A stretch of DNA of 48,640 nt from Octopus bimaculoides (lineage: Eukaryota): positions 125,351,123-125,399,762 of the forward strand of contig NC_068984.1 in the NCBI RefSeq assembly GCF_001194135.2, read 5' to 3'. Numbering within the stretch: position 1 is the first letter of the stretch; every line of letters begins with the position of its first letter. Positions 1 to 48,640 of this stretch are shown here, piece by piece. Made by a program: the position numbers and the translations under genes. The notes under the pieces are model-generated. The model did no database searches and was not told the origin of the DNA. It saw only the letters and a list, made by a program, of their open reading frames with translations.

Positions 1-65
<65 letters not shown>
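1..65. repeat. (CA)n microsatellite, one of many dinucleotide arrays in the window
   Basis: Direct reading of the sequence. Confidence 0.98.
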
Positions 66-67
<2 letters not shown>

Positions 68-68
68 A

Positions 69-180
69 GAGCTCTCACACTCTTTCTGTCAATTAAATTC
101 ATTCACAAGGCATTGGTCGGCACGGGACTACAGTAGAAGACACTTGTTACATGTGCCTCACACCGAAGTTGATCGGAAGG
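69..180 (-). mobile_element. Degenerate SINE fragment (CORE-SINE-like)
   Basis: The reverse complement contains caagtgtcttctactgtag...ccgaccaatgccttgtgaatgaattt, homologous to the copies at 40428-40581 (+) and 27210-27380 (-). Confidence 0.45.
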
Positions 181-769
181 ACTAACACATTTTCCATTCA
201 AATATACTATAAATCAAAAGAGCAAAAATTGCCAATCGATTCCACATCTTGGATTCTGGTGGCCCTAAACAAAAATTTCGCCAGTGAAACATTTCTTTAA
301 GATTTTAATGATGTCAAAACACCAAGCCTCTTTACACGCCATATCTTCGGAAGACATATATCTTTGTGACAAAGACCATATGTGGTTGTGTGGCTGGCAA
401 GTAATAGCAGCGAATTCCCAATAGCAGCAAATTCCCATTAAAGTATACTCTATATTGACCTTGCCATAATAATGTCACATTGAATAATTCTAATCCTAGA
501 TACACAATGTCTCAAGCAAATTTACTGGATAGTAATGCTTAAGTAGATTTGATCACGTGTACGTTCCGTTAGAGGTCACTTAGGACAAAATGACAATGAC
601 TATATGCACAACGACAACAACAACAACAGCCACATCAGCAACAGAAATAAGTTTGCTTTTAATCCACGTAACACACACATAAAATATATTCATTCATCTT
701 CCGCGTGTCACAAGGATAAATATTTATCCGTTGCTTGTCAGAATTTCTTCGTTTGGCTTTTCCCAAATC

Positions 770-770
<1 letters not shown>

Positions 771-845
<75 letters not shown>

Positions 846-910
846 GGTGGTGATGGTGGTGGTGGTGGTGGTGCTAGTGGTGGTGGTGGTAGTGGCGGCG
901 TTAGTAGTGG
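771..910. repeat. (AGT)n followed by degenerate (GGT)n microsatellite
   Basis: Direct reading; this repeat is the source of the poly-V, poly-S and poly-L ORFs at 604-989. Confidence 0.93.
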
Positions 911-1013
911 TGATGGTAGGTTCATTATGGCAGTAGTGATGGGGACAATAGTGGAGTTGATAATAAGAGTGGGATTTTGCTACTGCTGAACTACCATATC
1001 TATCAATATATGA

Positions 1014-1047
<34 letters not shown>

Positions 1048-1569
1048 AAGAGAGAGGGCGTTTGTATGTGTGTGCATGACTATGTATTCGTATATATGTG
1101 CGTGCTTGTGTGTGCGTGTGTGTATGTGTGTGTGTGTGTGTGTGTCTTGTGGGGGTGTATGTTTTTGTGCACGTATGCAAATATGTTATATATAAGTATA
1201 CATACATATACCCTAGTGTAGAAATATTCGTTGAAAACACATTGATTGGCACTATATTGAAAGACAAATTGGTCGAACGTTAAATTAATCGAAAACCTTA
1301 ATAGAAGAAAAAGCCAATATTCGTCGAAATTTTAATATTTTTTCAAAGCAATTTCAAAAAAAGATTATTTTTAAAAATTATGCAACGATTCATTTATACG
1401 TTAATTAACTATAATGTTTTATGGTATCAAAATATGACAACTTGAAAACACACACCAAATGTATGCAAGTGAAAATATATATAATAACACTATAGGTAAA
1501 GTAAGAAAAAAAAAGAATAAGTTTGTAGTAAGTAAAAAGCAAGCACGTATTGAGGATGTTTCTCATATT

Positions 1570-1624
<55 letters not shown>

Positions 1625-1837
1625 CTTAGCGAGAACTTTGGCTAAAGCACACGAGGTTAGACAGAACGAAGATATTAACAGTCTGTTTGCATCATCCACG
1701 CCACCTTCGTAAACTGTGAATTGTTCGTCCTAACGTTCTTGGAAATCTTTTCCTGAATTGCTAACTCTTTATTTCATTATGTTTAGGGAGGTTCATTATG
1801 CTAGTGAAAGTAATAAAATAAACACACACACTGGTTC

Positions 1838-2025
1838 AATACCGGTGTTGGTTTCTTTACATACTCGTAACTTAGTGTTTCGGCAAAAAGGATCATATAG
1901 AATAAGTAGCCGGCTTTATAAAAAAAAAAGCAAGTACTGGAGTTGATTTGCTCAATTAAACCCTTGAAGGCCGTGCCCCAGTATGGCCATAGTCCAACGA
2001 CTAAAACAGGTAAAAATTAAAAGAT
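1838..2025 (+). mobile_element. Degenerate SINE 3' portion
   Basis: Shares cgtaacttag..ttcggcaaaa..atagaataagta and gccccagtatggcc..agtc..gactaaaacaggtaaaa with fragments at 5320-5410 (-), 27083-27170 (-) and 40762-40820 (+). Confidence 0.5.
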
Positions 2026-5000
2026 AAATCATAGAGAATTCTTAAGTAGTGGTGGAGAGAGTTTTCCTTTTATCATGCGACCTGGTTAATGCGGTGACAT
2101 TTGTTCTACCAAAAAATAACCGGGATACGTTTTATCAAAAATTGCGAAATGAGACGGTATACATCATCCTGAATGGTGTGATTAGCCATTGTTTAATTCT
2201 TTGGCACGAATGCTCAAAAAACATTTCTCCAAAGAAGGACCGCATTAATGATCATATTGAAATCTGGGATGAACAGTTTAGTACCAGCGTTACATCACAT
2301 TCACATATTTATTGTGTTAAACGTTGGACATAAAAAGAAGCAGCTTATTGATGCTCAGTTAGTTATTCTATAAAACGGTGCTTCTGTTATGACAAAAAAA
2401 TGTCACAAACAAAAAATAACCCATGTTTCTTCAGAAAGAATTTGAACTGTTGTGCTGAAATATGGAAACACAAACGTTCTGGTCTTTTTTTTTTTTTTTT
2501 TTGAAGCATTGCATATAAGCCTGGAATTAAATAAACAAATCAACTTTTGTTTGGCCATGCAAACAGAAAAAGTAGAACTAAAAACGTAAGTATATATATA
2601 TACATATATATACATNNNNNNNNNNNNNNNNNNNNNNNNNNNNNNNNNNNNNNNNNNNNNNNNNNNNNNNNNNNNNNNNNNNNNNNNNNNNNNNNNNNNN
2701 NNNNNNNNNNNNNNNNNNNNNNNNNNNNNNNNNNNNCCTCTCGACGGCATCATTGCGCACCCCATCTCACTGAAGTTAGGCCCCACTGGCCACATCAACT
2801 AGTTATCAGATTTTGCTCGATATTCTCCTAGTCATTGCTCATCGTTTCTTTTTAACCAAATCCAGTAGCTTGCCTTTTCCACTGTAGTTTTGGTATCAAT
2901 CATGGTGGTATTTGCTTTACGATGAGTTAGGCCTAACGATTACGACAGTCGCCTCACACTGTGTCCAACGAATCCTCTACTTCCGACAGGGTAATTCAAG
3001 GGCCGAGAGTTTCGCGTATTAGTTCTTATCAAGCTTATCAAATCATCATTGTCAATATTTCCTTTCCTGTAACTATGTTTATTTTCTTTAAAAACTCCAC
3101 ATAGCCTGAAAATGAACAGAAAATATATATAATTTTAAATAATAATTTACTCTAGTTTTAAAATTACATTAAATTGTTTAAGTCTATGAGTCACCATTTA
3201 GTTTCCATGTGTTTTTTCTGTGTTTTTCTATAAACATGTCTTTCGACCAATTTGTCATATAAATAGATATAGATATAGATATATCCTGTGTTGACTCAAG
3301 ATGATTAAATTACCTCGGCATGCAATGAAGTAACCTATAAGTAGAGTCTATTATATCTTGTGCACTTTAACGCTGTCACTACTACATGTTGGGGGTTACA
3401 CACGAATGATTTTCTTTGATGAAACATAATCTTGATAAGAGAGAAACAAACAAACAGAAGCAAAGAAACAGCACCAAGCCGATCGTGATTTCCCTTAAGG
3501 ATCTTGTATGTTTATATTGGCTTTGTTATAGCTTATATACATTTTGGTAATAACAGATTACATTTGCGCAAGATTCTCGCAAGGTTATTTATTTTAATGA
3601 TAAAAATTTAAGCGAAAAAAGAGAAACCCGACGAAATACGAATAAAAGCCTCTTGTCAGTTATGCACATAATTTTTGGTCATTGTTTCATGTATTATTTT
3701 CGTATGCTTTTTATGAATTAACTCGATTCTCTAGAGATGTGCCAAAGACAGGAAGTTCTAACAGAAGTCATTCGAATTTTTAGATAAGTTCATGTTATTT
3801 CGACGTGCGAGTTACACCGTAAAAAAAAACCCACTGGGTAAATAAGCAACTTTTTGTTAAATTTATTTTATATCTGTGAACTCTTAAGATTTCTTTAACA
3901 TACATATAAGCGTGTCTGACATTCGAAACGTGGCAGTACAATAACAATGTTTTGTTGTTGTTTTTTTACATTTCCGGTTTCAAAATTCATTGAAAGTCTA
4001 TTATCGCCTTTTGTTGTTTCCAAGCCCTGTTATTTTTGCTTCTGTTGTCATTGTTGCTGTTAGTAATTTCTCTCGAGAAATGGAACAAACCCCCTCCTTT
4101 TTTTTTGTCGATAAATAAGTAAAATTATCTACTATGATACATCTCATTTGAAACAATTGCGACAGGCGATGTTGTTCGTGAAAATATATCAATGTTATTT
4201 TTACATATTTTCTATATACAGTCTAGTAAAAAAAAAAATGTTATATTAGTTAACGTTATGACATCACCGTTGTCTAATATTCAAGGAATCATGTTGTGTA
4301 GTTAGGAACATTGAGAAAGAACTATATTTAATTTCAGTTTGTTTTTACATGCCTGATCTTGAGTTGATTCAAATAAATCGCCCTTTTATAGAGATACAGT
4401 TAAAAAAAGGGGGCATAGGATCAGGTTTCTTTAAACCACCAGACCCTTGTTCACCACTCGGGGGAAGGAGATTACAAGGCTGACATTTTGAATGATTTCT
4501 GCGTAAACTTTTCCCAAATAGTGTAAATATTTTCTTAAACTGAAGTCGTAAACATTTTTTTATGTAGTTCTTGTTCGCATCATCCGTGTTAATCATAGTT
4601 ACGTTTTTGAAAAATGACACGACTACAGCTTTGTAAGGGATGGGTTAGAGGTGGTTAAACACCCACAGTGTGTTACTAGTACTCATGTTACAAATTGTTG
4701 AGTGATGAAGATCAAAGTCGATAGTGGGAGAAAGCAATTGGTGTAAACTGCTGATGACACTCTTACACAAAGAGAAAATTGGATTATCAACTGGAATAAT
4801 ATAATGTGTTAACCCTCAAGATTCAGAAAGATATTATCATTGAATGATTTTACTGCGCAAATCTGAGACAAGAGAGGAATAACAAATTGGGGGATAACAA
4901 TGCCAAACTTATATTAAGCATCTTAAAAGTAGGGCGTTATTAAATCTGATGATGAATTTGGTAAGAAAATAAATGATACCTGTGAATTTCAAATCTGCCC

Positions 5001-5271
5001 CGGACATTCAAGTTCGCTTTTTTTTTTTATTATTGTTGTTAAAATTATTTAAAAACGAGAATTGAATTTGTGTCAAAACAAAGGTAAACGCATGCGGGGC
5101 ATTGAAACACGTACAAGTTTTGTAAATATCTTAGCATTTTCTGTCTTACTTCGAAAACTCGGCAGCACATCTGTACGCAATTCATGGCACATGGATGTAT
5201 CACAGCGCAGAGCCTACAGCTTTGTAAAGAATGGGCAAATGTCATCTGTCGCCCCAGCCTGCAGCGAAAGC

Positions 5272-5410
5272 CATGTGAGTGAATTTAGAAGACGGAAACT
5301 GAAAGAAGCCTGGTATATATTTGTTTCAGTCATTTGACTGCGGCCATGCTGGAGCATCGCCTTTAGTCGAGCAAATCGACCCCAGGACTTATTCTTCGTA
5401 AGCCTAGTAC
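5272..5410. mobile_element. Two abutting SINE fragments (CORE-like tail on +, second family on -)
   Basis: gtgagtgaattt..gacggaaactgaaagaagcc is followed by the reverse of gaataagtcctggggtcgatttgctcgact...ctccagcatggccgcagtcaaatgactgaaacaa. Confidence 0.5.
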
Positions 5411-6196
5411 TTACTGCTGCAATAGAATATTTTTCACAGATTCCAGAATCTATAGAGTATCGAACAAATGGCATAGCAGGTAGAGTATTCTATAAGTTGC
5501 AGGGCAGTAATAAAAATCAAACAAACTGAAAAATTGGTAGAAAATCGAATTTAATAACGTCCTTATATATCGTGCCTTATCGTTTATTTATCTACCTACC
5601 CTAATACTTTTCGTAGAAATAACTGTAACTTATGTGCGAGTAGGTGTGTCTCTCTGTATTTGTGTGTCTGCCTGCATTTCTCGATATATATAATAAATAA
5701 TATATATTATTGCTGTTATTATTGGGGATTTTTTTATGTCTCAAAAAAAAAAAAAAATAGTACCTATATAAAAAAAAATATAACACAAGCTTGGTAAGAT
5801 AGCAACAGAATACTGAAGGGAAGTACAATCAATCAAACGGACTGTACTATCCTTCTAAAATTTCCGACTTGGGTCTAGTCTAGTAATCAATGTTATAGCA
5901 GGCCTGTGGCGTATTTTGTTGAAGATGAAAAACTATAGAAGATAAATGGAGATCATCTGATGTTGCTTAAGACGATAATTGTGGTGAATACATGACATTA
6001 AAACACAACGATTTCGTGTCATTTCATAAACACATAAAGCTTTCGATCTATCCAAATGTTTGCCAATAGTTCATTTCGTTTTCATACAATAATTTCTTGA
6101 GCACTATATCTGATATTCATGACAATGATGAGGATGATGATGATGATGAATATGGTTTGATTATTTTTACAAATTTTTTAATGTTTTTATTTGTAG

Positions 6197-6405
6197 AAAT
6201 TCACGAATGTGCCAACTGCGGTTCTGGAGACAATGTGATATGGCAGAGTGACACTAGGCACTTCTTGTGCAGGCCATGCACAGCAAGCAATGCAGCCCAC
6301 GCAGCCAGTACCAGTCACACTCTGGAAAAACCCTCGTCAATGTCAAGGTCATCAGTGATGAACCAATCGTCTTCTGGGAGATCAGTGAACCAGAACAATT
6401 TCACG
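6197..6405 (+). CDS. GATA456: GATA exon encoding a degenerate N-terminal zinc finger and a Ser-rich linker
   Basis: ttgtag|AAATTCAC acceptor and ACG|gtaagc donor. Translation (E)IHECANCGSGDNVIWQSDTRHFLCRPC...NNFT. The phase-0 end joins in frame to 19229. Confidence 0.8.
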
Positions 6406-6444
6406 GTAAGCCATAGTTCTTTAAATAGTAATAACAATAATTAC

Positions 6445-6477
<33 letters not shown>

Positions 6478-6879
6478 TAATTCGTTTTATTGGCCACAAG
6501 GTCTAATATCAATTAAAAACATCTAAGGACAAAGACAGGACGAAGGTTACAAAAGGTTTTGTCCGAAAAGGTAGGAAAGTTCGTCTAAACAGAGGAAGAA
6601 ATCGGAGAAAGATATAATAAATAAATAAGTAAATAGATAAATAAATAAATAGAACTCCCAAAGGGGGAGGCGCTTCGAAAAAGGAAAGGTTACACGTGGA
6701 AAAACCCATAAAACCACGGGAGCCTGGTCAGAAAAAATAAGAAAGGGGTATAGAGCCCTTTCTCCTTTTACATTACCCTTTTTTTTTCTTTTTTTTTTCT
6801 ACAAGTGTATTCTCAGAATTGGTCCGTTTATACTGGCCATTCTTCCAACAATCACCCATCGTTCAACGAATTTGCTATG

Positions 6880-7554
6880 AGACAGCACTTCCCTCTCTAC
6901 TCTCATCTTCCTTTTCAAGTGGAAACCAGGCAGTGACTCTCAATGCCCTGATGCAGTTCCAGGCAGTGGCTCTCATGGTTTCTGATCTTAATTGATTGGA
7001 AGTGTTATCATGTACGTTGTTTTGTCTTGATACAAAAGATGGGCTACAGCAAATATTCTGCTTAATACCACAGATTTGCTTGTCAGTTGTTTGNNNNNNN
7101 NNNNNNNNNNNNNNNNNNNNNNNNNNNNNNNNNNNNNNNNNNNNNNNNNNNNNNNNCCAGTTGAGCATGTCCCTTGGTGGCTGACGATATGTGCATCTCT
7201 GATCACGAGCAGAAGTAGTGGGGGAGCATCATAGCCATGTGTTGAGAGGAGTTCTTTGGGGTTTGAATAATTCACCTTTGGAAACATGGGTATTTTGCTC
7301 AACATCCTTAAACAAACCTTATTCAGGGACCTTTTGAGCGGGATGGGCTACTCGACCTGAAAAAAATTCTAACTGGGCCTCACCTACGAGGTCATGCGCT
7401 GTTTATATTGATATGAGATCACCATGTCGCGCACATATGGTTGTGATGCATGTGCCTGGTGTACCCTAATCAGACGGGTAGCCATGATGGGTATACTGGG
7501 CTTCATATATTTTACCCCAGTGTCAATTTGATGACATGCACTGTTTCCTCACTC
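6880..7554. mobile_element. Probable interspersed repeat of unknown class ending at an (AAT)n array
   Basis: Higher-GC block with an abrupt boundary at the AAT array and no recognisable protein motif. I recall similar sequence as an octopus repeat but cannot verify this here. Confidence 0.3.

Positions 7555-7626
<72 letters not shown>
7555..7626. repeat. (AAT)n microsatellite
   Basis: Perfect trinucleotide run. Confidence 0.98.
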
Positions 7627-7628
<2 letters not shown>

Positions 7629-7907
7629 AAGTGGAAATGGTAAGACTGTATGGAATGCGAGAAGGTAATATAAAAGCGATACCAGTAGTGATCGGAGTGT
7701 TGGGTTCAATCCCATTGAAACTTCAAGACTTCTTTAGGCAACTGGAAATCCTATGCAAGATTGATGTCTCACAAAAAGCAACCTTATTGGGCACAGCGCA
7801 CACCTTAAGGAAAGTGTTATCTTTCTGAGGTCCTTGTTCTGACTTGACAGATGACTAAAGAAAGACTCCGGTGCATTTTTACCTACTCTGCGTTACGAAG
7901 GAATAAT
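7626..7907 (+). mobile_element. 5'-truncated R4/Dong-like non-LTR retrotransposon 3' end
   Basis: VEMVRLYGM...IPVVIGVLGSIP...QKATLLGTAHTLRKVL* resembles the C-terminus of restriction-like-endonuclease LINEs. A short 3' UTR ends in aataat, and the fragment abuts an (AAT)n array. Confidence 0.62.
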
Positions 7908-8662
7908 ATTAATCCTTTCTAACTATAGGCACAACAGGAAAGGAAAGAAAAGAAAGAGGATTTCACGTTTCGAGCGGAGCTCTTCATCAGAAATATAGAA
8001 AAAGTCCAAAGAAGGGAAGACTCAGAAAGAAAATCGCCAACGATACACACGCGGTCACATATATTTTTGTATTGCCGTGAATGATAGACAACACTGTGCA
8101 TTCACACACTTTACTGTGGCATAGCAGTCAAACTGCTTTATATTATATAACACTACTGCTTTGATATATTATTTTTAAAAAAACGTAATAAAATATGTAA
8201 AATAATGACCTTCTATAGAAAAGTTCCTTTCAGTATTACCATATTAGAAAAAAATTCGCGAAGTTATTCGTCACAAGATTCTTGATAAGCGATGCATTCG
8301 ACAAAGTAATTAGGAAAAGCTTAAAAAAACTCATAATGTGACGAGTTTATTTTCACTTTTATCTCATTTCCTTTCGAGTGGGTGGTTCTTTCATATAATT
8401 TTAGTACTTCTATAAGTAATTCATTTTCACCTCATTATAGGACATGTATGTGAAGTGTTATCAACCGGGATTGAACGTCTATCTTATTTGCGTATCACCT
8501 ATATCGTATTTCATGATTTGTACTGATAGTATCGCATATGATATATGTTAACAAGGAATCATATATGTTTATTCGCGAGCGAAGATATATATAGTTGATG
8601 TATGTTCTTTGCGTGTGTAAGGATACACGTGGTAGATAGGCATTTTATATGCAAACATACGT

Positions 8663-8700
<38 letters not shown>

Positions 8701-9795
8701 NNNNNNNNNNNNNNNNNNNNNNNNNNNNNNNNNNNNNNNNNNNNNNNNNNNNNNNNNNNNNNNNNNNNNNNNNNNNNNNNNNNNNNNNNNNNNNNNNNNN
8801 NNNNNNNNNNNNNNNNNNNNNNNNNNNNNNNNNNNNNNNNNNNNNNNNNNNNNNNNNNNNNNNNNNNNNNNNNNNNNNNNNNNNNNNNNNNNNNNNNNNN
8901 NNNNNNNNNNNNNNNNNNNNNNNNNNNNNNNNNNNNNNNNNNNNNNNNNNNNNNNNNNNNNNNNNNNNNNNNNNNNNNNNNNNNNNNNNNNNNNNNNNNN
9001 NNNNNNNNNNNNNNNNNNNNNNNNNNNNNNNNNNNNNNNNNNNNNNNNNNNNNNNNNNNNNNNNNNNNNNNNNNNNNNNNNNNNNNNNNNNNNNNNNNNN
9101 NNNNNNNNNNNNNNNNNNNNNNNNNNNNNNNNNNNNNNNNNNNNNNNNNNNNNNNNNNNNNNNNNNNNNNNNNNNNNNNNNNNNNNNNNNNNNNNNNNNN
9201 NNNNNNNNNNNNNNNNNNNNNNNNNNNNNNNNNNNNNNNNNNNNNNNNNNNNNNNNNNNNNNNNNNNNNNNNNNNNTATATGTATACACACACACACGTA
9301 CATACTTGTATGGATATACTTACATACACATATGATACGTACATGTATGTATGTATGTATGTATGTATGTATAATATGTATAAACGGATACATAACATGT
9401 ATATGTCTCTCACGCAAAGTAAATACATGAAAGGCTACAAATAACAGTAATAATAACAACAACAACAACAACAACAACAACAACGACAGCAAAGATTTTT
9501 ATCAATTAATACCTGACTCCAGTGCTATCAACATTGTCAATCTACCTTGTCGTTTCATTCAACATTTCACTGTCGTCCGCCCACCCATCGTCCTCACCTC
9601 ATTCTAAAAAACAGCCAGACCCGTATTCTCCTTCTTGAGCACTTCGCCCCGCAACATACCCACCTCTACTTTAGATAACACAGAAATCAGCATCAAGATA
9701 ACCCACAAGAGAAACAAAAGAGGAAAAGGTATAGGTTTTGAAGACGGGAAGAGAGAGGAAGATAGATGGAGGAAATGAAAGAGAAAGGAAGAAAT

Positions 9796-9854
<59 letters not shown>

Positions 9855-10235
9855 TTGCGAAGAAAGAGTAAAGGAAACTATGGTGGGAAGGAATAGGTAT
9901 GCAAGCGAGTGACGGGTGAAAGCTAGAGTGTTAAGGGGAGATGAAAGAAGGGATGAGATAGACAATGGTGAAATACAAAGAAGCGTGAGTGGTGGTGAAA
10001 GTATATGAGAGAGTGAAAGACTGAGAGACAGAGAGGGAAAGACAGAGAGCTAGAGAGAGAGAGAGAGAGACTGACAGACGGGGACAGAAGGGTGCTGCCA
10101 ATGGCTCCTCATATCTCTTTTCATATCTATAAAATCACAATTCATTTGTGTGTATAACGTTGCGGATATATATGTACATGTGTGTGTGTGTGTGTGTGTG
10201 TGCACATTTGCAAGCATATAATATAATATAATATA

Positions 10236-10283
<48 letters not shown>

Positions 10284-10456
10284 GACTTGGACTTACATAG
10301 GCTCGTGCGAGGGTATCGGTGTGTATCAAATCTGATATGTCTAAGTAGATTTATGCAGACACACACGACCCCCGACCCCTGAACACACTTACACACATAC
10401 ACACACACGCACACACACACGCACGCGCACACATACACACGCACGCGCACACATAC

Positions 10457-10487
<31 letters not shown>

Positions 10488-12197
10488 AACTCACAACCTC
10501 CAATATTCATTCAACCCACATTCACACACAAGCAAAATCCATTTATATATGTATGCGTAACTCTAAATCATACACGCACAATTCACTTTTATACGAGCCA
10601 ACGAGGGGCGACAGTACTTAGAAATAGCGGCCCAAAATATCATCAAATCGTTCGCTAACATCTGACTGAAAATGAAGGTCGCTTTTTGTTAGATACATTA
10701 TGATTGTTAACGAAACAACCATGTGGAGTCATAAGTGGAATTTTTGTGATCACCGTTTTACTCGATGGGAAAAGATCTCAGCTAAAGGAATAATAAACAG
10801 TCTATAGATACACAGACACACGTGTCTGAGTATACGCCAGTATGCACACATATATTTGTATATGTGTGTGTATGTATGTGTGTGCGCGCGCGAATGTATA
10901 TACACATACTTTCGCTCACAAACATGTATTTATTTATCTGTGTGTGTGTGTGTGTGTGTACGAGTGACAAGCATTCAGCATTTGGTAGGAATTGTGCATA
11001 ATTCTAATAACAGCATGACTCACCTCAGCATGACTGAGAGTTTCATGGGCGCGTTTGGCGCGCCTATCTCATCAGATCATAGGAGCAGATTGAGAGATTT
11101 TTCTTTGCTTCTGTGCCTGAGTTCGGGTCACGCGTCTGGACCGGATGTTGTCAGGATGCTGGTGCCACTCAGACGGCAAATAAATAGACGGCAAATACCG
11201 GGTGTCTCATTCATAGCATTAATACAACGTGAATTGAACTGACCAATAAAAGCCATCTTGAATTTCTCCTAAAAAGTTTCTCATTCTGCTCCCAGTATCT
11301 AATGAGATGAACGTGTCCACGCACCCATGAAACTGTAAGTCATATGAAGCTTAATAAAACGCTTATTAAAAGTATATATACATACATATAGTTAGATTTA
11401 CACGTATAACTATATANNNNNNNNNNNNNNNNNNNNNNNNNNNNNNNNNNNNNNNNNNNNNNNNNNNNNNNNNNNNNNNNNNNNNNNNNNNNNNNNNNNN
11501 NNNNNNNNNNNNNNNNNNNNNNNNNNNNNNNNNNNNNNNNNNNNNNNNNNNNNNNNNNNNNNNNNNNNNNNNNNNNNNNNNNNNNNNNNNNNNNNNNNNN
11601 NNNNNNNNNNNNNNNNNNNNNNNNNNNNNNNNNNNNNNNNNNNNNNNNNNNNNNNNNNNNNNNNNNNNNNNNNNNNNNNNNNNNNNNNNNNNNNNNNNNN
11701 NNNNNNNNNNNNNNNNNNNNNNNNNNNNNNNNNNNNNNNNNNNNNNNNNNNNNNNNNNNNNNNNNNNNNNNNNNNNNNNNNNNNNNNNNNNNNNNNNNNN
11801 NNNNNNNNNNNNNNNNNNNNNNNNNNNNNNNNNNNNNNNNNNNNNNNNNNNNNNNNNNNNNNNNNNNNNNNNNNNNNNNNNNNNNNNNNNNNNNNNNNNN
11901 NNNNNNNNNNNNNNNNNNNNNNNNNNNNNNNNNNNNNNNNNNNNNNNNNNNNNNNNNNNNNNNNNNNNNNNNNNNNNNNNNNNNNNNNNNNNNNNNNNNN
12001 NNNNNNNNNNNNNNNNNNNNNNNNNNNNNNNNNNNNNNNNNNNNNNNNNNNNNNNNNNNNNNNNNNNNNNNNNNNNNNNNNNNNNNNNNNNNNNNNNNNN
12101 NNNNNNNNNNNNNNNNNNNNNNNNNNNNNNNNNNNNNNNNNNNNNNNNNNNNNNNNNNNNNNNNNNNNNNNNNNNNNNNNNNNNNNNNNNATATATA

Positions 12198-12941
12198 TAA
12201 GGTGTGTTATGAGCATTTATAGAAAACACAGTCCTATATAAACTCAACAAACAATTAAAGATGAAGAAGAGAAGATGTTAAAAGTTTTAATCGATGCATT
12301 CGATCGTTTCAAATGGTAACACCAGTATGTAAGAAACATGAATGAAATTAAATTAATTATAATTAATTTAATTATATATTACCATTCTCGTCAGTGCAAA
12401 AAAATGAAGGAAACATAAGAAAAGTCATAACAGAAGAAGAAATATATTGTTACAGGACATTGAGTCTGTGTCGGATAACTCATTCAGATACTAATAAAAA
12501 AACAGAATGTGAAAGATGAAATATAAAATATAAAAACATGGTTACGTAGTGTTGAGTCTAGTTGTGTAAGAACTAAAACAGTTTTAGTCCTTACACAACT
12601 AGACTCATAACCTTGTTTTTATATTTTACATTCCATCTTTCATATTCTTTTTTTATTGGATTCAATGCAGTGTTCTGTAACAATATATTTCTTCTTCTCT
12701 TACAATTTTTCTTATGTTTCCTTCATTTTTTGCACTGATGAGAATGGTAATATATAATTTAATTAATTATAATTAATTTAATCTCTTCTCTGTTCTTTAC
12801 ATGTTGGTGTTACCATTTGAAACGATCGTATGCATTAATTAAAATGTTATCAAACTTTTAACATCTCTTCTCTTCTCCATTTTTAATTGTTTGTTGAGTT
12901 TATATAAGACTGTGTGCTATAAATGCTCATAATACACCTTG
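12198..12941. mobile_element. Fully palindromic foldback/MITE (about 744 bp) with Tc1/mariner-type ends
   Basis: Arms 12198-12579 and 12581-12941 are reverse complements along their whole length (roughly 85% by eye, with indels). The centre is aactaaaac-a-gttttagt. Ends read TA-(t/c)AAGGTGT and are flanked by TA. Confidence 0.78.
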
Positions 12942-13129
12942 TACTTGTATAATTATCATATTTTTAATAAAATACTTGCAAAAGCAAGCTACAAATTTAA
13001 TATGAAGAATCTTTATTAGAAATCTAACTTTGGACCCCACAAAGTAAAACTGTTCTAATTGAACTCAACCTTTCTCATATATATACACACATACGCACAC
13101 GCACGCACGCACACACGCACACGCACACG

Positions 13130-13164
<35 letters not shown>

Positions 13165-13507
13165 CCATGCTGGACAGTTTTGTTTAGAATCTAAACAAAC
13201 TGTCCGACGAACGGGAACATGAAATTCTGAGTAACAGTTTTTGCGATATATTTGCTGCTTTTTAATAAAGCGTATTGCTCTACTTCTGGTATTCGAGTAC
13301 TATTTTTTTCCACCGTGTTTCGCATTTATGTGCTTACTCTGGTATATATATATGTATATATACATATATATATATATGTGTGTATGTGTGTGTGTGTGTG
13401 TATGTGTGTGTATACATATATATATATACATGTGTATATATATATATATATGTATATACTTATACATGTAACATATAAATATATACATACATACACACAC
13501 ATATACA

Positions 13508-13554
<47 letters not shown>

Positions 13555-13559
13555 ATGTA

Positions 13560-13602
<43 letters not shown>

Positions 13603-14326
13603 TAAACCGTTGACTAATATTTCCCTTGGTTATTAAGCCGACACTACCCTGTGTTTCCCGCTTGCCGCCCGTGCCCCTCTCTCATCAGTCTTTATCTGAT
13701 TAGCCATATTTTTTTCTTCATTTTTCATTCATACATATTCCTAGCATTTATCTATTCATTGCTTTCCTGTCTACATCAGACAGTCTGCATCTCCACTGGA
13801 ATCGTTACCCTCCCCCACTTACCCCCACATGTTCCACCTACATTTTCTCCACCCACTCCTTATCCTCGCCTCCCACCACCTCCGAAACCACCACTACTAC
13901 TACCACCACCACCACCACTACTACCATTACCATCACCATCATCATCAGCATCATCATAATCGTCATCATGTTTACCTCCACCAACGCCTCCAGCATCAGC
14001 AACAACAATAGCAACAACAACAGTAAAAATATTAATTATAGACTCCAGTCGTAATCAACGCCATGATGGAGGGATGAAAATGTTGGTATAACTTTCTCAA
14101 TCTCTCTTTGTTTCTCTCTCCTTCCCTCCTTCTCTCTCTCTCTCTCTCTATCTCTCTCTCCCTCTCTTGCTCTGTCTCATTCTCTTTCTACATATGTATG
14201 TACATACGTATGAGTATATATACATACATATATATGCATATTTATATGTATGTATATATGTACATATATATATATGTATATATACATATGTATATGTATG
14301 TATATATGTATGCATGCATGTGTATG

Positions 14327-14363
<37 letters not shown>

Positions 14364-15041
14364 ATATATATNNNNNNNNNNNNNNNNNNNNNNNNNNNNN
14401 NNNNNNNNNNNNNNNNNNNNNNNNNNNNNNNNNNNNNNNNNNNNNNNNNNNNNNNNNNNNNNNNNNNNNNNNNNNNNNNNNNNNNNNNNNNNNNNNNNNN
14501 NNNNNNNNNNNNNNNNNNNNNNNNNNNNNNNNNNNNNNNNNNNNNNNNNNNNNNNNNNNNNNNNNNNNNNNNNNNNNNNNNNNNNNNNNNNNNNNNNNNN
14601 NNNNNNNNNNNNNNNNNNNNNNNNNNNNNNNNNNNNNNNNNNNNNNNNNNNNNNNNNNNNNNNNNNNNNNNNNNNNNNNNNNNNNNNNNNNNNNNNNNNN
14701 NNNNNNNNNNNNNNNNNNNNNNNNNNNNNNNNNNNNNNNNNNNNNNNNNNNNNNNNNNNNNNNNNNNNNNNNNNNNNNNNNNNNNNNNNNNNNNNNNNNN
14801 NNNNNNNNNNNNNNNNNNNNNNNNNNNNNNNNNNNNNNNNNNNNNNNNNNNNNNNNNNNNNNNNNNNNNNNNNNNNNNNNNNNNNNNNNNNNNNNNNNNN
14901 NNNNNNNNNNNNNNNNNNNNNNNNNNNNNNNNNNNNNNNNNNNNNNNNNNNNNNNNNNNNNNNNNNNNNNNNNNNNNNNNNNNNNNNNNNNNNNNNNNNN
15001 NNNNNNNNNNNNNNNNNNNNNNNNNNNNNNNNNNNNNNNNN

Positions 15042-15090
<49 letters not shown>

Positions 15091-15493
15091 CATTTAAACA
15101 CACACACACACAAATCAACAAATAAATCCACCATATGAATGAATATATAACTATCATGTACATCCTACTTGCACAGTATTTACTTGTTATATACATTCAC
15201 TCATGTAGTGTATATATACACACATCCTAATAAGTGTGTGTATGTATGCGTATATACATTATACACCGATCATATATACTACACGGCGTTCCTAAAAAAA
15301 TTGACGAGTGCGAGTCCCAGTTCGTTATCTCTGTCTATACGCATACTTACAGATTGAGGCTAGATTATTATCTCCTGTAGATAATCTACGTCACTACGTC
15401 ACGCCATCTAGCGACAATTTGGCACGTGTGTCTGTTTTTCTGCTCTGCTGAGCGTTTGTCGATGAGTGCGTGTATCTGTTTGTGTGTTTGTGT

Positions 15494-15532
<39 letters not shown>

Positions 15533-16233
15533 TGTGTCTGAGAGAGAGTCGGTGTATATGTTTGAAGGTGTGTGTGTGTGTGAGAGAGAGAAAGAGAGTC
15601 GTGTGTGTGTGTGTGTGTGTNNNNNNNNNNNNNNNNNNNNNNNNNNNNNNNNNNNNNNNNNNNNNNNNNNNNNNNNNNNNNNNNNNNNNNNNNNNNNNNN
15701 NNNNNNNNNNNNNNNNNNNNNNNNNNNNNNNNNNNNNNNNNNNNNNNNNNNNNNNNNNNNNNNNNNNNNNNNNNNNNNNNNNNNNNNNNNNNNNNNNNNN
15801 NNNNNNNNNNNNNNNNNNNNNNNNNNNNNNNNNNNNNNNNNNNNNNNNNNNNNNNNNNNNNNNNNNNNNNNNNNNNNNNNNNNNNNNNNNNNNNNNNNNN
15901 NNNNNNNNNNNNNNNNNNNNNNNNNNNNNNNNNNNNNNNNNNNNNNNNNNNNNNNNNNNNNNNNNNNNNNNNNNNNNNNNNNNNNNNNNNNNNNNNNNNN
16001 NNNNNNNNNNNNNNNNNNNNNNNNNNNNNNNNNNNNNNNNNNNNNNNNNNNNNNNNNNNNNNNNNNNNNNNNNNNNNNNNNNNNNNNNNNNNNNNNNNNN
16101 NNNNNNNNNNNNNNNNNNNNNNNNNNNNNNNNNNNNNNNNNNNNNNNNNNNNNNNNNNNNNNNNNNNNNNNNNNNNNNNNNNNNNNNNNNNNNNNNNNNN
16201 NNNNNNNNNNNNNNNNNNNNNNNNNNNNNNNNN

Positions 16234-16289
<56 letters not shown>

Positions 16290-17208
16290 ATGCATGAGTG
16301 AATGCGTATGTCTATGTGTGTGTTTGTGTGTGCGTGCGTGTGTGTATGTTCGTGTGAACAATAGAAAACGGTGGAAGAGACAGAGAGGGAGAGAGAGAGA
16401 GAGTAGAAAGGGTGAAGAGAGTGAGTGAGAGGAAGGGAGTTATAATTAAACGGACGCAGGATGTTTAAACGTTTTATAATTTCGCTTTGTAATGACGAAG
16501 TCTCGGTTTCCATCTCACTACGTGGTATCTTAAACAAATATCTTTTACCATGGCTTCGATGCCCCAAGCCTTGTGGTGGAAATTGTGTGTACGCAAAACC
16601 TGTACAGAAGCCTGCAGGGTGGATTTTACCTGTCATTTCATGCATCTAACATTACATAAGTAATGCTTCTGGTGTTCAAGAATTATGTTAGGATTAGTAC
16701 AAGCGTCTGTGAAATATTCAGATACATGCTCGCAAATTTACCGAGTAGTTTATGGATGGAACTACTAAATTCTCATTGTCGAAAACCCGCTGTGTGAAAA
16801 ATACATAGATAAATATATAGGCACATACATTTGTACGTAATTATGGATCATATATACACATATACATTCGTATATACATATATACATTCATATATACATA
16901 TATATAAATAAAAGATCGTGGGCAAGGCAAGAACAATGCGAAGTAGAAGCAAGGGAAATCACAAGAAAACAAATATATGAATTAATGTTGACGTACCTTG
17001 CATTCAATACTTCGGGGTTATGACCCCATCATCAAGAAATTAACGAATGTTGCAGATGTGCGTGCGTGTGTGAGTGTGTGTGGAGTGGACATTAATTCAT
17101 ATATTTGCTTTCTTGTGATTTACCTTGCTTTTAGCTCGCATTGTTCTGGTCTTACCCACGATCCTTTATACAATATATTCTACACAATGCTTCATAGTAA
17201 CTATTCCG

Positions 17209-17252
<44 letters not shown>

Positions 17253-17433
17253 GGGCAAAAGAAAAATAAATTCTATGCCGATATGGATAGACCTTAAATC
17301 GTCTAACCACATAGACGATTTAAGGTCTATTTTTCAAGATATCGGCATAGAAAAAAACTTTTTTTGCCCTTATTTATAATTGTTTGTAATTTTCACCTTA
17401 AAAGGTATTTTAATACGTTAGCCACTGACAAAG

Positions 17434-17571
17434 TGAATATCCCCTAGAACTACGTTAAGGGTACAAGTGTCTGTGGAGTGCTCAGTCACTTGCACGTTAA
17501 TTTCACGAGCAGGCTGTTTCGTTGATCGGATCAACAGGAACCCTCGTCGTCGTAACCGACGGAGTGCCAAC
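17434..17571 (+). mobile_element. 5'-truncated copy of the tRNA-derived SINE at 19395-19776
   Basis: Near-identical to 19638-19772 (tgaatatcccc..gaactacgttaagggtaca...gacggagtgccaac). Confidence 0.88.
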
Positions 17572-19228
17572 TACTATGTAGAAGTGTACGTAAGCTTGTG
17601 TGAAGTTTTTACTAGTTTACATCTTTGAGACACTAAAATGTTTGTGTTTAATACACAAAAAGCTCACCAAAACTGTTTTCCTTCAACTGCATTAAATATT
17701 CATAATCTGCATCACTACATCCTCTTTATTTCTCTCTATTGCTCTCGCTCGTTTTTGCCAACCGAGTAGAATATACTTCACCGACGAGGTGTAATAACAC
17801 GGGAACATGTTCCTGAATTTCATCAGTTAGTTTCAAAGGATGTATTTATTCGAAACTGCATTGTCTTATATTGTCCAAACATTTCAACCAACTTATCTTT
17901 TTGCCGTTATCGCGTTCGTTTATTGTTTTAGAATTTAAACATAACAAGAAGGAGTTTTTATCTACTAATTGCTTTGAAAATCTCACTTGATTGATGTTTT
18001 TGTATACCCTGTGTTTCAAACGGGAGACCCTACCTTATATCTATTTAGTATCCAGCATGATCCCTAGAGATATTTCCCTCAACTACATTGTTGATAATTT
18101 GGCAACTATTGCTTGTTTTTTCTAAGGTACGTTATTCTATTTGTTTGAAGTTGCCCTCTTTGATTGTTCATGAGTGTTTGCGTGGACGTTTGAGTACGTA
18201 TATGTGTGTTAAGTTAGTAATATCTATGTATGAGCATGTGTCTTTGTATATATAATGATACGTGTATGTTTGTGTTTATAGGTAGATATGTAGTTGCTAT
18301 ATTATCGTATATCCATATGTGCACGCGTTGCATGCATGCACCCCTTTGCGGATATGTGTATGCAAAGACAGTTAACATACTTTCATACAAGATCCAATTA
18401 TCGTGTCTCAATTTTTCAACACATCTTTATCCTTTCCATCTATTTGGAAGCTAAATATACAACTACAGCACCACCTATGTTCTAATAAAGTATATTTAAT
18501 TGTTGTGTTGTTTGAGCCCATTTTATATTTTCATACTGACATCGGAATGTTTTTATTTAGTCTCAAGAGTTTCCTAAACGGTAGCATGTATTGCTCTGTG
18601 TGTGTGTGTAAGAAAATATGATCATTAGCTTACAGCTGTTTCTGCTATATGATGCAGTGGACTCATAGTTGAGTGCTTGAGCATATATAGACAACAGCCC
18701 TCGGGTGGTGATACACACACACATACACACACATACACATACACACACATAAGTAAATATATATCTTTTTTTACAGTCGGTATTTCGATACAAACATAGT
18801 CACAAGCATCGATGCAGACACAAACAAAAGCGCATGCGCACGGACACAATCACAGACAGATAGACAGATAGACAGACGCGTGCACACACGTATATTCCCC
18901 CCCCCCCATATGTGTGTCACACTGGTTTAGAATTAGAAAAGGACTAATGCCAATCGTAACTAAAGGAAATCTCGACCTCTTCAAATTAGTCATTACTCAA
19001 CGATTTCCTGAGTTCTTTCTAGCTTTTGTAATGCCTTGCTAACTGTCGTTTGTCAGGTTATATATTTTGTCGTATTAAAATAGGACTTGTGATATTATTT
19101 ACGAAAAGTTAATATTATTTGTAAAAAATAGAATATGATGAAATTTCTTCCGCTTAAAATCGTTAGCAAATTAAACCGAATACAATTTTAACAGTTATTA
19201 AAATATTTTGTTTCTTTTTTGATTTTAG

Positions 19229-19351
19229 AACCAACGAAGAAATGGTCTTTCCTGTGCCAATTGTCAGACAAGAACTACTACACTTTGGCGTAGAAATGCA
19301 GAAGGAGACCCAGTCTGTAATGCATGTGGTCTATACTATAAACTGCACCAG
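19229..19351 (+). CDS. GATA456: GATA exon encoding the C-terminal GATA zinc finger
   Basis: ttttag|AAC acceptor and CAG|gtatgt donor; 123 nt = [41 protein letters not shown], a canonical C-X2-C-X17-C-X2-C finger. Missed by the ORF track. Confidence 0.97.
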
Positions 19352-19363
19352 GTATGTTTACGT

Positions 19364-19394
<31 letters not shown>

Positions 19395-19776
19395 TGGAGG
19401 CGCAATGGCCCAGTGGTTAGGGCAGCGAACTCGCAGTCATAGGATTGCGGTTTCGATTCCTAGACCGGGCGTTGTGAGTGTTTATTGAGCGAAAACACCT
19501 AAAGCGCCACGAGGCTCCGGCAGGGGATGGTGGTGAACCCTGCTGTACTCTTCCACCACAACTTTCTCTCACTCTTACTTCCTGTTTCTGTTGTGCCTAT
19601 AATTCAAAGGGTCAGCCTTGTCACACTGTGTCACGCTGAATATCCCCGAGAACTACGTTAAGGGTACACTTGTCTGTGGAGTGCTCAGCCACTTGCACGT
19701 TAATTTCACGTGCAGGCTGTTCCGTTGATCGGATCAACTGGAACCCTCGTCGTCGTAAGCGACGGAGTGCCAACAA
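19395..19776 (+). mobile_element. Full-length tRNA-derived SINE
   Basis: tRNA-like head with A-box (tggcccagtggttagg) and B-box (ggtttcgattcc), an unrelated body, two 3' hairpins and a caacaa tail. It sits within a (GT)n tract. Confidence 0.9.
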
Positions 19777-20950
19777 TAAGTGTGTGTGATGAATAGAATG
19801 ATGGAATTTTATCCATCAGCAATAGAAGTTAACTAAACACTGTTCCGCCCAAATACATCCCACTGATCATAGAGTAGTCTGCATTCGGTAACATATATTT
19901 TCTAACCATATACATGGGCTACTGCTAAAAGTTAATTTTTTTTTTACCGAAAAAACAGTAGAGAATAAATGACAGAAATCAAACAATTAGATATGATGCC
20001 TCTATTATCTACAAATGAGAATGGATTTCTGTAGTGAAGCTAAAAATAATTTGTATTTATAAAAAGTGTTTAAAATCTATACCAGCAATACATCATCATT
20101 CGGTAAGATTCCACCAACAATATGACACTTATTCGAGGATGAAGGGAATTGGTTTTTTACCCTTTTGGTACCAATCCACCCAAGACTGTTCCTGGTTCTG
20201 TGATACAAACTTCGTGTTTTAAAATGATTTAAATTAGAGCTTACCAACGAAATTTTCTTTGTTTTAATTAATTCTTCATTATTGTCAAAATTAATTCAAA
20301 TAACGGCTGCATATTTCAACAGAAATAAGATAACAAAACGATTGCCTATATGTATAAAATACTTTCTGTAGCTTTTATTGTATTGTTGTCGAGATAAAAA
20401 GATATAAGCATTAAACATTTCAGCAATTGTGTGTAATTTTACATAATGATTTGGCTCTCGCGAGATTCTCATCCACTTTATAGTATTACTATCGTTCCAT
20501 TGGTTGACTTCATTCTTTGGCACGAGACTACTAATATTGATCTTGGTTGGAATGAAATAAAGAGATTGTGCCCGTGGAGATAGAATAATGAAATCTAATT
20601 TTACAAATTGATTTCGTCTCTTCTTTTTCAAATACAATTTATCATATCACCTGATGCAGACATCTACTTCAGAGACACAGTCCACCAATAACCAGATAGA
20701 CTTCTCAGTCTACGAAGGACATTCTGCCAATATAAAAGAACTTACAATATCCTAAACGTTATTAGAGCATGATGTCACCATTAATACAATGCATGATGTA
20801 CGTGCATAAACTATATGAACTGAGGTTTATCAATCAAGTTAGAAGAAATTTTAAACTATCAATTATATCATTGTAGAAATATTCTTTTTTTGTTGTTGTT
20901 TTTTTTTTTGGTTTTTTTTTACATAAGTGATTCTTCTCTTGTTAATTCAG

Positions 20951-21077
20951 GTGAATCGTCCGATGTCTATGAAGAAAGAAGGCATTCAAACTAGAAAGCG
21001 AAAAGAGAAAAAGAACACCAAAGTTCGCTCCTCAAGTAAAGACATGCTTAACGATACCAGCAATACATCATCATTCG
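20951..21077 (+). CDS. GATA456: GATA exon encoding the basic tail/NLS after the C-finger
   Basis: ttcag|GTG acceptor and TTCG|gtaaga donor; VNRPMSMKKEGIQTRKRKEKKNTKVRSSSKDMLNDTSNTSSF. The KLHQ|VNRP intron position is typical of GATA genes. Confidence 0.95.
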
Positions 21078-21109
21078 GTAAGATTCCACTAACAATATGA
21101 TAGTATGTG

Positions 21110-21158
<49 letters not shown>

Positions 21159-22011
21159 GTGTGTATGTGCATGTGTGTGTGTTCGCGCGCGCGTGGGTGC
21201 GTGCGTGTGTATGTATTTATATGTATGTAACTAGAGACATGGCCAACCCGCGCTATTTGTTCCAGAACTCTTTCCTTAAGCAACTTTACTTAACTCTGAC
21301 ATGTTTATGTTATTATATACATCACACATCTATCCTTGTTTATCACTGATTCACTCATCGCTGATCCTGGATACCACTCTACGCTTAATTGTGAATCGTG
21401 TTGCGCTTATCATGGAATGATCTGTGATATCAGGAATCAGTGACCAGTCAAAGATTTTTCTTGAACCGTAAAAGCGCGCCTTAGTCGACCTTTCAAAATG
21501 CTTAGGATAACTTAAGGTCTCAGAAGGTAACCTAATTTCACCCCCCCCCCATATGTTTTATTAATCATTCATTTCTGATTCATTTAACACGATGATTTTT
21601 GGAACCATAAACCCGTGATAAACGAGGATAACCGTATATTACGGAACCACTACGTATTTGAGACGTCATAGAAATCCTGCTTTTACATAATGACTAAAAT
21701 GGAGATATAGTGGAATGGTCTTTCAGTTATTTTCTCCAAACATTAGAGAATCTCTGGTCATCAGTGCAAGGATTAATGAACCATCTGATAATTACACTGA
21801 ATTCTGGTTATTGCAATTAACAACCATGGCGATAACATAAAGCAGTATCAGAATGCAGGTAAAATTTTTTGAACTTTTATTCAGAAACTAAACACTTTAT
21901 CAGAGGGTCCAACACTGTATACACAAAAAATGGTTTAACGATAAGAAGCCCTTTTTAATTCTATCCTCGTATCTCCCATTTTATATAACTTTTTATTTAT
22001 TTATTTTCCAG

Positions 22012-22331
22012 AATCTAAGACCTCAAGCAGTAGTATTTCAAGATGCTCCGTTCAGAACCCGACTGTGCTAGCAGCCTTACAGGGGAACCACCAAAATAGT
22101 TCCCCCATGCATCATTCCTTCATACACCAATCACCAACCAACTCTGCTAATATAATCACTAATAACAGTACGATTCAAAGTCTGCGAAGCAATCAGGAGT
22201 TCGTTTACCCGCTGCTATCACCCCAGCGCCATCAACAGTCTCCATTATCATCAGCACAGCAACATCAGCAGCAGCAGCAACAACAACAACAGCAGCAACA
22301 ACACTCCCCGCAGGAACAGCAGCGGCAACAA

Positions 22332-22366
<35 letters not shown>

Positions 22367-22772
22367 AGGACAGCACCACACTCTTAGTTCGAACCATCCA
22401 CAGCGCCAACAACAGCAACATCATCAACAACAACAGCAACAGCAGCCACCGCAACAACAACAACAACAACAACAGCACCACCATCAGCATCACCACCAAC
22501 AGCAGCAACATCATCAACAGCAGCAACAACAGCAACAGCAGCAGCAACAATCACAGCACATAATGCTTGATTCTTTGATTTATAATCCAGCTCCCCCAAG
22601 AGCTATACCCGTGCACAGCGATAATGCAGCGGTAGGGACATCATCAGGTGGACTGCATGATATATCCCGTCATTCTAATGCTACAATATTACAACCATTT
22701 GATATGATGCAGCTAAAATCAATGAACATCAGAATTTACCAAGAAGACAAAAAAGATTCTCCAAGACAGTAG
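22012..22772 (+). CDS. GATA456: GATA terminal exon encoding a polyQ/His-rich C-terminal region
   Basis: ttttccag|AATCT acceptor in phase 1, in frame with ORF 22065..22772 and ending at TAG; mixed CAG/CAA runs. Confidence 0.88.
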
Positions 22773-25700
22773 CCATTCAAAATAAACGCCATGTTTTAAA
22801 CTAAATCCCATACCATCCATGGCACAATACTTGAGAAAAAAATGCTTGCAAACGGCAACATTTAATTCACATAAGCTTTTTGTTTTCTGGACATTATTTT
22901 TTTTTTTTTTCATTCTGATTTTCTTCTATTGAGGATTTTCTTTTTGTTTTGTTAATTTTTCAATTATTATTTTTTTTTTGTTTTAAATTTTTATTGATTT
23001 ATAAGATTTTGAAAGAAGTGAAAAACGATAAAAAAAAAAGAGTTCTTATAATATATTTTCTTTTTTTTTTTTTTGGTCAGAATTACATATTTTGATATCC
23101 GACGAGAATTATAATTCTCTTTTATTTCATTTTGCTGTGCGGGTCACCGTGGGTATGACGAAAATTTCTTTGTTACTCTAGTCTGTGGTCCCTGGTTCTA
23201 ATTTTATTGTGGAACACATTTTTAATTCCTGTATAACGCTAATGACTGTGACAATTCCAAGAATGCTATCCTGTCCATTTCTTTCCAATTCTCTTAGCCT
23301 GAAGAAATATAACATATTTAATTACGCACATACACCAATGTGGTGAAGAGACCAAGAGGTAATATATCCACCAGCTAATTTGGTGAAGCAGTTTCGCTCC
23401 CCAATTGAAGCGGTTATTCTTGATTTTTAACTCAAATCCACTCATAAGTCTACAGCTTACCATTCACTTTTCTCCTCATATATACAGTGCCTTTATTTCT
23501 AACTGAAACAATATAAAACCGTAATTTTTTGATCCTCACGTAACATAGAAAGTAATGTGGAATCGAACCGAGGTGATGACTGAGTCCCATTTCTATTTGG
23601 AATGCCAAGCTTCAATTCACTTGTGAAGTCACTGCTTGTCTCATTAAATCAACACTGAAATACTTGATGATCTACAATAAAGATATCAAGTATCTATTCT
23701 TCCTTCTCCCAGTCAATCTAGCTATATAAAAGATGTTGCTTACCATTTCGTCTGCAGTGTGAACAGTAGTCATTGAAATGTGCTGCACACTACTTATAGC
23801 AATGAGAGAAATGCTTCATTCGTAACAACTTCGTTTCCTTGTAAGACGGAAACTAAATTCGACCAAGGTTACAATTCCGAGAAGTATAGGTTCGAACAGT
23901 TTGACTTGTTCTTGAATGTCTAATAAAAGCCAAATCTTTGGATACCCCTAAATGGATAAGGAGATGATTCAACGGTAATCCATACCCATAGCATTTTTTT
24001 TTTTTTTTGCTAGACCTCTTTATCGGAGGATATGGACAACTATATGATTAACGTTGTTGGGGGTTGGCGCTTCATGGTAAGACGTAGGCAGGAAGATAAT
24101 TGTAAAAGAAATAACTGGTTAACTTACCCTTAGTAGAGCCCCAACCCACCAAACGATTTAGGCATCATATATGAAAAAAATTTTAAATCACGTTTATGAC
24201 GACTCTCGTAGCGTAGTACCAAGATCTCTTAAAACTGTGTTAAACAAACCGGTTGTGGTTCGCAGTTTTAAACTGTTCATTTTATAATCATATTGTTAAT
24301 GATATTTGAAATGTCATACCCGTTATAAAAATTCCCTATTTCTCTCCCCTTACACATTTTCAAACTATACATCATTTGTAAAGATTAAGAATGAATTTGT
24401 AACATATTATTTTAAATAAATAAAAAAGATATAAACGTTTTGTTTCTTTCTCAACAAAAATAAAAGAATNNNNNNNNNNNNNNNNNNNNNNNNNNNNNNN
24501 NNNNNNNNNNNNNNNNNNNNNNNNNNNNNNNNNNNNNNNNNNNNNNNNNNNNNNNNNNNNNNNNNNNNNNNNNNNNNNNNNNNNNNNNNNNNNNNNNNNN
24601 NNNNNNNNNNNNNNNNNNNNNNNNNNNNNNNNNNNNNNNNNNNNNNNNNNNNNNNNNNNNNNNNNNNNNNNNNNNNNNNNNNNNNNNNNNNNNNNNNNNN
24701 NNNNNNNNNNNNNNNNNNNNNNNNNNNNNNNNNNNNNNNNNNNNNNNNNNNNNNNNNNNNNNNNNNNNNNNNNNNNNNNNNNNNNNNNNNNNNNNNNNNN
24801 NNNNNNNNNNNNNNNNNNNNNNNNNNNNNNNNNNNNNNNNNNNNNNNNNNNNNNNNNNNNNNNNNNNNNNNNNNNNNNNNNNNNNNNNNNNNNNNNNNNN
24901 NNNNNNNNNNNNNNNNNNNNNNNNNNNNNNNNNNNNNNNNNNNNNNNNNNNNNNNNNNNNNNNNNNNNNNNNNNNNNNNNNNNNNNNNNNNNNNNNNNNN
25001 NNNNNNNNNNNNNNNNNNNNNNNNNNNNNNNNNNNNNNNNNNNNNNNNNNNNNNNNNNNNNNNNNNNNNNNNNNNNNNNNNNNNNNNNNNNNNNNNNNNN
25101 NNNNNNNNNNNNNNNNNNNNNNNNNNNNNNNNNNNNNNNNNNNNNNNNNNNNNNNNNNNNNNNNNNNNNNNNNNNNNNNNNNNNNNNNNNNNNNNNNNNN
25201 NNNNNNNNNNNNNNNNNNNNNNNNNNNNNNNNNNNNNNNNNNNNNNNNNNNNNNNNNNNNNNNNNNNNNNNNNNNNNNNNNNATATATATATATATATAT
25301 ATATACGCACATATGTGCAAAAGTACATGTAGAAGTAAATGTATATGCAGTTGAATATATTTGCATCTATGTATATACTTGCATTCATATGTATATATAT
25401 ATGTTGCGCCAAGTTTGTATGTTTGTATGTTTCTACGTTCGTTGTTTGTGGATTAAATATATTTCCCCATACAAGTTGACTTGACGTTATAATTGGTTTC
25501 AGAAAGGAAATGACCACGTCAAGCAATCTGTTTATTTCAAATGAACTTTAAGCTAAATAATATAATTAATAAATAATTAATAATTAAAATTATTGCATTT
25601 TGTCTTTTATATATGACTTCCATATATTTCGTTCTTATATATTAAGCTAGTAACTTCAAGAGGAGAATCAGATTCGAAATTCAAAATGTTGAAACATTTT

Positions 25701-26082
25701 ACAATAAATTTTATTATTACAAGAAAAATTGTAATTTACAGAAGAGATCTAAAGTGTGAGGTCATGTGACTTGTGGCGTAAATATAACATATTCCTGGTG
25801 GCCATTTGTTTATTTCATGGCTTATCAGTTTATCTGTTTATCTTCGTATAAGTACATGCATTCGCTCATGAATTTGTATGTATACACATACAGACATATA
25901 CATACACAAACATAGACATATATACACAAGTATATATACACTCACACACATATACATGTGCACATAAAAATATATACATATTTAGATGCATATATATACA
26001 TATATACACACATACACTCACATTTATTATACATAATATTACACATATATTTATATATATAATATTATATACGTTATGATAG

Positions 26083-26121
<39 letters not shown>

Positions 26122-26181
26122 NNNNNNNNNNNNNNNNNNNNNNNNNNNNNNNNNNNNNNNNNNNNNNNNNNNNNNNNNNNN

Positions 26182-26277
<96 letters not shown>

Positions 26278-27082
26278 AGGTGTGTTTCTGTGTGTATGTG
26301 CGCGCCCACGTTTTTGTGCATTTATTGTTTCGAAATATATGTCAAACGATTATATCCCATCTGGCTGATACCAAATTTACGACAATGAAACATTTGAAAG
26401 GGCAGAAGAAAACGAGAAAAGACCCTATCCTGCATAGAATATAATTAGATAAACTCTTGAAAAGCAACGGTAATTTGTACAATATATTTTATGTTCCTAC
26501 CGAGAAAGTTGCAAAATCCTTGCAGAAATACCTTAAACAGTTTTAAACATTTACTGATATTTCTTCAATTCACTGAATGGTCGTTCTTGTAGACAGACTG
26601 ATTGATAAAAATAAAAATTTCTAATCAGAATCAACAATATATTTCACTGCCAATAACATACTATTGATCAGAAAAAAAGCTTCATCGTTTCGGCAACACG
26701 TTTTGAATCTATTGGCTAACATAAATGTTTCCTTAATTTTCACTGCTTTTTCTGACAAAAAAATGACGTTAGTTTTCCAAAACAAGCATTCAATCGCTCG
26801 ACTTGTATTTTTTGCCTGCTCATTAAACTTGTTAAAATTTGCACTATGGCTGGTTTAATAAAACCATCTGACATGTGTCAGCTTTTATATAACAACATTT
26901 TCTCGATTAAGACGTCCTCTTGAGCCGAAATATCTTGAAAATTTCAAGGTCGACATCTACATTCCTCTATTTCCCGTTCATTGACATCGTATTTGTTACT
27001 CGTTTCACTCATTGGACAGCAGTCATACTACAGCACCGTCTCGATAAATATTAATCAAACAAAACGACCACAGTACATATTT

Positions 27083-27380
27083 TGGTACTTATTCCACCGG
27101 CTTCTTTTAGACGAACCGCTAAGCTACGGGGGATCAAACCAACCAACACCGACTGTCAAGTGGTGAGGTGGTTATACACAGACACAAATACAGAGACACA
27201 CACATACGTATATATGACAACGGGCTTCCGCACAGTTTTCGTGAACCAAATTGACTCACAAGCCTTTGGTCGGAAAGAAGATATAGTAAAATACAGTTGC
27301 CCAAGTTGCAGTACTATGGAAGTGAAGGCAAAGCCACGTAGTTGAGAGGTGAGCTTCTGAACCATAGTCATACTTGCGTG
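27083..27380 (-). mobile_element. Adjacent degenerate SINE fragments
   Basis: 27210-27380 is the reverse of a CORE-like SINE (cttgggcaactgtattttactata...ccgaccaaaggcttgtgagt...gaaaactgtgcggaagcccg). 27083-27170 matches the family seen at 1838. Confidence 0.55.
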
Positions 27381-27841
27381 CATAATTTTTCTTCGCATTT
27401 TATTTCTAAATTTGAGTATTGTTGTACGTGCAAATATCTAGTGCATCTGTACCAGATATTCATATGTCTGGTATGCTGTTATTGCAAGAGATATTAGGAG
27501 ATTGCATGATATATCTATTTGGTAGAACTGTAGCCTTTAAATGCCTTTAAATCACCGAATCTGACGGTGTATCACATCGTGGCGTATATATTATTATTTA
27601 TTTTAATGAGGGGATTAGTCTCAAATGCCCTATGTATATCTACTGTATATCCTTCCATTATACAGATTTGAAAAATCACACAAGCACACACACAATAATA
27701 TTCGTTAATAATTATTTTGTGATGGTCTATGTATATCACGTTAAATAAAAATGGAACAAAATGGATCACATGGTCTATTATTATTGATACAATGATTTCA
27801 AACTTAAATTTCTAATCCCGACAATGTCAAAAAAAAAAAAT

Positions 27842-29053
27842 TATTATGTTGTCAAGAAAGTTCTTGCGATTTTTAACCTTTACATTCAGATGCACATATC
27901 TCGGCTCAAACAAAACTTTATCAATCGAAATAAACACCATCAGAATCAACACACTTTTGCCAATGCAAACAAGTTTATTTATGACAGTAGCGTAAAAACC
28001 CTACGTTCTGGTGGCGATGAAGACGTTGAAGGCGTTTTTGCCATCGTCTTGTTTTTTGAAGCATTTCTCACGCACGAAGTTGCCGAGGTGCTTGAAAAAG
28101 TAGTAGTCGGTAGGCGACAGGTCTGGTGAGTATGGCGGATGAGGCAGAGTTTTGTAGCCCAATTCGTTCAACTTCTGCAGGGTCAGTTGTGCGACGTGCG
28201 GCCGAGCGTTGTCGTNNNNNNNNNNNNNNNNNNNNNNNNNNNNNNNNNNNNNNNNNNNNNNNNNNNNNNNNNNNNNNNNNNNNNNNNNNNNNNNNNNNNN
28301 NNNNNNNNNNNNNNNNNNNNNNNNNNNNNNNNNNNNNNNNNNNNNNNNNNNNNNNNNNNNNNNNNNNNNNNNNNNNNNNNNNNNNNNNNNNNNNNNNNNN
28401 NNNNNNNNNNNNNNNNNNNNNNNNNNNNNNNNNNNNNNNNNNNNNNNNNNNNNNNNNNNNNNNNNNNNNNNNNNNNNNNNNNNNNNNNNNNNNNNNNNNN
28501 NNNNNNNNNNNNNNNNNNNNNNNNNNNNNNNNNNNNNNNNNNNNNNNNNNNNNNNNNNNNNNNNNNNNNNNNNNNNNNNNNNNNNNNNNNNNNNNNNNNN
28601 NNNNNNNNNNNNNNNNNNNNNNNNNNNNNNNNNNNNNNNNNNNNNNAAGACGACACTTCAAAACGGCGTTTTTTATTTTTCTTTTTGGTTATCGTTCAAT
28701 TCGTGCGGCATCCATTTCTCAAGTATTTTTGCTTTTCCAATCTCTTTCAACTGGTTGGAAATTGTCGTATATGTTACGTTTAATTCAGAAGCAAGATCTC
28801 GAAAAGTTGTGCATGGATTGGCTTCGACTAAGGCTCTTAGCTGATCGTTGTCAACATCCGATGGCCGACCACTACGCTTATCATCTTCAAGACTCTCGCC
28901 ACCGTTGCGAAATTTCTTGAACCACCATTCTACTGTACGTTCATTTGTGGTTCCTGGGCCAAACGCATCGTTGATATCGTGAGCTGTTTCAGCAACTTTT
29001 CGGCCTAGCTTGAACTGGAATAAGAAGATTGTGCGAATTTGCTTTTTGTCCAT
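27842..29053 (-). mobile_element. Decayed mariner transposon (D,D34D), interrupted by an assembly gap
   Basis: N-terminus MDKKQIRTIFLFQFKLG...RTVEWWFKKFR...EDDKRSGRP...KWMPHEL from 29053. C-terminus DNARPH...HPPYSPDLSPTDY has exactly 34 residues between the two Asp. In-frame stop and frameshifts are present; a TIR-like end tattatgttgtcaagaaagttcttgcgattttt lies at about 27842. Confidence 0.92.
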
Positions 29054-29607
29054 GTTTTATTCAGCGTTCCGGAAAAATGGCCTAATTATTTACAAAGAAA
29101 AAAAGTAACACGATTAAATAGAGCAAAAAACGTGCTTTAAAGTGATATATAAAGTCAAAGTAATTTAACGAAAATTAATTTGAAAATACATCATTTAAAA
29201 CCAAAATTTAAAATATCTTCTGTACAATAAGCCTCCACAAATGGATCACATATATTTTTATTTATACAATTGATAAGACATCTGATTAGGAAATAAATAT
29301 TTAAAATTAAGTGATGTCTGTATACATACATATGTATATGCCTTCACACAATCCTCAGACTGTGCCCATATAGCATAACAAGCTACAAACAGAACGATAA
29401 AATGAAAGGAAAAAAACGAGAAAAGACGAGAATGAAGAAGACGTAAAAGGTGGAAGGCTGAAAAACCGGAAATGAAAAAGAAAACTGAAAAAGCAAGACG
29501 GGAGCATTAGAGTTATGTCCCCTTTGACCGTAAAGTCATAATGCTGGAAGAATAGTGGCCTAGAATCTGTAGTACAGCTACTCAAATTGGAGAGGTTGGT
29601 ACTTTCC

Positions 29608-30620
29608 AATTTGCCAAAAATAACTTATCTATATGTTTACAACCACTTAAAATTTCAGAACTGGAATCCAACAGTGTGGTAGAGTTCTTAGATCCGAAAA
29701 GGATCTGTGTTCTTTCAAATCTGCATGGCTTACATTTTTTTATCCGTTGGAATATGGTGTGGACTTTTTACTTTATTGTATGTGGTGTGACGTTCGACTT
29801 CAAACCTCATACGTGGCTAGCCAACCAAGTGACTTTACTTTTGTCCCTGTGTCGGAAGGAAGATATATGGTTGGCATGGTTATATTTGAAGTTGCCTTCA
29901 CATAGCCCGATGTAGCTCTTCTTTTCGGTTATATCATCTAGTGTTGCTGTAACTTCTGCCTCATATATGACGGCTTTAATCACGCATTCCTGGTCGAGTG
30001 GACAAGTTCCCGCGTCTCGACAGTTACAACTGGGAGTAGGCTCTTGGTGGTGTTTGCGTGTAATGATGCTTTGCATATTGGGGCAGTATCTATATGATAA
30101 TTTAACTAAGTACCAGTTGAATATTTTTCTATACCTGTGGTTTTCTGGAAAATGATTGTATAAGAGAGACAGGAAACTTTACCTATGTTAGCTTTAACTG
30201 TAAGGGAAGGGGTGGCGAACCAAATTATTCTTCTAAGTCTATTTTTATTATTCCTATTATTTGAGGGTTATATATTAATTCATCCTTAAAGCCGCTATTA
30301 GCTACGGCTTTGTTGTAGCAGAGGGCTGGCATCTCAAAAATTTCTTTAGAGGAAGAGATGTTAGATACTCTGTTACTAATGTCAGCTATAAGGTTTTTTA
30401 AATAAGTACCACTTAAACACAATGGCTGATGTAATCGACTTATCCCCCACGACCGAAATTGCTGGCCTTGTGTCAGCAATTTGAAATCAATATTTTGCTC
30501 GTAGCCTGCTGAAAATGCCTTCGCAAGTCGGAACTGGCTTCCAAGCTATCGGTTGCCTACACTTGTGCTGGATAATATTTTCGTGCTGGTTTGTTGGGAT
30601 TTAACGTTTAGGAATGTGCT
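29608..30620 (-). mobile_element. Decayed Penelope-like retroelement (RT C-terminal region, linker, GIY-YIG endonuclease)
   Basis: YLKNLIADISNRVSNISSSKEIF...SGFKDELIY; RRIIWF...NHFPENHRYRKIFN...KLSYRYCPNMQSII; CNCRDAGTCPL..CVIKAVIYEA...YIGLCEGNFK...HISSF...LASHV*GLK...CKH. Stops and frameshifts are present. Confidence 0.82.
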
Positions 30621-33118
30621 CAACCTTTACTGCAGCGTGGGTGAGACTTCTAAAATTTTGTTGTTGAGAAGTTACTGTTTTATTCTCTCCTCCAAAATGT
30701 TTTCATTTTACAGCAGAAAGTAAATCATGATGAAACAAAACAACAAGAAAATCCTACAAAAATCACATTTACAAAGTGCGATATTTTAACCGTTATACAA
30801 TCTGATACCTTGACAGAAAGAAATGCAATAAAATAAAATGCTTTCCAGTATAAAAGAGAAAAAAACGACGAAAGAAAGAAAATAATTGTATCAGTTTTTA
30901 TTTTTCCACAAACAAATCTTTATTTATTTTTCTCCCGGTTTCAGAATCAACTTGCAACTAATCTTGACAAACTGAACTGCTGTCAGCGGAGTGTAAAACT
31001 GGCAACAGCTTGTTGTAGAATTTTCTAGACAACAACCCCACTTTTTCAATAATAGTCAAACTTTCTCTAGACATAAACGGATCTGATTTATAGACAAGCT
31101 ATCGGTTGCACTTTAATGACAACCACACCTAATTATATCGACTGGTTTTGTTTATATTTATTTTAGTTTTGATTTTTTCAATGTTATCTTGTTTGATATG
31201 TTTTCTAAATTTCATTTTAACATCAATATACATGAAAATCATTTCAAGGCAACTCGTGTACTTGTAAGCATCAATTCAATACGCGCATGCCCAGACTTTC
31301 CAGATTCAATAATGGGGTTTCGTAATCTGGGATAGTTGACGGTTTTTTTTAATATATTTATTTCTTTATTTAAGTAATTTTATTAGTTCAGGATAAATCG
31401 CTTTAATGGCACGTAAAATATTTACAGTTCAGAGAGAAAACTTTAGTTTCCATTCTCCCTTGTTACATGTAAATAACCTCCAGCACCGTTTCTTGTAGTG
31501 ACTGAATAATTAATATCATCTGGAAATAAGATTTAAAACAAATGTTTATATGTCTTACAGTATTTGAGGGTACAGATTTAGAGGGGAAAGCTAGATTAGA
31601 TGCCTTGATTTCACTGCAATTTTGAACAACATAAGTGACATATTGATCAGAACCTGAAATCAGATCGGATGTAAGGTTCGTTCTGTGCTAAAATTTACTC
31701 TTGTATAAGTTATACAGTGACTAAACGAAAAAATAAACAGAAAATGTTAGAAGATATGCGGGTAATTTAACCAGGTACATTTTCTCTAGTTATTTGGTGC
31801 ATGAATGAATTAAAGTAAAATTGCTAAATTTCTACGCAGTTGTATAGTAGAATCGATAGAGCGCCAAATAAAATTCCCTTTGAAAATTAATTATGACCAT
31901 TTACGTTTTTGAGTTAAATATTCTCCAAGTCTACTTTACTTTTAAGCGAATTGAATGAAATAAGCGTCTTATGTGGAAGAAAATACCCTGTGGTATTTGA
32001 TTACACCCTTTTTATGCTTTGAGTTCAAATCCCGCCCTTACCTACTTTATCTTATGTCCTTCCGAAATCGATAAAACAAACCATCGATGTTAACAAATAT
32101 ACAGGGGTTGATCTAAATTAATAAATACAATTTGTTTCATTAGCTCAACTGAGATGTTATGAAATCATAAACTAATGTTGGCGTAGAAAACAGTTAAGAA
32201 TTGTATCGTCCATTATAAGCTCAGTAATATTACAACAATGATGTATTATTAAAGTTGTAGCTCCACTGGACTAGCGCCTTGCACATACCTAATATCTACC
32301 ACGAGAGAAAATGAAGATAATGAAGCACGAGAAAATGAAGTACGAGAGAAAATGAAGATAACTTTGCTAGTGCGAAGCATCAACTGTATTAAACAGACAA
32401 GAGACAAACTTAATCACAAGAATTCACGGATATTATGGTTCCTTTGTGTTTAAAATACGAAATATAATATATATAGTACGTTGATGAGTGGTGTAATGCA
32501 GGAGATAATTATTCAAATATCAAATCATTTGTTTTAGCTAAATATGTTTTTGAAATAATACTGATATGTATTATTTAGTCCTCGTAATTTTTCAACAGGT
32601 ATTTTAGATAGCTTGAAAAGAGGATCGGGCCGACGAGTTTCGTCGTTCTTATGATCCACCAGAAATCCTGTAGCCTCTCGCTTCAGATCTACCAAATGAT
32701 AATATTGGAATCTCGTTTGTCCTAGATAAAGCTCATGAGATAGCAACTAACTTAGAGCTTGTATTTGATTGGACATAAAGTGATATGTCGATTGGATTCA
32801 CGGTAGTTTATAATTCTTACTTACCGGTGTAATATGGAGGATCTGAAAAATAATACACTCTCATAATGATTTTAAGCATAGAATATCAACCTCATATTCA
32901 TTATCCGGCAATCTCCATTCTTTTACTGAAATAAATTTTGAAGGGAATATTTCTTTTTAAATAGAAAGTAATTTGCTTCTAATTAATGAGTTTTGAATAG
33001 CAAGATTTATTATCCCGCCGAATTAAATGGCTCTCCCATATGTTGTATACTTTGTTTTAATTTATTACATAACAAAAAAATATCTGATAGCTAAATAAAT
33101 TTATTGGGAATTCATATG

Positions 33119-34128
33119 TTAGTTCAGATTAATTGTAGATAGAGTTTCCAAAGATGATGCTTTTGACTGCTTCCGGATCATATATTCCATCGTTTGCATT
33201 CTCACAGCTTCTGTAGAGTTTTTCGTTGGTTGAAATATGATGATTCTCAGTTTGGGAATCAACATGAACACCAGCACAACTAGAGTATGAAGCTGGGCAG
33301 CTATACATATATAAGAAGAACATACGCCGTGGTTGGGTTCGTTAGCAACACCTACTGACACCAAAACCCATATTAGGAACAGTATAAATAATGTGAAATT
33401 AATTTGTCTTGCTTCGTTAAAGTTTTCCGGGAGTTTCCGTACGCGATACGCTTTGTAAATACTGCCAAGTATAAGAATTGTAAACCAAACGAAAGCTACG
33501 GCGTGTTGGTGGTACCAAGCTAGAGAACATCCAAGTGATACAGATGTGTCTTGAACAGTATAGAAATCCACGGTTGGTTGATGAAAATATGTTGATGCTG
33601 CTAATGAACCACAAATAATTAATTCGATTACCAAAAAGCATAATATCTGCAATCGATCTCGTTTACGTTTTTCTAAATGAAGATTATCAATTGTGGTCGG
33701 TTTAGCGTTGAAGATGCAAAGTATTCGATCCGTTTTAAAATATATAACTAGCACGGATGAAGACATAACAAAGGATAAATAATTTGGTTGCAACATACAG
33801 CGTGTATGAGTTGGCCGACCAATATAGACATATGGGGAAAATATAGAAAGGATCAAAGATACGAATAAGACATATGTCAGCTCCCGATTAGATCCTTTAA
33901 CAATGTGACTGTGGCGGTATTTCACAAAGAATGATAATACTATTAATGTGAACAGGAGACAGCTGCTTGAGAAAAGAAGACTGCCGACAGCGAAATGTCC
34001 GTTCCAAGAAAGGAAATCTTGCGGAAGCTCTTCACAGGACGTGTAATTCTTGTTACTTCCCCATCCTGTTCCGAAACGTTCTGTACAGTTCAGACAAGAC
34101 GCCATATTGTAGGCATTTGTAAATTGCC
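33119..34128 (-). CDS. Class C GPCR exon 8 (end of CRD, 7TM domain, C-tail)
   Basis: cttag|GG acceptor. Class C 7TM motifs VKGSNRELTY, KTDRILCIF, RKLPENFNEARQINF and PKLRIIIFQPTKNS; TAA stop at 33119. Confidence 0.96.
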
Positions 34129-34210
34129 CTAAGTAAAGAGGAAAAAAAACAGTATTGAAAGTATTATTTGGCTCTGGTTAATTTTCATCAGAAATAACGA
34201 ACGAAGCAGA

Positions 34211-34266
<56 letters not shown>

Positions 34267-34868
34267 CATAGATCAGGATTCATGTGAATCAGGCACTTAA
34301 ATGGTAAGGCACCGGGTCGGGTCGACAAGTAAAATGTGTACACAACAAAAATAGAGGAATACTTATGCAGGTACCGAAGTATAGGCAGAAAGATATTCAG
34401 GTTATGTATACGATTAACTGTACCCGACTGATTATATCAATAGACCTGAGGCTAAACAAGAAACGTTCATTGTAATAAATGTATGGTCCATAATATACTT
34501 CGGATCTACGCGAGGAGCAGATTCCAAGACTGGTGAATAATTAATGAATAAATAGCAACAAATGGATAATATTTCAATTTACTGCGGCTGTTTCCAACGA
34601 ATTTTCAATTGATTAATGGAAACATTACAGCATTAGAATAAACCGTTTCCATCAGGTGAATACATGAAACACAGCATTCAAAAACATTCAAAAACTAACG
34701 GGATTTGCATCTTCATGACTTTATGATCCTAGGTCACGGAATCATCACGGAATCATCCCAGTTGCGTACTGGGATGTATCTAATCGACAAGCCCCCTCCC
34801 TCAAAATTCTAGGCCTTGTGCCTAGAGTAGAAAAGAATTTTCAAAGAGATGAAATGGGCGAACAGTAC

Positions 34869-34985
34869 CTTTACCACAGGGGACGCATGTCCAGCATTCC
34901 TTGTCCGATGCTAAAGCTAAGCGTGTCCCAGGTGGGCAGGGCTGGTCACAACGAGATATCACTACATCAGCTTCACCTTTCCATA
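34869..34985 (-). CDS. Class C GPCR exon 7 (cysteine-rich domain)
   Basis: ttttgtag| acceptor; (V)WKGEADVVISRCDQPCPPGTRLALASDKECWTCVPCGK(G); donor |gtactg, with an alternative in-frame donor |gtaaag 6 nt upstream. Confidence 0.9.
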
Positions 34986-35274
34986 CTACAAAATGAAGAA
35001 AATCCTTAAATTAATGGATATTATACGTGTACATGCACACACACAAATACATATGTATTCATACACACACACACACACACACACGTGTGTATATGTGGAT
35101 ACGGTAAACTCACACGCACACATATATAAATATATATACTAGCTTACCTGTGTCATAAAAAATGACAAGGTTTTCAAAGAAATAATCTTAAACTATCTGA
35201 TAAAGACATCGACATGACATACATTGCATGTATTTCATATGGACTTATATAGGAAGTAGAAGAAAAACAAGAGG

Positions 35275-35356
<82 letters not shown>

Positions 35357-35853
35357 GTGTGTGTGTGTGTTTACGTGTGTGTGTGTATGTTTACGCGTGT
35401 GTGTGTGTTTACGCGTTGTGTGTGTTTACGCGTGTGTGTTTACGTATGTGTGTGTGTGTGCGCGCCTTTTCTCATATTTTCTCCTATTCTATCGTCCCCT
35501 TTTAGCTTGAAACATACCATGTGACCACAAACTTAGGATTACATGAAGGCACCAGACGTGTTATAAAATGGAGTCGTTTTCGTCGCATGAAACCCTTAGC
35601 AGCTCATAAAAATAAATATCTAGAGATATGGAGATAATATGGAGATAGCCATCACACAGTAATTGCGAACAGTTAGTTCCCCATGAGAAGATGAGATAAT
35701 TTCACGAACAAAAATCACTCCAAATGTCACCTGCCTTAAAAAAACGCGCTTATTGTGGACACGCATTTCTCCCACATTTAGTATCATCAGCACGACAGTA
35801 ACTTAGAGTGGCCTCTGTATATACAAACGCACACACATTTATATATATATAAA

Positions 35854-36110
35854 TACAAAGTTGGCCAAAAGTCACTCGACAGTAAATTAAAATTCCATAA
35901 ATACTTAATAATCAATTTTATTTATTCATTCCAATTATGAATGTTTAATAATTGAATGCTTTGAGTTAAAATCACCGTTTTTTTTTGTTTTTTTTTTTTC
36001 AAACATTTGTCTATTTATTAGCGAAGTCTCATATAAAATAATTTTTTTTCTTTAATCTTGGAATTAAATGGTCTTGATTTACTGTCATGTAAGTTTTGGC
36101 CAACCCTATA
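35854..36110. mobile_element. Tc1/mariner-type MITE
   Basis: Imperfect TIRs of about 30 bp: ta-caaagttggccaaaagtcactcgacagtaaat versus (reverse complement) ta-tagggttggccaaaacttacatgacagtaaat, with TA flanks. Confidence 0.65.
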
Positions 36111-36440
36111 NNNNNNNNNNTATATATATATATATATATACAAACTTTGGAAGCGTCGAATGTGGTTGGTATTTTACAGACAAGAAAGTAAATTTCGAAC
36201 GCAGTAAGGCTGTAAGACAACAGTGAAAGACCGAGTATTTTTCGTGATAAGACGTAAGAAAGTTGCCAACAAGTGACTGCAGGATGGCACTGTTTCGACT
36301 GCTGGCAACTTTTTGCGTCTTATAAGGGTATATATATATATATATAAGTAGGCAGGCGTGTGTGTGTGTGTGTATGTATGTGTGCATGAGAGAAAGAGGA
36401 TAAATTTAGAACTGTATTTATATTTTACGAAATTTCTTAC

Positions 36441-37098
36441 CGATATCGTTCTGGTCCATAACTAAATATGAACAATTCCAATGTCCAACTTTTCTGTAGA
36501 ACAAATGGCCGTCTTCTTTCTTTTGTATATTGAACAAGGAGAATGCTCCAGAAATATCTCCAAATTCGTTAAACTCAATAAAGCCGGACTGACCATCAAA
36601 TTTTGTTTGTTTTATCATTTCAAATATTTCTTTGTTCGAAATAAACCTCTTCAGACAGGAACCGTTGCTGCACAGTAATTTATGTAACGCATGCGCAATA
36701 ACATATACTGCGTCCAATACGAACGGTACTTTCTTCAACATTAGGTAATCGAACAATTCCCCTGATTTTCCACTCGACTGCAAATTACGAAAGCATGCTT
36801 CTTGAAAATTGCGGTGACCTATTTGAGGTATCTCATCATGTATCCAATTCGTTTCGTTTTGTTGAGTAATATTGGAACAAATGTGCTTAATAATGAGATA
36901 TTCTTGAAACCAAGTATCTAACTCTGTGACGTCTTTTAAAGACAGGCTTTCCAAATATGATTGATAATCGGTTGGAGTTTCGGAATAAGGACGCAACCCC
37001 AGAGTGCCTTCAATAATACTGACATCAAGATTCAAAATTCTTTTATTTAATGTCCAACTTTCTGATGCGAAATATGTGATGTCCGAAAAATTGAATTC
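36441..37098 (-). CDS. Class C GPCR exon 6 (VFT)
   Basis: tttcag| acceptor; EFNFSDITYFASESW...KVPFVLDAVYVIAHALHKLLC...FDGQSGFIEFNEFGD...KVGHW; G|gtaaga donor. Confidence 0.93.
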
Positions 37099-37716
37099 CT
37101 GAAATATCTACGTGGAAGAAAAACAAAAAAAAAACAGCATAATCATTATCGGCTTTTATATAAACAAATACTTATCTGTACACTTTAGAGAAAATGGAAA
37201 TTTCAAGCAAATTTTTTCACCAAAGAGTATTTATGCCACAATTAAAACAAACAGAAATAGTATCGTACTAGGAAGTTGTTTAACCATAAAGAGAAAAATG
37301 AATCACATACATTTTAATATGTTCGGGCGTCTAAAGAGTCGAGCTAGCAGAATGGTTAACTTGCTGGGCAAACACTTAGCGGCATTTCGTTCATTGTTTT
37401 TCCCAGTTGGCTTTAAACGCCAGATCGATTCCAGCCTTAATTGAATATATTGGCGAAAAATTCCGACTATGATCAACTTGTTTTATACTTCCCTTGATTG
37501 TCTTCATAATTTTTTAATTAATAGACTTCTTAATCAACTAATCAGCTGGTCGAATCATATAAACTCATTATCTTCAGGCAAGGCACAATAGAAACAAAAC
37601 AAATAAGATTCAAAGAATATCGTTAAGAAAATGACAAACGAAAGAAAAATAATTAGTTATTTTAAAAAAGTGATTCGGAGAGAATAAATTATGAGAATAA
37701 ATCTTTTTAATGTTAC

Positions 37717-37907
37717 CTTTAGCAGACGGTAGACTTCGTGTGGTGACGCAAAGATGATAAAGACCTTGCTCTTTGACACTATAGGATTACTGTTGATATA
37801 TGCCATAATATCTTCAGCAACCTGCGGCGCGGAACTGTAACTGAATGTTTTTTTCATAGCAATTTTGATATCCACTTTAGCAGCCTCATATTCCAGCAAA
37901 GCTAAAC
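37717..37907 (-). CDS. Class C GPCR exon 5 (VFT)
   Basis: ttgtag| acceptor; (G)LALLEYEAAKVDIKIAMKKTF...SKVFIIFASPHEVYRLLK; |gtaaca donor. Confidence 0.9.
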
Positions 37908-37912
37908 CTACA

Positions 37913-37918
<6 letters not shown>

Positions 37919-37995
<77 letters not shown>

Positions 37996-37996
37996 T
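37919..37996. repeat. (TA)n plus (AAT)n microsatellite beside the GPCR exon 5 acceptor
   Basis: Direct reading of the sequence. Confidence 0.95.
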
Positions 37997-38929
37997 TAGG
38001 GATAAAATCCAAAATTACAGGTAAAAACTCAATTAAAATCAATTATTAAAAATTAAAATTAAATTAAGTTTCACACTATAAAATATATATAAATATATAG
38101 TATTAGGGAAAATAACCAAGGTTTATGAACTCATCGATGAAAATTCACTGTCACATATAGAAAAAATTTATAATTAAAAGTACAATAAATAAGTATAATA
38201 TAATATAAAGTAAATATCATAAGACCAATATAATAAAATGACTACACGTGTTTCATAACCAATTTTCAAATAGAAAGAAATTTAAATCGATTAAAACTAT
38301 CGAAAATCAATTCTATTCAAAAATATACCTAATCTTCAGGTCAAAATACAACAATAATAATAAATGAATGTATATATCAACCAACAATAAATAACAAATG
38401 AATGTATATAAAATACTCATTATATAAAGATAGAAAAATATTATTAAAATATCAAAATAATAACCATTCCATAATCAATCCTACATCCATTATAAAATAA
38501 TCTAATAAGTATATTATATATAAAAAACAACTAAACAAACTTTTTCGTTTAAAATACAATTTGAACGAAGTTTAAGGTTAAAATAATAAAGATATTATTA
38601 GTACATATTTAAATGATGCAATATTTAAGCTAGGCTATTTATGATTAAAAACATTTATTTATAAGACGTCTAGTGAAAATATTCCGTATAGTATAGGAAA
38701 TTAACATTAAAAGACTAGGTATTTATCACATAAAACAGTATTAATCGAAAATATTTCAACCTTAATCAAATCGATTTGTCACTTCCATTATAGCATTGAA
38801 ATAATAACTATTAAAATCGAACTGCACTCTTCAAAACTTGCACTAAGAATAAGGACAAGGTAAAATTACTACCTGCTTCTATAGCAAGTTGATGGAGGTA
38901 GTTTATCTCGTCCACCTCCCACTTTTAGT

Positions 38930-38966
38930 TCATGCAATTGAAAAACCGGATTATTCATGGGATGAC

Positions 38967-38972
<6 letters not shown>
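38930..38972 (-). mobile_element. Solo mariner-type terminal inverted repeat remnant
   Basis: The reverse complement tatattgggtcatcccatgaataatccggttttt resembles mariner TIRs and starts in a TA tract; no partner TIR was found. Confidence 0.4.
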
Positions 38973-39006
<34 letters not shown>

Positions 39007-39023
39007 NNNNNNNNNNNNNNNNN

Positions 39024-39158
<135 letters not shown>

Positions 39159-39900
39159 TACATACATACAATGTTAATACGTCAATTACTGTGATATTCG
39201 TCCTGAGATAATATCTCTTATAGAAACACTTCGTTAAAAATACAATAAATATCGAAGGGAGACGAAAAGTCACAGGAGAAGTGACTGCGAGAACAAGCAT
39301 TAATGCAATTGGGCCTCTTTAGGCTTTTTCAACGATGTGTACATGCGACCGTTCGAAAATAAGAATAAGTTACTTTCACCATTCTATATCAACCGAAATC
39401 TATTTCTTTCCATTTTCATTCAGCTGTTATCGATTTATTGCTAGTTGAACCTTCAGCATGATTTTTGCCGGCGTATCTGTACCAGTTGTAGCCTTCACTG
39501 TTCGTGTTGGCCAATTGTGGGATTGACTATGTGATCGGTAATGAGCTAATTAGCTCTCGTTATCTACACCAAGATGGAATTTGAATGCAAAGCATAAAGA
39601 TTCTGCGAGGCATCTCCTCCAACTTCCTGCACAGGTCCTGATAGTTTATTTATCGACACCGAAAATGATAAACGACAAAGCTGACCTGACCTGACCTGAC
39701 CTGACCTCAGTAACCAGAACGAACATTTGTATGGCATTATATCCGTCTTCCATTTAGTTGAATAAATGTGCTGACTTGTTTAATGCTTTTACTCGACATA
39801 AAGTTTTGTCATCAGTGCTGTGATGACGTCATTGCTTTTTGACATTCCTTGACCGCGCCTTTCGGTTCTATTAGCAACTCTAAGATAGGCGTTTCATTTA

Positions 39901-39925
39901 GCCTTCTTCTTCTTCTTCTTCTTCA

Positions 39926-39975
<50 letters not shown>

Positions 39976-40009
39976 CGCTACTGCTACTACCACTACTACT
40001 AATACTACA

Positions 40010-40044
<35 letters not shown>

Positions 40045-40052
40045 ATACTACA

Positions 40053-40094
<42 letters not shown>

Positions 40095-40120
40095 AACCAC
40101 TACTGCTACTACTACTACCC
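39901..40120. repeat. Compound (CTT)n(CTA)n microsatellite
   Basis: Direct reading of the sequence. Confidence 0.93.
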
Positions 40121-40427
40121 CTTCTTCTTCTCGCCCTCTTCCTTCTCCAACTTTTCTCCCCCTCTTCCTCATTTACAGTTTTAGTTCTCCATTCTTATCA
40201 TCGCACGCTACACTTCTTCCTGTTGCTCTGCTCTTCCTTGTCGGATGTCTTCCCTTTCACTCCTCTACACCCTTCTCCCCTTCGCCTTCTGCTCTCCTAC
40301 TTGTACAATTTTCCCCAACTCATCACTCACTCCACAGAATAACACCTCAACAATAAATTACACACATCCACAGCCACCACCATAACCGATAGAATTCAAC
40401 ATCCCTATCAGCACTAATTGTAGAGCT

Positions 40428-40581
40428 ATAGGTGTAAGACTAGAAAACTTGCTTTACAACCACGTGATTTCAGGTTCAGCCTCACTGCAAACTACCTTCA
40501 GCAACTGTACAACTCTAGCCCCGGGGATGATCAGTGCCTTGTGAGTGAATTTGATAGACGAAAACTGTGCGGAAGCTCGTC
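40428..40581 (+). mobile_element. Degenerate CORE-like tRNA-derived SINE
   Basis: tagaaaacttgctttacaaccacgtgatttcaggttcagcc...ccttgtgagtgaatttgatagacgaaaactgtgcggaagctcgtc; homologous to 27210-27380 and 69-180. Confidence 0.55.
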
Positions 40582-41498
40582 TTCTCACTCGCTCACTCTC
40601 TCTCACTTTTTGTCTCCCCCTCTCCGTCTCCCCCTCTCCGTCTCCCCCTCTCCGTCTCCCTCTCTGTATGTATACGTGTGTGTATGTATGTATGTATGTA
40701 TGTATGTATGTTTATATACGTGTGTATATGTGTATGTATGTATGTCCCCCTTCACCGTTACACAACTGGTGCTAGTTTGTTTACGTCCCATAGCGGCTCA
40801 GCAAAAGACGATAAAATAATCTATTTGAAAGCAGAGTCCTCGACTCTGATAGGGTGCACTGCCAATTGATCTAATGTTACTAATTATTTAACTCAACTCA
40901 GCTGATCTAATGTTACTAATTATCTAATTTAAAGTCATCCGGAAATTGGGCCCTAGTTTGGGAGTTACAAAGTTTTGAGGAGTGTGAGACTATTGTTCCG
41001 AGATCTATTCTGACCCAGACTAGCAGAACTTTTCAGGGTTTGAGCTATGGATTACTCAGCATGTTATAGATGAAACTTCAAGCCCTAACCGTCACTGATT
41101 TGTGAAGGCCTTGGGAAAAGTAAACGCTAGGGATGTCAACCACGAGAACAAATCAAGAAATGGAAATTTGAAGGCGCTCCGTTGCTCTCTGCGCTACCCT
41201 GCCGGCAGGGTAAGTGGGACCCTCAAGCCCTGTAAGACAATTCAAATAGGAAAAGGCCTCTCTAATGCAAAACACAATTTGCCGTCTTAGCCCGCTGAAT
41301 CAAACCTGAAAGTCAAAAGAGTGAAATTGGATTGCTTGAACTGATTTTTCAGTTTAAAACACCTAAGCATAGACAGGAAGAAAAGTCCTACAGCGCCAAT
41401 GATTGGTTTACATAATTACTTAAGGGTGTGCGACTGTTCTTAATGATCTTCGGACACGAGGAAATGGCGATCAATTATTTAATTAGTGAACTACTTAC

Positions 41499-41608
41499 CG
41501 AGACGTCCGTAATTGGTGTCACTACCAAGTAAGGATACATATGTCCAGTTCAGATGTAGAAGGACGTCAATCATTGCTTTCACTTGGACCCAGTCGCTAG
41601 GTACTAAC
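41499..41608 (-). CDS. Class C GPCR exon 4 (VFT)
   Basis: ctccag| acceptor; (R)LVPSDWVQVKAMIDVLLHLNWTYVSLLGSDTNYGRL(G); |gtaagt donor. Missed by the ORF track. Confidence 0.93.
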
Positions 41609-42035
41609 CTGGAGAAAGGAAACACATGTATTACCTGTTAGAGGACAATTAATTCAAGGGAGATAACCATTTCTTCATAGTATTTCACAGGATCCGAAGT
41701 TTGAATTTGAAATTAAAGAATAAAGAAGGAATTTCATGGAAGACATATTATTATCATTATTACTACTGCTGATGCTACTACTACTACTACTACTACTACT
41801 ACTTGGGGTCCATGTTTTAAATCGCGTTTAGTCATCCACAGCAATCTTTTTTCTGTCTGTCTTATCTTCAACATCCCTATAAAATTGTCCCATGCATTCT
41901 TTTCTTTACCCACCTATTTTCAGGTTCATACTTATTGGGTGAGTGGCTCAAAATGATGAAAGTTTGGTCTGATCATCTTCAAACATACATAAATATATAC
42001 ATAGATATGCGACTGTGTGTGTTTGCGTGAGTGTA

Positions 42036-42092
<57 letters not shown>

Positions 42093-43049
42093 AGCGATGG
42101 ATTCGAGGGTTTCGTTTATTTAGGAGTTGCTTTCTTAATTTCACTGGCGTATAAATACCATAATGGTGATACTTAAAAACAAAAAAAAATTATCTTATCG
42201 AAATTACAACTTTCCCGATAAGCTTGTGGTTATATTATTTATATCCTACAACGAACTGCAGTACGTTTTATTCACCTGTCATCATTGAAAGACGTTCAAA
42301 ACACTTCTCAAATTCTATGCAATATTTTCTATAAGTATTTCATTTTGTTCCCTTTCTTTTTCATATGAATCGACCCTCGTCTGCGTGTGTATAGATCATG
42401 GTATACCTATGTGTGTAGACACGCGTGGGTATATACATACATACATGTATAAATACATACATAGACATGCGACCCTGTGCGTACAGTGATGGATTCAAAG
42501 GTTTCGTTTATTTATGAGTTGATTTCTTAATTTCACCAGAGTATAAATACCTATAATGGTGAGACTTCAAAAAAATTTTTCAAATTAAAAAAAATCTAAC
42601 TTACAAATCTCCCGATAAGCAAGCTTCGTCAGACACTTACAAAGCTTAATTCATTTCAATTAAAAAGCATAGATAAGCAACGCATTGTAAGTCACACTAT
42701 AATTTGCGACAAAATGTATCTATCTGCACGCAGGGTAATCATCACCACTCCGTTGCCTTTTTTTCATTATTCTTTAAAGTCAATGTTATTGTTTAACCCC
42801 TGGACATCTCTTATAGAGCAAAGCTATGATCAGAGGTATTCCAGCCTTGACCATCGGAATGATGTGTATGTATATCAAGGACTACAGTTTCAAATGTGTT
42901 CTTTTCTGAGATGCTTGGGTGTGAATTGATGGAGATTGAGCTATCATTTCTAGAAAATCGAGTGACAGCGTAAAACTCTTCCCGTTCATTTTTTAGTTTC
43001 AAAAGTAAGGAAAGATTTATCATTCAGCGGTGAACTGACTGAATCGACG

Positions 43050-43160
43050 GAGGGGCGGATAGAATGTCTCGTGGTATTTGCTCTGACAATCATCGAGCCG
43101 AGTTCAAATCACACCAAGGGCAACTTTACCTTTCATCCTTTCAGAATTAATAACAAACAT
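43050..43160 (+). mobile_element. Degenerate SINE fragment of the family at 44773
   Basis: gtggtatttg...gagttcaaatc..cc..ggcaactttacctttcatcctttc. Confidence 0.45.
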
Positions 43161-44569
43161 GTGTCATTCAATGGCGAGGATTTGCCGAAATTTCAAGAAT
43201 TTTGGAATGGATAATTTGTAGTATTTGTTCGGGTTCTTTGTGTTTCGGGTTCAAATTCCGCTTTGGCCTACTTGACTGATAGTGTTAATCGATTGCCCAG
43301 TTTGACAACAGATTGGCATCTTGGATACCTTTAGTGGTATCCACTCTGTTGCAAGCATTAAGGCCAGTTCTTCGGTTTGGGGATACTTTTCTCCCTTGGT
43401 CCTACTAGTCTCAAAGGCCCCGTGAAGGATCATAGCCGCTGCATGCTGTCCTGGCTAAAAAAAAATTTTAATATCAGATACACAGGCTTATCGCTAAACT
43501 GCTAAACACATCTACAGCACTGCAGAACACTACAGTATCAACACACAAAAAGGTCTATCCCTCCATCAGTTCACACACATCAACATTAAATATCTGATGC
43601 ATATAAAACCTCGTAAATAGTGAGGTGGTACTAGATTAACTAATATATCCTCGGCTATTTTACCTCTGTACGGTTGAGATATTTCTACATAATGGAGACT
43701 GTTTTACTGAGATCGGGTTTCCATGTCTGCAATAGACACACAACACAAGCATTTGTGCCGAGAGTTGTTTTTTAAACACTGAAATATTTAAATCGTTTAC
43801 TTTATTTATATCAGAAAAATAAAATCGACAAAGAAAATCCAATGAATTCTGATATTATTTATATTTTGTCTGGCTTTGAAGACAAAATAGACTGGCGCAG
43901 TCTCCTTACTGGTTTCAGTTGTTCCTAGTCACTCAGAAATTATTTTCAACTACAATATTTTATGAGTGTTTCACTTGTTCTGTAGAAAATAATATTTAGT
44001 TGGAATGTGAGGCGAGGTGAGGGAATATTGTATGGTACAGAAAGGAATGGTAAGTTAGAAACAAAGGCAGGTTTAATAAGACATATAGTGGCTTAAGTTA
44101 TGTGTGTTATGGGAAATTATCAGATAAGACGAGAGAGAATTTTTAACGGAGCGAACAAAACACAGAGTCGATGCTGACTCAGGCGTCGTCAGAGAAACGT
44201 GGAATCTTGAATGACGAGTTCGACTGCAGATTACCCCGATGTCCACAACTGCTTTCATAGCAGGTCAATGAATATATTTCGACTAGTTAGAAAAAAAATT
44301 AAATCTACCCCCAAAATAAAACATTGATGTCCAAAACATGAGAAGGTATATTGGATAATATAGCCCTTGATGCAATATATCTCTGGAAAAGGCTTGAGGT
44401 TCATGGCTGGAATGCTTTTTATTGTAGATAAATTTCATTAGTGCTTAGGTCTGTCATGATTCCTAGAACACATAAGGATCGAGCATCCCTTGGTTTCTAT
44501 GACGTATAAGTGGCTGAGTCTACAACCATTATCCCCGCAGAATGGAACGCCGATCCAGGCCAAAGTTAT

Positions 44570-44662
44570 CACTGGAACTCATTTATGGCTGAATGAAATG
44601 GAACAAAGTGAAAAATGGAGGATTTTGCTCAAAAACACATTGAACCGCCCGGTCAGGTATTC
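44570..44662 (-). mobile_element. SINE head fragment
   Basis: The reverse complement gtggtttcgaatacctgaccgggcg...gtgtttttgagcaaaat resembles the B-box region of the SINE at 19447-19495. Confidence 0.42.
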
Positions 44663-44772
44663 GAAACCACCATTTTATTATCAAGTAAACATATGCATAC
44701 ATATATACATGCAAGAATATACACACACATAGATGGACAGACAGATAGATAGACAAGATAGATAGATAAGAC

Positions 44773-44992
44773 GGTAAGCTGGCAGAAACGTTAGCACGCC
44801 GGGCGAAATGCTTAGCGGTATTTCGTCTGCCGTTACGTTCTGAGTTCAAATTCCGTCGATGTTGACTTTGCCTTTCGGGGTCGATAAATTAAGTATCAGT
44901 TACGCACTGAGGTCGATGTAATCAACTTAAGCCCTTTGTCTGTCCTTGTTTGTCCCCTCTATGTTTAGCCCCCTTGTGGGCAATAAAGAAAT

Positions 44993-44993
<1 letters not shown>
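44773..44993 (+). mobile_element. tRNA-derived SINE, near full length
   Basis: Head gctggcagaaacgttagcacgccgggcg...gagttcaaattcc, central gactttgcctttcggggtcgataaattaagta and tail aataaagaaataa followed by (GATA)n. Reverse copies lie at 46367-46617. Confidence 0.75.
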
Positions 44994-45054
<61 letters not shown>

Positions 45055-45067
45055 GATAGACAGGCAG

Positions 45068-45120
<53 letters not shown>

Positions 45121-45149
45121 ATCACACAAAGAGATAGATAAAGGACATT

Positions 45150-45366
45150 CGAGGGGTACTGAAAAGTTCCTGGCTTTGTGTAAAAAAAAATACAGGTGGA
45201 TCAGTTAATTATGATTTTATTCAACGTGTTCCCCTCTCAGATTCGAACACTTATTGCAGTGGTCTTTCAATTTTTCTAATCACTGTAAAAGACCTCGGAA
45301 CGCTGAGCCTCCAAGTAGGCCGTTCGCAATAACCCTTAAAGCCAGGAACTTTTCAGGACCCCCTCG
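45150..45366. mobile_element. Mariner-type MITE (217 bp)
   Basis: TIRs cgaggggtactgaaaagttcctggcttt and aaagccaggaacttttcaggaccccctcg, with TA at the right flank. Confidence 0.8.
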
Positions 45367-45424
45367 TAAATGTTAAAGAAACAGAAAGCAGAATTGGCAG
45401 TAAGTGCTATGTCTCACAACTCAC

Positions 45425-45720
45425 CTGAAGAACGAAGTAAACTCTGTTTTATCACTGAGAACTTGACTCGATGCAGAATAACTAATCTGAGGTAGCAGAA
45501 CTGTGCTAAAGATGGTTGAAGTTACCAACGATTGGTCAGAGTTTGCTGGTCCAACAACGGCAATAACTGACTGTTCTGACATCTTAAACTGCTGGGCGGT
45601 GTCTGCATGGTTGCTGGTGTTCGGCGAAGATTTGTAGGATTTGTCTGGCGTCACTGGATAATATGGGACTCTTCCAGGTCTTGACAGAAAATCAAAGGCG
45701 GCTTCAACTCCTCGGATTAA
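45425..45720 (-). CDS. Class C GPCR exon 3 (VFT)
   Basis: LIRGVEAAFDFL...VIAVVGPANSDQS...LPQISYSASSQVLSDKTEFTSFFR; 296 nt, phase 0 to 2; |gtgagt donor. Confidence 0.93.
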
Positions 45721-46307
45721 CTCCAATAGATGAGATTGAGAAATGTAAAGAAAAGTATATATATNNNNNNNNNNNNNNNNNNNNNNNNNNNNNNNNNNNN
45801 NNNNNNNNNNNNNNNNNNNNNNNNNNNNNNNNNNNNNNNNNNNNNNNNNNNNNNNNNNNNNNNNNNNNNNNNNNNNNNNNNNNNNNNNNNNNNNNNNNNN
45901 NNNNNNNNNNNNNNNNNNNNNNNNNNNNNNNNNNNNNNNNNNNNNNNNNNNNNNNNNNNNNNNNNNNNNNNNNNNNNNNNNNNNNNNNNNNNNNNNNNNN
46001 NNNNNNNNNNNNNNNNNNNNNNNNNNNNNNNNNNNNNNNNNNNNNNNNNNNNNNNNNNNNNNNNNNNNNNNNNNNNNNNNNNNNNNNNNNNNNNNNNNNN
46101 NNNNNNNNNNNNNNNNNNNNNNNNNNNNNNNNNNNNNNNNNNNNNNNNNNNNNNNNNNNNNNNNNNNNNNNNNNNNNNNNNNNNNNNNNNNNNNNNNNNN
46201 NNNNNNNNNNNNNNNNNNNNNNNNNNNNNNNNNNNNNNNNNNNNNNNNNNNNNNNNNNNNNNNNNNNNNNNNNNNNNNNNNNNNNNNNNNNNNNNNNNNN
46301 NNNNNNN

Positions 46308-46339
<32 letters not shown>

Positions 46340-46366
46340 ATGTGTATTTAACGCTGAATGTAATAC

Positions 46367-46617
46367 CGGAAGAAACGCTGTTAAGCATTTTCTGCGCCGT
46401 GCTAACGATTCTGCCAGCTCACCGATTATCACTTGATAATCCTTTCAGATTTAAGCACAAGGACAGAAATTTTAGAGGAAGAGATTAGTCGATTGCATCG
46501 ACTTCAGTATAAGGCTGGTGCATTATTTTATCGATCCTGAAAGAATGAAAGACAAAGTTGACCTCGGCGGGATTCGAACTCAGAACGTAAAGAGTTCAGT
46601 GATTCTGCCAGCTCACT
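46367..46617 (-). mobile_element. Two fragments of the 44773-family SINE
   Basis: Both contain gattctgccagctcac (head, reversed). The second also carries tttatcgatcctgaaagaatgaaagacaaagttgacctcggcgggattcgaactcagaacgtaa. Confidence 0.65.
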
Positions 46618-46902
46618 ACCTTTCTGCTCCTTATAATATACCACAATAACATTCTGAAGTAATGTACCTTTTTCTATTGTAGCAATATTCTACATTGCTG
46701 TTCAATTCTTAATATAACATACACTCTGTATATACGTTACATGATGACTGTTTTACTCTTTCTTATATAGCGATTCTTTGAATTTGCGCACTAATGAGCA
46801 TATTAAAAAAATATATGTGTCCCTTATAATATATTATATCTTCTAATGTTTCACAATATTCAGCACTATCACATCTCTTCAAAGTCAAAATGAAATACTC
46901 AC

Positions 46903-47009
46903 TGTGTTACAGTCATCCCGGATATCGTAACCAATAGTGATGTTAGGGAGCAATGAGCTGTTGGAAATTTTATTGATGATGTACAACATGGCTTCTGCTG
47001 CTGCGAATC
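46903..47009 (-). CDS. Class C GPCR exon 2 (VFT)
   Basis: (G)FAAAEAMLYIINKISNSSLLPNITIGYDIRDDCNT matches the EAM...LLPNITLG..IRDTC motif; aag| acceptor and |gtgagt donor. Confidence 0.92.
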
Positions 47010-47504
47010 CTTCCATATTGCAGTATGAGGTAGCGGGGTAACGAAAAGTAAATAAGATAGATAAATACCAACATTATATCATCAACTGTTCAACATAAAC
47101 AAGAATATCGGATTGAGTCTATTGCACAGACAAGTCATATACGAGCACATACGCGTACATACATACACATACATGATGACACACGCACATACACACTAGT
47201 GCTTGTTTGAGTTTTATTTGCATATTCTGGGGAAAGTGGCCTGTGCAGATCCTTTGAGATTCTTGAATTTGATGTCGTTAAAGTTGCATTATGACTTGGA
47301 ACTGTGTAAAGAGAACAAGGACCACATCAAGATCACAGACATTGGGGAGAAATTGTGGATATTAACTCTTCCAGACTCAGAAAGCAAACAAAATAACCAA
47401 TGTGTGTGTCAAGTGGGAGAGCTAATCAAGGTGGCCGATACACAGGTCTTTTGCGCTAGTAAGCCATTATTTAATTAGTAAATAAAGGTGAGAGTGAGAG
47501 TGTT

Positions 47505-47772
47505 ATGCATACAAAATTTCCCGCAACTGTCATGGTTTTAGGCATTGTCAGAAATGAAGGACATGTGCTGCCTCCTTATTTCTTTCCACAAGGCCTTAGA
47601 GCTAACTTTGCCGCCTACATTGAGGTCCTGGAAATAATTAAGCCCTGGATAGACAGTGTATGCAACGGAAGGCCATATGTGTTTCAGTAAGACTCTGCAC
47701 TGTCACACATGGCTCTAGTAACACAGGAATGGATGGCCGAAAATATTCATGATCACATAGCCTCTAACATTT
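47505..47772 (+). mobile_element. Tc1/mariner-superfamily transposase fragment (maT/DD37D-like), pseudogenised
   Basis: MHTKFPATVMVLGIVRNEGHVLPPYFF...YIEVLEIIKPWI...RPYVFQ*DSALSHMALVTQEWMAEN is the catalytic-domain region around the QDSAP motif, with a premature stop. The subfamily is inferred because the third catalytic residue is not preserved. Confidence 0.72.
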
Positions 47773-47887
47773 TTATTTACTCCAGACTTGTCCTTGAGTC
47801 CATTATTCTAAATGGCAAGGCATAACTTCCTTGAACTTGTCACCCCTTAAACATACCCAAACACACGCACATATATACTTATATACT

Positions 47888-47942
<55 letters not shown>

Positions 47943-47943
47943 T

Positions 47944-47984
<41 letters not shown>

Positions 47985-47985
47985 T

Positions 47986-48027
<42 letters not shown>

Positions 48028-48045
48028 CATACATACATACATACA

Positions 48046-48075
<30 letters not shown>
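47888..48075. repeat. Compound (GATA)n(CATA)n microsatellite in GPCR intron 1
   Basis: Direct reading of the sequence. Confidence 0.95.
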
Positions 48076-48079
<4 letters not shown>

Positions 48080-48283
48080 CAAAGGTAGGTAGATAAGGTA
48101 TGTATACATATATGTGTGTGTATATATATTTGTGTGTGTGTGTGCGTGTGTGTGTGTGTGTACGTACATACGTACATAAGTTTAAATGTATAGATGTAAG
48201 CAGGTATGCATGGCTTAGAGAAATGTTAGGTATCAAAAAATCAAGAATTAAGAAAAAATCATCAAAATAAAATATTTTCTCAC

Positions 48284-48494
48284 CAACGTCGTTGAAGCTG
48301 TAACAGTGGGAGTAGTTTCGGTAAGAAGACTGCGCATGAAGCGAGAATATTCCTCCAATGACATAGTCACCTGGCTTATATAGTGAGTTCGAGGTGAGCC
48401 TGATCTTTGGTGTGATTGTCAGCTCCGGGAGATACTGGGTAGTCGTCGTCATGATGAAGACGGCAAGAGATATAATACCTCTGTAGCTAACCAT
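48284..48494 (-). CDS. Class C GPCR exon 1: signal peptide and start of VFT
   Basis: MVSYRGIISLAVFIMTTT...PGDYVIGGIFSLH...HCYSFNDV; G|gtgaga donor. An in-frame upstream ATG at 48530 is an alternative start. Confidence 0.88.
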
Positions 48495-48640
48495 TCTTCT
48501 TTTGAATTCAGTTGCTTTTTTTTCTTTCATAGCGGAAATGAAAACGGCGATGATGTTAGTGATAATGATAATTATAATAATAACACGAAGAAAAATTAGA
48601 ATAATAAAAGAGTAGATAAAACGCAAAATAAAGAATATCA

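Follow-up and report, generated by a model that had tools for sequence, protein, structure and literature searches.

Whether the N-finger of GATA factors acts as a DNA-binding helper or as a platform for cofactors is a long-standing question. The window (the whole stretch of 48,640 nucleotides that we analysed) raises it in the following form. It contains a GATA gene in which a canonical C-finger is preceded by a finger that has kept four cysteines and lost most of the residues shared by DNA-binding GATA fingers. Such a finger could be a decaying relic, or it could be retained for a function other than binding DNA. The sequence-only reading of this locus had argued for the latter, and proposed a zinc-binding module that interacts only with proteins. 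Our analysis leads to a related position: it is rather probable that the finger is encoded by a real exon, is under selection, does not bind DNA and is used for docking. Our view of what it would dock to is considerably more tentative.

A six-frame scan of the window found C-X2-C-X16-C-X2-C at 6208-6279 and the canonical pattern C-X2-C-X17-C-X2-C at 19253-19327, on the same strand. No further finger-like sequence besides this C-finger was found in the sequenced part of the window. The X16 pattern lies in an exon (Table 1) with the product IHECANCGSGDNVIWQSDTRHFLCRPCTAS..., whose coding frame begins at 6199. The translation of 6199-6405 is IHECANCGSGDNVIWQSDTRHFLCRPCTASNAAHAASTSHTLEKPSSMSRSSVMNQSSSGRSVNQNNFT, i.e., (x)IHECANCGSGDNVIWQSDTRHFLCRPC followed by a 42-residue linker rich in Ser, Thr and Asn. 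Position 6197 is the first base of the exon and not the start of a codon, and frame 1 of 6197-6290 shows a stop. The peptide and the X16 spacing reported in the sequence-only reading are present, with all four cysteines within 6208-6279, and the changes from WRR to WQS and from NACGLY to RPCTAS, as well as the absence of a basic tail, are all seen in the translation.

The exon is bounded by the acceptor tttaatgtttttatttgtag at 6196/6197 (ending in tttgtag) and the donor ACG/gtaagc at 6405/6406. Its GC content is 0.49, compared with 0.29 in the upstream flank and 0.33 in the downstream flank, and an open frame of its 69 codons has a probability of about 0.006 at the local base composition. A chance open reading frame is ruled out by the splice signals, GC content and open frame, together with the homology and conservation described below. 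The length of the exon leaves a remainder of 2 on division by three, so skipping it would shift the frame, which argues for constitutive inclusion. A GAT-rich tract (6120-6150) and an (AAT)n repeat (6428-6480) extend the open frame around the exon to 136 codons, and a naive ORF caller would report a 127-amino-acid "protein" at 6097-6480 that mixes intron and exon.

Table 1. Exons and finger features of the GATA gene in the window, and the related exon in locus L001
Feature	Coordinates	Strand	Remarks
ZF1 (N-finger) exon	6197-6405	+	209 nt; upstream intron in phase 1, downstream intron in phase 0
Degenerate finger core, E-C-A-N-C ... C-R-P-C	6205-6279	+	four putative zinc ligands kept, DNA-contact residues replaced
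Inter-finger linker part of ZF1 exon	6280-6405	+	low complexity, predicted disordered, without basic tail, not conserved
ZF2 (C-finger) exon	19229-19351	+	41 residues; acceptor ttttag, donor gtatgt; starts in phase 0
3'CD exon (basic tail of C-finger)	20951-21077	+	product VNRPMSMKKEGIQTRKRKEKKNTKVRSSSKDMLNDTSNTSSF(E); acceptor attcag, donor gtaaga; ends in phase 1
Probable last coding exon, up to stop codon	22012-22772	+	Ser/Gln/His-rich with poly-Q; phase-compatible with 3'CD exon
Related exon (L001)	9981-10246 of L001		acceptor ttacag, donor CAG/gtaggt; GC 0.44 vs 0.29-0.32 in flanks

The C-finger exon matches the Pfam family PF00320 with 59.5 bits and encodes a canonical GATA DNA-binding finger. 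The exon of its basic tail reads VNRPMSMKKEGIQTRKRKEKK..., and is followed by the probable last coding exon, whose acceptor, ttatttatttattttccag, has a pyrimidine fraction of 0.85 and is the sole strong in-phase acceptor. Homologues gave no support for this last exon. It contains long poly-Gln and poly-His/Gln tracts, with poly-Cys on the opposite strand; a minus-strand C-X2-C match at 22277-22360 is a spurious all-Cys run, antisense to the poly-Q (CAG) repeat of this exon. The four exons are mutually phase-compatible, have canonical splice sites and contain no stops. The first three match the ZF1/ZF2/3'CD exon layout that Gillis et al. inferred for the ancestral GATA gene (PMC2383905). Splicing of the ZF1 exon to the C-finger exon is compatible with these intron phases. 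A conserved N-terminal exon was found neither at 1-6196 of the window nor in the 10 kb upstream of the related exon in L001 (see below), and the first coding exon or exons probably lie outside the window. The window is part of a draft scaffold, with 12 N runs totalling 4,691 N (e.g., 8701-9276, 11417-12190, 14372-15041, 15621-16233 and 24470-25282). Within the gene, long (GT)n microsatellites at 19352-19400 and 21078-21210 start within about 10-35 nt of two donors, those of the C-finger exon and the basic-tail exon. A tRNA-like sequence resembling a SINE occurs at about 19395-19460, where ARAGORN calls no tRNA.

The class motifs RRxGLxC and QTRKRK are present around the C-finger, and the best matches are of the GATA4/5/6 type; judged by these features, the gene belongs to the GATA456 class. 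The proteins closest in the C-finger and its tail are Lottia LOTGIDRAFT_78934 (P0009; 81.5% identity), Capitella CAPTEDRAFT_121668 (P0103; 80.6%) and an Elysia protein (P0063; 77.6%). With such molluscan and annelid affinities of its C-finger, the gene is probably of a lophotrochozoan, and likely of a molluscan, type; a cephalopod source would fit these affinities and is plausible. Judged by similarity, it may be orthologous to the "GATA456Nc" clade of Gillis et al.

To what extent the first finger is conserved can be judged from one related locus. A HMMER scan of 1.84 billion representative proteins yielded exactly one relative at E<=1e-3, namely P0121 (E 1.2e-8). This ORF belongs to a 59-kb contig in the ENA assembly ERZ21867824 (locus L001). 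The L001 exon reads ...HECANCGSGDMVILQNDTMHYLCSRC... and has the X16 spacing. Its intron phases and its length modulo three are identical to those of the window exon. Of the 27 finger residues, 19 are the same in the two loci, while shuffled sequences share 1.3 on average and never more than 7. According to the Nei-Gojobori method, the 27 finger codons have a pS of 0.94, which is saturated, and a pN of 0.18; for the next 10 codons, which encode linker, the values are 0.65 and 0.53. A blastn comparison did not match the flanks of one exon to those of the other, and tblastn recovers the finger alone, the linker and introns having diverged beyond recognition. With a pN far below pS, and next to a linker and introns that show no conservation, the finger is therefore selected rather than decaying. 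These codon comparisons indicate that the finger core, unlike the linker, has been under purifying selection ever since the divergence of the two loci. This constraint is measured against one relative, either an orthologue or an old paralogue, which is too few for site-wise rates. The view that the finger is not decaying, which had been put forward from the window sequence, is thus borne out by a second, diverged locus. The same reading had named the Cys, Glu, Gly and His positions as the places at which to look for constraint, and all are invariant between the two loci.

Other searches for relatives were negative. In a word-indexed protein search, the exon alone gave no match, an alignment of the two sequences gave nothing beyond P0121, and a query with both fingers returned only short generic GATA factors, none of which matches the window protein. 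These negatives are weak because the index misses some short ORFs: P0121 was itself missed, yet it shares HECANCGSGD with the window. A scan of JGI metagenomes with back-translated patterns produced 87 pattern matches, of which tblastn confirmed 0. The window also has a fragment of a Mos1/mariner transposase (HTH_48) at 28676-29056 on the minus strand (61.6 bits), and fragments about 37% identical to it flank the related exon in L001, at 9377-9577 (-) and 12813-12971 (+). The occurrence of such fragments in both sequences suggests that the same transposon family populates both genomes.

Formally, the first finger falls outside the Pfam GATA family. It has no match to PF00320 even at E<=10 (the gathering score is 26.8 bits), has neither WRR nor NACGLY, and lacks the basic tail. 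Its X16 spacing, which it shares with L001, differs from the X17 spacing in all 109 canonical fingers that we extracted. However, a phmmer search of all PDB sequences returned only GATA chains at E<0.05. The matches include GATA1 (3vd6; 2.3e-5), GATA3 (4hc7; 5.7e-5) and the isolated N-finger of GATA1 (1gnf/1y0j; 2.8e-3), and the only non-GATA row is uS14, at E 1.3. Broken down by stretch, the HMMER scores against the PDB are 18.8 bits for the N-finger and 8.5 for the C-finger. We aligned the finger by MAFFT with 29 GATA factors and by HMMER with the GATA1 and GATA3 chains, and both alignments place the missing loop residue at GATA1 position 219.

Residue frequencies in 109 two-finger GATA factors also identify the finger. 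It keeps E203, G208, D218, T220, H222, Y/F223 and L224, which have frequencies of 0.84-0.97 in the 109 N-fingers. Six of these residues (E203, D218, T220, H222, Y/F223 and L224) occur at frequencies of at least 0.84 in N-fingers and at most 0.02 in C-fingers; G208 is the one of the seven that is not nearly absent from C-fingers. The four cysteines, which are the putative zinc ligands, are invariant in the window and L001. By these sequence comparisons, the finger is clearly homologous by descent to ZF1, i.e., the N-finger. A duplicated C-finger is ruled out, since the retained residues are specific to N-fingers. The assignment of this exon to the N-finger of a GATA gene in the sequence-only reading agrees with the PDB matches, the N-finger-specific residues, and the order and phases of the exons.

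The finger has lost most of what N- and C-fingers have in common. We built this contrast from residues conserved in both finger types versus residues specific to N-fingers, independently of any contact list. The common DNA-binding core includes T212, L214, W215, R216, R217, G221, N226, A227, G229, L230, Y231, K233, R239 and P240. Of this core, 2/15 residues survive in the window and 1/15 in L001, while 6/14 and 7/14 of the N-finger-specific residues do. The difference is modest, with Fisher p values of 0.11 (window) and 0.014 (L001). Losses in the window finger comprise T212, R216, R217, N226, A227, G229, L230, Y231, K233 and the NRPLIKPxRR tail, and neither the DNA-contact motif T-x-L-W-R-R / C-N-A-C-G-L-Y nor a tail of the form NRPLxKP(K/R)RR is found. 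In L001, LQN and SRCASS take the places of WQS and RPCTAS. The 43-residue segment of finger and tail has a net charge of -2 in both copies, in contrast to a mean of +4.0 in canonical N-fingers. That the finger has lost DNA binding is well supported by these sequence features, from which we infer the absence of binding, and the loss of DNA-contact residues and basic tail noted earlier is evident in both the shared core and the charge. Along with the four cysteines, the finger keeps those residues of the GATA treble-clef that are hydrophobic or lie in turns.

Predictions of the fold are consistent with this picture, but are not decisive. AF2 modelled the finger as two strands (residues 13-16 and 21-24) and a helix (25-35), with a pLDDT of 84-86 using an alignment of 30 GATA sequences. 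With only the two degenerate sequences, the pLDDT was about 81 and the secondary structure was unchanged. The linker has a pLDDT of about 44-56 and is predicted to be disordered. In a Foldseek search with the isolated finger model, the best match was uS14 (E 0.15), followed by GATA3 (E 0.27-0.4; 4hc7_B at E 0.4 with an rmsd of 2.4 A over 35 columns); these top matches are treble-clef proteins, and none was significant. A 153-residue model with both fingers matches the dual-finger crystal structures of GATA3 and GATA1, although these matches are driven by the C-finger. Three features call for caution as to an intact fold: position 215, which is Trp in 109/109 canonical fingers, is Leu in L001; the loop is one residue short; and in the window copy a Pro follows the third Cys.

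The residues at which GATA1 is said to contact FOG are E203, V205, G208, A209, H222 and Y223, a list that reportedly goes back to Fox 1998 and Liew 2005. At these six positions, the window finger has E, A, G, S, H and F, and it has Q at position 216. The MAFFT and HMMER alignments agree on all seven residues, and match those given in the sequence-only reading. E, G, H and also D218 are identical to GATA1, while V205 is replaced by A, A209 by S and Y223 by F (Y in L001). Each of the three replacements occurs in canonical two-finger GATA factors, at frequencies of 0.04-0.17, so that the description of the FOG face as largely kept stands: each of the six positions is either kept or conservatively replaced. 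Using contact sets that are only partly verified, we found residues of canonical type at 8/8 cofactor-face positions (203, 205, 206, 208, 209, 218, 222 and 223) and at 0/12 DNA-face positions (p 8e-6 in a test that is post hoc).

Published variants connect these positions to function. V205 is required for binding to FOG or U-shaped (Ush) in mouse and fly (PMC8844375), and variants of G208 and D218 impair FOG1 binding (PMC9600848). With R216Q, palindromic GATA sites are bound less well, whereas the affinity for FOG1 is not reduced (PMC9600848). Two claims that had accompanied the original observation, namely that V205 matters for FOG binding and that R216Q spares it, are in line with this literature. 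In the fly, all functions specific to the SerpentNC isoform depend on binding to U-shaped (PMC8844375). On cephalopod GATA factors or a lophotrochozoan FOG, our literature search found nothing relevant.

Given these observations, the gene product could work as follows. The canonical C-finger and its basic tail would perform all recognition of WGATAR. The N-finger, on a flexible and disordered tether of about 50 residues, would no longer contact DNA, and would be held as a surface, stabilised by zinc, on which a cofactor docks. A CCHC finger of the FOG/U-shaped type would be the leading candidate for the partner, since what the finger has retained are N-finger-specific residues of the cofactor face. 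Nonetheless, we consider it somewhat unlikely that FOG/Ush is the partner. We are about as doubtful of the full evolutionary scenario, in which, after a duplication of GATA456 in the molluscan, possibly cephalopod, lineage, one paralogue would have shed the DNA contacts of its N-finger and kept, under purifying selection, only the cofactor face for a FOG/Ush-type partner, making it a natural separation-of-function N-finger.

The same data could also reflect a selected zinc module whose partner or role is not of the FOG/Ush type, which we regard as possible but unlikely. Such a module might bind another cofactor, as the GATA1 N-finger does LMO2 and the TAL1 complex, self-associate or fold back and modulate the C-finger; the N-finger of GATA1 has been reported with several partners (PMC9600848, PMC13534945). 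Selection and the loss of DNA-binding residues do not name a partner, and the position that matters most for FOG binding, V205 (PMC8844375), is occupied by Ala. Moreover, R202, which has a frequency of 0.94 in N-fingers, is His in both copies, and the conserved GSGD at 208-211, which is absent from the canonical set (the frequency of G210 is 0 and that of D211 is 0.01), suggests a lineage-specific surface. Part of the residue pattern could be due to structural constraint alone, since the zinc knuckle lies within the N-terminal block that is retained. On the other hand, the residues retained at 203, 208, 209 (A/S), 218, 222 and 223 (Y/F) are those linked to FOG binding, and Ala205, Ser209 and Phe223 are found in N-fingers that are otherwise canonical. 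A role in which the finger binds nucleic acid in a non-canonical manner, e.g., another DNA motif or RNA, is highly improbable. Nucleic-acid binding is known from treble-clef zinc fingers in many settings, the ribosomal protein uS14 heads the Foldseek matches, and there are still one or two Arg residues close to the third Cys. However, these Arg residues are not conserved between the copies (R221/R226 in one and M221/R227 in the other), the basic tail is absent and the net charge is negative where that of canonical N-fingers is positive.

Two further explanations concern the exon itself. If the exon were an alternative one, a canonical ZF1 used in other isoforms could be hidden in an assembly gap or beyond the sequence. 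There is room for one, as the 12.8-kb intron that separates the two finger exons has five N runs (2,696 of 12,823 bases) and L001, which extends 10 kb downstream, stops short of its own C-finger exon; Drosophila serpent, whose isoforms include or lack the N-finger, provides a precedent (PMC2383905, PMC8844375). Yet the gap-free L001 sequence has no second finger-like sequence within 10 kb on either side, nor has the sequenced part of the window, and the window exon already has the position, boundaries and N-finger-specific residues of ZF1, as well as a length at which simple skipping breaks the frame. These facts make an alternative exon improbable. Still less probable is a decaying relic, i.e., a former N-finger exon that drifts neutrally or an unspliced pseudo-exon, in what would be a single-finger GATA factor. 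The failure of the finger to match Pfam GATA, its one-residue deletion, the replacement of most family-invariant residues and the frequent loss of N-fingers among protostome GATA456 paralogues (PMC2383905) would all fit with decay. However, neutral drift is difficult to reconcile with a pN so far below a saturated pS, with finger residues and four cysteines that are shared across loci whose introns cannot be aligned, or with an open frame whose splice sites, intron phases and raised GC content recur in both loci.

A selected finger of this kind can be compared with several known systems. Canonical N-fingers, such as those of GATA1-6, Pannier and SerpentNC, have the same exon position and boundaries and four cysteines, and their strand-strand-helix layout is predicted for the window finger too. 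They differ in having an X17 loop instead of X16, WRR instead of WQS or LQN, NACGLY instead of RPCTAS or SRCASS, a basic tail instead of none, and a net charge of +4 instead of -2. The linker in the window gene is also some 20-30 residues longer. The Gln at position 216 in both loci is that of human GATA1 R216Q (X-linked thrombocytopenia with thalassaemia), but the latter is a single pathogenic substitution within a finger that is otherwise intact, whereas Gln216 is fixed here together with about 15 other losses.

Degenerate first fingers have precedents. In nematodes, 28/30 ELT-2 orthologues have a degenerate C4 finger that is poorly conserved, has a spacing of 9-20 residues and is presumed not to bind DNA (PMC7712238), so the appeal to ELT-2 in the sequence-only reading was sound. 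As in the window gene, the ELT-2 finger is non-canonical in spacing, and only one functional GATA domain follows it. In contrast to the weak conservation, variable spacing and very long branches of ELT-2, the window finger has a constant X16, retains the signature residues of N-fingers and is 70% identical (19/27) to its relative despite saturated synonymous sites. Drosophila GATAe has a highly divergent first finger and GATAd has none (PMC2383905), while the SerpentC isoform is made without the N-finger (PMC8844375). These are likewise GATA456-class proteins in which the first finger was degraded or dropped independently, but they belong to another lineage, while the window gene has lophotrochozoan-type C-finger relatives, intact Cys ligands and evidence of constraint. 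We saw no alternative isoform of the window gene among the sequences examined. Degenerate or lost first fingers are thus known in nematode and fly, and what is new here is the lineage and the fact that the N-finger signature and cofactor face are under constraint while the DNA-binding core is erased. The window gene would join the nematode and insect examples of independent N-finger loss as a lophotrochozoan one.

The Lottia, Capitella and Elysia proteins that are closest in the C-finger and tail have N-fingers that are themselves partly changed. These fingers still have the X17 spacing, the first Arg after the Trp, and NAC, and the window finger has gone further. Together with P0096, the three proteins (P0009, P0103 and P0063) form a set of GATA456-type proteins of lophotrochozoan or unidentified origin with partly degraded N-fingers. 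The basic tail of the N-finger is lost in Lottia P0009 and Elysia P0063; the Capitella P0103 finger has WRW for WRR and GVH (GVHV) for GLY, and also has ECANCGS; and P0096 reads CQRCAVYN. The pattern suggests a stepwise relaxation of DNA binding by the N-finger in one group of paralogues, and the window finger seems to lie at the extreme of a trend among the Lottia, Capitella and Elysia paralogues.

If the docking role of the finger is correct, the gene would be an evolutionary separation-of-function allele and a natural reagent for studying the cofactor face by itself. It would amount to a natural counterpart of the laboratory experiment with the GATA1 alleles R216Q and V205G. There is also a practical consequence for genome annotation. 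As neither Pfam nor a word-indexed search sees the ZF1 exon, annotations may miss the exon or call the protein single-fingered.

The window also contains another gene. Downstream of the GATA gene, and in tail-to-tail orientation to it, is a class C GPCR gene on the minus strand, with matches to 7tm_3 (33122-34177; 139.7 bits), NCD3G (34825-35010) and ANF_receptor (36421-37107). Two open segments on the same strand, at 46888-47073 and 47988-48638, are without a Pfam match and are possible 5' exons of the GPCR gene.

Follow-up and report, generated by a model that had tools for sequence, protein, structure and literature searches.

An octopus CaSR-like class C receptor gene with Lys and Glu in place of both cysteines of the VFT-CRD disulfide

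In class C GPCRs that carry a CRD, the disulfide between lobe 2 of the VFT and the CRD is commonly treated as universal and mechanically essential, and both of its cysteines are found in 79 of the 79 relatives aligned here. In CaSR, the orientation of LB2 relative to CR is fixed by the C236-C561 disulfide (PMC4977154). Directly adjoining this bond lies Ca2+ site 4, to which D234 contributes its carboxylate and E231 and G557 contribute carbonyls, and which bridges LB2 to CR in the active state (PMC4977154). For mGluRs, the lobe-2/CRD disulfide is described as critical for ligand-induced signalling (PMC9553119, citing Rondard 2006 and Muto 2007). The role that the original prediction for the present locus ascribed to this bond is thus the one given in both sources. 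Here, we describe a gene of Octopus bimaculoides, located in a window of 48,640 nucleotides (the whole stretch of DNA analysed), whose product carries Lys256 and Glu557 at these two positions.

The receptor gene comprises eight exons on the minus strand (Table 1), every intron being of the GT-AG type, and its CDS of 2709 nt encodes 902 amino acids plus a stop codon. Colinearity of the octopus protein with O. sinensis XP_029657989 (P0270) supports exon 1 of the gene model. Exons 6 and 7 are joined in phase 1, with the codon of Val528 split into G and TA. The VFT was recognized by Pfam as ANF_receptor (PF01094; 3.6e-59, 201 bits vs. a cut-off of 25.4, residues 75-501), the CRD as NCD3G (PF07562; 8e-11, 42.1 bits vs. 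a cut-off of 38.9) and the 7TM domain as 7tm_3 (PF00003; 1.5e-39, residues 606-859). With these three domains, the TM3-ECL2 pair and the ICL3 motif KLPENFNEA, the protein belongs to the class C (glutamate-family) GPCRs, and 55 of 64 strongly conserved columns (≥85%) are kept, the other nine deviating mostly conservatively. An AlphaFold2 model of the ECD reached a pLDDT of 71 and a pTM of 0.71, with a pLDDT of about 85 for the lobe-2 strand near K256 and of 66-83 for the CRD. In Foldseek, this model superposes on CaSR and mGluR ECD chains over both VFT and CRD (TM ~0.69), because of which a canonical fold is predicted for the octopus ECD, although the RMSD of 5.5-8 Å is too coarse for side-chain placement. 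Judged by its sequence, the gene is a functional orphan CaSR-like class C GPCR of coleoid cephalopods with VFT, CRD and 7TM.

Table 1 Features of the octopus receptor gene, in positions of the window
Feature	Position	Strand	Content
Exon 1	48284-48494	-	Start codon, signal peptide, beginning of VFT lobe 1 including C64
Exon 2	46903-47009	-	VFT lobe 1; holds C104, which pairs with C64
Exon 3	45425-45720	-	VFT lobe 1, cysteine-free dimer loop; F151 at 45586-45588
Exon 4	41499-41608	-	Lobe 1/lobe 2 crossover; Y238, aligned to CaSR Y218
Exon 5	37717-37907	-	VFT lobe 2 strand VDIKIA; Lys256 at 37864-37866, D254 at 37870-37872
Exon 6	36441-37107	-	Remainder of VFT; C382-C410, C451-C456; C517 at 36472-36474
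Intron 6	34986-36440		1455 nt, contains N gap
N gap	36111-36120		10 N within intron 6, surrounded by (TA)n tract; non-coding
Exon 7	34869-34985	-	CRD first half: C540, C544, C558, C561, C564; Glu557 at 34897-34899
D555	34903-34905	-	Acidic residue of CRD loop, in exon 7
Exon 8	33119-34128	-	CRD second half (C578, C581, C598); 7TM with C677/C767 and KLPENFNEA; short C-tail; stop

Lys256 (codon AAA) is part of the motif VDIKIA, and Glu557 (codon GAA) lies within SDKECW, where it takes the place of the first CC-motif cysteine. In a phmmer comparison with the PDB, 'vdikia' was aligned to CaSR 'rdiCid', placing K256 on C236, and the first Cys of CaSR 'tCCfeC' had no Cys counterpart in the octopus protein. 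A MAFFT alignment with 79 diverse full-length representatives, taken from 50%-identity clusters, gave 79 cysteines out of 79 in the column of K256 and likewise in that of E557; the two columns correspond to CaSR C236 and C561. The lobe-2 cysteine for the VFT-CRD disulfide is therefore missing, with Lys256 in its place, and the CRD retains eight of its nine canonical cysteines, the ninth column (CaSR C561) being occupied by Glu557. The original prediction had read both codons at exactly the coordinates now given by the gene model, had assigned them to the CaSR C236 and C561 columns, and had counted eight remaining CRD cysteines as well as three intra-VFT pairs, all of which the present analysis corroborates; verification of the codons comes from the independently assembled O. 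sinensis protein, which carries the identical K/E. A genuine paired cysteine loss in a functional gene is, in our estimation, highly probable.

Otherwise, the cysteine framework is in place. The CRD cysteines kept are residues 540, 544, 558, 561, 564, 578, 581 and 598, the VFT retains the pairs C64-C104, C382-C410 and C451-C456, and both columns of the TM3-ECL2 pair C677/C767 are 100% Cys. F151, in the dimer loop of lobe 1, occupies the CaSR C131 column, in which 84% of the 79 relatives have Cys, and residues 118-155 of the octopus protein include no Cys at all. An extra, lineage-specific cysteine, C517, is encoded in exon 6. According to pairwise alignment, the positions that contact the amino acid backbone in CaSR (S147, S170, Y218 and E297) are kept as GPANS, SASS, Tyr238 and ASESW, and D254 is aligned to CaSR D234. 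The octopus receptor probably senses an amino acid.

Isoform X1 of O. sinensis, likewise of 902 amino acids, is 94.9% identical and displays the same DIKIA and KECW, so that K256 and E557 are unchanged between two Octopus species which differ at 46 other positions; since the proteins are about 95% identical, however, this sharing carries little information. Codon-level comparison made use of Logan contigs from a third octopod (SRR11869385), of which L003 ends 230 nt short of exon 5. For exons 6 and 8 together, a dS of 0.255 and a dN of 0.048 were obtained (dN/dS 0.19), with a dN/dS of 0.22 for exon 6 against L003 and of 0.17 for exon 8 against L002. The octopus gene is under purifying selection. 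In Sepia pharaonis, a CRD exon with intron phases identical to those of octopus exon 7 (locus L001, contig CAHIKZ030000238.1) reads VWKGGKLLTSRCSDDCRPGYRKLFGSDNDCWTCVRCEKG. Its motif SDNDCW lacks the cysteine as well, with Asp at the site of Glu557 and S-D kept, and the exon that follows is intact and 43% identical. As only 145 nt precede the CRD exon in the Sepia locus, the comparison covers the CRD side only. Moreover, 16 of 34 aligned non-Cys positions in this exon are identical between Octopus and Sepia anyway, and retention of E/D is weak evidence for that reason. When the full protein, residues 207-609 or the CRD and 7TM half of Sepia served as query in word-index searches, no decapodiform orthologue with a VFT emerged, the matches being confined to Octopus-like fragments and the 7TM cluster of Sepia, and no cephalopod VFT was present among the best 150 matches listed in an exhaustive representative search. 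Since the Sepia orthologue fragment is also devoid of it, the CRD cysteine, at least, is judged to have been lost before the octopus-cuttlefish split, the site having been acidic since. The cysteine-less state is considered derived, because the nearest non-cephalopod relatives among the matches listed (nemertean, chiton and Logan transcripts) have C and CC at these sites.

Paired loss is rare. Of about 105 homologous stretches that span the pair of columns, those without either cysteine are confined to the two Octopus proteins, which represent one lineage. A second such lineage, P0254 (Logan SRR16156424), whose two columns fall into separate aligned stretches, has an intact 842-aa VFT-CRD-7TM ORF with Val and Tyr as replacements; it is only distantly related to the octopus receptor and has lost the same disulfide independently, but its pair is hydrophobic whereas the octopus pair is charged. 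Further apparent exceptions were dismissed: P0121, P0126, P0248 and P0258 reflect alignment shifts, with the Cys a few residues off, and P0172 and P0228 apparently differ at the second Cys of CC, both keeping the VFT Cys. Literature searches did not turn up any cephalopod receptor of class C described as lacking the VFT-CRD disulfide.

How such a receptor might work can be outlined. VFT closure would still be passed via the CRD to the 7TM, the interface between LB2 and CRD now being purely non-covalent. At the former S-S site, the side chains of K256 and E557, the proximity of which is deduced from homology to the disulfide geometry, would in all likelihood be linked by an ion pair or a hydrogen bond. 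The surroundings of this contact would be complementary in charge, with a basic lobe-2 strand (K252, K256, K260 and K261) on one side and the acidic CRD loop S-D-x-[E/D]-C-W on the other. To our knowledge, a lone solvent-exposed ion pair in cephalopod body fluid of about 0.5 M salt is no mechanical substitute for a covalent bond, and the pair would be expected to contribute specificity and orientation rather than the mechanical strength of the lost bond. The compensatory salt bridge proposed in the original prediction is in keeping with the opposite charges, for which the chance expectation at two random ECD sites is about 0.018, with K/E in two Octopus species and with Asp in Sepia. Val/Tyr in P0254 shows that charge pairing is not the sole outcome of paired loss. 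Of the two columns, that of the CRD has E in both Octopus species and D in Sepia, and that of the VFT, known from Octopus only, has K in both species. The salt bridge is plausible but unproven. An ion pair of functional relevance between K256 and E557 is a serious possibility to which we nevertheless lend somewhat less than half of our belief, whereas the combined statement of a functional disulfide-free receptor with non-covalent LB2-CRD coupling and a K256/E557 contact appears to us evenly poised between right and wrong.

Before a mechanism is considered, the whole observation could be attributed to an artefact or a decaying pseudogene, whether through misassembly across the N gap, through wrong joining of an exon or through relaxed constraint. 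The window does contain 12 N gaps and many microsatellites, and the GenBank model for O. bimaculoides is chimeric with a transposon. The gap at 36111-36120, however, lies 320 nt within intron 6 and, being intronic, has no bearing on the cysteine loss, given that the reading frame continues across the junction of exons 6 and 7, where the protein follows both O. sinensis XP_029657989 and CaSR colinearly with no residues missing. This colinearity across the junction also rules out an exon hidden in the gap. Changing Cys to Lys and Cys to Glu takes three nucleotide changes each, and in combination with the identical residues in the independent O. sinensis assembly this argues against a base-calling error. 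Since O. sinensis has the same K/E, dN/dS is 0.19 and the 55 conserved columns are kept, the gene is not a pseudogene; its ORF is intact with canonical splice sites, and in the Sepia orthologue the exons for CRD and 7TM are likewise intact. With the gap intronic and the ORF, O. sinensis, dN/dS and Sepia all in agreement, this explanation is essentially refuted and retains hardly any credibility.

Accepting the loss as genuine, it may still have occurred without specific compensation. One Cys would have been lost, its orphaned partner purged as a harmful free thiol, and both sites filled by ordinary hydrophilic surface residues, with coupling carried by the remaining LB2-CRD contacts or simply looser and the charge match between K and E coincidental. 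We infer that paired loss is to be expected by itself, because an unpaired extracellular Cys is deleterious, and P0254, with its intact ORF, arrived at Val/Tyr instead. In addition, the residue adjoining E557 varies (K in Octopus, N in Sepia), K-E proximity is homology-based, and about 2% of site pairs are oppositely charged by chance (approximately 0.018 for two random ECD sites), the pair having been noticed post hoc. This is set against a CRD site that stayed acidic across the octopus-cuttlefish split next to a conserved Asp (SD-x-[E/D]-CW), against the uncharged residues there in disulfide-bearing relatives (SATCC, SVPCC, SVTCC, SSKCC) and against the invariance of K256 and E557 in the two Octopus species, and we regard uncompensated loss as rather unlikely while giving it real weight. 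The same acidic residues could serve another purpose: D555 and E557 (D and D in Sepia), together with lobe-2 D254, might bind Ca2+ or Mg2+ in an elaboration of CaSR Ca2+ site 4, rendering VFT-CRD coupling, within or between protomers, dependent on a metal ion. Such a cation bridge would be favoured by the position of site 4, which directly adjoins the lost disulfide and links LB2 and CR in the active state (PMC4977154), by the alignment of D254 with D234 and by the two acidic CRD-loop residues common to Octopus and Sepia. The reasoning is positional only, though, K256 and K556 in the same patch would compete with a cation, and site 4 in CaSR is inter-protomer and of low occupancy (PMC4977154); we hold such a bridge to be improbable. 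An even fainter prospect is a non-signalling or accessory subunit, the VFT of which is mechanically uncoupled from the 7TM and which depends on heterodimerisation with a conventional class C receptor to function, as the original prediction had also envisaged. Heterodimeric class C receptors do exist (GABAB, T1Rs), and both the interdomain disulfide and the dimer-loop Cys are gone from the octopus receptor. Yet this receptor has kept the residues for amino acid binding as well as KLPENFNEA, the loop motif for G-protein coupling, T1R3 keeps the disulfide while GABAB is without any CRD, and we know of no precedent that ties heterodimerisation to disulfide loss.

A receptor that has long been free of this disulfide under purifying selection constitutes a natural experiment on non-covalent rigid-body transmission from VFT to 7TM, provided by an uncharacterised, fast-evolving cephalopod receptor and candidate chemosensor. 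A bolder version would have every extracellular covalent link of the coleoid receptor, i.e. the inter-protomer as well as the VFT-CRD disulfides, replaced by electrostatic contacts via K256-E557 and possibly a divalent-cation site formed by D254, D555 and E557 beside CaSR Ca2+ site 4. Although we think this unlikely, it would, if true, allow signalling from the VFT to the membrane to be tuned through ionic strength, pH, Ca2+/Mg2+ or mechanisms independent of redox, and supply a natural counter-example to the disulfide requirement for class C activation. The mechanism is an inferred one, and the effect concerns a single orphan gene.

Among receptors of known structure, CaSR (PDB 7dd5, 5k5s) ranks first in the PDB sequence search (3e-97, residues 39-890) as well as in the fold comparison (TM ~0.69), and it has the same VFT-CRD-7TM plan. 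The octopus protein shares with CaSR the equivalents of S147, S170, Y218, E297 and D234, eight of nine CRD cysteines and the TM3-ECL2 disulfide, but lacks C236 and C561 of the LB2-CR disulfide as well as C129/C131 of the inter-protomer disulfides, and in turn possesses the extra Cys517 and a short C-tail. It is not a CaSR orthologue, because identity amounts to 24-30% and mGluRs score nearly as high: mGlu2, mGlu3 and mGlu5, with the same domain plan, gave E-values of 1e-87 to 1e-84 (1e-87 for mGlu2). In GenBank, the O. bimaculoides model is named 'metabotropic glutamate receptor 2', which reflects similarity and does not denote orthology. At the conserved agonist-binding Thr column of mGluRs, the octopus protein has Ser (S190), and it naturally lacks the equivalent of the disulfide reported as critical for mGluR signalling (PMC9553119). 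Its nearest full-length non-cephalopod relatives among the matches listed are found in the nemertean Tubulanus polymorphus (XP_074659487; 34% identity overall) and the chiton Liolophura sinensis (XP_064597568; 36% for the 7TM of the chiton cluster), and some lophotrochozoan CaSR-like orphans have a CRD loop of the same length as octopus. Both of these relatives keep the two cysteines, with NICVA / ATCCW and KICLA / SKCCW where the octopus receptor reads DIKIA and KECW.

The receptor gene lies in a window of eukaryotic, AT-rich composition with abundant microsatellites and 12 N gaps. It was reconstructed from eight exons joined by introns of the GT-AG type throughout, yielding an open coding sequence of 2709 nt for 902 amino acids. 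Based on its Pfam matches to ANF_receptor (3.6e-59), NCD3G (8e-11) and 7tm_3 (1.5e-39), all of which pass thresholds, the encoded protein is a genuine class C GPCR, and the closest solved structures found by phmmer in the PDB are CaSR (3e-97), followed by mGlu2/3/5 (about 1e-87 to 1e-84). The GenBank O. bimaculoides protein (P0002) matches the gene product at 99% identity. Its underlying model, named 'metabotropic glutamate receptor 2', lacks exon 1, exits the last exon at 'NSTEA' and continues into the mariner/Mos1-type transposon listed below, and is a chimeric annotation with a misleading name. One of the two plus-strand ORFs combines a zinc-finger-like motif (CX2C-X16-CX2C) with a tail of poly-Asn, whereas the other is rich in poly-Gln. 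Neither gave a significant match to Pfam, and both may represent exons of a gene for a low-complexity, transcription-factor-like product.

Features of the window and the basis of their assignment
Feature	Position	Strand	Basis
Exon 1	48284-48494	-	reconstructed gene model
Exon 2	46903-47009	-	reconstructed gene model
Exon 3	45425-45720	-	reconstructed gene model
Exon 4	41499-41608	-	reconstructed gene model
Exon 5	37717-37907	-	reconstructed gene model
Exon 6	36441-37107	-	reconstructed gene model
Exon 7 (CRD exon, 117 nt)	34869-34985	-	reconstructed gene model
Exon 8	33119-34128	-	reconstructed gene model
Mariner/Mos1-type transposase remnant	28673-29053	-	HTH_48, 7.7e-17
Two long ORFs upstream of the receptor gene	6097-6480, 22065-22772	+	ORF scan

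The original prediction that Lys and Glu replace both cysteines of the disulfide between VFT lobe 2 and the CRD (C236-C561 in CaSR) held down to the codon, with Lys256 encoded by AAA (37864-37866, motif VDIKIA) and Glu557 by GAA (34897-34899, motif SDKECW). In the phmmer alignment, VDIKIA lies opposite CaSR RDICID, placing K256 on C236, and the first Cys of CaSR TCCFEC has no Cys counterpart in octopus. Using MAFFT with 79 full-length representatives drawn from 50%-identity clusters, both residues fall on columns occupied by Cys in 79/79 relatives; the CRD loop is equally long in several of these, so that E557 is aligned gap-free. All remaining framework cysteines are kept, i.e. the eight others of the CRD and the three VFT pairs (C64-C104, C382-C410, C451-C456), as had been predicted, as well as the TM3/ECL2 pair. 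Sequencing error is ruled out because each replacement requires three nucleotide changes from TGY and the independently assembled O. sinensis orthologue carries identical residues at both sites. Likewise, the N gap at 36111-36120 is irrelevant to the Cys loss: it sits in a (TA)n tract 320 nt into intron 6, which is 1455 nt long. The exon 6/7 join is in phase 1 and splits codon Val528; both O. sinensis XP_029657989 (902 aa) and CaSR align colinearly across this junction, and the orthologous Sepia CRD exon has identical intron phases.

Among the best 150 matches listed from a phmmer search against 1.84 billion representatives, none outside Octopus exceeded 34% identity except one 7TM fragment cluster (43%), which includes a Sepia pharaonis 'CASR' fragment. 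At the Sepia genomic locus L001, the last exon is intact and the CRD exon (VWKGGKLLTSRCSDDCRPGYRKLFGSDNDCWTCVRCEKG) is located about 9.4 kb upstream of it. Here, Cys is also absent and Asp takes the place of the Octopus Glu, with the preceding Ser-Asp kept. Since the CRD Cys is missing in Sepia as well, the loss on the CRD side, at least, predates the octopod-decapod split, and the site has stayed acidic (E in Octopus, D in Sepia). As the nearest non-cephalopod relatives (the nemertean Tubulanus, the chiton Liolophura and unnamed transcripts) carry C and CC, the cephalopod state is derived. Both cysteines were lost independently in P0254, a distantly related class C receptor from Logan run SRR16156424 with an intact 842-aa ORF (L004 1001-3529), which has Val and Tyr instead. 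Further apparent exceptions in the survey were alignment shifts or affected other cysteines. No report of such a receptor was found in the searchable literature.

Sequence comparison indicates that the receptor gene is alive and not decaying. Isoform X1 of O. sinensis shares 94.9% identity, its 46 differences being evenly distributed over the domains, and for a third octopod (SRR11869385) a dS of 0.255, a dN of 0.048 and a dN/dS of 0.19 were obtained from two Logan contigs covering exons 6 and 8. The octopus protein deviates at 9 of 64 family columns with at least 85% conservation; two of these are the lost cysteines and most others are conservative (S/N, S/T, Y/F). Non-conservative are H641 (33905-33907), where an intracellular loop 1 Pro is 87% conserved, and D724 (33656-33658), where a Gln of the 7TM region is 91% conserved. 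In the O. sinensis RefSeq annotation (P0271/P0001), isoform X3 skips CRD exon 7 in frame and isoform X2 has 16 residues fewer, including C578 and C581 (window 34081-34128, start of exon 8). The positions of the CaSR amino-acid binders S147, S170, Y218 and E297 are conserved in pairwise alignment, which makes a ligand of amino-acid type likely.

The C131 column of CaSR, Cys in 84% of the 79 relatives, is occupied by F151 (45586-45588), and the lobe-1 dimer loop (residues 118-155, exon 3) contains no Cys at all. With the lobe 2-CRD cysteines absent as well, neither of the two classic 'linking' disulfides is left. Near the VFT end, a lineage-specific Cys517 (36472-36474, HWNCSYL; 1% Cys in relatives) is retained in O. 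sinensis and the third octopod. As it renders the number of extracellular cysteines odd (15), Cys517 would be either a free thiol or a new inter-protomer link.

In CaSR, LB2 and CR are held in a fixed orientation by the C236-C561 bond (PMC4977154), and the equivalent mGluR bond is described as critical to ligand-induced signalling (PMC9553119), in agreement with the role originally assigned to it. The octopus protein shows that a conserved, constrained receptor exists without this bond. Transmission from VFT to CRD would then have to proceed via a non-covalent LB2-CRD interface, in which a putative K256-E557 ion pair or hydrogen bond is geometrically likely because both residues hold the backbone positions of the former disulfide. 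A canonical ECD fold is predicted by AlphaFold2 (pLDDT 71, pTM 0.71; TM about 0.69 against CaSR and mGluR ECDs across VFT and CRD). Charges around the lost bond are complementary, with K252, K256, K260 and K261 in lobe 2 and D555 and E557 in the CRD loop (D, D in Sepia), and the same loop residues are uncharged in disulfide-keeping relatives. To this extent the predicted compensatory salt bridge fits its surroundings, but strong compensation is opposed by the Val/Tyr solution of P0254. Moreover, loss of the second Cys is expected anyway once the first is gone, the Sepia comparison covers the CRD side of the pair only, and at the ionic strength of a marine animal a lone, exposed salt bridge contributes little. 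Replacement of the covalent link by a K-E salt bridge is plausible but unproven.

By analogy with CaSR, the LB2-CRD interface could possibly also be bridged by a cation at a divalent-cation site. Ca2+ site 4 of CaSR (D234, carbonyls of E231 and G557) adjoins the disulfide and bridges LB2 and CR in the active state (PMC4977154). Octopus D254 (37870-37872) is aligned with D234, and the acidic residues D254, D555 and E557 (D555-K556-E557 at 34897-34905; Sepia L001 218-232) would fall near this site (D234/G557).

Overall, the octopus receptor offers a clean counter-example from nature to the lobe 2-CRD disulfide, a structural requirement that is supposed to be universal. With 24-30% identity it is no orthologue of CaSR or mGluRs. 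In contrast to canonical nine-cysteine CRD receptors, it misses two features defining that group, the lobe 2 Cys and one of the nine CRD cysteines, and also lacks the dimer-loop Cys. It shares the loss of both disulfide cysteines with P0254, but differs from it in the residues replacing them.
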